Source: Candidatus Omnitrophota bacterium (lineage in GTDB: Bacteria; Omnitrophota; Gorgyraeia; Duberdicusellales; 4484-171). From it: DNA of 41,502 nt. Location of the stretch: contig JAIPGM010000013.1 of NCBI GenBank assembly GCA_021735655.1, positions 1 to 41,502 of the forward strand, in the 5' to 3' direction. The notes beneath the pieces are model-generated. The model did no database searches and was not told the origin of the DNA. It worked only from the letters and a program-made list of their open reading frames with translations. A program made the position numbers and the translations under genes. This document shows positions 1 through 41,502 of this stretch, in pieces (the first letter of the stretch is position 1; each line of letters starts with the position of its first letter).

Positions 1-126
1 CTCCTTTACGGGGTCAATTAAGCCCCAGAAAAACAATACAACCTATAACCTATCTACTCTGTGACTATCTATTTATTCTACTGATAATCCAGAGTTTTCA
101 CCAACTATCATTGAACAATTATCGTA

Positions 127-1389
127 TCATCTCCTTTTAATTTCAACCTCTATTGGCAAGTCTTCTTTAACTCCTTGTTGACTATCTTCAAAAATAATCA
201 TGCCTCGATAAAAACCTTCGCTTACTTCTTTAGGTATCTGTAATCTAAAAATGAAATTCTTCTCGCGGGCCGAAGGAAGCTTTAAATTTGTATATACTAG
301 TTCAAACCAATCTTTTATCTGGCCGCTAGCTGATAATTTCAAGTTTAACTCTTTATCTAGACGATTTAAAAGAGTGTATTGTTGACTACGCAAAACGCCA
401 CTTACAGTTTCGATTTTTATATCTTTTGGTATTACTTCTAAGGCCGAAAGCAAATTGCCTTGAGATTCTTGGCCGAATTGAGCAACTTTTACTGAAAAAG
501 GAAACTCCTTAACTAATCTACTCGGGCCACGATAGCTAAGACGCAGCTGAGCAATATAATCACCGGCAGCTAATGTATTTGGAAAATGACCAATGAAGTA
601 TCTTCCAGCATTCGCATAAACCATGCCCTTCCCGGATCTTAGGGTTACTTCTCCTTTTCGCTTCTTATCTTTAGTCATTATTAAAACTGTGGCCTCACCG
701 CGAAAATGAACGTTTCCAGTATTTTTAACTAAGGCTGCAAAAAAACTCCCTTTCTGATTAGGGAACTCCTTAACTACTTTTCCTTTTAATCCGTTCGCCT
801 CTACCTCAGTTAAACTTTTAGAATCAATTGGTCCAGAAAAATAAAAAAAATCGTTAACCTCAGCCTGTTTTATTAAAGGTTTACTGCCCTTAACCGTAAT
901 CTGCAATAAAGAGGCTAGACGAAAAGCAACCTTTAACCCCTTTTGAGTGGTCTCTTCTTCACCAATTGGCTCAAACATTACTGCTGCGTAATAGCCACCA
1001 GAAGGAGTTCCAGCCGGAACTCTTAGCCTTAAAGGTATTTTCTTGGTAGCTAAAGGTTTAAGGCTTATTATCTTATCACGCACCTCAATCCAGTTTCCAA
1101 CACCTTTAGGGTCATCGCTAGGTTCAAGAAAAACTAACTCCCCATCCTCGCTCATGTATACTGTCTCGATATAAACCTTAGCCTTTAAGTTCCCATCAGA
1201 CCCAGAATTAGTTAATCTCAAGATAAACGATCTTGAACCTCCAGGATTCGATATAATCTCCAAGCTCGGGGGCTTAACTACCAAAGAAAAGCCTTGAGCC
1301 TGATAAGGCCCAATTAGACAAAAAAGAGTCAAAATTATGAGTAATTTTCGCATTTTATTAGTCTTTATTCTTAACTCATTATATACCAA
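127..1389 (-). CDS. Secreted protein of unknown function with a signal peptide and three tandem ~120-aa Ig-like/PapD-MSP-like beta-sandwich repeats. Start codon is TTG.
   Basis: 420-aa ORF. Hydrophobic leader LLIILTLFCLIGPYQAQG. Three segments each carry an L-x-L-x-N-x-G style beta-sandwich pattern with alternating hydrophobic residues. No catalytic motif recognised. Confidence 0.5.
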   Translation of the reverse strand: MVYNELRIKTNKMRKLLIILTLFCLIGPYQAQGFSLVVKPPSLEIISNPGGSRSFILRLTNSGSDGNLKAKVYIETVYMSEDGELVFLEPSDDPKGVGNWIEVRDKIISLKPLATKKIPLRLRVPAGTPSGGYYAAVMFEPIGEEETTQKGLKVAFRLASLLQITVKGSKPLIKQAEVNDFFYFSGPIDSKSLTEVEANGLKGKVVKEFPNQKGSFFAALVKNTGNVHFRGEATVLIMTKDKKRKGEVTLRSGKGMVYANAGRYFIGHFPNTLAAGDYIAQLRLSYRGPSRLVKEFPFSVKVAQFGQESQGNLLSALEVIPKDIKIETVSGVLRSQQYTLLNRLDKELNLKLSASGQIKDWFELVYTNLKLPSAREKNFIFRLQIPKEVSEGFYRGMIIFEDSQQGVKEDLPIEVEIKRR

Positions 1390-1452
1390 TGATTTATAAT
1401 TGTCAATTTAAAGCTAAAAATTGAAATTAGCTTGTTTTTTCAAACAAAATAT

Positions 1453-1481
1453 GTTACAGTTGAGATGGTTCATTTGATAAT
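1453..1481 (+). promoter_or_regulatory. Putative sigma70-type promoter driving the riboswitch and small-protein transcript.
   Basis: -35-like GTTACA at about 1453-1458, a 17-nt spacer, and -10 GATAAT at about 1476-1481 preceded by TG. The predicted TSS falls at about 1488, at the 5' edge of the aptamer. Confidence 0.35.
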
Positions 1482-1487
1482 TAGTTT

Positions 1488-1572
1488 TCCTTTGATAAAG
1501 GCAAATTTCGAGTGATCGAAAGACGCAAAGCCACCTGTCCTGATTAACAGGAAAGAGGGGTTACCAAAGAAC
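1488..1572 (+). promoter_or_regulatory. Candidate c-di-GMP-I (GEMM) riboswitch aptamer.
   Basis: Ordered conserved blocks: GGCAAA (1500-1505); hairpin UUUCGA-GUGA-UCGAAA with a GNRA tetraloop (1506-1521); G-ACGCAAAGCC (1522-1532); second hairpin CCUGU...ACAGG (1534-1551); GGGGUUACC (1557-1565). These match the recalled Vibrio Vc2 GEMM blocks GGCAAACC...GAAA...GGGACGCAAAGCC...GGGGUUACC in order and spacing. Confidence 0.55.
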
Positions 1573-1582
1573 GTACTCGAAA

Positions 1583-1613
1583 CCCTAAGATTTATTGCCT
1601 TAGGGTTTTTTTA
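1583..1613 (+). terminator. Intrinsic terminator / riboswitch expression platform.
   Basis: 7-bp stem CCCTAAG/CTTAGGG, 9-nt loop, followed by T8. Confidence 0.6.
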
Positions 1614-1615
1614 TT

Positions 1616-1649
1616 AACCCTTCAGTCAATATTGCCTGAAGGGTTTTTT
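1616..1649 (+). terminator. Second terminator-like hairpin, paralogous to the first. It covers the TTG at 1632 and lies just upstream of the ATG at 1662.
   Basis: 8-bp stem CCCTTCAG/CTGAAGGG, 10-nt loop, followed by T6. The loop and 3' arm share ATTGCCT with the first hairpin. Confidence 0.5.
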
Positions 1650-1661
1650 AATTTAAAGACG

Positions 1662-1991
1662 ATGAAAAACACAAGTTTCTACACAAGACGATTTAAAGGG
1701 TTGATGGCGCTAGTATGCGGGGTTTCCGTGGTTGTGGGGGCATTTTTGGCCAATCCTTGCTATGCCAAGGAAAGTAAGAGTTTCAGCATCTCGATAACTA
1801 TTCCCAAAATCATAGAACAAGTAAATAAGCCTCTTAATCCCCCTCTTCTGAGAGCAGAAGAGCCTGAAGAAAAAGACACAGGGGAAAGGGACAAAAAAAA
1901 CGAAGTCGAAGCCGACGAGAGCAATTCAAACAAGCTAGACTACCCTGAAGGCTACACGATAATCGTTAAAACTATTGTCCAAGAGCCTTAA
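1662..1991 (+). CDS. Small secreted acidic protein (~109 aa with signal peptide). Only plus-strand gene in the window. The ORF-track start at 1632 (TTG, inside the hairpin) is replaced by the ATG at 1662.
   Basis: Start MKNTSFYTRRFKGLMALVCGVSVVVGAFLANPCYA is a typical signal peptide (cleavage after CYA). Mature region is rich in E/D/K. Sits directly downstream of the riboswitch and terminator structure. Confidence 0.5.
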   Translation: MKNTSFYTRRFKGLMALVCGVSVVVGAFLANPCYAKESKSFSISITIPKIIEQVNKPLNPPLLRAEEPEEKDTGERDKKNEVEADESNSNKLDYPEGYTIIVKTIVQEP

Positions 1992-2033
1992 TTGTAACCT
2001 AACCCAACCTGAATTTAATCAAGGTATAACTTA

Positions 2034-2684
2034 TTAGGTTTGGAACAAAGTTAAAGTAACCTGTCCTAAATAGTCACCAGCTGGCTTATCCAAGCCAATT
2101 GGCAATACTCCTGGTGCGTCATTAGCATCGCCGGTACCAATGCCATAGAAAATTCTCAACCAACCACCAGCAAGCTCAAGATTAGTATAATCTATTCCAT
2201 CACTGTTAAGATAACTATACTTATTCAAATCAATAGCTGACTGTGGCCCCGTCTGCTTAACAAACACTACGTTGATATTCTGATCTAAGGTCTCCGTTCC
2301 ACCAGTTCTTACTACTGATGTCCTGGTATGTTGTATGGTCCAGCTAGGAACATTAGCAGTAATTCCGACGTCTACAGCATAGGTAAAGTCAGACCTAAAA
2401 ACATTATATTGAGAATCCAACCAAAGTTCTCCAAAGTCAACATTTCCAGCCGGAGACCAATTAGCACCAGCAATCTTGCTAATATCAACGTTAAACCCGT
2501 TCTGTTGCGGTATGTTGGCCTTGACATCATACTTGTCGGTTTGGAGGGCCGTTTGAGCAAAGCTAGTAAAAGCTAAGCTTAATGCTACCAAGAGCAAAAG
2601 ACTGATTTTGTAACTTTTTCGCCACATAACTACTCCTTTTTTTGTCTTGTCCGATTTCTGGACACTAAATATCAATAATCTCAA
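2034..2684 (-). CDS. Secreted beta-rich protein with a fimbrial-subunit-like C-terminal strand (SCPU/Csu/chaperone-usher pilin-like?). Function unknown.
   Basis: Signal peptide LLLLVALSLAFTSFAQT. Gly/Thr/Asn-rich beta composition. C-terminus PAGDYLGQVTLTLFQT resembles the G-x-Y-x-G-x-V-T-x-T-L-x-(Y/F) donor-strand motif of chaperone-usher/SCPU subunits. Confidence 0.45.
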   Translation of the reverse strand: MRLLIFSVQKSDKTKKGVVMWRKSYKISLLLLVALSLAFTSFAQTALQTDKYDVKANIPQQNGFNVDISKIAGANWSPAGNVDFGELWLDSQYNVFRSDFTYAVDVGITANVPSWTIQHTRTSVVRTGGTETLDQNINVVFVKQTGPQSAIDLNKYSYLNSDGIDYTNLELAGGWLRIFYGIGTGDANDAPGVLPIGLDKPAGDYLGQVTLTLFQT

Positions 2685-2805
2685 AAAACCCTTTAAAATA
2701 AGACTAAAATCAACGATGCTAGAATACTGTAAACGCTTTCATTAGAATATAACATGGTATCCTAAAAAAAACAAGTCTAATTTTATGTTATATTTAGGAG
2801 GTAGT

Positions 2806-3603
2806 TTAAGAAGGAAAACTCTCGCTTGTTGAAGGAAATTGGCCATTTTTTACATCCTGAATAAACTTTAAAGTAGCCGAATGCACTTCCTGGCCTAAAC
2901 TTTTATAACGCCGGACGAATTTAAGTTCTTTGCCCGGATAAAGACCAAGAAAATCATAAAGAACTAAAACTTGACCATCACAATATTTACCAGCCCCAAT
3001 GCCAATGGTCGGAATCTTTAAACTTTTAGTAATCTGACGACTGACCGACAAAGGTATACACTCTAAAACTAAACTGAAAACTCCTAAATCCTCTAAAAGC
3101 TTTGCCTGGTTAAATAAATCTTTAGCTGACTTATCATCTTTACCCTGAACCTTATAGCCACCGAGAAGATGAGCAGTCTGAGGAGTAAGTCCGATATGAC
3201 CGACAACCGGAATTTTATTTTTAATTAATTTTTTTACTACCTGGGGACATTTACTAAACCATTCAATTTTAACTGCATCAGCCCCATGAGCAATAAACTT
3301 TTTAGCATAATAAAGGCATTTAGCAGGATCTTTCTGGTAACTAGCATAAGGCATGTCAGCAACTACTAAGGCTCGGGCCACCCCCCTAGCTACAGCTTGT
3401 GTATGATTAAGCATCTCAGCTATAGTTACTTCACGAGTTTCTTTTAATCCCAAAACAACATTAGCTAAAGAATCTCCGACCAAAATTATATCTATACCCG
3501 AAGCATCCAAAATCCGGGCAAAAGAATAATCATAGCAAGTAAGCACAGTTATCTTCTGCTTAGCTTTCTTGGCTAGAATATCTTTAACTTTAACCTTATT
3601 CAT
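2806..3603 (-). CDS. panB: 3-methyl-2-oxobutanoate hydroxymethyltransferase (ketopantoate hydroxymethyltransferase).
   Basis: ITVLTCYDYSFARILDASGIDIILVGDSLANVVLG and ADMPYASY are hallmark PanB blocks. Length 265 aa. Confidence 0.9.
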   Translation of the reverse strand: MNKVKVKDILAKKAKQKITVLTCYDYSFARILDASGIDIILVGDSLANVVLGLKETREVTIAEMLNHTQAVARGVARALVVADMPYASYQKDPAKCLYYAKKFIAHGADAVKIEWFSKCPQVVKKLIKNKIPVVGHIGLTPQTAHLLGGYKVQGKDDKSAKDLFNQAKLLEDLGVFSLVLECIPLSVSRQITKSLKIPTIGIGAGKYCDGQVLVLYDFLGLYPGKELKFVRRYKSLGQEVHSATLKFIQDVKNGQFPSTSESFPS

Positions 3604-4546
3604 AACTAGTTACGATTCCTCCCTCTTCAACAATAAATATTTTCGCTAATGAGGGATTTTTAATCAGAAATTTCTCTATACCCTCTCTGCCACTTATAAA
3701 AAAGGCCGTAGCCAAAGCATCGGCCACAGCGCAACTCTCGGCAATCACACTAACACTTATAATATTGCTACTAGCCGGATATCCGGTACGTGGGTCTATT
3801 AAATGAGAATAACGCTTTCCGTTTCGATCGAAAAACTGCTCATAATTGCCTGAAGTAGCTATTGACTGATTAACTATTACCTTAGTTTCAATTATCTGAC
3901 CACGTTCTCTGGGGTCTCTCACTCCAACCTGCCAAGGTTTAGCGTATTTTTTACCTAAACAATACATATCGCCGCCAGCATTGATTAAGGCCGACTTCAC
4001 ACCCTTTGCTTTTAATTTTAAAACTGCTTTATCAACCATATAACCTTTAGCGATAGCGCCCAAATCAATGACCACGCCTTTTTTATTTATTTTTATGGTT
4101 TGGTTCTCAAGATCAATCTCAAGGCCGCTAATTCCGCCTAAATCCCTAATCTGTTCAATCAAAGTTTGCGAAGGTAGTGACGTTTGATCTGTTTTCTTTA
4201 TTAACCTTTTCCAAAATTTATACAAAATACCCCGACTCACATCAAAGCTACCTTCAGTCAAATCTGTTAACTTTTTAGAAAGCTCTAAAATCTCGATTAA
4301 ATCGTCTGAAGCCTTAAATGGCACAGCATAAGTTCTGTTAAAAACTGAAATCTCTGATTCCGAATCAAAAGCATTAAAAATCTTGTTTAATCTCCTAAAC
4401 TCACTATAAACAATATTTGACGCCTCAGGATTAGGAGATGTTACCTCTAGATAAGTTCCGGCAATTACAAACTTATTTTTATATAGTGGCTTAGAGCAAG
4501 CAACTAAAAAAATTAATAGAATTAAAACTAATAGTTTTCTAATCAT
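3596..4546 (-). CDS. apbE: FAD:protein FMN transferase (ApbE family lipoprotein).
   Basis: Lipoprotein signal LVACS. IDLGAIAKGYMVDKAV is an ApbE signature. Length 316 aa. Confidence 0.85.
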   Translation of the reverse strand: MIRKLLVLILLIFLVACSKPLYKNKFVIAGTYLEVTSPNPEASNIVYSEFRRLNKIFNAFDSESEISVFNRTYAVPFKASDDLIEILELSKKLTDLTEGSFDVSRGILYKFWKRLIKKTDQTSLPSQTLIEQIRDLGGISGLEIDLENQTIKINKKGVVIDLGAIAKGYMVDKAVLKLKAKGVKSALINAGGDMYCLGKKYAKPWQVGVRDPRERGQIIETKVIVNQSIATSGNYEQFFDRNGKRYSHLIDPRTGYPASSNIISVSVIAESCAVADALATAFFISGREGIEKFLIKNPSLAKIFIVEEGGIVTSYE

Positions 4547-4577
4547 GAGTTTTGTTTTAAACCTAAAAACAGGAAAA

Positions 4578-5006
4578 TCACTTGCCTTTCCATTGAGCAG
4601 TTGCCTTATTCTTTATGCCACCACGATTTGAAAATTCACCAATTATGATGATTTCATAAGGATTTAAAACAACTTTTAAATCCTCAAGAATTTTATTAAC
4701 CGCATGTTCATTGTAAACTTTTACACTCCGAAAAGAATAAAGATAATATTTTAAACTCTTCAACTCAATAAGCTTGCGACGGGGAATGTAGCGTATGGTT
4801 AAATTGGCAAAATCAGGTAACCCGGAATAAGGACAGATGCAGGTAAACTCATCGGTAGTTGATTCAACGGTTATTTTACGCTTAGGATACTCATAATCAA
4901 TAACCTGTAAGATACTAGAATCTATATCTTTCGGCAAAAAAGCTTTACCAGCTGTCTTTTTAGCCTTCTTTTCACACTGATCTTGAACTCTATCTTCGTA
5001 AATCAT
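4578..5006 (-). CDS. queF: NADPH-dependent 7-cyano-7-deazaguanine (preQ0) reductase, unimodular type.
   Basis: FTCICPYSGLPDFANLTIRYIP (catalytic Cys). ELKSLKYYLYSFR QueF motif. Length 142 aa. Confidence 0.85.
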   Translation of the reverse strand: MIYEDRVQDQCEKKAKKTAGKAFLPKDIDSSILQVIDYEYPKRKITVESTTDEFTCICPYSGLPDFANLTIRYIPRRKLIELKSLKYYLYSFRSVKVYNEHAVNKILEDLKVVLNPYEIIIIGEFSNRGGIKNKATAQWKGK

Positions 5007-5074
5007 CGGCAGTATTATATCAGATTTTTGGAAATAGGTGAAAACAAAACCTTTTATCTTTTTTTAAACAGTCT

Positions 5075-5827
5075 TTAATGCACTTCAACCCGCTCATAAA
5101 CCGGCTTAGCCCATTTACTTAAGCAATCAGTATCAAAATGATAAGCGGTAAAGCTCCTCAAGATAGACAATATCTCTTCCTGACATTTAACCGGAATTTG
5201 CAAACGGTTAACCATAGTAAATTCGCTATTTTGTATATAGCTAATGCAGCGCGATGCCTGATGGCTCAAAATCCGGACATCTCTAACCTGACTGCGGCAA
5301 CCCGGGCAAACAAACCCCCCCTTAGAGACACTAAAAGTATTCTCTTTCTCTAATACTCGCTGACAACTAATACAATGGTTAAGTTCTGGTTTGAATCCCG
5401 ATAAAGTTAAAAATTTTATTAAGAAAACATAAAAAACCATAGATTCTTTATCATTCTCTAGTAAATTTAAGCAATTTCTCAATAAGTTAAAAACGTAAGG
5501 ATTACTATCCCAAATCTGGGTTACCTTATCGACAAAATTGAATATCTGTCCGGCTATTTTTGCTTTTTCCAAATCTGAACCCAAATAACTATAACCGGAT
5601 ATCATATCCACATGAGAAACAAGCCAGATTTCGCTTTTTTTAGGATAAAAAAGAAATTCGTTAAGGCTAAAAATATCTAATGATGATGAAAATTCACGTT
5701 TATTAGTATAAAACCCTTTTAAGATACCACGGATCTTACCAAAACGCTCAGTATAGATAGTAGCGATTAGACTGGTTTCACGAAAATTGTACCTTTTTAA
5801 AATAAAGCCTATGTCTTTTTTAACCAT
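5075..5827 (-). CDS. recO: DNA repair protein RecO.
   Basis: N-terminal OB-fold pattern GFILKRYNFRETSLIATIYTERFGKIRGILKG. C-terminal Cys4 zinc finger CISCQ...CPGC. Length 250 aa. Confidence 0.8.
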   Translation of the reverse strand: MVKKDIGFILKRYNFRETSLIATIYTERFGKIRGILKGFYTNKREFSSSLDIFSLNEFLFYPKKSEIWLVSHVDMISGYSYLGSDLEKAKIAGQIFNFVDKVTQIWDSNPYVFNLLRNCLNLLENDKESMVFYVFLIKFLTLSGFKPELNHCISCQRVLEKENTFSVSKGGFVCPGCRSQVRDVRILSHQASRCISYIQNSEFTMVNRLQIPVKCQEEILSILRSFTAYHFDTDCLSKWAKPVYERVEVH

Positions 5828-6240
5828 AGTTTTTCCATTAACTCTTTCTGCTTTTTTTCGATCAAATCGCGCTTTTTCTTGCTACGATCATCATAGCCAA
5901 TAAGATGTAAAATTCCGTGCAAGCAATAGAGCAAGACCTCTTTCTGCCAATCAACCTTTAAACTTTTAGCAACTTTTACCGCCTCCTCGACTGACACTAC
6001 TATCTCACCCAAATAATCAGGATCTAGAGGATCAGAAAGATCAAAACTAATAACATCGGTAGGGGTTGTTTTTTTTAAATAACGCTTATTTAAATTAACA
6101 ATAAAAGCGTTATCAACTAAAGTTAAAGATATCGTTTTACTAGGGATTAACAGAAGACCGGCTGCTTTTTCTAAAGATTTACTAAGAGTTTTAAGATTTA
6201 CTCTCTTTATTTTTTGACGGTTTGTTATTTCGATTTTCAT
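5809..6240 (-). CDS. ybeY: rRNA maturation endoribonuclease YbeY.
   Basis: HGILHLIGYDD metal-binding motif (H-x-x-x-H-x-x-G-Y-D). Length 143 aa. Conserved neighbourhood with 7TM-HD and recO. Confidence 0.85.
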   Translation of the reverse strand: MKIEITNRQKIKRVNLKTLSKSLEKAAGLLLIPSKTISLTLVDNAFIVNLNKRYLKKTTPTDVISFDLSDPLDPDYLGEIVVSVEEAVKVAKSLKVDWQKEVLLYCLHGILHLIGYDDRSKKKRDLIEKKQKELMEKLWLKKT

Positions 6241-7582
6241 CTTTAGGGTAGTTCACGCGAGTGTGAAATATAGCATTTAAAATGCGGGTAAAACTTTGGG
6301 TAATTTTTTCAATATCTCTTAAAGTAAGATTACACTCATCCAATTCGCCTTCCATAAACCTTTTCTTAACTACCTCTCTGACCATTTCCTCTATCCGAGC
6401 CGGGGTCGGCTCTTCAAGGGTTCGCGATAAAGCCTCAATCGTATCAGCTAAAGCCACAATGGCAGTTTCTTTAATCTGAGGTTTTGGCCCCGGATAACGA
6501 TATTCTTCTTCATGCTTTCCTTCTGGTTCAAGTTCTTTGGCCCGCTGGTAAAAAAAATAAACTAAGGTTCGTCCATGATGTTGGGCAATAAAATCAATAA
6601 TTTTAGAATTAATTCGGTATTTTTTAGCCAGATCAATCCCATCTTTTACATGGTTAAAAATAATCAACTTACTCATTGAAGGCTTAAGATTTTTATGAAC
6701 ATCACGATAACTAATTAGATTTTCTACAAAATAGTCGGGTTTTATCATCTTGCCAACATCATGATAATATGCACCGACCCGAGCGAGCAAAGGATTCGCG
6801 CCGATAGCTTCTGCAGCAGCTTCACTCAAATTAGCAACCACCAAAGAATGTTGATATGTGCCTGGAGCTGCTAAAATTAACTTCCTTAATAAAGGGTGAT
6901 TAAAATCAGACAACTCAAGCAAAGATACATTAGTAACAACTTTAAATACATATTCAAAAACCGGCTGAAACAACAAAACGATTCCTGAAGATATAACACC
7001 ATTGAGCACGCAAACCTTAAGTAAACTTAAATCAATACCCGATAGAACAAAAAGATTCTGTTCCCTTTCCATAAGAAAGGCTATCAAAAATTGAATAATT
7101 CCGGCAATTAGCCCCGCCTTAATAATCTGAAAACGCCGCCGAGCTCGATAGCTAAGCATAGCCGCAGACAGTGAACCAATGAAAAGACTAATTCCTAAAT
7201 TAAAATTTCCTCCATCGATTCCGGCGCTTAAAGCCGAAATAAAAATAATAAACAACAATGATAACTCTAGGTTGTTGAACAAAAGAGTAATCAGTATTGC
7301 AAAACCAATAGCAATAACGCCATAACCGGAAATTGGGAAAATTACAATGGTCAGGAGCGGTATCAATACAGCAATCGCAGCCAATATTGATAAGTCCAAA
7401 TAATTAGGCAGGTTGTTTATCTTTCTTAAAAAACTGGCATAGATAAAAAGAACTAAGGCTAAGGCCAGAAAAGAAAAATCAATCGAGTAGATAAAAAAAA
7501 CATAGCCAACAATCGAAAAAAAAGTTATACCAATAATAGAATTATCAAAGTTAATCCCTTTTTTAGCTATGGTAATTTTCAT
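6191..7582 (-). CDS. 7TM receptor with intracellular HD hydrolase domain (PgpH/YqfF family).
   Basis: N-terminal polytopic membrane region. C-terminal HD domain (HSLVVANLSEAAAEAIGANPLLARVGAYYHDVGK). Classic position upstream of ybeY. The stop overlaps the ybeY start by about 50 nt. Confidence 0.8.
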   Translation of the reverse strand: MKITIAKKGINFDNSIIGITFFSIVGYVFFIYSIDFSFLALALVLFIYASFLRKINNLPNYLDLSILAAIAVLIPLLTIVIFPISGYGVIAIGFAILITLLFNNLELSLLFIIFISALSAGIDGGNFNLGISLFIGSLSAAMLSYRARRRFQIIKAGLIAGIIQFLIAFLMEREQNLFVLSGIDLSLLKVCVLNGVISSGIVLLFQPVFEYVFKVVTNVSLLELSDFNHPLLRKLILAAPGTYQHSLVVANLSEAAAEAIGANPLLARVGAYYHDVGKMIKPDYFVENLISYRDVHKNLKPSMSKLIIFNHVKDGIDLAKKYRINSKIIDFIAQHHGRTLVYFFYQRAKELEPEGKHEEEYRYPGPKPQIKETAIVALADTIEALSRTLEEPTPARIEEMVREVVKKRFMEGELDECNLTLRDIEKITQSFTRILNAIFHTRVNYPKDENRNNKPSKNKESKS

Positions 7583-7612
7583 AAACTAAACTGCTCTTTA
7601 AACTAAAAACTG

Positions 7613-8110
7613 TTAATCCAAAGTGGGTATTTTCAGCTTAACACCAGGATATACCTTATTCGGACTCTTTAAAACATCTTTATTCACATCATAGATAAAA
7701 TTCCACTTTCTGGTAGTTCCGTAAAATTTATGAGAAATTTTCTGAAGAGTGTCGTTCTTCTTAACCTTATATAATGTATAAGCTTCATCTGTCGACTCAG
7801 CGTCAGACTCATCTAACTGATCCAAAGTAACCACTTCGACGTCAACCTCAGCATCGGTGGTTTCTTGATAAAGCGCATCATCTTTCTGAGCTTTACTTTT
7901 AAACGATCCAAACTCTACTTCGACAACTGATACTTTCCGATTCGGACCTAATTTACTTTCTTTAGATTCAACCTCAGCATCTCCAAAAAGAACCCCTTGA
8001 TTTCCATTAACTTCGGTATCTATTCGGGGCTTTTCGATCTCATAAGTCCGCACAGTCATGCAACCAACTAAAAAAACAACGCTTAATAACACTAAAATAT
8101 TTCTCATCAC
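7613..8110 (-). CDS. Acidic lipoprotein with a C-terminal LysM peptidoglycan-binding domain.
   Basis: Lipobox LVGC. C-terminal YTLYKVKKNDTLQKISHKFYG...YPGVKLKIP is LysM-like. Confidence 0.65.
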   Translation of the reverse strand: MMRNILVLLSVVFLVGCMTVRTYEIEKPRIDTEVNGNQGVLFGDAEVESKESKLGPNRKVSVVEVEFGSFKSKAQKDDALYQETTDAEVDVEVVTLDQLDESDAESTDEAYTLYKVKKNDTLQKISHKFYGTTRKWNFIYDVNKDVLKSPNKVYPGVKLKIPTLD

Positions 8111-8141
8111 TACCCCCTCTTTACTCTTTTATCTATTCTGT

Positions 8142-9521
8142 TTATTCTTCTTTGAGACACTCTATATTAAGTTCCTTTAACTGCTTCTTTGAAACCTGAC
8201 TTGGAGCTTCAGTCAAAGGACAAATACCTTTTTGAGTCTTAGGGAAAGCAATAACTTCCCTGATACTTTCTGAACCACTTATTATAGCATAGAGTCGGTC
8301 AAGACCAAAGGCAATACCGCCATGAACCGGAACGCCGTACTTAAAAGACCTCAATAAAAAACCGAACTTACTCTCAGCATCTTCTTTAGAAATCCCTAAA
8401 ATACTAAAAATTTTCTGCTGCAGTTCAGGACAATGTATCCTTATTGAGCCACTACCTAGTTCCTGGCCATTTAATACTAAATCATAAGCTCGAGCTCTCA
8501 CCTTTGATAAGTCTCCATCAAGAAACTTCATATCTTCAGTATTAGGCGAAGTAAACGGATGATGGCTCATCTGCCAAGACTTATCTTCCTGATTAAGCTC
8601 AAAAAGCGGAAAGTCAACAACCCAGACAAAGCGATAATCCCCTTCACCGACATCAGGCTTATCACTCTTATATTTTTCAGCTGCCTCACGATGAGTAATA
8701 CGCTTAAAAGGAGTTTTGATCTCAACTCCCAAAGCTTTAGAGAAAACTTCAGCAAACATTCTCTCGACTAGCGAAAAAATATCATCCTCCTCGATGAAAG
8801 ATAATTCCATGTCCAACTGCGTAAACTCCGGCTGGCGATCCTTACGCAAATCTTCATCACGAAAACAACGAGCAATCTGATAATATTTATCAATACCCCC
8901 GACCATCAAAATCTGCTTAAAAAGTTGCGGTGACTGAGGTAGAGCGTAAAATTTACCTTGCTGGAGACGACTAGGCACAAGATAATCCCTGGCTCCCTCA
9001 GGTGTTGATTTATTAAGAAAGGGAGTTTCAATTTCTAAAAAATCTTCTTTGTTCAAAAAGCTTCTAAATTCCTGGTTAAACTTGTGTCTTAACTCAAGTT
9101 TTTTCCTAACTTCTTCACGACGTAAATCAAGATAACGATAACGCAAGCGGGTTTCTTCACCAATTTCAGCCGTGCCATCAAGCTCGAAAGGCAAATCCTG
9201 AGCCTTGCCAATAATCTCTAGCTGCTCAGCACAAACTTCAATAAGCCCAGTAGGAATATTAGGATTTTCGGTATTTTTCGGTCTTAAACCAACTTTACCG
9301 ATAATTTTTACCGAATCTTCATTACGTAATTTTTTTGCTTTCTCATAAGTTTCCTGATTAGGTTTGGGTAAAAATATCACTTGGGTGATTCCATAACGAT
9401 CACGAATGTCGATAAAAATAAGCTTACCATGATCGCGCCGTGAAGCAACCCAGCCACAAAGACTTACTTCTTGATTGATATTATCATTATTTAATTGACC
9501 GCAGGTGTGAGTTCTGAGCAT
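8142..9521 (-). CDS. aspS: Aspartate--tRNA ligase, compact form (~459 aa) apparently lacking the bacterial GAD insertion domain. Start moved to the internal ATG at 9521.
   Basis: MLRTHTCGQL...VSLCGWV N-terminus aligns with the canonical AspRS start. Motif 2 FRDEDLRKDRQPEFTQLDMELSF. Motif 3 GGIAFGLDRL. GGAG lies 4 nt upstream of the ATG at 9521. The ORF-track start at 9581 would add a 20-aa basic extension overlapping hisS by 91 nt. Confidence 0.85.
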   Translation of the reverse strand: MLRTHTCGQLNNDNINQEVSLCGWVASRRDHGKLIFIDIRDRYGITQVIFLPKPNQETYEKAKKLRNEDSVKIIGKVGLRPKNTENPNIPTGLIEVCAEQLEIIGKAQDLPFELDGTAEIGEETRLRYRYLDLRREEVRKKLELRHKFNQEFRSFLNKEDFLEIETPFLNKSTPEGARDYLVPSRLQQGKFYALPQSPQLFKQILMVGGIDKYYQIARCFRDEDLRKDRQPEFTQLDMELSFIEEDDIFSLVERMFAEVFSKALGVEIKTPFKRITHREAAEKYKSDKPDVGEGDYRFVWVVDFPLFELNQEDKSWQMSHHPFTSPNTEDMKFLDGDLSKVRARAYDLVLNGQELGSGSIRIHCPELQQKIFSILGISKEDAESKFGFLLRSFKYGVPVHGGIAFGLDRLYAIISGSESIREVIAFPKTQKGICPLTEAPSQVSKKQLKELNIECLKEE

Positions 9522-10747
9522 AAATCTCCTATCTTTACTTGTTTTTGACTTCCTTTTTCCATATCCTTTAAAAGCACGCAACCTTGCTTAAATTCATCAT
9601 CGCCGACAATTACAACGTAGCGTGCACCATTTTTCTGAGCAAACCTTAATTGGCCTTTTAAAGATTTCTGACAATAATCATAGTCAGAGATTATCCCTTC
9701 TTTTCGTAAACTATTCAAGATTTTAAAAGCCGGTTCTCTAAGATCTTCTCCGGCAATAGCTATAAAAACATCAACTTTAGGCTGATCATCTTTTTTATCT
9801 AAAGCCAAAAGTATTCTCTCAACACCTAAAGCAAAACCGATGGCTGGCTTACTTGGACCACCTAAAGCATCAATTAGGTTATTATATCTGCCTCCGGCTC
9901 CAATCGCACTCTGAGCACCCAGCCTAGAAGAAGTAATTTCAAAAACCGTGTTCGTGTAATAGTCGAGTCCACGAACCAAATAAGGCTCATGAACATATTT
10001 GACGCCTAAATCTTTAAGTAAATTTGTTAAATTTTTGTAATTTTTTGAACAATCAGAACAAAGATGATTGCTTGACCCATCTTGTCCAATAAAGCTTTTA
10101 ACTTGCTTACGGCACTCTTCTTTTTTGCAATCTAAAACTCTTAAAGGATTAACCTCTGATCTCCTAAGGCAATCTTCGCAAAGCTGCTTTTTAGCCTTAG
10201 TTAAACTCTCTTTGAGTAAACGGCTAAATGCGTCCTTATCCTTCTTACAACCTAAAGAGTTTATCAGTAACTTTTTCTCCTTGATCCCAACTGAATCCAA
10301 AATCTCTAAACTCAAAAGTATCATCTCAGCATCAAGATAAAAACTGTCTGAGCCAATAGCTTCGGCACCTAAATGATGAAACTGGCGCAAGCGCCCCTTC
10401 TGGGGACGTTCGCCACGAAACATTGGACCGACATAAAAGAATTTATGAAAATCGCTTTTTTTATGCAGTGAGTTCTGAAGATAATATCTAACAACTTGGG
10501 CAGTGCCTTCAGGGCGTAAAACAACATCCTTACCCTCTATCTTAAACATCTGACGTTCAACAATATCAGTACCTTGCCCTACCCCTCTAATAAATAAATC
10601 CTTCTCTTCCAATAAAGGCAGGATAATTTCCTGATATCCGTACAAACCGAATATTCTCTGAGCTTCATCACTAATGGCTCGAAAAGTTAAGGCTTGAGAA
10701 GCATCAAAATCTAAAGTCCCGCGTATATTATTATACGTCTTCTTCAC
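9491..10747 (-). CDS. hisS: Histidine--tRNA ligase (GTG start).
   Basis: Class IIa HisRS blocks (VLRPEGTAQVVRYY, GGRYNNL). AGGAGG lies 9 nt upstream of the GTG. Length 418 aa. Confidence 0.9.
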   Translation of the reverse strand: MKKTYNNIRGTLDFDASQALTFRAISDEAQRIFGLYGYQEIILPLLEEKDLFIRGVGQGTDIVERQMFKIEGKDVVLRPEGTAQVVRYYLQNSLHKKSDFHKFFYVGPMFRGERPQKGRLRQFHHLGAEAIGSDSFYLDAEMILLSLEILDSVGIKEKKLLINSLGCKKDKDAFSRLLKESLTKAKKQLCEDCLRRSEVNPLRVLDCKKEECRKQVKSFIGQDGSSNHLCSDCSKNYKNLTNLLKDLGVKYVHEPYLVRGLDYYTNTVFEITSSRLGAQSAIGAGGRYNNLIDALGGPSKPAIGFALGVERILLALDKKDDQPKVDVFIAIAGEDLREPAFKILNSLRKEGIISDYDYCQKSLKGQLRFAQKNGARYVVIVGDDEFKQGCVLLKDMEKGSQKQVKIGDLCSELTPAVN

Positions 10748-10820
10748 TTATTTTTTCCTCCTGTAAGATTGCGGAAAGGTACCCGTGGGAGGGAGCTGCT
10801 GAGGTTCATATTAGGAAGAG

Positions 10821-11093
10821 CTACTTTATGTGCTTTTTCATTTCCAGGCCAGGCTTAAAAACAACAGTCCGTCTCTCCGGAACAGGCACGACCTCTCCGG
10901 TTTTCGGGTTTCTGCCAATTCTTTTTTTTCTTTTCTTGACCTGAAACACCCCAAAATTCCGCAGCTCAATCCTATTGCCAGCCTTAAGGGCTTCTAAAAT
11001 GGCATCAAAAGTCCTTTGGACCACTTCCTTTACGACTACCTGCTTTACCTCGGTGTCCTGGCTGATTTTAAGAACTATATCGCGTTTTCTCAT
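10821..11093 (-). CDS. HU/IHF-family nucleoid-associated DNA-binding protein.
   Basis: 90 aa. RNPKTGEVVPVPERRTVVFKPG beta-arm motif. Confidence 0.85.
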   Translation of the reverse strand: MRKRDIVLKISQDTEVKQVVVKEVVQRTFDAILEALKAGNRIELRNFGVFQVKKRKKRIGRNPKTGEVVPVPERRTVVFKPGLEMKKHIK

Positions 11094-11149
11094 ACTCTAA
11101 GTCTATCAACCTCAAGTCTTAGTGTCAAGAATAAATTTCTCTGAAAAAC

Positions 11150-11176
11150 CTTAAAAATTGGCTTTTTTACCAATTT
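11150..11176 (-). terminator. Weak AT-rich intrinsic terminator downstream of dnaE.
   Basis: 7-bp stem AAATTGG/CCAATTT followed by a T-rich tract on the minus strand, immediately after the dnaE stop. Confidence 0.35.
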
Positions 11177-11180
11177 TCCT

Positions 11181-14100
11181 TTATAAAACAAGGGATAAAT
11201 TATCACTACCGACCACCGAAGAGACCTCTTTTAAGGCCTGCTCGTTAACGGTAATACTAAAGGAATTGGCAGTTTTAACCTTAACCCCGCCGAATCTAGG
11301 ATCCTTGAAAGAAAAAAGAATCGGGACATCGCCCTTATTATCAGTAAAAACTTTCTTTAGCTTATCTAGCGGCAAACCATTACCTTCAATAAAAATATTC
11401 ATCTGCTTAATACTATCAACTAACTTATCTACCGGTATAATCTTAGAAGCTAATATCTTAGGTACTCGTTCTTTAGACTCAACTTGACCTTTTAAAGTTA
11501 TAACTATCTTTTCTCGTAGGTACATTCCGGCCTCCTCAAAGAGACGCGGAAAAACAAAAACTTCAATACTGCCGGTTTCATCTTCGATCTTTAAAATGGC
11601 CATTCGCTGGCCTTTCTTGCGAGTAGTAATCAGACGTAGCTTCTCAATCACCCCGCAGACTATCACTTCCTGACGCATTGGACGCTCATAGAGCGAAGAA
11701 ATTCTTTCTCGTTTAACATAATTAATAACATCCGAATAAGAACGCAGAGGGTGCCCGGTTAAATAAATACCCAAAAGCGACTTTTCAAAGTTTAAAATCT
11801 GGGAAATCGGCCACTCTTCAACATCAGGAATTGTTTCATCTTTAGGCATTTCAAAAAGCATAAGTTGAGAAGCATCTCTTTTTTTACCACCCTTTTCCAA
11901 TAATCTATCTAAAAGCGCTACCATCTGAGCACGTTTTAATCCAAAAGAATCCATAGCTCCTACTTTTACAAGGCTCTCATTAACCTTTTTATTAACTACC
12001 CGCGAATCCACTCGCTCACAAAAATCAAAAATACTCTCAAACTTAGCCTCTTTTCTCATAGCAATAATACTTTCTAGGGCTACTTGGCCTACGTTCTTAA
12101 TTGCCAAAAGGCCAAATCGAATATTGTTATCATCAGTTACCGTAAAATTAGCAAAACTAGTATTTATATCCGGAGGAAGAACTTTAATTTTCATTTGAGC
12201 CGATTCATTAACATACTCAACAATCTTATCAGTATTATTACGCTCGCTAGTTAAAAGAGCAGCCATAAACTCAACTGGATAGTTTGCCTTTAGATAAGCT
12301 GTACGATAAGAAATCATGGCATAGGCAGCCGAATGACTACGGTTAAATCCATAACCGGAAAAATAATCGATCAAATCAAAAATTTGGTTAGCGATTGAAG
12401 CCGGAATTTTATTCTTAGCACAACCCTCCATAAACAAATGTCGCTGCTCATCCATAATTTCAGGAATCTTCTTGCCGATAGCCTTACGCAAAAGATCGGC
12501 CCGGGACATATCAAATCCAGCCAGCTTTGAAACTATTTGCATAATCTGCTCTTGATAGAGAATTATTCCATAAGTTGTTTTTAAGATTGATTCGAGAGCC
12601 GGATGAATATAGGTAATCTGTCTTTTGCCCTGTTTGCGGTTAATAAAATCATCAACCATGCCGCTGCCTAAAGGTCCCGGACGATACAAAGCTAAAACAG
12701 CAATTAAATCCTCAAACTTAGTTGGAATCATCTTAGTTAAGATGCCTCTCATCCCTCTACTTTCAAGCTGAAACACTCCAACTGTATCGCCCTTAGCCAG
12801 GAGTGAAAAGGTTTTTTTATCATTAAGTGGAATCTTAGCGATATCTACGTCCTTACTTTTAGTTCGCCTGATAATTTTTACGGTCTCTTCAATTACAGTA
12901 AGAGTCTTAAGGCCTAAAAAATCCATCTTAAGCAATCCGGTCTTCTCAAGTGACCCCATATCAAAACCAGTAACCGTCTCACCATCAGAACCTTTGATTA
13001 AAGGCACTCTTTCTATTAAGGGCCGATCAGATATCACAACTCCCGCCGCATGGGTTGAAGCATGTCGCGAAAGACCTTCCAACTGCATAGCCACATCAAT
13101 AAGGCGCTTTATCCGAGCATCAGCATCGTAGGCTTCCTGAAGTTCCGGACTTAAAGATAAGGCACCTTTTAAAGTTGTGTTTTGACCAGGGGTATAAGGA
13201 ATCATCTTGGCTATTCTATCGACTTCGGAATAGTTTAATCCCATAACCCTACCAACATCTCTAACTACGGCTCGGGCTAACATAGTTCCAAAAGTAATAA
13301 TCTGGGCAACACAATCCTTACCGTATTTTTTTGCTACATACTCTAAAACCTGAGCTCTTTTTTCATAACAAAAATCAATATCAATATCAGGCATTGAAAT
13401 TCGTGCTGGGTTCAAAAACCGCTCAAAAAGAAGCTGATAAGCCAAAGGATCAATATCGGTTATCTTCAAAAGATAGCTAACAATACTTCCAGCGGCCGAT
13501 CCTCGACCGGGTCCCACTGGGATATGATTCTCTTTAGCAAATTTAATTAAATCCCAAATAATTAAAAAATAGCTGGCAAAACCAGTTTTCTTAATTACAC
13601 CCAACTCATAGTCCAAGCGATCCTTAACTTCTTTATTGACTTTAGGATAACGTTCACTTAGATTTTGAACGCAAATTTTTTTAAGATAGTCTTCCTCGAC
13701 TTCGGTTTCCGGTAAAGGAAAATGCGGCAAGTGTATTTTAGAAAAATCCATAGTCAGATTACACTTTTGAGTAATCTCTAAGGTATTTTTTATAGCCTGG
13801 GGAATTTCTTTAAAAAGATCCTTCATCTCAGCAGGCGTACGAAAATAAAACGTATCGCTATTGAATTTAAAACGCTTAGGATCAGATAACATCCCCTGGG
13901 TCTGGATAGCTAAAAGTGCCTCATGAGCAAAAGCTTCTTCTTTCTCTAAATAATGGATATCGTTAGTAGCTACCAAGGGTATTCCCAGCTCTTTTGAAAT
14001 CTTAACTAGTTCAGAATTTATTTTCTTCTGCTCGTCAAGCCCATTCTCCATAACTTCAAGATAAAAGTTACCTTTACCAAAAATATTTAAATATTTATCA

Positions 14101-14585
14101 GCACACTTGTAAGCACCTTTTAGGTCACCGGAAAGAATATAAGAAGGAACCTCTCCCTTAAGACAAGCACTAGAGGCAATTAAACCCTTGCTATGTTGTG
14201 CCAGCAGCTCATGGTCAACCCGAGGCTTATAGTAAAAACCTTCTAAATGAGCTAAACTTACCAGCCTAATGAGGTTAGCATAACCTACTTCATCTTTAGC
14301 TAACAAAATAAGGTGATGATTAGTGTCAACACCAGGCTTATATTCACGGTCGAATCGCGAACCAGCAGCAACATAAACCTCACAACCAATTATCGGCTTA
14401 ATCCCGCGCTTAACGCAAAGACTATAGAATTTTATTGCCCCAAAAATATTCCCATGATCAGTCATGGCTAAGGCTGGTAATTTAAGCTGAACTGCTTTAT
14501 CGACTAGACGACTTAAGAGGCAGGCCCCATCTAAAAGGCTATACTGAGTATGTACATGCAGATGAACAAAATCGGAATGTTCCAT
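11181..14585 (-). CDS. dnaE: DNA polymerase III alpha subunit (DnaE1 type). Start placed at the ATG at 14585.
   Basis: PHP domain start MEHSDFVHLHVHTQYSLLDGA. Full-length ~1134 aa with polymerase core and OB domain. The ATG at 14585 overlaps the guaA stop as TAATG. The ORF-track GTG at 14594 lies inside guaA. Confidence 0.9.
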   Translation of the reverse strand: MEHSDFVHLHVHTQYSLLDGACLLSRLVDKAVQLKLPALAMTDHGNIFGAIKFYSLCVKRGIKPIIGCEVYVAAGSRFDREYKPGVDTNHHLILLAKDEVGYANLIRLVSLAHLEGFYYKPRVDHELLAQHSKGLIASSACLKGEVPSYILSGDLKGAYKCADKYLNIFGKGNFYLEVMENGLDEQKKINSELVKISKELGIPLVATNDIHYLEKEEAFAHEALLAIQTQGMLSDPKRFKFNSDTFYFRTPAEMKDLFKEIPQAIKNTLEITQKCNLTMDFSKIHLPHFPLPETEVEEDYLKKICVQNLSERYPKVNKEVKDRLDYELGVIKKTGFASYFLIIWDLIKFAKENHIPVGPGRGSAAGSIVSYLLKITDIDPLAYQLLFERFLNPARISMPDIDIDFCYEKRAQVLEYVAKKYGKDCVAQIITFGTMLARAVVRDVGRVMGLNYSEVDRIAKMIPYTPGQNTTLKGALSLSPELQEAYDADARIKRLIDVAMQLEGLSRHASTHAAGVVISDRPLIERVPLIKGSDGETVTGFDMGSLEKTGLLKMDFLGLKTLTVIEETVKIIRRTKSKDVDIAKIPLNDKKTFSLLAKGDTVGVFQLESRGMRGILTKMIPTKFEDLIAVLALYRPGPLGSGMVDDFINRKQGKRQITYIHPALESILKTTYGIILYQEQIMQIVSKLAGFDMSRADLLRKAIGKKIPEIMDEQRHLFMEGCAKNKIPASIANQIFDLIDYFSGYGFNRSHSAAYAMISYRTAYLKANYPVEFMAALLTSERNNTDKIVEYVNESAQMKIKVLPPDINTSFANFTVTDDNNIRFGLLAIKNVGQVALESIIAMRKEAKFESIFDFCERVDSRVVNKKVNESLVKVGAMDSFGLKRAQMVALLDRLLEKGGKKRDASQLMLFEMPKDETIPDVEEWPISQILNFEKSLLGIYLTGHPLRSYSDVINYVKRERISSLYERPMRQEVIVCGVIEKLRLITTRKKGQRMAILKIEDETGSIEVFVFPRLFEEAGMYLREKIVITLKGQVESKERVPKILASKIIPVDKLVDSIKQMNIFIEGNGLPLDKLKKVFTDNKGDVPILFSFKDPRFGGVKVKTANSFSITVNEQALKEVSSVVGSDNLSLVL

Positions 14586-16126
14586 TATTCCCACTCGATA
14601 GTGGCTGGAGGCTTTGAACTAATATCGAAAACTACTCGATTTATTCCTCTTACTTTATTAATTATCGAATTTGAAATCTCATCTAAAACTTCATAGGGAA
14701 GCTTAGCCCAATCAGCGGTCATGCCGTCAGAGCTAGTCACTGCCCGTAAGGCTACCACATGCTCATAAGTGCGCTTGTCCCCCATGACTCCCACCGTTTT
14801 TAAAGGCAAAAGTACACAAAAAGCCTGCCAAGTTTCGTTATAAAGACCACTTTTTCTCATTATTTTTTCAACAATTGCATCAGCCTCTCTTAATATTTTA
14901 AGCTCGCTGGCTTTGACCTCTCCAATAACCCTCACTGCTAAACCAGGACCGGGAAAAGGTTGCCTTTGGATAATCGTCTCTGGAAGTTCGAGAATTTTAG
15001 CGATTTCTCTAACCTCATCTTTAAAAAGCAAGCGAAAGGGCTCAATCAACTTTAACTTCATATCTGAAGGAAGTCCGCCGACATTATGATGAGATTTTAT
15101 CCGAGCAGTCGGGCCGCCGAACAAAGGTATCGATTCAATCACATCAGGATACAAAGTTCCCTGAATAAGAAACTCAACATTCTTTATCTGCCTTGCCTCT
15201 TCCTCAAAAATTCGAATAAATTCATAGCCGATAATCTTACGCTTCTTCTCAGGATCAACGACCCCTTTTAACTTTTTCAAAAAGGAGGAACTGGCATCAA
15301 CATAACGCAGGTCAATCTTGTAATGGTCTCTAAATATTTTAATAACTTGCTGAGCTTCGCCTTTACGCAACACTCCGTTATTTACAAAAATACACTTAAG
15401 CTTTCTGCCCACCGCTTTGCTAATTAAAACTGCAGCGGTTGAAGAATCTACTCCTCCGCTTAAACCACAAATAACATTCTTTTTACCAACCTTTTTCCTT
15501 ATCGATTCTATTTGTTCGGATATAAAGTCTTCTAGCTGCCAGTTAGCAAAGCAATCACAAATTCTAAATAAAAAGTTAGAAATAACCTGAATACCTAATT
15601 CGGTATGAACCACTTCCGGATGGAATTGAACCCCATAGATCTTTTTCTTTGCATTACCGATTGCGGCAAACTTTGTGCTAATCGTATGAGCTAGAACTTT
15701 AAAGTCTTTGGGTAAGCTTAAAACCTTATCGGTATGGCTCATCCAAGAAGTGATTTTAGCTGCCAGCGAAAAGAAAAGGTCCTCATGCTGATCAATATAC
15801 ATCTCAGCTCGGCCATATTCTCGCTTCTTTGACTCGCCGACCTTGCCGCCTAAAGTTTTAACAAAAATCTGCATACCATAGCATATTCCTAGAATTGGTA
15901 TACCTAGTTCAAGGATTTCTTTCTTAATCTTAGGAGCTTTCTTTTCATAAACGCTATGCGGACCGCCGGAAAGGATAATTCCTTTAGGTTTAAGCTTCTT
16001 GATCTTATCAATCGCTATATTGCAGGGCTCAATTACACTGAAAACTTTCAGCTCTCTAACTCTTCTGGCAATAAGCTGCGTATACTGCGAACCAAAATCA
16101 AGAATTAAAATCGTGTCTTTTTTCAT
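14585..16126 (-). CDS. guaA: GMP synthase (glutamine-hydrolysing).
   Basis: N-terminal class I GATase (ILILDFGSQYTQLIARRVRE). ATP-PPase SGGVDSS. C-terminal ...ATIEWE. Length 513 aa. Confidence 0.95.
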   Translation of the reverse strand: MKKDTILILDFGSQYTQLIARRVRELKVFSVIEPCNIAIDKIKKLKPKGIILSGGPHSVYEKKAPKIKKEILELGIPILGICYGMQIFVKTLGGKVGESKKREYGRAEMYIDQHEDLFFSLAAKITSWMSHTDKVLSLPKDFKVLAHTISTKFAAIGNAKKKIYGVQFHPEVVHTELGIQVISNFLFRICDCFANWQLEDFISEQIESIRKKVGKKNVICGLSGGVDSSTAAVLISKAVGRKLKCIFVNNGVLRKGEAQQVIKIFRDHYKIDLRYVDASSSFLKKLKGVVDPEKKRKIIGYEFIRIFEEEARQIKNVEFLIQGTLYPDVIESIPLFGGPTARIKSHHNVGGLPSDMKLKLIEPFRLLFKDEVREIAKILELPETIIQRQPFPGPGLAVRVIGEVKASELKILREADAIVEKIMRKSGLYNETWQAFCVLLPLKTVGVMGDKRTYEHVVALRAVTSSDGMTADWAKLPYEVLDEISNSIINKVRGINRVVFDISSKPPATIEWE

Positions 16127-17283
16127 TTGCCCATACCAACTCTCTGGGAAGCTTGAAAAACCTTTCCTTCAGTTTGGATTGAAGGAGCAATAATAATCTC
16201 AACGAAGTGCATTTCTTTAATGTTTTTTGCGCCTAAAGAGGCCATTGACGTTGAAAGCGCGCCCATAATGTTTTGTGACCCATCATCAACACTAGCTGGG
16301 CCAAAAATAATCTGTTCTAAGCTTCCGGTCACGCCAACTTGAATTCGAGTTCCTCGAGGAAGGTTGCCATGAGAAGTGGCCATCCCCCAATGGAATCCCC
16401 TTCCTGGTGATTCTTCTGAACGAGCAAAAGCCGAGCCAATCATCACACTATCAGCACCGCAGGCAAAAGCTTTACAAACATCTCCACCTCGACTCATCCC
16501 ACCATCAGTAATAATCGAAACATACTTTCCGGTCTTTTGAAAATAAAAATCTCTAGCTGCAGCACAATCAACTGTTGCCGTCACCTGGGGGACTCCGATA
16601 CCCAAAACACCACGAGTCGTACAAGCAGCTCCGGGGCCTACGCCGACTAAAATACCGGCACATCCGGTTTCAAGAAGCTCTAAGGTAACATCATAAGTTA
16701 CGCAATTACCGACAATTACCGGGATCTTCCTTTGCTTGCAAAACTTTTCTAAATTTAAAGGTTTATATTTAGTGGCAATATGCCTGGCTGTAGTGACAGT
16801 TGATTGAACCACAAAACAATCTGCTCCGGCTTCCTCAGCTAACACAGAAAATTTATCGGCATTCTGTGGAATGCAACTTACTGCCGCATAGCCGCCAGAC
16901 TTCTTTATTTCCTGAACTCTTTTTGCGACTAGCTTTTCCTTTATCGGGGTCGTATAAAGCTTCTGAATAAGATTAGTTGCCACCTGGGGGTCAGTATTTG
17001 ATATTTCCTCTAATACTTCATCAGGGTTATCGTATCGGGTTTGTACCCCGTCTAAATTTAAAACTGCGATTCCTCCCAAGCGTGACATCTCAGAAGCGAA
17101 TTTTACTCCAACCACTCCATCCATTGCCGCCGCTAATATCGGAACTGCAAACTTTTTCCCATTAAAATCCCAAGAAATATCTATTTCTTCAGGATTTAAA
17201 GTAATATTTCCCGGAGCAAGGGCAATTTCATCAAAACCATAGCACCTACGAGCTCTTCTTCCTATACCAATCCATTCAGCCAT
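16123..17283 (-). CDS. IMP dehydrogenase family protein lacking the CBS (Bateman) pair (GuaB3-like), in the usual guaB position upstream of guaA.
   Basis: 386 aa. TIM-barrel IMPDH blocks including the catalytic-Cys loop [11 protein letters not shown] and [24 protein letters not shown]. No ~120-aa CBS insertion. Confidence 0.7.
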
Positions 17284-17295
17284 AATTAACCTCCT

Positions 17296-19305
17296 TTAAT
17301 AACCGTGTTGATCGCGTATTTTCTTTTCCAAAGAATTTGCCGCAGCCGTTGATATTAGCTGAAGCTTATTAATATATTCTTTTACTTTTGATCTATCTTT
17401 TTTCTGAGCATTAACGTTAGCTAAGGTAACATAACACTGCGCCCTTAAAATATCAAAATTCTTAGGAGCTGAGCCAATCATCATGAGAGCTTCCTCGGTA
17501 GACTCAATGGCAGCATCATAATATCCCTTCTTAGCATAACTCAAACCCATCATGTGCTGAGAACTAACCACCCCTTCTGTGGCGTAATAGTATTCCTCGC
17601 TTCCCTTTTCAGTTTTAGCTTGAGCTTTTTTAAAATAATCGACTGCTATCCTAAATTCACTATCTAGAATCGCCTTTTCGCCAGATTCAGTCAAATCAGC
17701 AACATCCATTTTAAGCTTACCATAAATCCGTTTCTGATCATCAGGACTATATACTCTTTGCTTATATATTTCATCTACATGCCACTCGTCAACATAGCCA
17801 CCAGCTTGCTTTCTGTAAGGCTTTAATCTAGCTAAAAAGGTATGACTAATTACTAACCCCAAATCAAGCGCCTGATCGCAATACCTAATTGCCATATCCG
17901 GCTGGTTATTTTCTAAATATATATGCGAAAGATTTAAATAAGCATGAGCATCATAAGGGTTAAATAAAATAGCCTTTTTAGTTTCATCAACTGCCTCTTT
18001 GAAATTCTTTTTCCGATAATGGGCCCAACCAAGGTTTTTATGGGCCATAGAGTAATCTGGCTCTAATTCTATGGCTTTTCTTAATATTTTAATCGCATCA
18101 TCAATTTTGTTTATCTTTTCGTAAGCTGCTGCCAAGTTACTGTAAGCAATGGCTTCTCTAGGAGCAACCTCAATTGCCCTCTTAAACTCTTTAATCGCTA
18201 GCTGACTTCTTCCTTGCTGAAAATAAGTTGCTCCGAGCTCGTTATATAAATGTATATTACTCGGATCAATAGCTAAAGCCTTCTTTAGTTGAGCTACGGA
18301 ATCATTTAACCTCCCAGTCGATGCGTAAAGAGCCGATAGATAGATATGGCCATCAATAAAGCTAGGGTCAGCCTCAACGGCCCTTTCAGCATAACGTATT
18401 GCCGCAGCTGAATTCTTTACATACATTTCATCCTTAGCTGATAAGAAATAATTGTAGGCTTTGCTTAACTTAGTAGCAAAGTCTCCCATGCTCATCCTTG
18501 AAGTAGAATTAAAAAAACGCTTAACATCGTTAATTGGAATAGCAAAGTTAACATTCTGACCTTCAGGTTTGATAAAGGTCGTTATGCCTACTACCTGACC
18601 AGAAACGTCGAAAAGCGGCCCACCACTGTTTCCCGGAGATATCGGCGCACTAAACTGCAATGCGTCTTGACCGGAGAATAAACGCTTGCCGCTATAAAGA
18701 CCTTCAGTTATTGAATATTCTAAACCTAAAGGGGCCCCGATAACCAAGACTTTACTCCCTGGCTGTAAATAATTGGAATTTCCTAAACTAACCGTAGACA
18801 AACCACTAACACCTATCTTAAGCATGCAAATATCCCTAACCACATCATAGTAAGCGATTTCGATTACTGGATAAGTGCGGCCATCCTTAAGTCTAACCTC
18901 TATATCTTCAGCCCCGCCAACAACATGAAAATTAGTTACGATTATTCCATTTGAATCGACGACAAACCCGCTACCCTGACTTCTACCATGAGCCGACATT
19001 GCCGAAATAACTACAATTGCTGGAGAAACTTGCTGAAACACTTCGGTCGGAGTTTTTTGTAAAATAATCGTTGGCTGCCTTTCTAAATCTGGATATGAAC
19101 TACCACTCGAACCAGAATCAATTCGCTCAATCTTATCGCGATAGTATTTAATCATTATTCCGTCGATATCGACACGAATTGAATCGCTATTTTGCTCAAC
19201 GATTCTCCCCCGAACTACCTTCCCGTTTTTAAGATAAATCGTCTCGGAGAAACTCGAAGTTACGAATAAAACTGTTAGCAATAAAACAACTATTACTTTT
19301 TTCAT
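17296..19305 (-). CDS. Secreted trypsin-like serine peptidase (S1C/HtrA-like catalytic domain) fused to C-terminal TPR repeats.
   Basis: Signal peptide. Catalytic triad context TNFHVV...DICMLKI...GNSGGP. At least six TPR-like units (AIDPSNIHLYNELGATYFQQGR...). Length 669 aa. Confidence 0.75.
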   Translation of the reverse strand: MKKVIVVLLLTVLFVTSSFSETIYLKNGKVVRGRIVEQNSDSIRVDIDGIMIKYYRDKIERIDSGSSGSSYPDLERQPTIILQKTPTEVFQQVSPAIVVISAMSAHGRSQGSGFVVDSNGIIVTNFHVVGGAEDIEVRLKDGRTYPVIEIAYYDVVRDICMLKIGVSGLSTVSLGNSNYLQPGSKVLVIGAPLGLEYSITEGLYSGKRLFSGQDALQFSAPISPGNSGGPLFDVSGQVVGITTFIKPEGQNVNFAIPINDVKRFFNSTSRMSMGDFATKLSKAYNYFLSAKDEMYVKNSAAAIRYAERAVEADPSFIDGHIYLSALYASTGRLNDSVAQLKKALAIDPSNIHLYNELGATYFQQGRSQLAIKEFKRAIEVAPREAIAYSNLAAAYEKINKIDDAIKILRKAIELEPDYSMAHKNLGWAHYRKKNFKEAVDETKKAILFNPYDAHAYLNLSHIYLENNQPDMAIRYCDQALDLGLVISHTFLARLKPYRKQAGGYVDEWHVDEIYKQRVYSPDDQKRIYGKLKMDVADLTESGEKAILDSEFRIAVDYFKKAQAKTEKGSEEYYYATEGVVSSQHMMGLSYAKKGYYDAAIESTEEALMMIGSAPKNFDILRAQCYVTLANVNAQKKDRSKVKEYINKLQLISTAAANSLEKKIRDQHGY

Positions 19306-20279
19306 AAATTTTTGATATCTTCTGTCTGGGCAACCCCTAGTTCACTCATAAACTTATCGATAGCCGCAGTTTCCTCAAGATCATCAATAAGTCTTTCCTT
19401 AAAAACAATCTCTTCTCCTTTAAGAATAAAATTAGAAAGGGCCTGGGCTTCATCTCTAACATTATCCTGGTCATGAACAAAAAAATGCTCCTGGTTTATG
19501 CCTTTCCTAAGAACATCTCCTAAAAAATATAAACTTTTATATTTAGTCAAAAAGTTGTTAACTATCACTATCTCTTCTTCAAAAAAATCATGATTAGCAA
19601 TAAATCCACTATCAATGAATACTAGCTGTGAAGAAAATACTTTCAATGGCAAAATTTTAACCGCCTTAACCATACCTTCTCCAACTGCCTCCTCAATATT
19701 AACGCCAAGGTAAAATTTCACCTTTTTAGCCTCTAGCAACTCAATAAGCTTCTCCTTGTGGCCATTAAGAAAATCCAAATTATCAGCTACCAAATTAACT
19801 TCCTTGCCTAAATTAATTAAAGAGATGACCAATCTGATCCCCAACCAACTCGAAACACAAACTGTTGCTTCATGAGATATACGCAAAAGATCCTTTAATT
19901 TTAATGGGTCTATCTGAGAAAGATAAAAAAATCCTTCCCGATGATCACCCTTAACCTCTATTTTTCTTGATTTAAGGCCTGTGGCTAAAACAACTGCTTC
20001 ATACTCACAAGGTTCGGCTTTCTTGAAAAAAATCCGTTTACGATTAGGATTAATTCTCTCTACCTGGGCCTGGATAAATTCAATATTTAATTTATTGGCC
20101 CATTCCGCTAAATCAATCCGACGAGAAATATCTCCAGGATGAGTTATCACTTCAAGCCTAGAAAAATAATACTTATTTTTATCAATCAGAGTAATCTTTA
20201 AGGTAGGATTTCCTGCGCGCAGTTTTTCGGTAAAAGCTAACCCTGATAAACCTGCTCCAATAACAGTAATGTTTTCCAT
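19302..20279 (-). CDS. FAD-dependent pyridine-nucleotide-disulfide oxidoreductase-like protein (NDH-2/SQR-like fold). Second dinucleotide site appears degenerate.
   Basis: N-terminal VIGAGLSGLAF (GxGxxG). 325 aa. ATGA overlap with the downstream protease gene. Confidence 0.5.
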   Translation of the reverse strand: MENITVIGAGLSGLAFTEKLRAGNPTLKITLIDKNKYYFSRLEVITHPGDISRRIDLAEWANKLNIEFIQAQVERINPNRKRIFFKKAEPCEYEAVVLATGLKSRKIEVKGDHREGFFYLSQIDPLKLKDLLRISHEATVCVSSWLGIRLVISLINLGKEVNLVADNLDFLNGHKEKLIELLEAKKVKFYLGVNIEEAVGEGMVKAVKILPLKVFSSQLVFIDSGFIANHDFFEEEIVIVNNFLTKYKSLYFLGDVLRKGINQEHFFVHDQDNVRDEAQALSNFILKGEEIVFKERLIDDLEETAAIDKFMSELGVAQTEDIKNL

Positions 20280-20280
20280 T

Positions 20281-21108
20281 CTATTTTTTCTGACTTTTCG
20301 CTGCTGATACTAAATTAGCAAATAAAAACATTGTAGTCAATCTACCTACACCGCCGGGAACCGGCGTAATAGCCAAAGTCTTTTCTTTGGCTTTATCGAA
20401 CTCGACATCCCCCACGGTTTTTCCGTTCCTTTGGCCAGTACCAACATCAATTACCACAGCCCCCTCTTTTATCCAGTCAGCCTTAATCAACTCTGGGACC
20501 CCGGCTGCTGAAATCAAAATATCAGCATTAGCTATATAGAAAGGCAAATCCTCTTTCTTAGTTGCCTTGTGAACAATAGTTACCGTAGCAATCTCATTAG
20601 CTAAAAATAAAGTCAAAGGTTTGCCAATAAGTGAAGAAAAACCGACGATTACAACTCTTTTTCCTTTAAGCTCTACTTTGGTTTCCTTAAGTAGCTCAAT
20701 AACACTAGCAGCCGTGGGTGAGATAAACTTATTTTCCCCGCTAAAAAATCTACCTAAATTTAATGGATGCATCCCCTCAACGTCCTTATCCGGATCAAGC
20801 AAAGAGAACACTTCCTGATCATTCCAATCCGGAAATAAAGGTTTATTTAAGATTATCCCGATTACTTTTGGATCATTGTTTAATTTTTCTAGTTTAGATT
20901 TAAGATCTGCCAATGAAACTGCTGGGGATATAATTGGAAAGTCTACACCTAATTCTTCGGCTAACTTCCTTTGGGCTTGATAGTATTCGGAGGTTTTTTG
21001 AGCTGTCAGTACTGAGGCTAAACAGAGCTTGCCCACAGACTCTAAGTCTATCTTGATTTGTTTTTTTAACCCCTCACAAAGTTTATCAGCGTGCAAAATT
21101 ACTGACAT
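20281..21108 (-). CDS. folD: Bifunctional methylenetetrahydrofolate dehydrogenase/methenyl-THF cyclohydrolase.
   Basis: GKRVVIVGFSSLIGKPL, VVIDVGT and PVPGGVGRLT blocks. Length 275 aa. Confidence 0.9.
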   Translation of the reverse strand: MSVILHADKLCEGLKKQIKIDLESVGKLCLASVLTAQKTSEYYQAQRKLAEELGVDFPIISPAVSLADLKSKLEKLNNDPKVIGIILNKPLFPDWNDQEVFSLLDPDKDVEGMHPLNLGRFFSGENKFISPTAASVIELLKETKVELKGKRVVIVGFSSLIGKPLTLFLANEIATVTIVHKATKKEDLPFYIANADILISAAGVPELIKADWIKEGAVVIDVGTGQRNGKTVGDVEFDKAKEKTLAITPVPGGVGRLTTMFLFANLVSAAKSQKK

Positions 21109-21611
21109 TTTCTTAAAGCCTTTTTCAATTCTCCTAGATGCTTATTCTTTTTGCCAAACATCTTAGAATTAGCCTCTAAATTGGAAATACAACCAAAGAG
21201 AGTTATCTTTACAAACTTTAAACCGATATGGAAATCGCTAATTATACCTTTTTTTATACCAGATTCCATAGCTTTCGCAAGCGAAAACACCTGCTGGCAA
21301 TTTTTTGCTAGGTCAACGATCATCTTCTCGCTAATACAAATATTAGCTAAACGCCTGGCCCCTTTACTATTCATGATTTTTTCGAAAAGATAAGCGTCCT
21401 TATCAACATAAATGTAGGCCTTATTTCTTAAATTTTTTAAAATAATTATTTGTTTTTTAAATTTTTTAGGATCGGAATAATTAATCGCCTTTTCGATCAA
21501 GCTAACCCCCAGGCAAAAAGCTAAAGAAACCGCGCTGCCGCCTCCAGGAGATGGTTTTCGTTTCCCTAAATCATTCAAATAAGTCTTAAATTTAGCTCGA
21601 TAGGTTTTCAT
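21099..21611 (-). CDS. Cyclodeaminase/cyclohydrolase family protein (FtcD C-terminal-domain / FchA-like).
   Basis: KPSPGGGSAVSLAFCLGVSL matches the FTCD_C (T/S)PGGGS motif. Adjacent to folD. Confidence 0.65.
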   Translation of the reverse strand: MKTYRAKFKTYLNDLGKRKPSPGGGSAVSLAFCLGVSLIEKAINYSDPKKFKKQIIILKNLRNKAYIYVDKDAYLFEKIMNSKGARRLANICISEKMIVDLAKNCQQVFSLAKAMESGIKKGIISDFHIGLKFVKITLFGCISNLEANSKMFGKKNKHLGELKKALRKCQ

Positions 21612-21640
21612 TTTAATGAGACTTGGTTTTTTTGAAATTA

Positions 21641-22210
21641 CTATTTTAAAAAAGCCTTAGTCGAATTAAAGCTCCTTCTGTGCAGTGGTGATAATTGATA
21701 TTTTTTTATCAACGAAAAATGCTCACTTGTAGGATAACCCTTATGCTTTGAAAAGTTCCACTCCGGATATAAAAAGTGAGCGGTCTTCATCAGATGGTCT
21801 CTAGTTACTTTAGCCATAATTGATGCACAAGAGACCTCTCTAACTTTTCTGTCTGCCCCTTTCATGCACAAATAATCCAACGATAAATCAGTACGAAAAA
21901 GGGGTCCGTCGATGATAAACTTTGCCTTATTTAAAGCTGGTGAATCTTTCAATAAAGATCTTATTGCTCGATTGAAAGCTAAAAAAGTTGCCTCAAGAAT
22001 ATTAAACTTATCAATTTCGCTAACTTCAGCTATCCCAACCCTAAACTGAGAATTTTCAATTAACCAGGAAAAAGCTTCTTCTCTTAATCTAGCGCTGAGA
22101 AGCTTGGAATCTTTAACTTCAAAAGGAGGATCTTTCCTAAGATGTAAAGCGCAAGCGACCACTACTCCGGCCAAAGGACCTCTGCCTGCCTCATCTACAC
22201 CAACAATCAT
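21641..22210 (-). CDS. rnhB: Ribonuclease HII.
   Basis: MIVGVDEAGRGPLAGVVV active-site start. Length 189 aa. Confidence 0.9.
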   Translation of the reverse strand: MIVGVDEAGRGPLAGVVVACALHLRKDPPFEVKDSKLLSARLREEAFSWLIENSQFRVGIAEVSEIDKFNILEATFLAFNRAIRSLLKDSPALNKAKFIIDGPLFRTDLSLDYLCMKGADRKVREVSCASIMAKVTRDHLMKTAHFLYPEWNFSKHKGYPTSEHFSLIKKYQLSPLHRRSFNSTKAFLK

Positions 22211-22557
22211 TATGCTGCTGTAGCTCGTTTACCAATTCTTCCTCGCAAATAATAGAGTCGTTTCCTACGTGGCCGACGACTACCTTGTTTAACTAGTTCT
22301 ATCTTGTCGATATTCGGAGAATAATAAGGAAAAGTTACCTCATAAGCCTCTCCGTAAGCCAGCCTCCGCACCGTGAAAGTTTTACGATGCATTGCTCCTT
22401 GGGTTTTTATTACCACTCCCTCAACCGGATGCAAGCGCACCTTATCTTTCTCCCTAATCTTATAGTAAACTTTAATAATATCACCTGCCCTAAAAACAGG
22501 ATGATCCTTTTTTAATGATTCCTTTAGCTCTTTCTCAACCATAAATAGTTTATCCAT
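22210..22557 (-). CDS. rplS: 50S ribosomal protein L19.
   Basis: Typical bL19 sequence (FRAGDIIKVYYKI...RRLAYGEAYEVTFP). Follows trmD as in the conserved trmD-rplS operon. Confidence 0.9.
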   Translation of the reverse strand: MDKLFMVEKELKESLKKDHPVFRAGDIIKVYYKIREKDKVRLHPVEGVVIKTQGAMHRKTFTVRRLAYGEAYEVTFPYYSPNIDKIELVKQGSRRPRRKRLYYLRGRIGKRATAA

Positions 22558-22560
22558 CGC

Positions 22561-25428
<2,868 letters not shown>

Positions 25429-25429
<1 letters not shown>

Positions 25430-26139
25430 TAAAGGGATGTAAAAACATTCTCTCTGCGGGTGATTAGTATTGGACCGAAAAGCTCCTCCTGTACTGCCGC
25501 TATTTCCCTTAATTTTATTAACTCTAATATTGCCAAGAAAGTAACGACCGTTTCTAGCTTACTTTTTGCCGATGAAAACAAATCACTTAAAGAAACCTTA
25601 TCCTTTACTAACAAAAGATGCAGTAAATCGTGGATCTTCTCCTCAACCGTAAATTCATCCTTAACCACCTCAAAAAATATATCTTTAGGTATTTCTTTAA
25701 GGGCAGTTTTGAAAGCGCTGATTAAATCAAAAATTGAAGCCTCAATGTAGACTTCCGAATTACCTAAATCGGAAGTACCTTGACGCTTAAAATACCGGTT
25801 GCGCTCAATCTCTTTATCCTTTAAAAACTCTGCCGCTTCTTTGAACTTTTCATATTCAAGAAGCCGACGCATTAATTCTTCTCTCGGGTCTTCTTCAAGC
25901 TCTTCCGGTTCTTCTTCGCGCGGCAGGAGCATTTTAGACTTAATATTGATCAAGTTAGCAGCCATAACCAAATATTCAGAAGCCATATTGATATCAAGAA
26001 GCTGCATCAACTCTAGAAACTGCAAATATTGGTCGATAACTTTAACGATCGGAATATCATAAATATTTAGATGATCTTTTTTAATTAAATAAATAAGTAA
26101 ATCCAGGGGCCCTTCGAATATGTCCAACTTAATCTTCAT
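25429..26139 (-). CDS. scpA: Segregation and condensation protein A (kleisin).
   Basis: MKIKLDIFEGPLDLLIYLIKKDHLNIYDIPI is a canonical ScpA N-terminus. Length 236 aa. Confidence 0.8.
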
Positions 26140-26147
26140 ATTTTACT

Positions 26148-27152
26148 TTAAGAACCTATACCCAAATGCAAACAATCTTTAACTTTAGCTATTGTCTTTT
26201 GCGCTACTAGCCTTGCTTCTTTGGTGCCTTGATCTAATATCGATCTAACATCGCCATCAGAGAAAGACTCTCGTTTTTTTCGTATCGGAGCCAGAAAACC
26301 GTTTAAGGCCTGATATAATTTCTCCTTAACTTCTACATCGCCTACCTTTCCTGACTGATAGCGTTTTTTTAAATCGATAACTTCTTTTTTGTCAGAATTA
26401 AAAAGATCATGATAGATAAAAACCGGATTACCCTCAACTGTACCCGGAACATCGGCTCGAGTACGTTTAGGATCAGTATACATACTAAAAACTTTCTTTT
26501 TTAGTGCGCTTTCAGAATCAGATAAATTAATTGAATTGTTATAACTTTTTGACATCTTTCGATTGTCAATGCCAACAAGCTTGGAAACTGAAGTAAGTAT
26601 TGGTTTTGGCTCTCTAAAGATATTTTTTTTATACAGTTTATGGAATTTACGAATAACGTCCCGGGCTAATTCAAGATGTGGCACCTGATCTATGCCCACC
26701 GGAACACTATCGGCGCCATATAAAGCTATGTCGGCAGCCTGAAGCACAGGATAGCCCAAAAATCCATAAGTTGCTAACATCCGCCCTTTTAACTCTCTAA
26801 GTTGCTCCTTATAGGTAGTGCATCGCTCAAGCCACCCTAAAGGGGTAATCAACGAAAAAACCATTGCTAATTCAAGATGCTCAGGTATGGAACTTTGAAT
26901 GAACAGCGGACTTTGCTCGGGGTTTATTCCACAAGAAAGCCAATCCTTAACTATCTCAATACTGTTTTCCTTAATATTCGAAGGGTTCTCGTAGTCGCTC
27001 ATTAAGGCATGCCAATCAGCAACCATGAAAAAGCATTTATATTCTTTTTGTAGCTCAATCCAATTAGAAATTGCTCCAACCCAATGTCCTAAATGCAGTT
27101 TACCAGTTGGCCGCATTCCACTTAAAATCACCTTTTTATTCATCTTTGCCAT
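26148..27152 (-). CDS. trpS: Tryptophan--tRNA ligase.
   Basis: HIGH-type motif TGKLHLGHW and KMSKS. Length 334 aa. Confidence 0.9.
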   Translation of the reverse strand: MAKMNKKVILSGMRPTGKLHLGHWVGAISNWIELQKEYKCFFMVADWHALMSDYENPSNIKENSIEIVKDWLSCGINPEQSPLFIQSSIPEHLELAMVFSLITPLGWLERCTTYKEQLRELKGRMLATYGFLGYPVLQAADIALYGADSVPVGIDQVPHLELARDVIRKFHKLYKKNIFREPKPILTSVSKLVGIDNRKMSKSYNNSINLSDSESALKKKVFSMYTDPKRTRADVPGTVEGNPVFIYHDLFNSDKKEVIDLKKRYQSGKVGDVEVKEKLYQALNGFLAPIRKKRESFSDGDVRSILDQGTKEARLVAQKTIAKVKDCLHLGIGS

Positions 27153-27163
27153 AAATCTAAGTC

Positions 27164-29071
27164 TTATTTTAATTTACGGGCAATAATCTCTTCATTGAAA
27201 ACATCGATAATGTCGCCTTCTTGATATTTTTCATAACCGATGCCAATACCGCACTCGGTCCCTTCAGTAACCTCTTTTACGTCGTCCTTAAAGCGTTTCA
27301 AAGTAACAACTTTCCCTTCAAAAATTATTTCATTAGCCCGAAATAAATGACAAGGAACCCCGCGGGTAATTTTTCCTTTTTCCACTATGCAACCGGCGAC
27401 TATACCACTCCTAGACAGTTTAAACACGGCTTTAACTCTGGCTCTTCCCAAAAAGGTACGTTTAATTTGAGGAGTCAACAAACCTTCCAAAGCTGCCTTA
27501 ACATCATCAATAAGTTCATAAACTATCTGATAGGATCTCAATTCAATGCCTTTTGACTTTGCCTGTTCTCTGACCTGAGCATCTATTCCTACCTTGAATC
27601 CAACAATAATCGAATCGGTAACCTCAGCTAAAAGAACGTCAGAAGAATTAACTGCACCGACCCCCTTATGAATTATATTAAGCTCTACCTCTTTAGAAGG
27701 AATTTTTAAAAGTGCCTGTTCAACAGCCTCAAGTGTCCCGCCAACATCTGCCTTAAGAATCACCTTGAGCTGTTTTAAGGCGTTTTCTTTCATTTTTTGA
27801 TAAAGATCTTCTAATTTTAAATGGGCCGTAGGCACCAATTTCTTCTTCTCTTGGACAGCCAGTCTTTTGGCAACAATTTCCCGAGCGCTTTTTTCCTCAG
27901 GAACAACTAAAAGTTGATCCCCGGGATTAGGCACTCCGCCCAAGCCAAGGATTTCAATCGGATGAGCTGGGCCAGCCTCTTTTATTAGTTTGCCACGGTC
28001 ATCATGCATTGCCTTAACCCGACCACAATGAACTCCACAAATACACCAATCTCCTACTTTTAAAACTCCCTCTTGGACTAAAGCCGTAGCTAAAGAACCC
28101 TTACCGCCGGAAAGTCTGGCTTCAACGACAATTCCGATAGCAGGTCTTTCGTAATCAGCCTTAAGCTCCATTATCTCAGCTTGAAGAATAATTAAATCCA
28201 AAAGTTCATCAACTCCATCACCGGTCTTAGCTGAAACACCAACCGTAATGGTCTTGCCACCCCAATCTTCAGGAGTAAGGTCAAGCTTTGAAAGTTGCTG
28301 CTTAACCATATCAATATTAGCATTGGCTTTATCAATTTTATTAACAGCAACAATTATCGGTACTTTGGCTGCCCGAGCATGATCAATAGCTTCAATAGTC
28401 TGAGGCTTAACGCCATCATCAGCGGCAACTACGATTACTACGATATCAGTAACATTTGCACCGCGAGCCCGCATGGCGGTAAAAGTTTCATGGCCAGGGG
28501 TGTCAAGAAAACTAACACTACCCTTGTCAAGATTTACCTGATAGGCCCCCATATGCTGAGTGATGCCTCCGGTTTCCTTATCAGCAACCTTACTTTTACG
28601 TATATAGTCAAGAATACTGGTTTTACCGTGATCAATATGCCCCATAAGAGTAACGATTGGGGCTCGCTTTTTCAAATTTTTCGGCGTGCTTTTAAGAATT
28701 GTCTCTTCTTGAGAAGGCTTCTGACGCAGATTAACTTTATAACTATAGGCAATTTCGCAAGCTGCCTTTTCATCTAAACTCTGGTTAATTGTAAATAGCT
28801 TCCTCTGTTTTATTAAATCACCAAGAAGCTCTGAAGGTTTTTTGTTCAGCCTAACTGACAATTCCTTAACCGTTATCGGAAAATCAACCTCAATCACATT
28901 GCCTTCAATTTCTTGACGCTCAATCTCTCCAAGCTCATGCTTAACAATTTCTGCGGTTTCAGCATCTATGCTCGACATATGGTTTTTAACCTGGACATTA
29001 AGCTTCTTTAATTTTTTAATTAGCTCTTTAGAGTCTACCCCTAAATCCTTTGCCAGTTCATGAATTCTCAT
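27164..29071 (-). CDS. infB: Translation initiation factor IF-2 (short form, 635 aa).
   Basis: G-domain [14 protein letters not shown] and NKIDK motifs. C-terminal IF2 beta-barrels. Follows nusA. Confidence 0.95.
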
Positions 29072-29103
29072 CTAAAATTTCTCCTTGGTGTTAGAATTAC
29101 ACT

Positions 29104-30339
29104 CTATTCTTCTTTCGAATCTTCCTTAACCTTATCTTTAGCTTTCTTAACTGGTTCTTCTTTAACCTTTTTTACTTCTTTCGGTTTTTGACCAGCTGAA
29201 CTAATCTTTTTTGCCTCAGAAATTATACCCTCAGCCTTCTTCTTTCCGATACCTTTTAACTTAGAAAGATAATCTGCATCTTTCCTGGTTAAAGAAGCTA
29301 TATCAGAAAAACCAGAATCAACCAAGACAGCGGCCACTGTTTTGCCTATACTTTTAAGTTTAAGTAATTTTTTTATACTTTCTTCTATGCTCTCGCGAGA
29401 ACGAACATCAATGTCCCAACCCACGAGTTTTGAAGCTAAGCAAACATTCTGGCCCCTTCGACCAATAGCCAAAGATAGCTGATCTCCAGCAACCAATACC
29501 TTAGCTCTTCTTTGATCCCGATCAAGTTCAATCATTGAAACAACCTCCAGTGAGAGTGCTGCCTTCATAAACTCTTTAATGTCTTCACTCCACCTAACAA
29601 TATCTATTTTTTCACCGCGTAACTCTTCAATTATACTCTTTACCCGAGAGCCTCTTATACCAACGCAGGCTCCGACGCAGTCAACCTTATCGTCTTTAGA
29701 AACTACAGCCACTTTTGTTCTTTCACCGGCTTCACGAGCAATCGACTTGATTTCAACGATTCCTTCACCGATTTCGGGAACTTCCAAATTAAAAAGCTTA
29801 CGCACCAATCCTTCATGTCGACGAGAGAGAACTATCTGAACTCCCTTTTCTTTCTTTACCTCATAAACAAAAGCCTTGACCCGCTCACCGAGTCTAAAAC
29901 GATCCAAAGGTGAAAGGAAAGAGTTAGGAATAATCCCCTCAGCTCTTCCCATAAGGTCAATAATTACTGCCTTCTGCTCCATTCGATATACAACCCCTCC
30001 AACAATATCCCCCTCTTTAGTCTTGTAATCATCGTAAATGTTATCCTTCTCAGCCTCACGAATTTTCTGAATAATCACCTGCCGAGCAGTTTGGGCTGCA
30101 ATCCGCCCAAAATCGTTTGATTTTAACTCTTTTCCGTCAACGTAAATGCTTATATCTCCTTTTGCAGGGTCTATTTCTACACTTACCTCTGGATCCTCCT
30201 CTAGAGAAGGGTTCGTTATTTTGGCAATCTTTTTTGCTGCCACAATCAAAGCATGTTTTACAGCATCAAGAAGAACCTCCTTATCAAGGCCTTTTTCCCT
30301 CTCTAGCTGTGAAAGAATAGTTAAAAATTCTTTTTTCAC
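29104..30339 (-). CDS. nusA: Transcription termination/antitermination factor NusA with a Lys-rich C-terminal tail.
   Basis: N-terminal NusA domain, S1 and two KH domains. Conserved rimP-nusA-infB order. Length 411 aa. Confidence 0.9.
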   Translation of the reverse strand: MKKEFLTILSQLEREKGLDKEVLLDAVKHALIVAAKKIAKITNPSLEEDPEVSVEIDPAKGDISIYVDGKELKSNDFGRIAAQTARQVIIQKIREAEKDNIYDDYKTKEGDIVGGVVYRMEQKAVIIDLMGRAEGIIPNSFLSPLDRFRLGERVKAFVYEVKKEKGVQIVLSRRHEGLVRKLFNLEVPEIGEGIVEIKSIAREAGERTKVAVVSKDDKVDCVGACVGIRGSRVKSIIEELRGEKIDIVRWSEDIKEFMKAALSLEVVSMIELDRDQRRAKVLVAGDQLSLAIGRRGQNVCLASKLVGWDIDVRSRESIEESIKKLLKLKSIGKTVAAVLVDSGFSDIASLTRKDADYLSKLKGIGKKKAEGIISEAKKISSAGQKPKEVKKVKEEPVKKAKDKVKEDSKEE

Positions 30340-30346
30340 TTTATAT

Positions 30347-30811
30347 TCATCCTCCTTTAATCATTATTTTTTCTTTTCCTAATTTTATTTTCTTTAAATC
30401 AATTTTAAAATTATTATCTTTAGCGCTTATCACTATCTTATCTACACCTACCTCTTTGAGCTCACCTTCCAGATACTCTTTGCCTTCGACCGGCTCATTT
30501 AACCATAATAAAACAAATCGGCCCTTAGCCTTTAAAAAATCTTTGTACTCCTTTAGCGGCCGGTCCAAACCGGGAGAATTTATCTCTACTCTGTAATCTT
30601 CAACCGGGATGCCTTCCTCAGTTAAGCGAAAAACAATTCTTTTATTCACTTCAGCGCAAGTCCTCAAAGTCACGCCGCCCTCAGGATAATCTACCGCACC
30701 ACGAATTGTTTTAGACGATCCTTGGATAACCTTTAAATCAATTAACTCAAGCTGGGCCTCCTTAACCACTGCCCCAACTATCTCCTCAATTCTTCCTTGG
30801 TTATCGGCCAT
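30347..30811 (-). CDS. rimP: Ribosome maturation factor RimP.
   Basis: SPGLDRPL motif. Position upstream of nusA. Length 154 aa. Confidence 0.85.
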   Translation of the reverse strand: MADNQGRIEEIVGAVVKEAQLELIDLKVIQGSSKTIRGAVDYPEGGVTLRTCAEVNKRIVFRLTEEGIPVEDYRVEINSPGLDRPLKEYKDFLKAKGRFVLLWLNEPVEGKEYLEGELKEVGVDKIVISAKDNNFKIDLKKIKLGKEKIMIKGG

Positions 30812-31961
30812 ATTCAGTCTTTAGAAAATTAATCAGCTCTTGGCTCTTAAAGCTCATCTTTTTACCGTCTGACCGAGCTTCTAAATCTATAGTTTTATCG
30901 TTTAAATACTTCTTACCAATAACTGCAATATAAGGATTACCTAAAAGATAAGCATCGTTAAATTTAACTCCAGCAGCTTCATTGCGTTCATCAACTAAAA
31001 CTGAAAACCCAATTTGTTCTAGCTCTTTCGACAGTTTTACCGCTTCTTCGATAAGTTTGTCGTTAAGTACAACTAGAGTTAAATCAAAGGGAGCTAAGCT
31101 CTTAGGCCAGATAAGCCCTTTTTCGTCAGAGTTTAGCTCGGCAACCGCAGAAAGAATCCTGCTCACTCCAATACCATAACAGCCCATAATGAAAGGTAAT
31201 CGCTTTCCTTTTTCATCGACAAAAAGGGCATCTTGAGCAAGAGAATACTTTGTGCCTAATTTAAATATATGGCCGATCTCAATCATTTTCTTTCCGTCAA
31301 CAATATCTTCGCCAATTTCACCGGCAACCATGAACTCATGGGAAGCACTACCCCCCATTGCTCCGGAATCAGCCTCAATCATAACAAAATCTAAACCACA
31401 CTCTTTAAATATACTTTTATAAGCCGAAAGCATCTTTTGGTAGTTTTTATCCAACCCTTCCTCATCTTTATCAAAACTGTAAGCATCTTTCATGATGAAC
31501 TCACAACTCCTCATTAAACCGAATCTTGGTCGGGGTTCATCTCTAAACTTAGTCTGTATCTGATAGAGTATCGTCGGAAGCTGTTTATAGGAAGAGATCG
31601 ACCTCTTCACAATCTCAGTAATCTCCTCTTCATGGGTGGGCCCCAAACAAAGCTGACGCTTCTTTCTATCTTTAAAAGTAAACATAACCTCGGCCAAATC
31701 TTTATCTCGTCCGGTCTTCTGCCAAATTTCAATTGGTTGAAGAGCGCTCATAAATATTTCTTGAGCACCAGCTGAATTCATAGCTTTGCGAATCAAATTA
31801 TTTATCTTGGTTAAAACCCGCCAGCCCAAAGGAAGATAAGAATATATCCCCGAAGAAACCATAAACAAAAAGTTTCCTTTCAGTAAAAGCTTATGGCTTT
31901 GACACTCGGCTGTCTTTGGATCTTGACGCAAAGTAGTAATGAAACTTTCAGAGAATAACAT
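30801..31961 (-). CDS. proS: Proline--tRNA ligase, bacterial-type N-terminus but minimalist (386 aa), apparently lacking the INS editing domain.
   Basis: Motif 1 region LPLGWRVLTKINNLIRKAMNSAGAQEI. Motif 2 FRDEPRPRFGLMRSCEFIMKDAYSF. Motif 3 GCYGIGVSRIL. C-terminal anticodon-binding domain. Only ~40 residues separate motif 2 from the GH/motif-3 region. Confidence 0.85.
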   Translation of the reverse strand: MLFSESFITTLRQDPKTAECQSHKLLLKGNFLFMVSSGIYSYLPLGWRVLTKINNLIRKAMNSAGAQEIFMSALQPIEIWQKTGRDKDLAEVMFTFKDRKKRQLCLGPTHEEEITEIVKRSISSYKQLPTILYQIQTKFRDEPRPRFGLMRSCEFIMKDAYSFDKDEEGLDKNYQKMLSAYKSIFKECGLDFVMIEADSGAMGGSASHEFMVAGEIGEDIVDGKKMIEIGHIFKLGTKYSLAQDALFVDEKGKRLPFIMGCYGIGVSRILSAVAELNSDEKGLIWPKSLAPFDLTLVVLNDKLIEEAVKLSKELEQIGFSVLVDERNEAAGVKFNDAYLLGNPYIAVIGKKYLNDKTIDLEARSDGKKMSFKSQELINFLKTEYGR

Positions 31962-31981
31962 CCTAGATACGACCTCTTTTG

Positions 31982-33232
31982 TTAATCTTTAAATATATTT
32001 TCATTTATTTTTATTCCCTTCTTTTTAAACAATGAGAAGAAATTCGGTTTACCATAGGCTTTGAATTTACCTTGAGAAACTAAATCTTCACTCACCCCTT
32101 CTGATTCATAACGAAAAATATCTTTAAGAATGATATGGTTATCTTTTAAGTCCTGCACTTCAGTAAGATAAGTTATCTTTCGTGAACCGTCAATAAGTTG
32201 CTCGTGTTGAACAATTAAATCTAAACCATAGGCAATCTGCTCACGAATCGCCCAAGTAGGCAAATTAAGGCTTGCATAAAGTGCTGTAGTCTCTAAACGA
32301 GTTAGGGTGTCCATTGGATTAGAAGCATGAATTACCGCAAGTGAACCCTTATGTCCGCTATTTAAAGCCTGAAGATAATCCATCGCCTCCTCACTTCTAA
32401 TTTCCCCCAAAATAATTCTGGTCGGACGCATACGCAGGGTATTGCAGAATAAATCCCGAATAGCAACTTCACCCTTTCCCTCAATATTCGGCGGACGAGT
32501 CAAAAGACGTACAACATGATCCTGGCGTAAAGTCAACTCCAAAGCATCCTCAATAGTAATAATCCGCTCATCAGGACCAATCGAAGAAGAAAGTACCTCT
32601 AAAGTCGTAGTCTTACCGCTTCCAGTAGCTCCGGAGAAAAGAATATTAGCCCTAACTTTAATGCAAGCAGTTAAAAACTCAGCCATCCGATCGTCAATCG
32701 TGCCTAATTTCACTAAATCGTTAACAGTTTCGATCGAACGTAAAAACTTTCTAACGGTTACCGTTGCTCCACCCACTGAAAGCGGCGGCAAAATAACATT
32801 TACCCGGGAACCGTCTTCTAGAGCAAAATCAACATAAGGATAGCTCTCATCAACCCTTCTTCCGGTAGGTTGAATCATCTTTTCAACGATATATCTTAAG
32901 TGGTCGCTGTTTTCAAATTTTATTTTAGTCTTGCCTTTTTTGCCGGCTTTTTCGATATATACCTTTTCGGGGCCATTAATCATAATTTCAGTTATGTCTG
33001 GGTCATCCATCAGCTTCTGTATCGGACCTAAGCCGGTATAATCAGCGCATAAGGACTGAATTATTTGCTCCTTATCTTCCTTTTTAAGATCAAGATAATG
33101 ACCTTGTTCAACCTTATGCTTGAAAAAAAGTTCGGCTCGCTCACGAATAAAATCTTCACTTAATTTTTGTGCCTCACCGACCCAAAGACTTATCTCTTTT
33201 CTGACGTCATTCTTAATTTTACCTAGATCCAT
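31982..33232 (-). CDS. CpaF/TadA-family secretion ATPase (type II/IV secretion NTPase, VirB11-like), orphan.
   Basis: Walker A SGATGSGKTT. IITIEDALEL. GEIRSEEAMDYLQALNSGHKGSLAVIHASN (CpaF His-box). Length 416 aa. Confidence 0.8.
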   Translation of the reverse strand: MDLGKIKNDVRKEISLWVGEAQKLSEDFIRERAELFFKHKVEQGHYLDLKKEDKEQIIQSLCADYTGLGPIQKLMDDPDITEIMINGPEKVYIEKAGKKGKTKIKFENSDHLRYIVEKMIQPTGRRVDESYPYVDFALEDGSRVNVILPPLSVGGATVTVRKFLRSIETVNDLVKLGTIDDRMAEFLTACIKVRANILFSGATGSGKTTTLEVLSSSIGPDERIITIEDALELTLRQDHVVRLLTRPPNIEGKGEVAIRDLFCNTLRMRPTRIILGEIRSEEAMDYLQALNSGHKGSLAVIHASNPMDTLTRLETTALYASLNLPTWAIREQIAYGLDLIVQHEQLIDGSRKITYLTEVQDLKDNHIILKDIFRYESEGVSEDLVSQGKFKAYGKPNFFSLFKKKGIKINENIFKD

Positions 33233-34358
33233 GTCCGGTCACCCCCCTTAGCAAATCATCAATTACCTTTCCCTGGCTAGTTCGTTTTAAAATTTTATCA
33301 CCCTTGAAAATTACAGCTTTGTTTTTACCAAAAGCTGCACCGATATCAGCCTGTCGGGCTTCACCTGGCCCATTAACCACACAACCCATTAAAGCAATTT
33401 CTAAAGGTTCTTCCACCTTTGCTTTCTCAAGCCTTTTTTTAAATTTATCTACTATATCTATTAAATTAACCTCACAGCGCGAACAAGTAGGACAAGATAT
33501 AATTTCTGGACCGAACCGCCTGAGGTTAAGTGCCTGAAGAATTTGCTTGGCTATGCGGACCTCCCAAAAAGAAGGAGCAGTCAATGACACTCTTATAATA
33601 TCACCAATACCTTCATTAAGCAAAGCTCCCAAACCTACCGATGACTTAACGGTACCCTCTAAAAATGGCCCAGTGGCAGTAACCCCCAAATGCAATGGGT
33701 AATTATATTTTTTAGCAAAAAGCTTGTTGGCCTGAACTGTCGATGTCACGCTAGAGCCTTTTAAAGAAAACATTAAATCAAAAAAAGCCTCAGCTTCAAA
33801 TAGCTTAAGATAATTTTCGCAGGATTTAACCATCGCCTGGGCCAGCTTTGTCGGTGTCGCAAATTTTCTTTTAAATCCTCCTGAGTTAACCCCAACACGA
33901 ATCGAAATTCGATTAGCTTTAGCCGCCCGAATGACCTCTTTAACTTCTTTTGGTTTAGATATATTCAAAGGGTTCAGTCGAATCGCATCAAACCCCTGAT
34001 CAATTGCTGCGAGAGCTAACCGATAATCAAAGTGAATATCCGCAACAAAAGGAAGTTTAGTTTGTTTTCTTAAAGTTGAAATTAGCTTGGCATCTTCAGC
34101 AACTCTTACCGCAAGACGGACCGCCTCAGCTCCTTCGGTGTCAAGCTGCCTTAATTCTTTGACTAAATTTCTAACGTCTCGGGTCGGCGTCTTTAGCATT
34201 GCCTTTATCCTTATCGGATTTGCCCCTCCTACCTTTAACTTTCCAATTTTTACTGTTTTAGTTTTAAATCTATTCACTAGTTTTTCCCTGTAATTTATTC
34301 CAAACTTGGACACTACCATTTGATATATTGCTCCAAGTCTCAGAACCAAACCTGACAA
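33219..34358 (-). CDS. ispG: 4-hydroxy-3-methylbut-2-enyl diphosphate synthase (GcpE). True start probably internal.
   Basis: KTVKIGKLKVGGANPIRIKAMLKTPTRDV aligns with the IspG N-terminus. C-terminal 4Fe-4S ligands CPTCSRC...GCVVNGPGE. The ORF-track start overlaps the rseP end by 89 nt. Confidence 0.85.
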   Translation of the reverse strand: MSGLVLRLGAIYQMVVSKFGINYREKLVNRFKTKTVKIGKLKVGGANPIRIKAMLKTPTRDVRNLVKELRQLDTEGAEAVRLAVRVAEDAKLISTLRKQTKLPFVADIHFDYRLALAAIDQGFDAIRLNPLNISKPKEVKEVIRAAKANRISIRVGVNSGGFKRKFATPTKLAQAMVKSCENYLKLFEAEAFFDLMFSLKGSSVTSTVQANKLFAKKYNYPLHLGVTATGPFLEGTVKSSVGLGALLNEGIGDIIRVSLTAPSFWEVRIAKQILQALNLRRFGPEIISCPTCSRCEVNLIDIVDKFKKRLEKAKVEEPLEIALMGCVVNGPGEARQADIGAAFGKNKAVIFKGDKILKRTSQGKVIDDLLRGVTGHGSR

Positions 34359-35655
34359 TATCGTTATAGGTAATAAATACGAAAAGTATACCCAAGAGAG
34401 TTAATCCGACCCGGGTTGCGAAATCTTCTACTTTATCGCTGGCTGGTTTCCCTCTTAGTTTTTCAATAAACAAAAATAAAATATGCCCACCGTCTAATAC
34501 CGGAATCGGAAACAAATTGATTATCGCTAAACTTATATTTAAAGCCGCCATAAGCTGCAGCACAGCGACAAAGCCAACCTTTATGTATTCAGAAGTAATA
34601 TAAAAAATACCGATTGGTCCGGCTGCCCCCTCCTTAAACGATATGGTTCCGGTAATGATTGCCGAAAAACCCTTCAAGATATCGGCAGTTAAGCCAAAAA
34701 GAGTCTCGGTGCCCTTTAAAAAGGCTTTAAAAAACGGGTATCGCTTAAACTGAACCTCAGCATAAGGACCGATTCCGATTAAAGACACTAACTCTTTTTT
34801 GCCATCAGAATTAGTAATTTCGTCTTTTTTAACGTCGGTAACTACTGATATAATTTCACCTTCTCGCTCAATAGTAAGTGATACCTTATCCTTAGTTTTA
34901 TGAATAAGTTCGGCCATCTCTTTCCAACTGTCTACATAGACACCACCGACAGCCACAATCTTATCACCTTGCTTTAAACCGGCTTCTTTAGCCGGATATT
35001 TTTCCAGCAAGTTCCCGATCGTGGTATTACGATAAGGGAAAACTCCCAACATCGAAACCGTAACCTTTCGGCCAAATTCATCGGTGATCTCTTCCTGTTT
35101 AAGAGATGTTAACACTGATATAATTTGGTCACCTCTCTCAACTGAGAGTGAAACCTCACCTTGGGACTTGTGAATTTTTCTCTCTAACTCTCTCCAACCG
35201 GTTATCTCTTTACCATTGACAGCCACAATCCGGTCACCTTCTTCCAGGCCGGACTCATGAGCCGGATAATCGCTAAAGGCACCACCGATAACCGTATCCT
35301 GATAAGGAAAACCAATTAAAGCAATCAGCCAAAATATAATTAAAGCAAATAAATAGTTAAAAAATACCCCGGCAAAAACTATTTTCCCTCTTATCCCGGG
35401 TGATTTCGATAAAAACTCATCCGGTTTGCCTTCAGATTCAGAACGGTTATCGCCGGCTAGCTTCACATATCCGCCCAAAGGAAAAATACAAACTAAAAAT
35501 TCTGTTTCCTTACCTTTAAACTTAAATAGAGGTGGGCCAAAGCCTATTGAAAACTTTTCGACCCTAACTCCGGAATGACGTGCGGCGATAAAATGTCCAA
35601 ATTCATGAACCACAATAAGAATACCAAAAATTACAAGGGTTAACAGAAAACTCAT
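34270..35655 (-). CDS. rseP: RIP site-2 metalloprotease RseP/YaeL with two PDZ domains.
   Basis: HEFGHF zinc motif in the first TM helix. Two PDZ repeats. C-terminal LDGGH. Conserved position after dxr. Confidence 0.9.
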   Translation of the reverse strand: MSFLLTLVIFGILIVVHEFGHFIAARHSGVRVEKFSIGFGPPLFKFKGKETEFLVCIFPLGGYVKLAGDNRSESEGKPDEFLSKSPGIRGKIVFAGVFFNYLFALIIFWLIALIGFPYQDTVIGGAFSDYPAHESGLEEGDRIVAVNGKEITGWRELERKIHKSQGEVSLSVERGDQIISVLTSLKQEEITDEFGRKVTVSMLGVFPYRNTTIGNLLEKYPAKEAGLKQGDKIVAVGGVYVDSWKEMAELIHKTKDKVSLTIEREGEIISVVTDVKKDEITNSDGKKELVSLIGIGPYAEVQFKRYPFFKAFLKGTETLFGLTADILKGFSAIITGTISFKEGAAGPIGIFYITSEYIKVGFVAVLQLMAALNISLAIINLFPIPVLDGGHILFLFIEKLRGKPASDKVEDFATRVGLTLLGILFVFITYNDIVRFGSETWSNISNGSVQVWNKLQGKTSE

Positions 35656-36806
35656 AGTTTATTTATCCTTTCTTCGGTTTTTCTTCTAGCCCACTTATCC
35701 CAATAAAGAACATCATTAACGTTCTTAATATCACAAGATGGGTAAATCTTAGAGATATGAGCTATGATTTTATAAATATCAGTAAACTTTATTTTTCCTT
35801 TTAAAAAATGATCAATTGCCACTTCGTCAGAGGCATTTAGGACTGCCAAACCATTATCTTGTTTCTTAGCCGCTTCAAGGACTATTCTTAGCAAGGGATA
35901 ACTCGCATAAGGAATTGGTTTAAAGTTATAGGAAAAACTACCTCTAAAGTTAATTTTCTGATTCTGAGCTTTACGCTTCGGATAATGAAGGGCGAAAGAA
36001 ATCGGCATCTTCATATCCGGTGGATAAATACAAGCAAAAAGAGTACCATCGGTTTTTTCAACTAAAGCATGAATTGCTGATTCACGGTGCAAAAGAATAT
36101 CGATTTTTTCATAAGGCAAACCGAAGAAAAAATGAGTTTCAATAACTTCAAATGCTTTATTTATTAAAGTAGCGCTATCTACAGTTATCCGCGCACCCAT
36201 CTTCCAGGTTGGATGATTTAAGACCTCGCTTACGCTCACCCGAGATAAGTCTTTCTGCTTATAGCCGAACAATGCACCTCCGGAAGCAGTAAGATAAACC
36301 TTACCCAGACTTCCATTGGTTAAAGATCTTTTCTCTTCAAAAAGCTGGAACAAAGCATTGATCTCGCTATCCACCGGTAGAATCTCGGTATTATGTTTGG
36401 TGGCTTTTTTAAAAACTAAATCACCAGCGGTAACTAAAGACTCCTTATTAGCTAAAGCTACTCTCTTGGTATATTTTATATTTTCTAGAAGAGGCAATAG
36501 CGATGAAACACCGGAAATTGCCATAAGAGAAATGTCTGACTCTAAACTCGAAAACTCCAACAAACCCTTCTGGCCGACAAAAAGCTTTATGCCTTTGGGT
36601 AACTCTGACTTCAAGCGCTTAGCCCTAGCCTCATCATTAACGCATACATAGGAAGGATGAAACTCCTTAATCTGACGCTTAAGCGTAGTTATATCTTTGT
36701 TAGCCGTAAGACCAATGACTTTGAATTCATTTTTGGTCTTACGAATTACCGCTAAAGCATTCCTGCCAATTGAACCGGTTGAACCGAATATTAATACTTT
36801 TTTCAT
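35652..36806 (-). CDS. dxr: 1-deoxy-D-xylulose 5-phosphate reductoisomerase.
   Basis: KVLIFGSTGSIGRNAL NADPH site and Dxr core blocks. Length 384 aa. Confidence 0.9.
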   Translation of the reverse strand: MKKVLIFGSTGSIGRNALAVIRKTKNEFKVIGLTANKDITTLKRQIKEFHPSYVCVNDEARAKRLKSELPKGIKLFVGQKGLLEFSSLESDISLMAISGVSSLLPLLENIKYTKRVALANKESLVTAGDLVFKKATKHNTEILPVDSEINALFQLFEEKRSLTNGSLGKVYLTASGGALFGYKQKDLSRVSVSEVLNHPTWKMGARITVDSATLINKAFEVIETHFFFGLPYEKIDILLHRESAIHALVEKTDGTLFACIYPPDMKMPISFALHYPKRKAQNQKINFRGSFSYNFKPIPYASYPLLRIVLEAAKKQDNGLAVLNASDEVAIDHFLKGKIKFTDIYKIIAHISKIYPSCDIKNVNDVLYWDKWARRKTEERINKL

Positions 36807-36813
36807 GATTTTA

Positions 36814-37605
36814 TCAACGCATCATAGTCAAATATAGATAAAAAGTCGGAGCAGTAAAAATTAAACTGTCCATAACATCAAGAACTCCACCCATGCCAGG
36901 AAGAAGCTTACCTGAATCCTTTACCTGACAATCCCGCTTTATTAAAGACTCAAAAAGATCTCCCAGCTGAGCGACAATAGCTAAAATAATAATTAGGAAA
37001 AACTTCTCCCAAAAATTAATACTTCCAATAAACAACGAAAAAACAACACCTACTCCTAAACTAGTAAAAAATCCTCCGATTGCACCCTCAAGAGACTTTT
37101 TGGGGCTTATCCTTCTAATAAGTAAAGTTTTACCGAAGTTCTTTCCCCAAAGATAGGCTCCCATATCCGAAGACTTGGTGACCAAAATTAAAAACCCGGT
37201 AAGTAGCGCCCCCTCGGGAAGCTGTCTTATCCTGATTAAAAAAGAAAAACACCAGGAAATATAAATAACCGCAAAAACAGTTGCCGAAATTGACAGCACC
37301 GACTGATGAGTCTCTTTTTTAGTAAGTTCTAATAAAAACAAAATAAAAAGAGCTATAACAACAAACATGAATTGCCAGCCTTCACCGGGAGAAAAACCAA
37401 AATAAATAGTCACCGGTATCAAAGCTCCAACAAAAAGCCCTAAAGGCTTGAACATTTTCACTCCCTTCTTTTCAACCATATAGAAAAACTCATAAAGCCC
37501 GATAACAATCAACAAGGTAACGAACAAACCACACAAGGGATAGTAAAAAAGACAAAAAATAGTAAGCGAAATCAAAATAATTGCTGGAGGTAATCGTTTA
37601 GCCAT
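36814..37605 (-). CDS. cdsA: Phosphatidate cytidylyltransferase. Start moved to the internal ATG at 37605.
   Basis: Polytopic membrane protein with C-terminal LPGMGGVLDVMDS (CdsA signature). The ATG at 37605 has a GGAGA site 5 nt upstream and avoids the 77-nt overlap with uppS. Confidence 0.8.
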   Translation of the reverse strand: MAKRLPPAIILISLTIFCLFYYPLCGLFVTLLIVIGLYEFFYMVEKKGVKMFKPLGLFVGALIPVTIYFGFSPGEGWQFMFVVIALFILFLLELTKKETHQSVLSISATVFAVIYISWCFSFLIRIRQLPEGALLTGFLILVTKSSDMGAYLWGKNFGKTLLIRRISPKKSLEGAIGGFFTSLGVGVVFSLFIGSINFWEKFFLIIILAIVAQLGDLFESLIKRDCQVKDSGKLLPGMGGVLDVMDSLIFTAPTFYLYLTMMR

Positions 37606-38302
37606 GAATCTCTCCGTATCGGCGCTCTCTGGCTGAATAGGCAGCAACTGCTTTTTTGAGTTCGCTGTGATCAAAATCAGGCCAAAAAGTCTCGGTGAAG
37701 TAAAGTTCGCTATACGCTAAATTCCAAAGCAGAAAATTACTTATCCTCTGCTCCCCTGACGTCCTGATTAAAAGATCCGGCTCGGGATCATCCCCCAAAG
37801 AAAGATAACTCCCGAATGTCTTTTCATCTATGTCAGATTCGGTTAATTTTTTATTAATACAATCAGACACTATACCTCTGGTGGCTCCTACGATATCCCA
37901 CCGTCCTCCGTAATCTATAGCAATATTAAAGAAAAAACTCTTATGATTTTCGGTAAGATTTTCTAGTTCTTTGATTTTATTTACCGTTGTTTTTTTAAGT
38001 TTTGACTTCCGACCGATAACTTTTAGTCTTATCTCTTCCTTCATCAATTCCTTTTTGTAATCATCAAGAAACTTATCTAAGTAACGAAAAAGGAAATCGA
38101 TTTCTTTTTTCGGTCGATTCCAATTCTCGGTAGAAAAAGCAAAAATAGTAAGCGCCTGTACGCCTAGTTTCTTAGTCTCACGAACTATTTCTTTTATCTT
38201 CTCTATGCCTCGCTTATGGCCAGCTGTTCGCAAAAGGCCTTTTTTCTTTGCCCAACGGCCGTTTCCATCCATAATTATAGCAATATGTTGAGGAACTTCC
38301 AT
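37598..38302 (-). CDS. uppS: Undecaprenyl-diphosphate synthase (cis-isoprenyl transferase).
   Basis: HIAIIMDGNGRWAKKKG and FAFSTENWNRP motifs. Length 234 aa. Confidence 0.9.
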   Translation of the reverse strand: MEVPQHIAIIMDGNGRWAKKKGLLRTAGHKRGIEKIKEIVRETKKLGVQALTIFAFSTENWNRPKKEIDFLFRYLDKFLDDYKKELMKEEIRLKVIGRKSKLKKTTVNKIKELENLTENHKSFFFNIAIDYGGRWDIVGATRGIVSDCINKKLTESDIDEKTFGSYLSLGDDPEPDLLIRTSGEQRISNFLLWNLAYSELYFTETFWPDFDHSELKKAVAAYSARERRYGEIHG

Positions 38303-38324
38303 CCTAAGCCTGTTAGCGTTACCA

Positions 38325-38350
38325 ATTGATTAATTTATGTCACTAAAAAA
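38325..38350 (-). terminator. Strong intrinsic terminator ending the right-hand envelope cluster.
   Basis: On the minus strand, GGGGGC-CCCAAA-GCCCCC forms a 6-bp GC stem followed by T6. It lies ~50 nt after the stop of the 111-aa gene. It is the only GC-rich hairpin in this AT-rich region. Confidence 0.7.
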
Positions 38351-38401
38351 GGGGGCTTTGGGGCCCCCTCTTGCAAGAATACGTCGGCTACTATGGTTAA
38401 A

Positions 38402-38737
38402 TTAACGTTCCCCGAGCTTCTGCCTCATTAATTCTTCCTTCAAATTATCTTCCAGCTTATCTTTAAGCTTCTCAAGCTTAGAATTCTCTAAACTCAAAGA
38501 TTCTAGCTGAACATTCAAAAGGGTAATATCTTCCTTTAGCTTATCATTATCACCCTGGATAGTCTCTATTGTCTTTTTTAGATCTTCAGTGGCCTTTTCA
38601 CAGCTTATGTTCTTAGCAAGCTGTTTTTTGTATTCACTAGACAAAGAATTCATTTTAACCAATATCGACACACCGGCAATCACCAGAACAACGATTAAAC
38701 CGATCAAAAGACTTATAATTAATGGGCTATCTTTCAT
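38402..38737 (-). CDS. N-terminally anchored (single TM) coiled-coil protein.
   Basis: TM helix LIISLLIGLIVVLVIAGVSILV followed by a heptad-rich Lys/Glu/Leu sequence. ATGA overlap with the upstream OmpA-like gene. Confidence 0.55.
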   Translation of the reverse strand: MKDSPLIISLLIGLIVVLVIAGVSILVKMNSLSSEYKKQLAKNISCEKATEDLKKTIETIQGDNDKLKEDITLLNVQLESLSLENSKLEKLKDKLEDNLKEELMRQKLGER

Positions 38738-39366
38738 TTTAACTCCTCCTCTTCTAGCTGCGAGCCTAAAGGATCTGCCTTCTTAACCACCTTAGGTAAA
38801 ATTACAATCTCTACGCGTCGATTCGTCTGTCTACCTTCAGGGGTGTCATTAGATGCAACTAACTTGTATTCTCCATAGCCAATCGCTGACAACCGCAAAG
38901 GATTAATTCCCTCTTCTTCAAGATAATAAAGCACACCAAGAGCACGTTGAGCTGAAAGCTCCCAGTTTGTTTTCCAACGAGAGAATTTTATTGGTTCGTT
39001 ATCGGTGTGGCCTTCAATCCCAATATCATTGTCGGGAACTTCCGATTTGAGGATTTTGATAACCTTATCTAAAATTGGTAAGCTCTCTTTTCTTAGCTTA
39101 GCTTTTCCTGAATCAAAAAGAACTTCAGCAACAAAGGTTATCACTAACCCCTTCTCAGCCATCTCAAGGCGTACCTGTTTATCCTTTATCTCACCGGACA
39201 GCCTTTTTTCTAAAAGCTGCTGGGTACTTTTTAGCTCTTGAAGCTCACTTTTAAGCACCTGTATTTTTTCGAGATCTGAACGTCTTCCTTTTTGAAAAAC
39301 TATCGCACATCCGTTAAGAACAAAAACATAAATAACTAATAACAAAAGGCCTTTTTTGTTCATCAC
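38734..39366 (-). CDS. OmpA/MotB-domain lipoprotein with a central coiled coil.
   Basis: Lipobox VLNGC. C-terminal OmpA-like peptidoglycan-binding domain (GHTDNEPI...NWELSAQRALGV...NRRVEIVI). Confidence 0.75.
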   Translation of the reverse strand: MMNKKGLLLLVIYVFVLNGCAIVFQKGRRSDLEKIQVLKSELQELKSTQQLLEKRLSGEIKDKQVRLEMAEKGLVITFVAEVLFDSGKAKLRKESLPILDKVIKILKSEVPDNDIGIEGHTDNEPIKFSRWKTNWELSAQRALGVLYYLEEEGINPLRLSAIGYGEYKLVASNDTPEGRQTNRRVEIVILPKVVKKADPLGSQLEEEELK

Positions 39367-39518
39367 AACCTCACTCTTTATTTACTATTAGACTATAAGT
39401 TACTTACCATAAACAAACCAAAATTAGGTTATCATAATAGGCTTTACAAGTCAAGTAATTTGATACCTCAAAACTTACCCCCCTAACCTTCAAAACTCCT
39501 TTAAATAAAACAAATAAT

Positions 39519-39550
39519 AAGAGGCAACCCCAAAAGAAGAGTTGCCTCTC
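39519..39550 (-). terminator. Intrinsic terminator after the microprotein/lipoprotein unit.
   Basis: About 9-bp stem GAGGCAAC/GTTGCCTC with a 12-nt loop, followed on the minus strand by a TTATTATTTGTTTT T-rich tract, ~20 nt after the microprotein stop. Confidence 0.5.
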
Positions 39551-39570
39551 AACATATACTTTTTGCTATT

Positions 39571-39648
39571 TTATTTCTTAGGTTTAGCCTTCTTTTTAGG
39601 CTTCTTTTTAGGCTTACATTTACTCTTAGAACCACATCCACAAGCCAT
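39571..39648 (-). CDS. 25-aa Cys/Lys-rich microprotein MACGCGSKSKCKPKKKPKKKAKPKK (not in the ORF track).
   Basis: ATG preceded by a perfect AGGAGG with a 6-nt spacer. The upstream gene ends in tandem stops TAATAA directly abutting the SD site (minus strand reads TAATAAGGAGGTAACTCATG). TAA stop, then a terminator hairpin downstream. Confidence 0.45.
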   Translation of the reverse strand: MACGCGSKSKCKPKKKPKKKAKPKK

Positions 39649-39662
39649 GAGTTACCTCCTTA

Positions 39663-40007
39663 TTACTTTATAAGATTGTCCATTTTACTCTTAACATCGT
39701 TAACAGCCTGGCCGGCAGCTTCTTTTAAGGCAGTCTTGGCTTTCTCAAGAATACTTTTTGCATCTTGAGAATCTTTATCAACATATCTCAAGACATACTG
39801 GGCAAGATCAACTGCCTGCTGGAACTCTTTAGAATTATAAAAAGTTTTGGCCTGAGAAATTAAATAAGTCGCCTTCTCCTGAGTGTCTTCGATAGCTTTA
39901 GCAATGTTTATGGCTTCCTTACTTGATCCAGCTTTATTCGAACTGCAACCAACCAAAGATCCTGCTACAAAAATCCCCAACATTAGAACAATCAACCCTT
40001 TTCTCAT
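39663..40007 (-). CDS. Small helical lipoprotein of unknown function.
   Basis: Lipobox SLVGCSS. 114 aa. Predicted all-alpha, Ala/Lys-rich. Confidence 0.55.
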   Translation of the reverse strand: MRKGLIVLMLGIFVAGSLVGCSSNKAGSSKEAINIAKAIEDTQEKATYLISQAKTFYNSKEFQQAVDLAQYVLRYVDKDSQDAKSILEKAKTALKEAAGQAVNDVKSKMDNLIK

Positions 40008-40027
40008 ACTAACACCTCCCTATTACT

Positions 40028-40561
40028 TTAACCGTTCTTGTTTTTCAATAAACCAAAAAAGTTATAAACTCCTGATGCCCCTAAAAGACAATACCCCAAA
40101 AGAATCATCCAAAGTCCTAAACCAATTCTTACCTGTAAGACCAATTTATCCAAATCAGTAGTTTTAATTTTATAAACACCGACAAAAAATATTGCTAGGC
40201 CAACTATGCCAAAAGTAAGATACAGCCAACGGTTCTTTCCGAAAAACAAAACTAAAAGAAAAATAATAACCGCTAAAACCGGAGCTGCCCAGACGGCAAA
40301 GCTTTTCTTGTCGGTATTTTTTATGCCGGGATTAAATATCTGAATAATACTAATAACCAATCTTGAATCGGCGCCATTAGCCATAACCGGGATTTGAAAA
40401 CCAGAAATTGCCGCAATATTACTTTGTGCTTTACCGGTTAGAAGCTTTGATATTGCTCCTACCTGTTTTGATTCAACATGCACCCAAGGAAGAAAAAATC
40501 CTAAAACAATTATAACAACTGCCAAAAAAACTAATGATTTAAGTGCTACCTTCATTTCCAC
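40028..40561 (-). CDS. Integral membrane protein (~4 TM) of unknown function.
   Basis: 177 aa with four hydrophobic helices. No recognised motif. Confidence 0.5.
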   Translation of the reverse strand: MEMKVALKSLVFLAVVIIVLGFFLPWVHVESKQVGAISKLLTGKAQSNIAAISGFQIPVMANGADSRLVISIIQIFNPGIKNTDKKSFAVWAAPVLAVIIFLLVLFFGKNRWLYLTFGIVGLAIFFVGVYKIKTTDLDKLVLQVRIGLGLWMILLGYCLLGASGVYNFFGLLKNKNG

Positions 40562-40591
40562 GTCTCCTTGTTTTTGCAGAACTTTATCTAT

Positions 40592-40840
40592 CTATTTAGC
40601 AAACTTATTATACAACCAGGCTATTATAATTCCACAAATACCCGCATCTATAAATCCCCAAAAGCCTCCGATTAAACTTCCTAAGGTTGTAGCCTCATAG
40701 CCATAATAAATTGAACCCAGAGCTCTTACAAACCCACCCCCGTAGTTAAAAAACATTGCTACCATGCCCATAATTAATAAAGCTACCCCCCAAACAATAC
40801 CCAAAGTAAGCCCTAAAGCTTTTACATCTAATTTTGCCAT
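40592..40840 (-). CDS. Small 2-TM glycine-zipper membrane protein (GlsB/YeaQ/YmgE-like?).
   Basis: 82 aa. GxxxG-rich helices (GGGFVRALGS..LIGGFWGFIDAGICGIIIAWL). AGGAGG 4 nt upstream of the ATG. Confidence 0.5.
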   Translation of the reverse strand: MAKLDVKALGLTLGIVWGVALLIMGMVAMFFNYGGGFVRALGSIYYGYEATTLGSLIGGFWGFIDAGICGIIIAWLYNKFAK

Positions 40841-41053
40841 AGTTCCTCCTTATTTCTTAAAGGCTCTAATGACCTGAATAAAATTCTAGATTACCAAAAT
40901 TACAAATATATGATAGCTCCGGAAAAAGAATCGGTCAAATAGAAAAGAATAGTCCCCGGAAAGGATTTATATCAATTGGAGTTGGGATCCACTGAATTGT
41001 CTTATTCAAAGATATTACTATAAATTATTTATTTTATTTTTTTATATTCGTTA

Positions 41054-41359
41054 TTATTTATTCTGTTGTTGATCTTCTTTCACTCTCTGTTCATACTCTT
41101 TCATTTTTTGCTCATACTCTTCATCGTCTCTCTTCTTTCTTTGCTCGTGCTCTTTCACTCTTTGCTCGTACTCTTTAATTTCTTGCTTGTATTTTTCATC
41201 TCTTTCTTTCACCCGTTGATCGTATTCTTGCATATTTTTAAAATATTGCTTCTTTGATTCTAATCTGTCTGTCAGTAAAAAAATAAGGGCGGCTAGAGTC
41301 ACGATCTGTAGTATAACTACCGTAATTATTAATTTTTTAAATCCATTATTTTCTGTCAT
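41054..41359 (-). CDS. Single-pass membrane protein with a tandem charged EYEQRVKE-type repeat domain.
   Basis: N-terminal TM LIITVVILQIVTLAALIFLL. Then (K/E)EYEQRVKE(H/R/D) units repeated 4-5 times. AGGAGG 5 nt upstream of the ATG. Confidence 0.55.
   Translation of the reverse strand: MTENNGFKKLIITVVILQIVTLAALIFLLTDRLESKKQYFKNMQEYDQRVKERDEKYKQEIKEYEQRVKEHEQRKKRDDEEYEQKMKEYEQRVKEDQQQNK
41066..41240. repeat. Imperfect in-frame tandem DNA repeat (~33-39-nt units, TTTGCTCRTACTCTTTCA-like) encoding the EYEQRVKE repeats.
   Basis: Reiterated CTCTTTCACTCTYTGYTCATACTCTT variants are visible on the plus strand. Confidence 0.5.
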
Positions 41360-41502
41360 TACATCCTCCTATGTTAATTGTCCAGTATATTCTACTCTCA
41401 AAATATCAAGCCATTTATCGCAAGCCCTACATTAGGCTGGAGATAAATGGTAAACTTTTTTATCAGATTGTAATTTAAAATTACTAAAATCTTCAAATAC
41501 CC

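What the first reader, a model, noticed from the sequence alone, without database searches (positions are those of the whole stretch)
1453..1661. Probable c-di-GMP-I (GEMM) riboswitch with promoter and terminator-type expression platform, upstream of the only plus-strand gene
Plus-strand region 1500-1565 carries, in the canonical order, GGCAAA, a GNRA-capped hairpin (UUUCGA-GUGA-UCGAAA), G-ACGCAAAGCC, a second hairpin (CCUGU/ACAGG) and GGGGUUACC. These are the three most conserved sequence blocks of the GEMM c-di-GMP-I aptamer, with helices where P1b and P2 are expected. About 15 nt downstream is a canonical intrinsic terminator (7-bp stem plus U8). A -35/-10 pair (GTTACA, 17 nt, GATAAT) is placed so that transcription would begin at the aptamer 5' end. 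The regulated gene encodes a small secreted acidic protein. The flanking genes encode secreted beta-sandwich proteins, the kind of cargo (adhesins, pili, surface proteins) that c-di-GMP riboswitches typically control. Some GEMM-I variants sense 3'3'-cGAMP instead; I cannot discriminate the two from sequence by eye.
Basis: partly seen in the sequence, partly recalled or inferred. Interest (0 to 1): 0.78.

Follow-up and report, generated by a model that had tools for sequence, protein, structure and literature searches.

The report
c-di-GMP riboswitch with two terminators
This is a genuine but ordinary member of the well-known c-di-GMP class I riboswitch family, in an uncultured Omnitrophota bacterium; it sits before a small secreted-protein gene and is followed by two back-to-back transcription terminators, which is unusual.

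Summary
Window 1490-1568 (+) matches Rfam RF01051 (c-di-GMP-I) at 65.5 bits, against a gathering score of 35 (E 9e-11). It is the only Rfam hit in the 41.5 kb window. The three ligand-contacting positions are canonical: G20 = G1500, A47 = A1527, C92 = C1564. That points to c-di-GMP rather than 3'3'-cGAMP, which needs A20.

Five related Omnitrophota loci carry the same aptamer. Nine base pairs show compensatory changes.

Both are conserved as orthologues in a locus whose neighbouring protein is only 55% identical.

The aptamer and the terminators can fold at the same time. A predicted anti-terminator pairs the aptamer's P3 3' strand with the 5' arm of T2. In one orthologue the Shine-Dalgarno sequence lies inside P3. 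From these three points I infer an OFF switch, in which c-di-GMP causes termination. That direction is not demonstrated.

The regulated gene (1662-1991) encodes a conserved small secreted acidic protein. It lies inside a locus with a pilus-chaperone/WxLIP-like protein and a secretin.

Verdict: a new member of a known kind, of modest interest.

The parts
1432..1460 (+). Candidate promoter A: -35 TTGTTT (1432-1437), a 17-nt spacer, and an extended -10 TGtTACAGT (1452-1460). Predicted start near 1467.
   Evidence: Read from the sequence. The box cTTGttt..N..aTATGTTAc is conserved upstream of the small ORF in the window, L002, L003, L090 and L006. It is also conserved in L004, which has no riboswitch. 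Promoter use is inferred, not shown.
1453..1481 (+). Predicted start near 1488, two nucleotides before P1.
   Evidence: The consensus scan matches 9 of 12 positions. The GATAAT box is kept in L002, L090 and L006, and is TAAAAT in L003. Which of promoters A and B is used cannot be decided here.
1490..1569 (+). c-di-GMP-I (GEMM-I) aptamer. P1 pairs 1490-1494 with 1565-1569. A 2-bp helix pairs G1501-C1526 and C1502-G1525. The P2 hairpin spans 1506-1521 with GNRA loop GUGA at 1512-1515. P3 pairs 1529-1542 with 1548-1562. The ligand positions are G1500 (G20), A1527 (A47) and C1564 (C92).
   Evidence: RF01051 scores 65.5 bits against a gathering score of 35. Covariation across 5 loci supports the helices. 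The custom covariance model scores 102 bits on it.
1555..1563 (+). Aptamer P3 3' strand GAGGGGUUA. It is the proposed switching strand and can pair either with P3's 5' strand or with the 5' arm of T2 (1615-1623).
   Evidence: Progressive folding predicts this alternative helix in the window, L002 and L003. Before T2's 3' arm emerges, the anti-terminator fold is -41.0 kcal/mol and the fold with P3 enforced is -38.7. The duplex energy is -12.4 kcal/mol, reached by 0.4% of shuffled arms. This part is inferred.
1579..1612 (+). Terminator T1: stem 1579-1589 with 1599-1609 (core CCCUAAG/CUUAGGG), a 9-nt loop, and a U7 tract at 1606-1612.
   Evidence: Folds at -13.0 kcal/mol with z -5.0. The core stem sequence is conserved in L002, L003 and L090. 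The base of the stem shows an A-U to U-A compensatory change in L003.
1616..1649 (+). Terminator T2: stem 1616-1625 with 1636-1645 (AACCCUUCAG/CUGAAGGGUU), and a U6 tract at 1644-1649. It ends 12 nt before the start codon.
   Evidence: Folds at -15.4 kcal/mol with z -5.8. L003 has an orthologous T2 with an A-U to G-C compensatory change. L090 has no T2.
1662..1991 (+). The regulated gene. It encodes a 109-aa protein with a signal-peptide-like N-terminus, the conserved motif ISITIPKI, an acidic variable linker, and a conserved C-terminal IVKTIxxEP.
   Evidence: Homologues sit at the same syntenic position in L002, L003, L004, L006 and L090. All indels are in frame, and third-codon positions change most. 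There is no Pfam match.
1378..1406 (-). Divergent promoter TTGACA-17-TATAAT for the 420-aa chaperone/WxLIP-like gene. It is context for the riboswitch, not part of it.
   Evidence: Matches the consensus at 12 of 12 positions.

Best explanation
Window 1490-1569 (+) is a canonical class I c-di-GMP riboswitch aptamer in the 5' leader of a small secreted-protein gene (1662-1991) of a Candidatus Omnitrophica MAG. It controls that gene by transcription attenuation at two tandem intrinsic terminators, T1 and T2.

The most likely logic is OFF. With c-di-GMP bound, P1, P3 and the ligand-binding core are locked, both terminator hairpins form, and transcription stops before the gene. Without ligand, the P3 3' strand GAGGGGUU(A) can leave the aptamer. 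It can then pair with the C-rich 5' arm of a terminator, most strongly T2 (1615-1623), so that polymerase reads through.

What is shown: family membership, the ligand-contact nucleotides, the two terminator hairpins, and the conservation of the whole arrangement. What is inferred: ligand binding itself, the anti-terminator helix, and the OFF direction.

My confidence that this is a functional c-di-GMP-I riboswitch acting through these terminators is about 0.9. My confidence in the OFF direction is about 0.6. The number given below is for the statement as a whole.
For: **Family membership.**
- RF01051 scores 65.5 bits against a gathering score of 35, over the full model length.
- The aptamers in L002, L003, L090, L006 and L005 all match: 70, 68.7 and 37.2 bits to RF01051, 65.8 bits to RF03167, and 76 bits to the custom model.
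- Across the five-locus alignment, 25 pairs are 91% paired, 9 show changes on both sides, and 0 of 500 shuffles do as well. Versions slid by 1-3 columns drop to 36-54% paired.

**Ligand.** G20, A47 and C92 are G1500, A1527 and C1564, and G20 is invariant in the alignment. Their roles are taken from PMC6140456.

**Terminators.** T1 folds at -13.0 kcal/mol and T2 at -15.4, each followed by a U tract. Both are conserved as orthologues, with compensatory changes, in L003. The flanking protein there is only 55% identical.

**OFF direction.**
- The aptamer, T1 and T2 coexist in the minimum-free-energy fold. This is the architecture of the Cd1 OFF switch. It differs from the mutually exclusive aptamer and terminator of the pilM ON switch (PMC9262584).
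- The anti-T2 helix is the predicted fold in all three dual-terminator loci just before T2's 3' arm emerges. It is favoured by about 2.3-3.4 kcal/mol, which is small enough for ligand binding to override.
- The analogous helix AGGGGU/ACCCCU is predicted in the single-terminator locus L090.
- Complementarity between the P3 3' strand and the terminator 5' arms exceeds that of shuffled arms, with p between 0.004 and 0.07.
- In orthologue L006 there is no terminator. The only Shine-Dalgarno-like sequence, GAGGAG, lies 7 nt before the AUG and is itself the P3 3' strand, so a folded aptamer would block translation.
Against: - No experiment was done, so ligand binding and switching are untested.
- At equilibrium, T1 and T2 form whether or not the aptamer is folded. 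Any regulation must therefore be kinetic, and these tools cannot model that.
- The predicted anti-terminator acts mainly on T2. For T1 the aptamer fold is favoured by 0.6-2.2 kcal/mol, so T1 may terminate constitutively.
- The best-studied dual-terminator c-di-GMP-I riboswitch, Bc1, did not respond to c-di-GMP in vivo, because its T2 stayed folded (PMC11218506).
- I chose the switching segment after seeing the folds, so the shuffle p-values are optimistic.
- Only about three independent lineages carry terminator-type platforms.
- No GGDEF, EAL or PilZ gene lies in this window, so c-di-GMP signalling in this organism is not shown here.
Confidence: 0.72

Rival explanations
1. The aptamer is the same, but the switch is ON: c-di-GMP binding promotes read-through of T1 and T2 and induces the small protein.
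For: Many c-di-GMP-I riboswitches before adhesin or pilus genes are ON switches. In relative L005 the aptamer's own 3' strand (GGCUACCGAA) is the 5' arm of the terminator, which is a clear ON design. In the window and L002, a ligand-free alternative helix (UUUCGAGUG with CACUCGAAA) is predicted at transcript lengths 100-118. In principle it could belong to an ON mechanism.
Against: In the window neither terminator shares nucleotides with the aptamer, so ligand binding has no obvious way to prevent them from forming. The alternative helix removes only the A-U base of T1 and is absent from L003. In L006 the Shine-Dalgarno sequence lies inside P3, which points to OFF.
Confidence: 0.12
2. The two strong terminators act constitutively. 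The main product would then be a short riboswitch RNA of about 125-185 nt that does not regulate the downstream gene in cis. It would be either a c-di-GMP-binding sponge or small RNA, like the Bdellovibrio merRNA, or a switch locked OFF, like Bc1.
For: T1 and T2 form in every equilibrium fold. T1 is not clearly opposed by any alternative structure. There are precedents: Bc1's T2 masks any response to c-di-GMP (PMC11218506), and the merRNA is an abundant stand-alone c-di-GMP riboswitch transcript in a bacterial predator (PMC3627812).
Against: T2 ends 12 nt before the start codon, so there is no room for a separate promoter and the conserved ORF can only be expressed by read-through. In orthologues the same aptamer is fused directly to the Shine-Dalgarno sequence and AUG (L006) or has a single terminator (L090). 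That indicates real cis-regulation of this gene family.
Confidence: 0.13
3. The aptamer senses 3'3'-cGAMP, or is promiscuous, rather than sensing c-di-GMP.
For: GEMM-Ib RNAs are indistinguishable from GEMM-I at the level of the Rfam model, and some natural variants bind both ligands (PMC6140456).
Against: The discriminating position is G (G1500), as in the c-di-GMP-selective Vc2 riboswitch. It is G in all six related aptamers. A47 and C92 are also canonical, so this is not the GGC variant RF03167.
Confidence: 0.04
4. The biologically important output is antisense or convergent transcription. Read-through transcripts cross the small ORF and run into the 3' end of the convergent 216-aa subunit gene (2034-2684, minus strand). 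The riboswitch would then tune the subunit, chaperone and secretin genes indirectly. This reading is not exclusive of the best explanation.
For: No intrinsic terminator was found between the small ORF's stop (1991) and the convergent gene's stop (2034). In L003 the two stop codons abut, at 2934 and 2935. In L005, and in degenerate form in L011, a GEMM-I element sits directly in front of the subunit, chaperone and secretin genes on their own strand. The same pathway is therefore under c-di-GMP control in relatives. Antisense-acting riboswitches are known (PMC9943018).
Against: This rests purely on geometry, with no expression data. The small ORF is itself conserved as a protein, so it needs no antisense role to explain the riboswitch. 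The 420-aa gene has its own consensus promoter.
Confidence: 0.15

Closest known systems
c-di-GMP-I (GEMM-I) riboswitch, Rfam RF01051; type example Vibrio cholerae Vc2
   Same: It makes a full-length match to the covariance model at nearly twice the gathering score. It has P1, P2 and P3, a GNRA tetraloop on P2, and G20, A47 and C92 all present.
   Different: Nothing differs at the aptamer level. The host phylum (Omnitrophota) and the regulated gene family are not described in the papers I could search.
Cd1 riboswitch of Clostridioides difficile, a transcriptional OFF switch before the flagellar operon
   Same: The aptamer and terminator are separate and can coexist. An anti-terminator that borrows the aptamer's 3' strand competes with both (PMC9262584).
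   Different: Cd1 has one terminator and this RNA has two. Here the direction is inferred, not measured.
Bc1 c-di-GMP-I riboswitch of the Bacillus cereus group, which has a dual-terminator expression platform
   Same: Two rho-independent terminators follow a single GEMM-I aptamer within one expression platform. The authors call this arrangement rarely seen (PMC11218506).
   Different: Bc1's terminators are 28 bp apart in a long platform, and its T1 unfolds when c-di-GMP is present. Here the hairpins are about 4-7 nt apart and look like a duplication of one unit. The predicted ligand-sensitive terminator is T2. The two platforms are not homologous, and the phyla and downstream genes differ.
GEMM-Ib 3'3'-cGAMP riboswitches (Geobacter Gs1761, pilM)
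   Same: The same fold and the same Rfam model.
   Different: Those RNAs carry A at the G20 position; this one carries G (PMC6140456). pilM is an ON switch whose terminator overlaps the aptamer, like L005 and unlike the window.
c-di-GMP riboswitch-regulated small proteins of C. difficile (bioRxiv 10.64898/2026.06.10.731418)
   Same: A GEMM riboswitch controls a conserved family of very small exported or membrane-associated proteins (abstract seen).
   Different: No sequence relationship was tested or is expected. The phylum and genomic context differ.

Membership tests
c-di-GMP-I riboswitch (RF01051) | Covariance-model score at or above Rfam's gathering score of 35 bits | tested here: met
   65.5 bits, E 9e-11, model positions 1-87 of 87, at window 1490-1568 (+).
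c-di-GMP-I riboswitch (RF01051) | Three-helix architecture (P1, P2, P3 and the 2-bp GC helix) supported by covariation | tested here: met
   Across 5 related aptamers, 25 pairs are 91% paired, 9 show changes on both sides, and 0 of 500 shuffles do as well. Slid controls reach at most 54% paired. P1 is the weakest helix at 68% paired.
c-di-GMP-I riboswitch (RF01051) | Ligand-contacting nucleotides G20, A47 and C92 (Vc2 numbering) | tested here: met
   They are G1500, A1527 and C1564 by alignment to the model consensus. Their roles come from PMC6140456. Mapping Vc2 numbers onto the consensus rests partly on my own knowledge of the Vc2 sequence.
c-di-GMP-I riboswitch (RF01051) | GNRA tetraloop on P2 docking into a receptor in P3 | tested here: inconclusive
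   The GUGA (GNRA) loop is present at 1512-1515. The receptor in P3 was not analysed.
c-di-GMP-I riboswitch (RF01051) | Selective, high-affinity binding of c-di-GMP | not testable with these tools
   This needs in-line probing, ITC or SHAPE.
c-di-GMP-I riboswitch (RF01051) | An expression platform that couples the aptamer to a downstream gene | tested here: met
   Two intrinsic terminators lie between the aptamer and the start codon. The arrangement is conserved in L002 and L003. L090 has one terminator, and L006 has its Shine-Dalgarno sequence inside P3.
GEMM-Ib 3'3'-cGAMP riboswitch | Adenine at the position equivalent to Vc2 G20 | tested here: not met
   The position is G1500, and it is G in all related aptamers.
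c-di-GMP-I-GGC variant (RF03167) | G in place of A47 (consensus GACGCGAAG) | tested here: not met
   The window reads GACGCAAAG. In the window RF01051 is the best clan member. L006 scores best with RF03167 but also has A at this position.
c-di-GMP-II riboswitch (RF01786) | Match to the class II covariance model | tested here: not met
   No hit at the gathering threshold anywhere in the window.
Dual-terminator expression platform (Bc1 type) | Two rho-independent terminators within one expression platform, after a single aptamer | tested here: met
   T1 spans 1579-1612 and T2 spans 1616-1649. The resemblance to Bc1 is in architecture only. I did not align the two platforms; they come from different phyla and I assume they are unrelated (PMC11218506).

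The most novel reading that the evidence does not exclude
The riboswitch may be one half of a reciprocal c-di-GMP circuit around an undescribed Omnitrophota surface-fibre system. That system would consist of a pilin-like subunit, a pilus-chaperone/WxLIP-like protein and a secretin.

In some lineages (L005 and L011) a GEMM-I element sits in front of the operon; it is ON-type in L005 and degenerate in L011. In the window's lineage a GEMM-I element inferred to be OFF-type, with a duplicated terminator, controls a small secreted protein encoded antisense, between the subunit gene and the chaperone gene.

Read-through transcription, or the small protein itself, would antagonise fibre production. 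The small protein has two beta-strand-like motifs, which could in principle act as a donor-strand-like cap or inhibitor. Rising c-di-GMP would then switch the fibre on by silencing its antagonist.

The two terminators would be a conserved two-stage attenuator, with T1 leaky and constitutive and T2 gated by ligand.
Probability: 0.2. Interest if true: 0.55.

Novelty: new member of a known kind. Interest (0 to 1): 0.33.

Why it matters
For genome annotation this is a routine but solid call. It marks the 109-aa ORF, and by association the neighbouring subunit, chaperone-like and secretin genes, as part of a c-di-GMP-responsive surface programme. The organism belongs to Omnitrophota, a phylum known only from metagenomes and with almost no characterised regulation.

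The comparative set has some value for riboswitch biology. The same aptamer and the same gene family occur with five different arrangements:
- Two terminators (window, L002, L003).
- One terminator (L090).
- A Shine-Dalgarno sequence buried in P3 (L006).
- No riboswitch at all (L004).
- An ON-type terminator overlapping the aptamer, in front of the neighbouring operon (L005).

This is a compact natural series for studying how expression platforms are rewired. It is also a second, independent example of the rarely reported dual-terminator platform.

Tried and rejected
1. **Genome collection.** I scanned the GTDB genome collection for relatives of the 420-aa protein. The single-sequence scan found nothing. 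The alignment scan returned only the two MAGs already in hand.

2. **Distant loci.** I scanned 80 metagenome loci encoding distant (21-34% identical) relatives of the 420-aa protein for GEMM-I, with a regex and a custom covariance model. Only L011 gave a hit, at 34 bits, and that hit is below Rfam's gathering score. The riboswitch association is therefore confined to the close Omnitrophota clade.

3. **Loop-to-core pairing.** I tested whether the conserved UGCC at the 3' end of every terminator loop pairs with the aptamer core AAGGCAA to form an anti-terminator. It appears in transient folds and beats shuffles when that core segment is pre-specified (p about 0.01-0.03). It is not significant when any aptamer segment may be the partner (p 0.07-0.3). 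It is also absent from L090, where UGCGUC instead matches GACGCA. I do not rely on it.

4. **Linker helix.** A helix between the P2 5' strand and the linker (UUUCGAGUG with CACUCGAAA) occurs in the window and L002 but is not conserved in L003. I treat it as lineage-specific or chance.

5. **Function of the neighbouring proteins.**
   - Pfam gives nothing for the small protein or the 216-aa protein.
   - A PDB profile search of the 216-aa family gives nothing.
   - The single-sequence model is unusable at pLDDT 38.

6. **Bidirectional terminators.** T1 and T2 cannot serve as terminators for minus-strand genes. Their reverse complements lack U tracts, and the upstream gene is divergent.

7. **c-di-GMP enzymes.** I looked for c-di-GMP enzymes or receptors in the window and found none. 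The HD protein at 6191-7582 is of the 7TMR-HD type.
Full report
**1. The observation**

A search of the whole 41,502-base window, both strands, against all 4227 Rfam covariance models returned exactly one hit. It is RF01051 (c-di-GMP-I) at 1490-1568 (+), scoring 65.5 bits against a gathering score of 35, with E 9e-11, and it covers the full model length. Class II (RF01786) gave no hit.

**2. Anatomy of the aptamer**

From the model alignment and a five-locus alignment the helices are:
- **P1:** CUUUG 1490-1494 with CAAAG 1565-1569.
- **2-bp helix:** G1501-C1526 and C1502-G1525.
- **P2:** UUUCGA 1506-1511 with UCGAAA 1516-1521, capped by the GNRA loop GUGA.
- **P3:** 1529-1542 with 1548-1562.

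The sequence CCUGUCCUG offers two CCUG copies, and the homologues L003 and L006 support pairing of the second copy. The first CCU pairs with AGG at 1556-1558 instead.

**3. Which ligand**

In Vc2 numbering, G20 reads the Hoogsteen face of one guanine of c-di-GMP and C92 forms a Watson-Crick pair with the other. cGAMP-sensing GEMM-Ib RNAs replace G20 with A (PMC6140456).

G20 is the unpaired G immediately 5' of the 2-bp helix. A47 is the A immediately 3' of that helix. C92 is the first C of the ACC that precedes the P1 3' strand. This mapping rests on the Rfam structure line plus my own knowledge of the Vc2 sequence.

In the window these positions are G1500, A1527 and C1564, all canonical. G20 is invariant in all six related aptamers. 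The RNA is therefore predicted to be c-di-GMP-selective. It is not the GGC variant either, since RF03167 requires G at position 47.

**4. Source and relatives**

The 420-aa protein encoded divergently at 127-1389 (-) is identical to a GenBank protein of a Candidatus Omnitrophica MAG, on a contig of exactly 41,502 bp.

Homologues of the small ORF and of the 420-aa protein led to related loci. They compare as follows:

| Locus | Arrangement in front of the small ORF or operon |
|---|---|
| L002 (close relative) | Aptamer + T1 + T2 + small ORF |
| L003 (420-aa protein 55% identical) | Aptamer + T1 + T2 + small ORF |
| L090 | Aptamer + one terminator + about 50-nt spacer + Shine-Dalgarno sequence + small ORF |
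| L006 | Aptamer abuts the start codon; GAGGAG, part of the P3 3' strand, is the only Shine-Dalgarno-like sequence, 7 nt before the AUG |
| L004 | Small ORF right after the conserved promoter-like box; no riboswitch |
| L005 | Weaker GEMM-I hit (37.2 bits) on the same strand as, and upstream of, the subunit, 412-aa and secretin genes; its terminator stem uses the aptamer's own 3' strand (GGCUACCGAA/UUCGGUAGCC-U9), an ON design |
| L011 | Degenerate copy in the same position as in L005, scoring below Rfam's threshold |

On the alignment of the five aptamers from the window, L002, L003, L006 and L005 (L090 was found later and is not in it), 91% of cells pair and 9 of 25 pairs show changes on both sides. 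No shuffle out of 500 does as well, and slid controls fall to 36-54% paired.

Eighty more distant loci encoding 21-34% identical relatives of the 420-aa protein carry no GEMM-I element.

**5. The expression platform**

- **T1 (1579-1612):** core CCCUAAG/CUUAGGG, extendable to 11 bp, -13.0 kcal/mol, followed by U7.
- **T2 (1616-1649):** AACCCUUCAG/CUGAAGGGUU, -15.4 kcal/mol, followed by U6.

None of 200 shuffles folds as well as either one. T2 ends 12 nt before the AUG, so the ORF can only be transcribed by reading through both.

T1 and T2 resemble each other and look like a duplication. Each has its own orthologue in L003 with compensatory changes: at the base of T1 an A-U pair becomes U-A, and in T2 an A-U pair becomes G-C. 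The doublet is therefore old and maintained. L090 has only the T1 type.

[quoted passage not shown] Its authors call the arrangement rarely seen (PMC11218506).

**6. Direction of switching (inferred)**

- **Architecture.** The aptamer, T1 and T2 are all present together in the minimum-free-energy fold. This is the logic of the Cd1 OFF switch, where aptamer and terminator coexist and both compete with an anti-terminator. In the pilM ON switch the aptamer and terminator exclude each other (PMC9262584).
- **Anti-terminator at T2.** Folding transcripts of increasing length shows a transient structure in the window, L002 and L003. It appears just after T2's 5' arm is made and before its 3' arm is made. 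In it, GAGGGGUUA (1555-1563, the P3 3' strand) pairs with UAACCCUUC (1615-1623) and encloses T1. With constraints at equal length, this fold beats the P3-intact fold by 2.3 kcal/mol in the window and 2.4 in L003. A margin that small could easily be reversed by ligand binding.
- **Single-terminator locus.** In L090 the equivalent helix AGGGGU/ACCCCU is the predicted fold at transcript lengths 98-110.
- **Shuffle tests.** Duplex energies between the P3 3' strand and the terminator 5' arms beat composition-matched shuffles. For the window, p is 0.004 for both T1 and T2. For L003, p is 0.066 and 0.011. For L090, p is 0.027.
- **Translational orthologue.** In L006 the Shine-Dalgarno sequence lies inside P3, which points the same way.

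There are caveats. At equilibrium both terminators always win, so any control must be kinetic. For T1 the aptamer fold is favoured over the anti-terminator, so T1 may be a leaky constitutive attenuator and T2 the gated one. I picked the switching segment after seeing the folds. Bc1 shows that a second terminator can mask a response altogether.

I put OFF at about 0.6, ON at about 0.12, and a locked or stand-alone RNA at about 0.13. A stand-alone role has a precedent in the merRNA of Bdellovibrio (PMC3627812).

**7. Promoter**

It would start transcription about two nucleotides before P1.

A second, overlapping candidate is TTGTTT (1432-1437), a 17-nt spacer, and TGtTACAGT (1452-1460). It is conserved in all six loci, including the riboswitch-less L004.

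I cannot decide between the two. Either one puts the whole aptamer in the 5' leader.

**8. What is regulated**

The ORF at 1662-1991 is real. Six homologues at the same syntenic position share four features: a hydrophobic N-terminus, the motif I-S/T-I/V-T-I-P-K/R-I, a variable acidic linker with in-frame indels, and a C-terminal xTIxxEP-like motif. Third-codon positions change most. There is no Pfam match.

The neighbouring genes are:
- **Downstream and convergent:** a 197/216-aa secreted protein whose C-terminus, PAGDYLGQVTLTL, recalls fimbrial-subunit endings. That resemblance is from my own knowledge. Its structure could not be predicted.
- **Upstream and divergent:** the 420-aa protein. 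Its AlphaFold2 model (pLDDT 81) has three beta-sandwich domains. Its best compact structural matches are Enterococcus faecium WxLIP (9i25_C, 9i1y) and the chaperone-usher chaperones CfaA and CsuC, with target TM-scores of 0.45-0.55. A sub-threshold Pfam WxLIP_PGBD hit agrees with this.
- **Next gene in relatives:** a secretin, overlapping or within about 15 nt of the upstream gene's stop. In the window the secretin would lie just off the left end.

The riboswitch therefore sits in a surface-fibre or secretion locus, which fits the usual GEMM regulon. The rest of the window holds housekeeping genes and no c-di-GMP enzyme.

**9. Comparison and novelty**

Membership in c-di-GMP-I is met on every feature that can be tested from sequence. 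Membership in GEMM-Ib (cGAMP), the GGC variant and class II is tested and not met.

This is a new member of a known kind. The mildly unusual aspects are three. The terminator doublet is conserved. One orthologous gene shows several different expression platforms. The antisense placement inside a chaperone-like and secretin locus leaves room for an antisense or antagonist circuit, which I rate at about 0.2 probability.

Standard pipelines that run Rfam would find this element. I could not check whether the GenBank record already annotates it.

**10. Verdict**

Three corrections apply: there are two terminators, the P3 register is different, and the U tract is U7. One addition applies: the ligand can be called as c-di-GMP from G20. 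Interest is 0.33.

Noticed in passing
window 127-1389 (-); L004 4001-6912; L005 4001-6894; L006 664-3603; L011 2968-5788: The 420-aa secreted protein is predicted to have three beta-sandwich domains. It resembles E. faecium WxLIP and the chaperone-usher chaperones CfaA and CsuC. In relatives it is always followed, with overlapping or nearly abutting (within about 15 nt) reading frames, by a secretin gene (PF00263 with Secretin_N and STN). A pilus-chaperone-like protein paired with a secretin rather than an usher may be an undescribed fibre-export arrangement. About 160 metagenome stretches encode relatives.
   Followed up: partly
L005 3122-3232 (+): In another Omnitrophota MAG (GCA_014729775.1) a GEMM-I aptamer (37.2 bits) precedes the subunit, chaperone-like and secretin operon on the same strand. 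Its terminator is built from the aptamer's own 3' strand, an ON design, opposite to the inferred logic in the window. A PilZ-domain gene lies just upstream, at L005 2265-2630.
   Followed up: partly
L004 3680-3960 (-): The orthologous small ORF in GCA_016939345.1 has no riboswitch. Its ATG follows the conserved promoter-like box by only about 9 nt, so the mRNA may be leaderless.
   Followed up: no
L011 2156-2245 (+): A degenerate GEMM-I-like element scores 34 bits with the custom model but falls below Rfam's gathering score. It lies upstream of a 186-aa, 418-aa and secretin operon. It may be a divergent or decaying riboswitch.
   Followed up: partly
window 1378-1406 (-): A perfect sigma-70 consensus promoter (TTGACA-17-TATAAT) faces the 420-aa gene. 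It implies that the true start codon is the ATG at 1353 (the 408-aa product annotated in GenBank) rather than the TTG at 1389.
   Followed up: no
window 1473-1480 and 1491-1498 (+): The direct repeat TTTGATAA occurs in the leader just upstream of the aptamer and again as the P1 5' strand plus the junction. The upstream copy could offer an alternative partner for the P1 3' strand CAAAG, or it may simply be the -10 box.
   Followed up: no
window 1991-2034; L003 2934-2935: The small ORF and the convergent 216-aa gene have no recognisable terminator between their stop codons, and in L003 the stops abut. Read-through from the riboswitch promoter would therefore be antisense to the subunit gene's 3' end.
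   Followed up: partly
window 6191-7582 (-): A 7TM receptor with an intracellular HD hydrolase domain (PF07698 + PF01966) lies in the ybeY-recO neighbourhood. This family includes the c-di-AMP phosphodiesterase PgpH (my own knowledge). It is the only gene in the window that might relate to cyclic dinucleotides.
   Followed up: no
window 31982-33232 (-): A type II/IV secretion-system ATPase (T2SSE, PF00437) sits on its own among housekeeping genes. It could power a pilus or secretion system connected with the secretin locus.
   Followed up: no
L090 1596-1601 versus L090 1530-1535: In the single-terminator locus, the terminator's loop-to-3'-arm junction UGCGUC is complementary to the aptamer core GACGCA. 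In the window and L003 the equivalent junction, UUGCCUU, is complementary to the other core strand, AAGGCAA. This is suggestive of an anti-terminator that reads the ligand pocket. It is not significant against a whole-aptamer null (p 0.02-0.3).
   Followed up: yes

Follow-up and report, generated by a model that had tools for sequence, protein, structure and literature searches.

The ATPase gene at 31982..33232 of the window (the whole stretch of Omnitrophota DNA that was analysed, 41,502 nt) encodes a true CpaF/TadA-type ATPase that is nearer to CpaF than to VirB11 or FlaI. We refer to it as cpaF1. The gene is found between ispG and proS throughout most of the Omnitrophota loci examined, it belongs to a clade of stand-alone short ATPases, and it is a paralogue of the fusion ATPase of the Omnitrophota Tad locus, separate from it. 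As judged from sequence, cpaF1 most likely serves as an accessory motor that would act in trans on the platform of a type IV filament.

The cpaF1 gene and its neighbourhood

The open reading frame of cpaF1 is complete and starts with ATG. Its G+C content of 0.395 is the same as that of the neighbouring genes, which are encoded on the same strand:

37598..38302, minus strand: uppS (precomputed Pfam on the identical Logan contig L001)
36814..37674, minus strand: cdsA (precomputed Pfam on L001)
35652..36806, minus strand: dxr (precomputed Pfam on L001)
34270..35655, minus strand: rseP (precomputed Pfam on L001 and Pfam scan of the window)
33219..34358, minus strand: ispG (GcpE), upstream neighbour (Pfam GcpE, E=1e-119; NCBIfam NF001540, 379 bits with a cut-off of 345)
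33219..33249, minus strand: ispG/ATPase junction with Shine-Dalgarno-like AAGGGGGG at 33242..33249, ATPase ATG at 33230..33232 and ispG TAA at 33219..33221 (sequence reading)
31982..33232, minus strand: cpaF1, stand-alone CpaF/TadA-family motor ATPase of the ispG-linked orthogroup, 416 aa (ORF with ATG start, Pfam T2SSE, PDB sequence and fold match, same-position orthologues)
30801..31961, minus strand: proS, downstream neighbour, a short ProRS of 386 aa (Pfam tRNA-synt_2b and HGTP_anticodon; NCBIfam TIGR00409, 514 bits in two stretches)

The order of the upstream block uppS-cdsA-dxr-rseP (34270..38302) is conserved among relatives. The start codon of ispG is probably located downstream of 34358, because the public gene call on L001 gives a protein of 366 aa. 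The ProRS lacks the stretch from profile position ~221 of TIGR00409 to the C-terminal part.

Start and stop codon at the upstream junction were read directly in the sequence. With the ATG of cpaF1 at 33232 and the TAA of ispG at 33221-33219 the two genes overlap by 14 nt, exactly as given in the initial annotation. Overlaps of a similar kind were seen in L003, L005, L007, L008, L010, L019 and L020. proS starts 20 nt past the stop codon of cpaF1, and a simple scan revealed no terminator-like site at either junction. Co-transcription with ispG, which had been claimed from the overlap, is almost certain, and so is translational coupling.

The absence of pilus or secretion partners in the window was confirmed. 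Pfam scans of 20 window ORFs, which took in every ORF without an obvious housekeeping identity, gave no match to T2SSF, Flp/pilin, prepilin peptidase or secretin, and no pilin candidate emerged from 38300-41502, either among the small ORFs or between genes. TadB/TadC, secretin, CpaB/RcpC, TadZ and Flp pilin are all missing beside cpaF1 within the 41.5 kb; helicase, type IV secretion or archaellum genes are not found near it either. The proposal that the ATPase serves secreted proteins at the left end of the window found no support in family matches or conserved linkage: the ORF at 127..1389 had a sub-threshold match to WxLIP_PGBD only, and those at 2034..2684 and 1632..1991 matched no Pfam family.

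Family, domains and motifs of the protein

cpaF1 matched Pfam T2SSE (PF00437) over residues 66-342 with 178 bits (cut-off 24.9, E=2e-52) and is thus a member of the PilT/VirB11-like superfamily. Searching the PDB with phmmer yielded Caulobacter CpaF as the best match with 317 bits over residues 51-404, compared to 142 bits for FlaI and 109 for VirB11. An AF2 model (pLDDT 80.4) was superposed on CpaF over 411 of 416 columns with 39% identity across the 411 columns. Foldseek returned CpaF with E=1e-42 and a TM of 0.75, followed by FlaI with E=1e-26 and PilT with about 1e-13. Sequence and fold both place the protein nearer to CpaF than to FlaI, VirB11, PilB or PilT. The best NCBIfam model was TIGR03819, the 'helicase/secretion neighbourhood' TadA ATPases, yet its 276.4 bits are below the curated cut-off of 373.15. 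Likewise, the scores for VirB11 (TIGR02788, 198.6 bits vs 249.95), TrbB (TIGR02782, 175 vs 304.55), FlaI (NF058587, 189.5 vs 550) and the PilT family (52 vs 319) did not reach the cut-offs, even though TIGR03819 ATPases, FlaI and VirB11 are of the same superfamily.

The model on 8rjf shows a three-helix bundle, an N-domain and a C-terminal ATPase domain, i.e. the domain scheme described for the CpaF/TadA family (PMC12019362). Domains and motifs are located as follows:

33035..33226, minus strand: N-terminal three-helix bundle, residues ~3-66 (AF2 helices 3-18, 26-42 and 51-66; Foldseek to 8rjf/8rkd, 411-413 columns)
32738..33034, minus strand: N-terminal (N2-type) domain, residues ~67-165, including the loop 8 motif G124-R125-R126-V127-D128 at 32849..32863 (alignments and AF2)
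31985..32725, minus strand: C-terminal ATPase domain, residues ~170-416 (invariant columns in alignments)
32609..32632, minus strand: Walker A GATGSGKT, residues 201-208 (invariant among orthologues)
32537..32569, minus strand: Asp box ERIITIED, residues 222-229 (invariant among orthologues)
32462..32500, minus strand: extended pore loop TRPPNIEGKGEVA (conserved among ispG-linked sequences)
32396..32425, minus strand: Walker B RIILGEIR, residues 272-279 (invariant among orthologues)
32324..32356, minus strand: His box GH..H, residues 293-302 (invariant among orthologues)
End of the ATPase domain, minus strand: conserved C-terminal tail KPxFFxLFKKKGIKIxExIF (alignments)

Invariance was judged in alignments of 12 and 48 sequences. 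The CpaF/VirB11 hallmarks reported earlier are therefore real, with all four catalytic motifs intact, and the scores single out CpaF.

CpaF of Caulobacter crescentus and TadA of Aggregatibacter (PDB 8RJF, 8RKD, 9E24) are the single bifunctional motors of Tad (type IVc) pili. cpaF1 shares with CpaF the three domains, the Walker A, Asp box, Walker B and His box motifs, the R-R-x-D of loop 8, E and G of the pore loop, and a similar C-terminal tail. In contrast to CpaF it is not encoded together with TadB/C, RcpA/CpaC, CpaB, TadZ and Flp, and it does not have the disordered N-terminal extension of ~80 residues of the Caulobacter protein; the PDB sequence match begins at chain residue 131 of the 501-aa CpaF.

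Residues R205, R206 and D208 in loop 8 and E331 and G334 in the pore loop of CpaF have a role in platform contact (PMC12019362). Among 63 ispG-linked sequences the loop 8 equivalents were kept in 59, 56 and 63, respectively, and those of the pore loop in 62 and 63. The loop 8 arginines and the pore-loop residues could, however, be conserved for catalysis or hexamer packing instead of platform binding. P386 and R387 form the retraction-face signature of 'dual-orientation' CpaF (preprint 10.64898/2026.02.24.707734). The equivalent of P386 was present in 62/63 sequences, while that of R387 was found in only 5/63 (methionine in the window protein) as opposed to 99 of 133 generic CpaF representatives. 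Thus cpaF1 does not carry the dual-orientation signature, and our analysis produced no evidence for a retraction role.

Conservation in Omnitrophota, paralogues and relatives

Among 80 GTDB species-representative Omnitrophota loci, 62 had the ispG-ATPase-proS arrangement (59 in full, three cut at a contig edge) with ATPase identities of 48-88%. Two complete genomes, 1.82 and 1.28 Mb in size, had it too. By gene order, no tad genes flanked the 62 loci within up to 10 kb per side, contig permitting. In other phyla ispG directly preceded proS in about 20 loci, where the cluster runs dxr-rseP-ispG-proS without an ATPase. The initial annotation was therefore correct in calling the ATPase an insertion into a housekeeping cluster, and relatives keep it.

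Median identities to the window were 67% for the ATPase, 57% for ispG, 63% for proS, 73% for nusA and 70% for infB in subclade A; the corresponding values in subclade B were 54, 47, 52, 55 and 52%. ATPase identity tracked that of nusA (Spearman rho 0.63) and infB (0.57), and few genes of the block are better conserved than cpaF1. The atypical position is the only point in favour of three further readings, namely a gene newly acquired by horizontal transfer or with a mobile element, a pseudogene, or an ATPase of the VirB11/FlaI type misread as CpaF. The first of these, which had been named as an outcome that would overturn the initial annotation, fails on phylum-wide synteny and a composition equal to that of the neighbours; the intact ORF and motifs speak against the second, and the far higher CpaF scores and the unreached VirB11, TrbB and FlaI cut-offs against the third. 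We consider all three refuted and their probability negligible.

Two Omnitrophota-like contigs, L092 and L097, lack the ATPase between ispG and proS, so it is dispensable there. The neighbouring genes of L092 are 62-77% identical to subclade B loci, and one of the two contigs clearly represents a secondary loss. According to Seymour et al., Tad complexes are patchy in Omnitrophota and absent from family 4484-171, and type IVa pili are near-universal across the phylum. Yet the MAG named 4484_171 (L021) has the ispG-linked ATPase. The part of the KO table of Seymour et al. that was examined lists K02283 (CpaF) for two genomes; one of them is listed there without K02279, K02280, K02282, K12510 and K12511, which is weak evidence. 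The searchable literature contained no mention of an orphan CpaF or an ispG-ATPase-proS arrangement in Omnitrophota, and nothing on this gene from proteomics of V. archaeovorus, although such absence is no proof of novelty.

The phylum encodes further CpaF-like ATPases. In ten relatives a second one of 400-446 aa with 38-45% identity, cpaF2, lies directly between proS and rimP. The window has no cpaF2, rimP following proS directly. The Tad-type ATPases recovered from Omnitrophota were all (11/11) of a long TadZ::CpaF type of 670-729 aa. In L074, the one locus annotated in full, the protein consists of a ParA/MinD-type TadZ domain and T2SSE, and its gene is flanked by PpiC, RcpC, secretin, TadE/G-like proteins and T2SSF. 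The fusion and cpaF1 occur in the same phylum, are of the same family with 45-51% identity over the ATPase part, and co-occur in two assemblies, UBA2593 (L040 and L074) and CAYXSY01 (L085 and L086). They differ in length, in the N-terminal domain (shown for L074), in clade and in the equivalent of P386, which was found in 1/11 fusions; moreover, the fusion gene is located between secretin/RcpC genes and T2SSF and TadE/G-like genes, unlike cpaF1.

The initial annotation had suggested a phylogeny against CpaF, VirB11 and FlaI clades. Relationships were judged from a neighbour-joining distance tree only, and FlaI and VirB11 were compared by score. A search of a representative library gave multi-stretch fusion or misjoined proteins as top matches rather than the cpaF1 orthogroup as such, and was used for outgroups and six P-group sequences. 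In the tree, 72 short CpaF-like sequences (404-430 aa, no N-terminal accessory domain) that include the ispG-linked proteins formed a monophyletic clade with 100% bootstrap, distinct from CpaF. The window ATPase fell into subclade A (77%). The TadZ::CpaF fusions formed a clade of their own (75%), and so did cpaF2 (99%), whose position as sister of the short clade was weak (33%).

The nearest relatives outside Omnitrophota are L039 (Ca. Sulfotelmatobacter, Acidobacteria) and L027 (Verrucomicrobiia). Their ATPases of 410-415 aa match the window protein from residue ~5 to ~410 with 50-53% identity and group inside the short clade with subclade A (86% bootstrap). In contrast to the window gene, which is placed among housekeeping genes, they are extra ATPases of three-ATPase Tad/Kil-like loci. 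The short ATPase directly follows a second ATPase, with one small ORF intervening in L027, and the cluster across from it comprises a secretin and a third, FHA-bearing ATPase; L039 additionally has RcpC, TadB, TadC and an FHA protein. Six of the eight non-Omnitrophota relatives examined are in a stand-alone context, five of unassigned taxon (L087, L088, L169, L170 and L171, members of the outgroup lineage of the short clade) and one verrucomicrobial (L025); the flanks of these ATPases, up to 8 kb each, contained no pilus gene.

In L039 and L027 the short ATPase adjoins an Ig-like protein of 2200-2700 aa. Giant proteins as a common neighbour outside Omnitrophota were considered and rejected, because the neighbours follow no consistent theme: L025 has a TpsA exoprotein, L027 and L039 have Ig-like proteins, and L171 has a TPR protein.

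Possible roles of cpaF1

We propose that the ATPase gene entered the block uppS-cdsA-dxr-rseP-ispG-proS-rimP-nusA-infB at the ispG-proS junction in an ancestor of the phylum Omnitrophota, and would since have been inherited vertically under strong purifying selection, expressed with the block and translationally coupled to ispG. The product would be a catalytically competent hexameric motor of the CpaF/TadA type from a distinct subfamily of short ATPases that are mostly alone in their genomes. It may dock in trans, via loop 8 and the pore loop, on a platform of the T2SSF type that is encoded at another site, the candidates being TadB/C of the Tad machine or the platform of another type IV filament, as an additional, constitutively supplied motor. 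Hexamer formation, ATP hydrolysis, partner and direction of work are inferred here.

PilT and PilU are the working analogy; their genes often lie apart from those for pilus assembly, and the motors are added in trans to a PilC platform already equipped with an assembly ATPase of its own. Such supply is treated in PMC12019362 and in the Whitfield preprint as well. They are, however, of a different subfamily than cpaF1 (TM only ~0.5). The retained platform-contact residues and the Tad/Kil-like loci of L039 and L027 link cpaF1 to type IV filaments. On the other hand, the stand-alone relatives, the reported absence of Tad from 4484-171, the poor conservation of R387 and the missing gene in L092 and L097 count against an accessory motor. 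We give the explanation as a whole, from the short-clade motor and its single-site ancestral insertion to vertical descent and action in trans, about an even chance.

The same observations may be read as a co-option of cpaF1 to a task without pilus or T2SSF platform, such as a membrane or nucleic-acid process tied to envelope or translation housekeeping, with the fold kept and the partner changed. The solitary gene in Omnitrophota and in most outside relatives would fit, as would its fixed place in a constitutive block at the conservation level of nusA and infB, its presence in a lineage reported without Tad and in the 1.28-Mb genome, the genome listed with K02283 but none of the five other KOs in the part of the table examined, and the poorly kept R387. 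Yet all characterised CpaF, PilB, PilT and FlaI members act on a PilC/T2SSF-type platform, as is well established (PMC12019362), loop 8 and pore loop are conserved in cpaF1, and L027 and L039 lie within Tad/Kil-like loci. Furthermore, platforms should be available because of the near-universal type IVa pili, and the loss from the site in L092 disfavours an essential housekeeping role. We regard co-option as rather unlikely.

A partnership of cpaF1 and cpaF2 as a two-ATPase system of their own, for extension and retraction or similar to PilT/PilU, with the second half lost in the lineage of the window, is suggested by the ten relatives with cpaF2. We consider it improbable: cpaF2 is present in only 10/62 ispG-linked loci, three copies lack the His-box histidine, the equivalent of D208 is not kept, and no platform gene is found beside the pair. 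Even less probable is the view put forward in the initial annotation, in which a distant tad or type II secretion locus has no ATPase of its own and depends on cpaF1 alone. Membership in the CpaF family, intact motifs and the lack of a partner nearby would suit it, but all recovered Tad-type ATPases are of the fusion type, L074 combines its ATPase with RcpC, secretin and T2SSF, and two assemblies have both ATPases. In addition, a gspE-type ATPase is listed in the Tad-like locus, a 'type II secretion-like' cluster beside giant genes (West-Roberts et al. 2023). A Tad locus with its own ATPase had been named beforehand as an argument against such service, and it applies here.

For genome surveys, a 'CpaF' call (K02283) in Omnitrophota does not equal a Tad pilus. 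Tad pili are currently described as single-motor systems, and how a single CpaF can power extension as well as retraction is under active study (PMC12019362; preprint 10.64898/2026.02.24.707734). A second conserved class of CpaF-like ATPases would offer a good opportunity to test whether Tad systems can be multi-motor or whether the motor has been put to a new use; in Omnitrophota the ATPase is not linked to pilus genes, and in other phyla it has further ATPases as neighbours within Tad/Kil-like loci. The Tad-like locus of Omnitrophota has been associated with giant surface proteins and with life as a predator or parasite (Seymour et al.; West-Roberts et al. 2023). Speculatively, and with a good deal of doubt, the short clade may supply predatory or host-dependent bacteria with a second motor class dedicated to their Tad/Kil-like machines or, more radically, may be a motor gone from pili that powers some constitutively needed process of Omnitrophota. 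If the former were true, Tad systems of these bacteria would be multi-motor like type IVa pili, in contrast to the single-motor system of Caulobacter. Either reading would explain why the gene keeps its housekeeping address across the phylum, why it occurs alone in several other lineages and as the third ATPase of Tad/Kil-like loci in Acidobacteria and Verrucomicrobia, and why some Omnitrophota have cpaF2 across proS.

Gene order and identity of the ATPase

Between about 2.0 and 41.4 kb, every gene of the window is on the minus strand. Those around the ATPase follow each other in the direction of transcription:

38734..39366, minus: OmpA-like lipoprotein, 210 aa
38402..38737, minus: membrane-anchored, DivIC-like coiled-coil protein, 111 aa (weak DivIC match)
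minus: uppS, cdsA, dxr and rseP, in this order
33219..34358, minus: ispG, directly after rseP
31982..33232, minus: CpaF/TadA-family ATPase, between ispG and proS
30801..31961, minus: proS
minus: rimP, nusA, infB, trpS, scpA, ruvB, tgt, trmD, rplS and rnhB, in this order downstream of proS

The G+C content was flat at about 0.39 over the ATPase gene and its neighbours. The ATPase gene, whose ATG at 33232 is preceded by AAGGGGGG, overlaps the end of ispG (stop codon 33221-33219) by 14 nt, as reported in the initial annotation; the gap between the ATPase stop and the proS start is 20 nt. A consensus scan detected no terminator-like site at the ispG/ATPase and ATPase/proS junctions. Its single strong hairpin on the minus strand (39551-39518) is terminator-like and situated just upstream of the OmpA-like/coiled-coil pair, and given this position the transcription unit may start near the OmpA-like gene. 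Of the syntenic loci that contain uppS, about two-thirds have an OmpA-like gene upstream of it, and sequence detection of the 111-aa coiled-coil gene was limited to the closest relatives.

The protein family is known; NCBI already lists exactly this protein, from a 41,502-bp contig, under the name 'CpaF family protein [Candidatus Omnitrophica bacterium]'. The ORF of 416 aa matched Pfam T2SSE with E=2e-52. Its best solved relative was Caulobacter CpaF with 317 bits over residues 51-404; FlaI and VirB11 scored far lower, at 142 and 109 bits. An AlphaFold2 model (pLDDT 80.4) superposed on the CpaF structures 8RJF, 8RKD and 9E24 over 411-413 columns with a TM of about 0.75, a match that covered the N-terminal three-helix bundle, while FlaI, archaeal GspE, VirB11 and PilT were more distant fold matches. 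The four motifs Walker A, Asp box, Walker B and His box are all intact and do not vary between orthologues. Thus the assignment as an intact CpaF-type ATPase was borne out by sequence and fold. Because no curated NCBIfam cut-off was reached (TIGR03819 276 vs 373, VirB11 199 vs 250, FlaI 190 vs 550), it is a CpaF-family protein outside those named subfamilies.

The window proteins scanned included all unassigned ones, and none matched a T2SSF platform, pilin, prepilin peptidase or secretin family, in line with what the initial annotation had stated for the 41 kb. For its further suggestion that the ATPase might serve secreted proteins at the left end, no evidence of a link was found. The three predicted secreted or membrane proteins there (127..1389, minus; 1632..1991, plus; 2034..2684, minus) were assigned to no family, the 420-aa one having a sub-threshold WxLIP_PGBD match only. 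Elsewhere in the window, 17296..19305 (minus) encodes a 669-aa protein that has a signal-peptide-like N-terminus and joins a trypsin-like (HtrA/DegP-type) protease domain to a long TPR array.

Conservation of the ispG-proS site

Among the 120 closest proteins listed, all source-named entries were Omnitrophica or Omnitrophota, with identities of 63-100%. The complete genomes CP070807.1 (1.82 Mb) and CP070684.1 (1.28 Mb) and a 214-kb JGI contig share the order uppS-cdsA-dxr-rseP-ispG-ATPase-proS-rimP-nusA-infB. In CP070807.1 (L002/L013, 14201-15306) infB was called at only 369 aa (635 aa in relatives) with unrelated genes downstream, which could reflect a truncation, a frameshift or an error of long-read assembly.

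GTDB was scanned at one genome per species with the orthologue alignment as query. An independent second scan was seeded with proS instead of the ATPase. Each scan kept the best 80 of at least 600 matches, so that counts are samples and not censuses; ORFs were called by a simple longest-ORF rule, which over-extended some N-termini, and taxon labels are the depositors' own. In the GTDB scan ispG-ATPase-proS was found in 59 of the best 80 loci and ATPase-proS with the contig ending upstream in three more. Retention of the insertion in relatives, a check proposed with the initial annotation, was thus seen in 62 of 80. ATPase identity to the window protein across these loci was 48-88%. All phylum-labelled syntenic loci were Omnitrophota, and several third-party assemblies labelled 'uncultured Planctomycetia' or 'Planctomycetales' showed full synteny. 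In one locus (L005, Ga0222626_1000006, 1-2897) the OmpA-uppS block is immediately preceded by a PilZ gene and the end of a very long ORF (>962 aa) that extends beyond the locus; West-Roberts et al. described this giant-gene/pilZ pairing, which here adjoins the housekeeping cluster.

Median identities to the window were 67% for the ATPase, 57% for ispG, 63% for proS, 73% for nusA and 70% for infB in the window's own subclade A of the ATPase tree (see below), and 54, 47, 52, 55 and 52%, respectively, in subclade B. ATPase identity correlated with that of nusA (rho 0.63) and infB (rho 0.57). By these measures the ATPase is as conserved as the adjoining translation genes. The common position in the Omnitrophota loci and an identity that tracks nusA and infB exclude a recent horizontal transfer.

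In the proS scan about 20 contigs of other phyla, all with long ProRS, had dxr-rseP-ispG directly followed by proS, which indicates that the ATPase is an insertion into an older cluster. It was present in five of the Omnitrophota-like short-ProRS contigs with upstream sequence (L089, L090, L091, L094 and L095); in L090 the ATPase comes after rseP, with ispG missing from between them. Two others of these Omnitrophota-like contigs, the metagenome contigs L092 (Ga0315282_10000167) and L097 (Ga0207433_10002389), keep every gene from uppS to trpS in order, but their ispG abuts proS without an intervening ATPase. Because the neighbour genes of L092 are 62-77% identical to those of ATPase-bearing subclade B loci, this case is a secondary loss or relocation. 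Conservation in most loci and absence from these two show that the gene is widespread and under strong constraint, yet dispensable at this site.

ProRS of the window has only 386 aa and matched bacterial ProRS profiles in two stretches. The missing middle region is the place of the INS editing domain in long bacterial ProRS. The enzyme measures 390-420 aa in Omnitrophota relatives vs about 560 aa in other phyla of the proS scan.

Paralogues and distant relatives

Eighteen of the best 80 GTDB loci were non-syntenic, and 11 of these came from Omnitrophota with an ATPase of 670-729 aa (L071, L074, L075-L077, L079-L082, L084 and L086). In L074 a ParA/MinD-type (TadZ-like) domain is fused to T2SSE.

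L074, 5617-21125: Tad locus with PpiC rotamase, RcpC/CpaB, secretin with C-terminal TonB_C, then DUF192, TadE-/TadG-like and T2SSF platform genes

West-Roberts et al. reported the same gene set (gspD, gspE, gspF, rcpC and a Rotamase_2 isomerase) upstream of giant genes in Omnitrophota as a 'type II secretion-like' locus, and Seymour et al. treated it as a Tad complex. The ispG-linked and the Tad-locus ATPase were found on different contigs of one assembly in UBA2593 (L040 syntenic, L074 Tad) and in CAYXSY01 (L085, L086).

A neighbour-joining tree (226 sequences, 368 columns, 100 bootstraps, midpoint-rooted) united the short CpaF-like ATPases in one clade with 100% bootstrap, which spans Omnitrophota, Verrucomicrobia, Acidobacteria and further lineages without assignment. 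It holds all ispG-linked proteins (subclade A with the window protein, n=20, 77%; subclade B, n=43, 85%), a group of three from Verrucomicrobia and Acidobacteria (L025, L027 and L039; 100%, and 86% together with A) and a P-group of six 404-429-aa proteins from other metagenomes (100%), two of them named 'Alphaproteobacteria bacterium' by NCBI. In this distance-based, midpoint-rooted tree the non-Omnitrophota groups appear nested inside the ispG-linked set. The TadZ::CpaF fusions of Omnitrophota group apart from it, in a clade with 75% support.

A second paralogue, cpaF2 (400-446 aa, 38-45% identical to the window protein), is absent from the window and was located directly between proS and rimP in 10 syntenic loci among the best 80 of the GTDB scan (L024, L030, L031, L034 at 12379-13608, L038, L044, L047, L060, L062 and L066), which therefore carry an orphan ATPase on each side of proS. 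The cpaF2 clade (99%) was weakly placed as sister of the short clade (33%). The cpaF2 proteins have the Walker motifs; 9 of 10 carry another residue in place of the loop 8 Asp, and three have Arg or Gln instead of the first His-box histidine.

For five of the six P-group ATPases the surrounding genes were inspected, over up to 8 kb on each side, and none was a pilus or secretion gene. The ATPase gene of L025 has a TpsB/TpsA pair on one side and dnaK on the other. In both L039 (Ca. Sulfotelmatobacter) and L027 (Verrucomicrobiia), another ATPase gene precedes the short one, with a small ORF between the two in L027. A secretin and a third ATPase are encoded in a cluster opposite this pair, and in L039 the third ATPase is FHA-bearing and accompanied by RcpC, TadB, TadC and an FHA protein.

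L039 1-11233 and L027 2316-11233: three-ATPase Tad/Kil-like loci, T2SSE ATPases of 537 aa, 523-546 aa and 410-415 aa (short)

The acidobacterial and verrucomicrobial layouts are alike, and both loci adjoin a 2200-2700-aa Ig-like protein. Thus the sole gene-neighbourhood clue to function, from two of eight relatives examined outside Omnitrophota, points to type IV filament machines.

In the searchable literature we found no account of the phylum-wide fixed place between ispG and proS, of the ispG-linked ATPase as a paralogue of the Tad-locus TadZ::CpaF fusion, of the well-supported clade of short, mostly stand-alone CpaF-like ATPases or of the cpaF2 duplication.

Platform contacts and proposed function

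In Caulobacter CpaF, structural work has ascribed platform contact to loop 8 (G204, R205, R206, D208) and an extended pore loop (E331, G334) (PMC12019362), and a preprint of 2026 ascribes a retraction-specific contact to a C-terminal face including P386 and R387 (10.64898/2026.02.24.707734). Conservation was counted at the equivalent positions of the ispG-linked clade (n=63):

R205: 59/63
R206: 56/63
D208: 63/63
E331: 62/63
G334: 63/63
P386: 62/63, vs 1/11 Tad-locus fusions
R387: 5/63, vs 99/133 generic CpaF representatives and 1/11 Tad-locus fusions

Because the CpaF positions are conserved, the ATPase is predicted to have all that an active hexameric motor requires, and it keeps the face by which extension-type ATPases engage a T2SSF platform.

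The initial annotation proposed that the ATPase may serve a distant locus lacking its own. It is unlikely to be the sole ATPase of such a locus, because the Omnitrophota Tad-type loci recovered (n=11) carry their own 670-729-aa ATPase and two assemblies hold both genes. By the standard set there for rejecting the proposal, a complete tad or T2SS locus elsewhere with its own ATPase and no partner-less platform genes, L074 counts against it, its fusion ATPase being joined by secretin and T2SSF. The main rival of a function in trans (see below) is co-option to a platform-independent task, which we consider possible, though clearly the less probable reading. Stand-alone gene contexts speak for it, and the conserved motifs may serve catalysis or hexamer packing and not docking. 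Presence in a Tad-less family also speaks for co-option: Tad components are reported as patchy in Omnitrophota and absent from family 4484-171 among others (Seymour et al.), and a MAG named 4484_171 (L021), which by GTDB naming practice should belong to that family, has the ispG-linked ATPase.

The anatomy and evolution of the gene stand on solid ground. For its function, we infer that it works in trans, to which we give about an even chance. The ATPase would act on a platform encoded at another locus, as do PilT and PilU, with their likewise unlinked genes, in type IVa pili. Candidate partners would be the Tad machine or a different type IV filament system, such systems being reported as near-universal in Omnitrophota (Seymour et al.). 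Thus the ispG-linked ATPase may provide Omnitrophota with an additional motor that would be expressed together with housekeeping genes.

Follow-up and report, generated by a model that had tools for sequence, protein, structure and literature searches.

Several described systems tie a membrane to the cell wall through an OmpA-like domain. In MotB, MotS and PomB, which work with a MotA partner, this domain and its linker helix follow a proton-channel transmembrane (TM) helix with an Asp. In Pal, encoded in the tol cluster, it follows a lipobox, and a coiled-coil gene stands next (pal-cpoB). YiaD, YfiB and PA1041 are small lipoproteins that also end in an OmpA-like domain, and the phage spanins Rz/Rz1, whose genes overlap, combine a lipoprotein with a bitopic membrane protein that forms a coiled coil. 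A further reference point is the E. coli-type envelope supra-operon, which runs dxr-uppS-cdsA-rseP-bamA-skp-lpxD.

Here we analyse a region upstream of uppS in a 41,502-nt contig of a Candidatus Omnitrophota metagenome-assembled genome (the window). On balance, we favour reading this region as a patch of lineage-specific small membrane genes with an adjoining two-gene wall-anchor module and a hairpin. The part comprising its own promoter, the genes g6 and g7, and a G5/C5 hairpin is a probable wall-anchor module, kept across the sampled Omnitrophota.

Results

Layout of the region

A preliminary description of positions 38325-41359 proposed a self-contained cluster of seven small envelope genes, bounded by terminators. 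All seven ORFs (g1-g7) were found on the minus strand where it had placed them (Table 1), and small envelope proteins as products are supported: hydropathy predicts TM segments in g1 (one), g2 (two), g3 (four) and g7 (one), and g4 and g6 carry a lipobox. The exception is g5, for which the hydropathy and lipobox check gave neither feature, contrary to the statement that every gene has one or both. The strong Shine-Dalgarno (SD) sites are there as well: six of the seven cluster genes match AAGGAGGT over 6 nt or more, versus 5 of the 34 other long ORFs in the window, four of which have it at their first start codon.

The proposed boundaries did not hold. At the upstream edge, the contig stops 143 nt past g1 and no terminator was detected; a stronger terminator than the downstream hairpin lies inside the region, 3' of g5 (dG -24 kcal/mol, z -5.7, none of 200 shuffles as stable). 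It is followed by a conserved promoter and is predicted to split the reported cluster into two transcription units.

Table 1. Features of the region, with positions in the window
Feature	Position	Strand	Description
g1	41054..41359	-	101 aa, one N-terminal TM helix, EYEQRVKE-type heptad-repeat tail
Promoter-like site, g1/g2 gap	40910..40938	-	TTGACC-17-TATCAT, 10/12 consensus match only
g2	40592..40840	-	82-aa glycine-rich membrane protein, two hydropathy-predicted TM segments
g3	40028..40555	-	175-aa four-TM protein, unnamed family
g4	39663..40007	-	114-aa helical lipoprotein, lipobox LVGC
g5	39571..39648	-	25-aa Cys/Lys-rich microprotein MACGCGSKSKCKPKKKPKKKAKPKK, SD AAGGAGGT
Predicted intrinsic terminator 3' of g5	39518..39551	-	14-bp stem and T-run
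Putative g6-g7 promoter	39426..39454	-	-35 TTGACT, 17-nt spacer, extended -10 TGaTAACCT
g6	38734..39363	-	209-aa lipoprotein, ATG 39363 start
g7	38402..38737	-	111-aa bitopic membrane protein, TM 5-27 and coiled coil of about 83 residues
Conserved G5/C5 hairpin and U-tract, g7/uppS junction	38345..38372	-	10-bp stem, U-run, dG -17.8 kcal/mol
uppS	37598..38302	-	NCBIfam TIGR00055, 290 bits; first gene of array uppS-cdsA-dxr-rseP-ispG

A variable slot of accessory genes

The genes g1-g4 (41359-39663) constitute a variable slot of accessory genes for lineage-specific small membrane proteins and lipoproteins, and none has a homologue in 83 related loci, which come from different Omnitrophota genomes and were sampled with an 8-mer bias. 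Upstream neighbours of g6-g7 vary among these 83 loci, with purA in 41 and otherwise eno-divIC and assorted small genes. The lineage-specific g1, outside the conserved module, is preceded by an AGGAGG SD. Its TM helix spans residues 10-28 by hydropathy, and 21-nt (heptad) tandem repeats bear out its earlier characterization as a TM tandem-repeat protein; all its family matches are sub-threshold. A promoter-like site in the 213-nt gap between g1 and g2 suggests that g2-g5 may be transcribed apart from g1.

The claim that all products are of unknown function needs amendment for g2, which belongs to NCBIfam NF037947 (94.1 bits against a cut-off of 70), a family named 'bacteriophage holin'. It is doubtful that this name fits: g2 has no Pfam or PHROG match and no tblastn match in 50,697 phage records, and three of its 62 homologues that were looked up all stand in non-phage contexts unrelated to the g1-g7 locus. 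The g3 ORF is open from GTG 40561, and SD spacing and homologue lengths indicate ATG 40555 as the most likely start. Homologues of g3 (162 cluster representatives at E<=1e-3) sit in unrelated contexts. The lineage-variable g4 has a near-threshold TPR_3 match; its homologues in locus L093 adjoin mscS/mscL-like genes (recognised by eye), and another, in L085, lies 2.3 kb from a g2 homologue.

These comparative data already contradict one co-evolving, co-functional seven-gene cluster that a terminator insulates from the uppS operon, and we consider such a cluster quite improbable, even though all seven genes share one strand and strong SD sites, a strong hairpin stands 3' of g7, and homologues of g2 and g4 are close together in one other genome. 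An internal terminator and promoter split the region, g1-g4 are missing from the 83 related loci, the homologues of g2, g3 and g4 occur in unrelated contexts, and g6-g7 are syntenic with uppS, whose start the hairpin abuts. The cluster hypothesis thereby also fails by conserved co-localisation in relatives, the yardstick it had itself proposed.

The g5 microprotein and the promoter of g6-g7

The wall-anchor module is preceded, in the window's clade, by the g5 microprotein gene with its terminator. Comparable K-rich ORFs of 24-30 aa (M-[GAS]-C-[CG]-...) are found in eight other loci from related species, on the same strand as g6 and 218-688 nt upstream of it. They have strong SD sites, with an AAGGAGG core in most, and none was detected elsewhere within about 7 kb in these loci, so that the position of g5 upstream of g6 appears conserved in this clade. 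Hairpins that trail the microprotein gene occur in L004, L010 and L026, too. The putative g6-g7 promoter was missed by a generic scan because its -10 element matches just 3/6, but CTTGACTT...TATGATAnnCT recurs in L004, L010, L012, L024, L026, L027 and L031, where it precedes the g6 start by about 65-75 nt, and farther upstream in L055.

A lipoprotein with a MotB/MotS-type domain

Both g6 and g7 are present in essentially every one of the 83 loci. With its corrected start, g6 matches a database entry named 'OmpA family protein' at 100%. The lipoprotein carries a peptidoglycan-binding domain of MotB/MotS type: a lipobox (LNGC) is followed by a conserved motif that begins at the invariant lipobox Cys19 (C-[TA]-[VI]-[IV]-F-Q-K-G-R-R-x-D-x-E-K-I), a long helix and the OmpA-like domain, whose presence, noted before, PF00691 confirms (E 1.1e-19). 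The best solved relative of the g6 profile is B. subtilis MotB (6ysl, 137 bits, residues 38-197), whereas E. coli Pal (2hqs) reaches only 38 bits. Periplasmic domains of MotS, MotB, PomB and TssL are the top Foldseek matches, led by MotS 9ljk with 40% identity (AF2 model pLDDT 79.8).

In g6, G18, C19, D121, R140 and NRRVE are invariant. D121 and R140 are the positions of the peptidoglycan-contact Asp and Arg, which points to peptidoglycan binding by g6. Identity of g6 across the 83 loci is 58-82%, and in the distant clade no other gene of the locus is as well conserved (median identity 61.8%, versus 45.9% for uppS, 43.8% for cdsA, 39.1% for dxr and 37.4% for rseP).

The proximity to MotB, MotS and PomB in sequence and structure, together with a match of ZorB models along the full length of g6 (78 bits), could indicate that g6 is the peptidoglycan-binding subunit of an ion-driven stator like MotAB, PomAB, ExbBD or ZorAB. 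We regard this as highly improbable, as g6 begins with a signal peptide of lipoprotein type, its lipobox invariant, and not with a channel helix that has a conserved Asp, the TM helix of g7 contains no acidic residue, and no motA-, zorA- or exbB-like gene adjoins g6 in the neighbourhoods examined.

A coupled coiled-coil membrane protein

In nearly all loci, g6 is followed by an ORF of 100-170 aa with a TM helix and a coiled coil. The reported ATGA overlap of g6 and g7 is present in the window and in 31 of the 79 loci scored, mostly from the window's clade; gaps in the remaining loci are 0-40 nt in nearly all cases and 54 nt at most. The conserved C-terminal EEELK of g6 encodes the SD of g7. 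The two genes thus form a genuine unit with coupled translation, probably a Pal/MotB-like wall anchor, and the earlier remark that the pair matches no named system is supported.

AF2 predicts one continuous helix for g7 (residues 5-110, pLDDT 87.7). Its 109 database homologues are unnamed or bear scattered automatic names, and every named source organism belongs to the Omnitrophota. Coiled-coil family matches are all sub-threshold, and those most often shared by members are to DUF3450 (31/41), DivIC (17/41) and TolA_bind_tri (four members), all three of them periplasmic coiled coils.

The flanking charges of the g7 TM helix lean towards a cytoplasmic coiled coil, and the predicted topology is ambiguous: mean K+R is 1.3 on the N-terminal and 3.6 on the C-terminal side, and by net charge 20 sequences favour the N-terminal and 36 the C-terminal side, with 20 ties. 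A cytoplasmic coil would rule out a periplasmic coiled-coil contact between g6 and g7. An N-out/C-in g7, in the manner of YhcB/ZapG, ZipA or EzrA, might instead link cytoplasmic enzymes of envelope synthesis, such as UppS and CdsA, to the membrane and be co-expressed with g6 while working separately. This deserves real weight, although we hold it to be the less probable arrangement. Besides the charges, it would accommodate the position of the gene beside uppS and cdsA and the conservation of the TM helix, which among members of the window's clade exceeds that of the rest of g7 and suggests intramembrane contacts. It is at odds with the conserved tight translational coupling to an exported lipoprotein, with the periplasmic affinities of the sub-threshold matches most often shared, with the absence of any DUF1043/YhcB match at E<=1, and with the charge rule itself, which gives a tie or the opposite orientation in 40 of 76 sequences.

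A lipoprotein and a type-II coiled-coil protein from overlapping genes also resemble Rz/Rz1, and g7 has weak matches to Rz-like spanin PHROGs (E 0.0017 and 0.0047) and LysB. With g2 passing as a 'bacteriophage holin', the region could be the remnant of a prophage lysis cassette, in which g6/g7 would be a two-component spanin of outer-membrane lipoprotein and inner-membrane coiled coil. We give this next to no credence, and it is already contradicted: there is neither an endolysin nor any phage gene, g2 is without counterparts in the phage collections and has homologues in cellular contexts, g6 has a complete wall-binding domain of MotB type, the two genes stand in the opposite order to Rz/Rz1, and g6-g7 occupy a fixed housekeeping position in 83 Omnitrophota loci.

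A conserved hairpin before uppS

The pair lies directly upstream of uppS-cdsA-dxr-rseP in 78 of the 83 loci, with g6 and the TM/coiled-coil ORF followed by uppS in 78, cdsA in 76 and dxr in 75. The GC hairpin reported 3' of g7, near 38.34 kb, was found between the two units, with its stem and U-run at 38347-38372. Its G5..C5 pattern occurs once in the 41.5-kb window versus 0 in 100 shuffles, and it is kept at the g7/uppS junction in 76/79 loci. Compensatory changes maintain the stem: the inner pair is A-T in 36 and C-G in 34 loci (70/71 paired), and the outer pair is A-T in 39 and T-A in 22. A search of 935 kb of related DNA for strict G5..C5 hairpins gave 66 loci with one at this junction and just 3 sites elsewhere.

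Synteny and hairpin conservation speak against the proposed insulation from the uppS operon, as does the spacing. From the end of the hairpin to the uppS start, the median distance is 27.5 nt (9 nt in several species), too short to hold a promoter and leader of its own for uppS. In the window, uppS lacks an SD and starts 48 nt after the hairpin's C-run. The hairpin is thus likely a leaky terminator, an attenuator or an mRNA 3'-end stabiliser and not an insulator; it is from the lack of promoter space only that we infer read-through.

It seems unlikely that the hairpin is an efficient terminator and uppS is expressed from its own promoter, overlapping the hairpin or the g7 3' end, so that the pair and uppS would be neighbours by historical synteny only. 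The GC-rich stem, a T-rich tail averaging 7.2 of 10, promoter-like hexamers inside g7 and a few loci with gaps over 100 nt, where a promoter could fit, are consistent with this. A promoter upstream of the hairpin would still meet it, however; in 40/70 loci, the uppS start follows the end of the hairpin by 30 nt or less, and G5/C5 is far more conserved and locus-specific than ordinary terminators.

Discussion

We propose that g6 and g7 act together as a wall anchor. The lipoprotein g6 would be exported, lipid-modified at Cys19, and placed in the outer or the inner membrane, and its MotB-type OmpA-like domain would bind peptidoglycan non-covalently via Asp121 and Arg140. Translational coupling would supply g7 in fixed proportion to g6, as a membrane-anchored helix about 12 nm long. 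The two proteins may pair through the conserved C-terminal K..LE..LK motif of g7 and the invariant basic N-terminus of mature g6, or as parallel helices, and could thereby fasten a membrane to the wall, much as Pal does with TolA/CpoB, or MotB with its periplasmic anchor. The pair heads the envelope-lipid array uppS-cdsA-dxr-rseP-ispG. If most transcripts are ended or stabilised at the hairpin and the remaining minority continue past it, the output of g6 and g7 would far exceed that of the enzymes.

Among known systems, MotB, MotS and PomB are the nearest relatives of g6 by sequence and fold. The similarity extends over the linker helix as well as the OmpA-like domain behind it, and the motifs GHTDN..P....SNWELS..RA and NRRVEI are common to both. 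Where these stator proteins have the proton-channel helix with its Asp, g6 carries a lipoprotein signal and a lipid anchor; it also stands without a MotA partner and is found in a context of envelope-lipid synthesis rather than motility. With Pal it shares the lipobox, the wall-binding domain and a coiled-coil gene next to it, and the membrane-to-wall tie of Pal with TolA/CpoB is the role that g6-g7 may have. Yet g6 is much nearer to MotB and lies outside a tol cluster, and g7 is TM-anchored and has neither the TPR domain of CpoB nor domain III of TolA.

YiaD, YfiB and PA1041 resemble g6 as small lipoproteins with a C-terminal OmpA-like domain (sub-cut-off NCBIfam matches of 107, 71 and 68 bits), but g6 is distinguished by its long N-terminal helix, the invariant FQKGRR motif and an obligate coiled-coil neighbour. 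The phage spanins Rz/Rz1 are similar in architecture and gene overlap, and a possible end-to-end contact across the periplasm would be analogous; g6-g7, by contrast, are cellular genes kept across the sampled Omnitrophota outside any lysis cassette, with a wall-binding domain in the lipoprotein and reversed gene order. As in the E. coli-type supra-operon, genes for envelope structure or biogenesis stand together with uppS, cdsA, dxr and rseP. Here, however, rseP is followed by ispG and a T2SSE ATPase gene instead of bamA, skp or lpx genes, and in the Omnitrophota the array is headed by the g6-g7 pair, set apart from it by a conserved hairpin.

A conserved gene pair within the region

We found a conserved gene pair within the seven minus-strand genes g1 to g7, which the preliminary description had read as one envelope cluster: g6, which encodes an OmpA-domain lipoprotein, and g7, which encodes its membrane-anchored coiled-coil partner. 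The comparison covered 83 loci that encode a relative of g6, of which exact-protein look-ups supplied three and a set with one genome per species the other 80; most are labelled Omnitrophota, and the remainder carry placeholder or mis-binned labels. With the window's proteins as tblastn queries, g6 was recovered in all 83 loci at 58-82% identity, followed in constant order and strand by uppS in 78, cdsA in 76 and dxr in 75 of them. The gap between g6 and uppS holds, in nearly every locus, one ORF of 100-170 aa with an N-terminal transmembrane (TM) helix and a long coiled coil, and the g7 proteins of the window's clade and of the distant clade align over the TM helix, over a juxtamembrane motif and, at the C-terminal end, over a K..LE..LK motif. 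Some loci (L014, L079 and those of "uncultured Planctomycetia/Planctomycetales") have titles that name Methanosarcinales, Elusimicrobia or Planctomycetia despite a typical g6-g7-uppS arrangement, which is probably due to mis-binned or placeholder taxonomy.

Upstream of the pair, purA is found in 41 loci; loci of the window's clade have eno-divIC there, and then various small genes. Neither tblastn on the 83 loci (E<=1e-3) nor phmmer against all of their upstream ORFs (E<=1) returned a match for g1-g5. By the criterion that the preliminary description itself set, the seven-gene cluster does not hold together as a unit: g1-g4 lack matches in the 83 loci, and homologues of g2, g3 and g4 lie in unrelated contexts. 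In locus L010, from a close relative, five tandem paralogues of ~197 aa each (cluster c35) occupy the slot of g1-g4 upstream of g6; accordingly, the divIC-g6 interval behaves like a hot spot of small lineage-specific genes.

Nor is the region self-contained and bounded by terminators: its upstream boundary is the contig end, and a terminator stronger than the hairpin after g7, and not mentioned in the preliminary description, lies inside it, directly after g5. The g6-g7 pair has an extended -10 promoter that is common to seven related species, ~65-75 nt upstream of g6, with the copy in L055 lying further upstream; a promoter-like site was also found between g1 and g2. From the internal terminator and these sites it follows that the region comprises at least two, probably three, transcription units. 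A generic promoter and terminator scan missed both the hairpin after g7 and the g6 promoter, which were recovered by folding and comparative alignment, and Rfam at gathering thresholds gave no match in the g1-g7 region.

All seven ORFs of the preliminary description are present, with the start of g6 corrected and that of g3 probably so. Its statement that every product has a TM helix or lipobox is right for g1, g2, g3 and g7 (one, two, four and one TM helices by hydropathy) and for g4 and g6 (a signal peptide, then [LVI][ASTVIN][GAS]C), and wrong for g5, which has neither. The strong Shine-Dalgarno sites were confirmed, with a match of at least 6 nt in 6/7 genes versus 5/34 other ORFs (four of these at the first start codon); 20 of the 34 show no Shine-Dalgarno match at all at their first start codon. 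g1 contains 21-nt repeats.

In this 41,502-bp contig of a Candidatus Omnitrophota MAG, the region is followed downstream by uppS, cdsA, dxr, rseP, ispG, a T2SSE ATPase gene, proS, rimP, nusA, infB, trpS, scpA and ruvB. All long ORFs lie on the minus strand except one embedded in infB and a 119-aa ORF with a signal-peptide-like N-terminus, which is preceded by a c-di-GMP-I riboswitch and is the sole evident plus-strand gene in the otherwise minus-coded window.

Positions of the features discussed (window coordinates unless a comparison locus is named)
Feature	Position	Strand	Remarks
c-di-GMP-I riboswitch	1490-1568	+	65.5 bits, E 9e-11
119-aa ORF	1632-1991	+	
G5/C5 hairpin	38345-38372	-	dG -17.8 kcal/mol, U-run
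EEELK at g6 C-terminus	38738-38755	-	encodes GAGGAG site of g7
g6 start codon	39363	-	ATG, corrected; 209 aa
g6-g7 promoter	39426-39454	-	TTGACT-N17-TAACCT plus TG extension (TTGACT-N14-TGnTAnnCT); conserved in related species
Internal terminator after g5	39518-39551	-	dG -24, z -5.7
Microprotein g5	39571-39648	-	MGCC.../MACGCG... start (all microproteins)
g3 start codon	40555	-	ATG, probable; 175 aa
Microprotein, L004	780-857	g6 strand	
Microprotein, L010	6739-6813	g6 strand	
Microprotein, L012	6371-6448	g6 strand	
Microprotein, L024	6313-6396	g6 strand	
Microprotein, L026	2740-2823	g6 strand	
Microprotein, L027	797-889	g6 strand	
Microprotein, L031	6783-6866	g6 strand	
Microprotein, L055	6669-6746	g6 strand	
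Tandem paralogues, L010	~3120-6660		five, cluster c35
g2 homologue and MscS-family gene, L086	2178-3875		MscS family by Pfam
g4 homologue and mscS/mscL-like genes, L093	409-1856		recognised by eye

A predicted wall-binding lipoprotein

A deposited "OmpA family protein" of Candidatus Omnitrophica bacterium matches the g6 protein with 100% identity; exact-sequence look-ups for g6 and g7 returned no record. The protein matches PF00691 over the full domain (positions 1-98 of 98; 71 bits, cut-off 27.2), and T120, D121, R140 and A141 of its TD...R-A motif, whose Asp and Arg are predicted to contact the peptide stem, are invariant in 49 homologues. The signal peptide ends in an L-[SN]-G-C lipobox whose Cys19, the putative lipidation site, is invariant over 80 sequences, and the mature N-terminus that follows is unusually conserved (C-[TA]-[VI]-[IV]-F-Q-K-G-R-R-x-D-x-E-K-I). 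In the AF2 model (pLDDT 79.8) a helix extends to about residue 60 and leads into the OmpA-like domain. Median identity of g6 in the distant clade is 61.8%, versus 37-48% for the adjoining essential enzymes, and a wall-binding lipoprotein that is conserved beyond such enzymes is a strong candidate for a core structural component.

The domain is of the MotB type. A g6 profile scored 137 bits against Bacillus subtilis MotB over residues 38-197, the stator linker helix included, and the best Foldseek matches were MotS (40% identity), TssL, MotB and PomB. The NCBIfam MotB and MotD models reached 142-152 bits, under their cut-offs of 283-301. A MotB/PomB stator subunit was nonetheless rejected, because g6, which has a cleavable lipoprotein signal, lacks the Asp channel helix, and neither the called nor the clustered neighbours in the loci examined include a motA-like gene. 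Pal was rejected as well, since the match to Escherichia coli Pal (38 bits) is far weaker than that to MotB and there is no tol cluster: pal belongs to a tolQRAB-pal-cpoB cluster, whereas g6 has purA or eno-divIC upstream and uppS downstream. Models of the Zorya protein ZorB match g6 through the shared MotB-like domain, and large zorA/zorC/D/E-type neighbours are missing, so that this assignment was also dismissed.

The coiled-coil partner

The g7 protein is modelled by AF2 as a single helix over residues 5-110 (pLDDT 87.7), about 83 residues of which, or about 12 nm, lie outside the membrane. Its 109 database homologues are unnamed or carry scattered automatic names, and all named source organisms are Omnitrophota. 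Family and PDB searches with g7 gave only sub-threshold coiled-coil matches, the PDB profile search returning generic coiled coils, and Pfam scans of 41 + 8 partner sequences yielded nothing but sub-threshold coiled-coil noise. An assignment to FtsB/DivIC (PF04977) was discarded at 24.5 bits against a cut-off of 28.9, with a separate DivIC gene located beside eno in related genomes.

The two genes are tightly coupled. Their start and stop codons overlap as ATGA in 31 of the 79 scored loci, predominantly those of the window's clade, and nearly all other loci have a gap of 0-40 nt (largest 54). The EEELK codons at the end of g6 supply the Shine-Dalgarno site of g7 and coincide with this overlap, so that the conservation of EEELK probably reflects a translation signal for g7. 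We also considered and rejected an Rz/Rz1 spanin, to which the PHROG matches are weak (E>=0.0017). Rz/Rz1 genes lie in a lysis cassette, where the reading frame of a small, proline-rich o-spanin is nested within the i-spanin gene or comes after it, whereas the pair occupies a housekeeping position, with the gene of the 209-aa OmpA-domain lipoprotein first.

The hairpin ahead of uppS

The G5/C5 hairpin after g7 combines a GC-rich stem-loop with a U-tract on the transcribed strand, as expected of a putative intrinsic terminator, and its G5..C5 core occurs nowhere else in the window. In 76/79 loci, the partner gene and uppS are separated by a stem-loop followed by a T-rich tail, with the core GGGGG(C)..(G)CCCCC or GGGGG(AT)..(AT)CCCCC depending on the clade. 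Compensatory base changes separate the clades: at the first inner position, 36 sequences have A-T and 34 have C-G (paired in 70/71), and at the first outer position, 39 have A-T and 22 have T-A. The loop varies from 3 to 11 nt, which favours an RNA hairpin over a binding site of fixed spacing for a dimeric protein. Across 935 kb of related DNA, 66 loci have a strict G5..C5 hairpin at this junction, and just three further sites have one; judged by this distribution, the hairpin is something other than a generic terminator in these genomes.

The hairpin had been thought to insulate the region from the uppS operon, a view that the spacing argues against. From its end to the uppS start codon the median distance is 27.5 nt (<=30 nt in 40/70 loci, 9 nt in several species), and uppS is devoid of a Shine-Dalgarno site. 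This leaves no room for a promoter and leader, from which we infer that at least part of uppS transcription comes from read-through. Instead of insulating, the hairpin could set a high ratio of pair to enzymes or make the upstream mRNA more stable at its 3' end. If true, it would be a compact example, found in nature, of expression held at a fixed ratio between a structural protein and lipid-carrier enzymes.

Small genes upstream of the pair

The microprotein g5 has counterparts in eight other species of the window's clade, all Lys-rich peptides of 24-30 aa that begin M-[GAS]-C-[CG] and end in a KPKKK-type tail. They are encoded on the strand of g6, 218-688 nt upstream of it, with a strong Shine-Dalgarno site (AAGGAGG core in most), and keep this position whatever other upstream genes are present; a terminator follows in 4/9 loci, the window included. 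The MGC(C) start and polybasic tail resemble eukaryotic motifs for acylation and polybasic membrane targeting, or else tails like those of histone H1. That g5 acts as a leader peptide of g6 is unlikely, since L012 and L024 have a further gene between the two. Ordinary gene callers would miss this conserved microprotein.

g2 passes the cut-off of the NCBIfam family holin_4 (NF037947; 94.1 bits versus 70), but we doubt that it is a phage holin: there was no PHROG match, tblastn of 50,697 phage records was negative, and the three homologue contexts examined are all cellular, with PPIase, YajQ and MscS-like genes as neighbours. The PGAP name "bacteriophage holin" should thus not count as prophage evidence. 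A prophage lysis cassette, which the holin name and the spanin-like architecture of the pair might suggest, is rejected on the genomic context, the absence from phage databases and the conservation at one fixed place throughout the sampled phylum. For g3, which is part of an unnamed family (162 cluster representatives) in unrelated contexts, a metagenome scan gave no close relatives; the same scan for g4, a predicted lipoprotein with the lipobox LVGC, gave three short loci only. g4 homologues adjoin genes that by eye are mscS/mscL-like, as in L093, and one lies 2.3 kb from a g2 homologue; in L086 a g2 homologue adjoins an MscS-family gene. This proximity to mechanosensitive-channel genes may reflect a connection with osmotic or envelope stress, or may be coincidence.

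Proposed role of the pair

Omnitrophota are uncultured and often ultra-small bacteria, some of which are thought to be host-dependent, and we know of no experimental study of their envelope. In our preferred model, the lipid-anchored MotB-type wall binder g6 would pair with the membrane-anchored coiled coil g7 to form an envelope staple, made in excess and heading an envelope-lipid gene array. The main uncertainty of this model is the topology of g7. Flanking charges in g7 lean towards a cytoplasmic coil and thereby support a different role, that of a YhcB/ZipA-like cytoplasmic adaptor, which we consider possible but rather unlikely. The staple model can be extended to a phylum-specific structure that would be the main membrane-peptidoglycan tether in Omnitrophota, its MotB-type binder held by a 12-nm coil, with the G5/C5 hairpin as an attenuator coupling its output to Und-P and phospholipid synthesis (uppS, cdsA) and a clade-specific Cys/Lys microprotein of 24-30 aa and undescribed kind alongside; this extended proposal is tentative, and we hold it with low confidence. 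g6 could also serve as a phylum marker or antigen for Omnitrophota.

Literature searches that combined Omnitrophota with OmpA, the outer membrane or MotB-like lipoproteins brought up no work on the pair, nor on an obligate-partner lipoprotein, the position at uppS, the covarying hairpin or the microprotein, and a preprint on outer-membrane tethering systems mentions neither Omnitrophota nor MotB. OmpA-like lipoproteins and wall anchors as such are already well known. What is new is a lipoprotein that has both a MotB-type domain and an obligate coiled-coil partner, the fixed place of this pair in front of uppS in the Omnitrophota sampled, a covarying hairpin specific to the locus, and the conserved microprotein.

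Follow-up and report, generated by a model that had tools for sequence, protein, structure and literature searches.

Can a frame of only 25 codons, lying between a lipoprotein gene and a transcription terminator, be a genuine gene, and what could so short a product do in the cell? This question is raised by a locus in a Candidatus Omnitrophota bacterium (GCA_021735655.1 JAIPGM010000013.1:1-41502). The window, by which we mean the whole stretch of DNA analyzed (41,502 nucleotides), is a contig of a Candidatus Omnitrophica MAG with ~38% G+C, and its 40-odd long ORFs are all located on the minus strand, the same strand as the frame in question, which we refer to as the microgene.

Layout of the microgene locus

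The locus consists of the following elements.

39571..39648, minus strand: microprotein gene, 25 codons plus stop; product MACGCGSKSKCKPKKKPKKKAKPKK
39654..39662, minus strand: Shine-Dalgarno (SD) site of the microgene, TAAGGAGGT as the full match to the anti-SD; GGAGG core at 39655..39659
39583..39615, minus strand: in-frame tandem repeat encoding (KPKK)n (Tandem Repeats Finder: period 12 nt, 2.8 copies, 95% matches)
39508..39551, minus strand: intrinsic terminator of the operon, with a stem of 14 bp (GAGAGGCAACUCUU/GGGGUUGCCUCUU) and a U-rich tail

The frame starts with ATG at 39648..39646, continues with 24 sense codons and ends with TAA at 39573..39571, and the spacer from GGAGG to ATG is 6 nt (TAACTC). 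The lipoprotein ORF upstream stops at TAA 39665..39663, and a second in-frame TAA at 39662..39660 forms the first 3 bases of the microgene SD. The tandem repeat also shows up as an exact 15-mer duplication. The G+C-rich hairpin of the terminator (39551..39518) begins 19 nt past the microgene stop; its fold of -24.1 kcal/mol (z = -5.1) was equalled or bettered by none of 200 shuffles. The arrangement of ORF, SD, spacer and terminator in the preliminary description was thus correct at every position.

Coding signals of the microgene within the contig

We then compared the microgene with the other genes of the contig. On the coding strand, GGAGG followed after 4-10 nt by ATG in an intergenic context was found only at real gene starts, four neighbouring genes included, and the SD of the microgene was joint-strongest among the 43 ORFs of the contig. 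The codon-usage log-odds of the microgene frame was 0.27 per codon, in the middle of the distribution of real genes. Of 1314 stop-free windows in a wrong frame or antisense, none scored as high, and 3.2% of stop-free shuffles with the same composition did so. At every residue other than Lys, the microprotein uses a preferred codon. The joint-strongest SD together with the optimal codons suggests an abundant product, and the microgene is probably strongly translated.

The microgene is the last cistron of a putative operon

The genes and promoters surrounding the microgene are listed below.

40910..40938, minus strand: promoter-like site TTGACC-17-TATCAT, 10/12 match, the best in the region
40592..40840, minus strand: cistron 1, 82-aa predicted membrane protein (tm82); ORF with SD TAAGGAGG, no Pfam family
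40028..40561, minus strand: cistron 2, 177-aa predicted multi-pass membrane protein (tm177); ORF with only a sub-threshold Pfam match
39663..40007, minus strand: cistron 3, 114-aa lipoprotein with lipobox ...LVGC; Omnitrophota-wide family
39426..39454, minus strand: conserved promoter of the OmpA-uppS cluster; -35 TTGACT at 39454..39449, TG at 39434..39433, -10 TAACCT at 39431..39426 (hexamers assigned by eye from the sequence)
38734..39366, minus strand: OmpA-family (Pal-like) lipoprotein gene; Pfam OmpA, E = 1e-19; homologues with 80-89% identity

The promoter at 40910..40938 probably drives an operon of tm82, tm177, the lipoprotein gene and the microgene. The lipoprotein has 17 homologues with 49-64% identity, among whose invariant residues is the lipobox Cys, and in L028 a tm177 homologue with 56% identity is found close to a homologue of the lipoprotein. 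The region is a plausible operon of small envelope proteins, of which the microgene is the last cistron, just before the terminator that precedes OmpA-uppS-cdsA-dxr. Past this terminator, a syntenic block carries the genes for OmpA and a 111-aa coiled-coil protein, followed by uppS, cdsA and dxr. The promoter of this block was near-invariant in the alignment (78% identity, almost gap-free) with the pattern CTTGACTT-N13-TGnTAnnCT, it lies 3′ of the terminator, and it is conserved whether or not a lineage has the microgene. The microgene unit is bounded by this promoter, and the OmpA-family gene and the microgene belong to separate transcripts.

The location of the ORF between the operon and its terminator, ~20 nt before the hairpin, raises the alternative that the act of translation alone matters, by shielding the mRNA 3′-end, by blocking premature termination, or as a Lys/Cys-sensing leader or attenuator of the OmpA cluster. 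Cys-rich leader sORFs that attenuate operons are reported from mycobacteria (bioRxiv 10.1101/834739), and these sORFs are, like the microgene, very short with several Cys codons. However, they stand at the 5′ end of the operon they regulate, with consecutive Cys codons and control over Cys-related genes, whereas the microgene is the 3′-terminal cistron, with a terminator and an independent promoter before the next genes. Moreover, the products of the downstream genes (OmpA-family, coiled-coil, UppS, CdsA and Dxr) are outside Lys/Cys metabolism, the minimum-energy fold contained no alternative antiterminator structure, and Rfam, searched over 38000..41502 at a permissive threshold, matched no family. 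The leader/attenuator form of this reading was rejected because of the independent conserved promoter 3′ of the terminator, which is present also in lineages lacking the microgene, and we consider it very unlikely that translation alone is what matters at this locus.

Homologues are found through the OmpA gene and not through the lipoprotein gene

The preliminary description had presented the frame as translationally coupled to the lipoprotein gene and had proposed a search for the peptide downstream of homologous lipoprotein genes. We fetched 77 loci around lipoprotein homologues and found no Cys/Lys-rich small ORF on either strand at any of them (0/77). The DNA 3′ of the lipoprotein gene varied by lineage, often carrying a gene for a 55-aa PLDc_N-type membrane protein or a signal-peptide protein, or a terminator alone, and the other neighbours of the lipoprotein gene were likewise non-syntenic. 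In contrast, with the OmpA gene as the anchor, three further lineages were found to carry the microgene at the same position and in the same orientation upstream of the OmpA promoter.

L080-83 variant: MGCGCGSMSKKKSKKKTKKKRKSKR; upstream gene PLDc_N
L091-94 variant: MGCCSSTSKCCKPKKKAKKKAKKK; upstream genes, three pseudopilin genes
L099 variant: MSCCKSSGCKSKPKKKTKKKTKAKK; contig begins at the SD

The lesson for method is that the upstream lipoprotein gene failed as an anchor, while the conserved downstream gene worked. The four lineages represent different OmpA clusters, with 75-82% protein identity and 69-77% DNA identity of the OmpA genes; copies within L080-83 and within L091-94 were identical over ~365 nt, without polymorphism. 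GGAGG, a spacer of 6-7 nt, ATG and 24-25 codons were present in all four. In the relatives, the microgene follows a PLDc_N or pseudopilin gene with a gap of 42-81 nt. The terminator stem core GGCAAC...GUUGCC is homologous in three of the four lineages (the window, L080 and L091), and the operon promoter of the window is homologous to the promoter before the PLDc_N-microprotein unit of L080, the two having TTTGACC ... GAGCTATCATATA in common. The transcription unit has thus inherited both of its ends, whereas the cargo genes in between are lineage-specific and have been exchanged. The adjacency to the lipoprotein gene thus holds in this genome, but it is not conserved, and given the very strong SD of the microgene itself, coupling to the lipoprotein is not a defining feature. 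The conserved linkage of the microgene is to the terminator and promoter before OmpA-uppS-cdsA-dxr and not to the lipoprotein.

At the slot upstream of OmpA, the microgene was found in 4 of the 11 lineages examined and was absent in L079, L084-86, L087-90, L095-98 and L100-104. The closest checkable relative, L079 (83% OmpA identity), is among those without it, while L078 (89%) has no upstream sequence. Several of the lineages lacking the microgene have a tRNA-Met at the slot instead.

The microgene has evolved as a coding sequence

Next, we compared the four variants residue by residue. M1, C3, K12, K14-16, K18-20, K22 and K24 are invariant, giving a tail of K-x-KKK-x-KKK-x-K-x-K; position 2 holds a small residue throughout (A, G or S), and each variant has a second Cys, at position 4 or 5. 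The preliminary description had described an N-terminal CxC...C cluster, of which Cys3 and the second Cys are conserved, whereas Cys11 of the window peptide varies among the variants. It had also proposed a comparison of codon positions, with conservation at the nucleotide level only pointing to a regulatory RNA. The pN/pS ratio was 0.28-0.68 in all six pairs, although with 25 codons, four distinct sequences and a Lys-dominated composition the power of this comparison is low. Differences were most frequent at third codon positions, with a tie with first positions in one pair. Synonymous sites are saturated, with pS of 0.43-1.0 in the microgene against 0.65-0.80 in the OmpA gene. In the DNA alignment, the ORF contained no gapped column, compared with ~51 of 116 columns from the stop to the promoter and 21 of the 66 columns of the OmpA leader. 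This pattern is of the coding type, and it also argues against the reading in which only the act of translation counts, since amino-acid features are kept while synonymous sites are saturated.

Could the frame nevertheless be non-functional, that is, a chance opening in an A-rich 3′ untranslated region with an SD left over from a displaced gene? A single 25-codon frame is not significant in itself, as ~11% of composition shuffles were stop-free; further, most relatives have no microgene at the slot, and the 12-nt tandem repeat of the tail looks recent. However, base shuffles of each ORF were stop-free in 10-12% per lineage, which gives a joint probability of ~1.5e-4 for four open frames, and the gene-like codon usage and joint-strongest SD argue in the same direction. 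Four lineages have kept SD, ATG, length and motif although their synonymous sites have diverged to saturation and indels have accumulated heavily in the flanks. A chance origin is thus highly improbable.

A six-frame check showed that only the sense frame and the antisense frame sharing its wobble positions are open in all four lineages. The real gene might therefore be on the plus strand, encoding a Phe/Leu-rich hydrophobic peptide of 43 aa (window 39542..39673), and the pN/pS of this frame (0.50 versus 0.43 for the sense frame) does little to separate the two. Nevertheless, the plus-strand frame contains no in-frame ATG, GTG or TTG in L080 and L099 and has no SD in the window and L091, its ends are not conserved, and charged residues break the hydrophobic stretch in L080. 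Its transcription would have to cross a terminator and would oppose every other gene of the contig. The lack of a start codon in two of the four lineages led us to reject the antisense hydrophobic ORF, whose chance of being the real gene is close to nil.

Taken together, the conservation of frame, SD, start, length, Cys3 and tail in four lineages, along with the coding-type substitutions, indicates that the microgene is real, as the preliminary description had supposed, and it is very probably a protein-coding gene under selection at the level of the peptide.

The microprotein matches no known family

The preliminary description had further regarded the peptide as unannotated. An exact look-up of all four variants among ~15 billion predicted proteins returned none of them. 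Neither the peptide nor a four-member profile matched a family in Pfam or NCBIfam, or a PDB chain sequence at E <= 10. A tandem-duplicated 50-aa query retrieved 9 word-sharing candidates, none of them at E <= 10, and tblastn against plasmids and phages gave nothing, with the low-complexity filter masking the Lys tail in this search. The family can be written as a DNA pattern (ATGNNNTGY-N24-AARNCNAARAARAARNNNAARAARAAR) and as a peptide pattern (M-[AGS]-C-x(0,1)-C ... K-x-KKK-x-KKK). A search with a degenerate DNA pattern recovered only family members in the collected loci and had 0 hits in viral contigs. A literature search for a described counterpart found none. On these searches, the microprotein represents a genuine new family that annotation has overlooked. 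Unannotated small-protein families already number in the thousands, and one more is in itself unsurprising; the family is new, but it joins the many small proteins of bacteria that have been overlooked.

The microprotein is a small polycation predicted to stay in the cytoplasm

The window peptide has a net charge of ~+11.5 and contains no acidic, aromatic or large hydrophobic residue. The four variants range from +10.4 to +12.5 in net charge and from -1.35 to -1.93 in GRAVY, none has Asp or Glu, and Leu, Ile, Val, Phe and Trp are missing from every one. No signal peptide or hydrophobic segment was detected in any variant. Methionine aminopeptidase cleaves Met1 before Gly, Ala or Ser, and with a small residue 2 the Met1 of the microprotein is presumably removed. 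Protein export requires a signal peptide or a dedicated transporter. Lacking a signal peptide and a hydrophobic segment, the microprotein should stay cytoplasmic, and without signal peptide or transporter an exported antimicrobial role is unlikely.

Several identities were rejected on these grounds. A secreted peptide was dismissed for want of a signal peptide and of any hydrophobic residue, and an Lgt/Lsp lipoprotein because the Cys stands at position 3, where Met and one small residue precede it instead of a hydrophobic core with a lipobox. A RiPP precursor was rejected because there is no conserved maturase; the genes within ~2.5 kb differ by lineage and are of envelope or housekeeping type according to precomputed Pfam labels. 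Type I toxins with Lys-rich C-terminal tails, reported for example from Clostridioides difficile (PMC5961336), are likewise small and unannotated. However, these toxins carry a hydrophobic transmembrane helix and are paired with an antisense RNA antitoxin, whereas the microprotein has no hydrophobic transmembrane segment, for which reason this identity was rejected, and its locus shows no antisense gene signals.

The Cys residues suggest another alternative, a mini metal-binding peptide whose CxC/CC pair buffers or passes a soft metal (Cu(I), Zn or Cd) and whose Lys tail serves solubility or localisation. Thiolate sites for metals are classically built from C-x-C or C-C pairs, and all four variants have the invariant Cys3 and one more Cys at position 4 or 5. 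Nevertheless, there are only 2-4 Cys per 24-25 residues, variable in number and spacing, no metal-homeostasis genes lie nearby, and the Lys tail, which makes up more than half of the peptide and is its most conserved part, is left unexplained. A metallothionein-like identity was rejected on account of the 2-4 Cys, of which only Cys3 is invariant, and the absence of a metallothionein family match in Pfam/NCBIfam. We therefore give a dedicated metal-binding function little chance.

Resemblance to known polybasic proteins

How might such a peptide act? Oligolysine tails and tails of the S/TPKK type, as in histone H1, bind nucleic acid. The x-K-K-K tail of the microprotein (x = P, S, T or A) resembles the C-terminal tail of H1 with its S/TPKK motifs, chlamydial Hc1/Hc2 and AlgP, but H1-type proteins, Hc1/Hc2 and AlgP are at least 100 aa long with many repeats and have no Cys cluster, and the microprotein has no Pfam/NCBIfam match. 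Mammalian protamine P1 and synthetic Cys-oligolysine peptides combine a polybasic chain with a few Cys, and their disulfide or zinc cross-links multiply the valency for condensation of nucleic acid. The microprotein is similar in having a polybasic chain and few Cys; however, protamine P1 is eukaryotic, Arg-rich, ~50 aa long and not homologous.

The ribosome offers a second comparison. The small proteins bL37, bS22 and bTHX bind rRNA electrostatically. bL37 (24 aa, pI 12.0) and bS22 (33 aa) are tiny, very basic ribosome components, and the bL37 gene of M. tuberculosis is unannotated (PMC10081302). The microprotein is like bL37, bS22 and bTHX (~26 aa) in size class, extreme basicity, lack of a fold of its own and frequent absence from annotation, but it shares no sequence similarity with them (PDB, E <= 10). 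Further, these ribosomal proteins are Arg/Lys-rich, free of Cys and phylum-wide, whereas the microprotein has a Cys pair, is patchy at the slot upstream of OmpA and stands in an envelope-gene context.

Considering these resemblances, we propose that the microprotein would be an unfolded cytoplasmic polycation of about +10 to +12, whose tail K-x-KKK-x-KKK-x-K-x-K would bind a cytoplasmic polyanion stoichiometrically. RNA/ribosomes, or else DNA, would be the likeliest targets of the tail. A metal ion or disulfide at the N-terminal thiol pair (Cys3 with Cys4 or Cys5) may hold the peptides together or attach them to a partner, and the higher valency that results could allow nucleic acid to be condensed or protected in ultra-small cells. 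That the microprotein acts through electrostatic binding to some polyanion seems rather likely. That the target is nucleic acid or the ribosome rather than the membrane we put forward tentatively, as a reading that may well fail. Our best explanation overall, a conserved gene for a cytoplasmic polycation that binds nucleic acid or ribosomes and is bridged through its Cys pair, draws on the analogies above and falls a little short of an even chance. Against it, every partner in the operon is an envelope protein (lipoprotein, PLDc_N, pseudopilins), which points to the membrane; no similarity to ribosomal or DNA-binding proteins was found in PDB, Pfam or NCBIfam; and presence at the slot in only 4 of the 11 lineages would not be expected of a core nucleoid or ribosome component, provided that the gene has not moved elsewhere in the other genomes.

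The envelope context of the microgene leads to the alternative of a peripheral membrane peptide, in which the polybasic tail would bind the head groups of anionic phospholipids at the cytoplasmic face of the inner membrane, with the Cys S-acylated or metal-bridged to a membrane partner, and would act together with the small envelope proteins of the operon. The microgene is always the last cistron among small envelope genes (the lipoprotein and two membrane proteins in the window, PLDc_N in L080, three pseudopilins in L091), and it adjoins the cluster of Pal-like OmpA, uppS and cdsA. Moreover, M-x-C-C or M-x-C-x-C followed by basic residues recalls the pattern of a dually S-acylated anchor. GAP-43 (MLCCMRR) and PSD-95 (MDCLC) are eukaryotic anchors of this kind, with a Cys pair and then basic residues. 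Locally, they resemble the microprotein in having Met, one residue, CC or CxC at positions 3-5 and basic residues, and the pattern (Cys pair at 3-5 plus basic residues) is present in all four variants, as a resemblance of pattern only. However, the anchors of GAP-43 and PSD-95 are parts of large proteins and depend on DHHC palmitoyltransferases; their likeness to the microprotein is a resemblance only. To our knowledge, neither DHHC palmitoyltransferases nor any cytoplasmic protein S-acyltransferase is known in bacteria, which counts against S-acylation. Hydrophobic residues are also missing from the peptide itself (GRAVY -1.35 to -1.93), and each lineage has other partner genes upstream, leaving no conserved specific partner. 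We consider a membrane peptide unlikely, although it is the main rival of the preferred nucleic-acid/ribosome-binding polycation.

A broader proposal would cover both targets. The microprotein might be a thiol-switchable polycation, an abundant 24-mer whose Cys pair is lipid-modified or bridged by oxidation or metal, and which reversibly tethers or condenses the nucleoid, the ribosomes or the anionic face of the inner membrane. Such a switch is improbable. If true, it would give prokaryotes an equivalent of protamine-type cross-linking, or of the eukaryotic anchoring by Cys-acyl groups and polybasic residues, neither of which is known to occur in bacteria.

Significance of the microgene

The microgene has 25 codons and is missed by standard gene callers, yet it is conserved in an uncultured phylum known from metagenomes. 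The design of the family is unusually simple, a thiol pair with an oligolysine tail, and it has no homologue in any library searched. Omnitrophota are mostly cells of ~0.2 um (PMC10066038). Should the microprotein prove to be a polycation of nucleoid, ribosome or membrane that is switched by redox state or metal, it would be relevant to the internal organisation of cells ~0.2 um in size. Omnitrophota cells are, besides being ultra-small, largely anaerobic. With a length of 24 residues, the microprotein can be tested as a synthetic peptide without culturing.

Ends and interior of the microgene transcription unit

The promoter of the operon that ends with the Cys/Lys-rich microprotein gene (the microgene) has the form TTGACC-17-TATCAT and, together with its flanks, is homologous to a promoter in L080, a locus of an OmpA-family gene relative.

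Window 40910-40938, operon promoter
L080 2444-2472, promoter of the PLDc_N-microgene unit
Window 40592-40840, 82-aa membrane protein, first operon gene, Gly/aromatic-rich, two-helix

The internal genes encode the 82-aa protein, a predicted 177-aa membrane protein and a lipoprotein in the window, whereas L080 carries PLDc_N. The transcription unit has thus kept both of its ends and exchanged the genes inside. No Pfam match at E <= 0.01 was obtained for the 82-aa protein.

Lys tail of the microprotein

Window 39583-39615, 12-nt tandem repeat, in frame, 2.8 copies, 95% matches, encoding the Lys tail

Since this 12-nt repeat is in frame, slippage could alter the tail length without breaking the reading frame.

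Promoter of the OmpA cluster and the slot upstream

Window 39426-39454, minus strand, OmpA-uppS-cdsA-dxr promoter, CTTGACTT-N13-TGnTAnnCT, extended -10 type

This promoter is almost invariant in all 11 Omnitrophota lineages inspected, and is far more conserved than the non-coding DNA around it. Upstream of it, a tRNA-Met(CAU) gene replaces the microgene in several relatives. Examples of this slot without the microgene are as follows.

L084 2680-2756
L097 1508-1700
L087 about 2040-2350

The L097 slot holds a group I intron (Rfam RF00028, 63 bits) with tRNA-like halves on both sides; the ARAGORN tRNA call is lost there. On inspection by eye, the slots of L087-L090 resemble this arrangement.

Lipoprotein family and its neighbours

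The 114-aa lipoprotein (window 39663-40007) belongs to a phylum-wide Omnitrophota family, present in the window and L001-L077, with 24 invariant residues and the core FYNSKEFQ...YVDKDS; no Pfam family reached the threshold. The next gene usually encodes either a small membrane protein of about 55 aa, PLDc_N-like by eye, or a small protein with a signal peptide, a pattern that suggests a variable cassette of small envelope proteins. Downstream of the homologue in L014 lies, at about 3350-3470, a distinct small Cys-rich ORF, MAKLKEGEKLVCVPCGREVVITNVGISGTTTWCCGRP..., zinc-ribbon or desulforedoxin-like in appearance; it is unrelated to the Cys/Lys microprotein family.

A plus-strand ORF elsewhere in the window

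Window 1390-2033, gap of 644 nt, the widest that separates minus-strand ORFs anywhere in the contig
Window 1632..1991, plus strand, ORF of 119 aa, TTG start

The ORF lies inside this gap and is the only sizeable plus-strand ORF in the contig that overlaps no minus-strand ORF.
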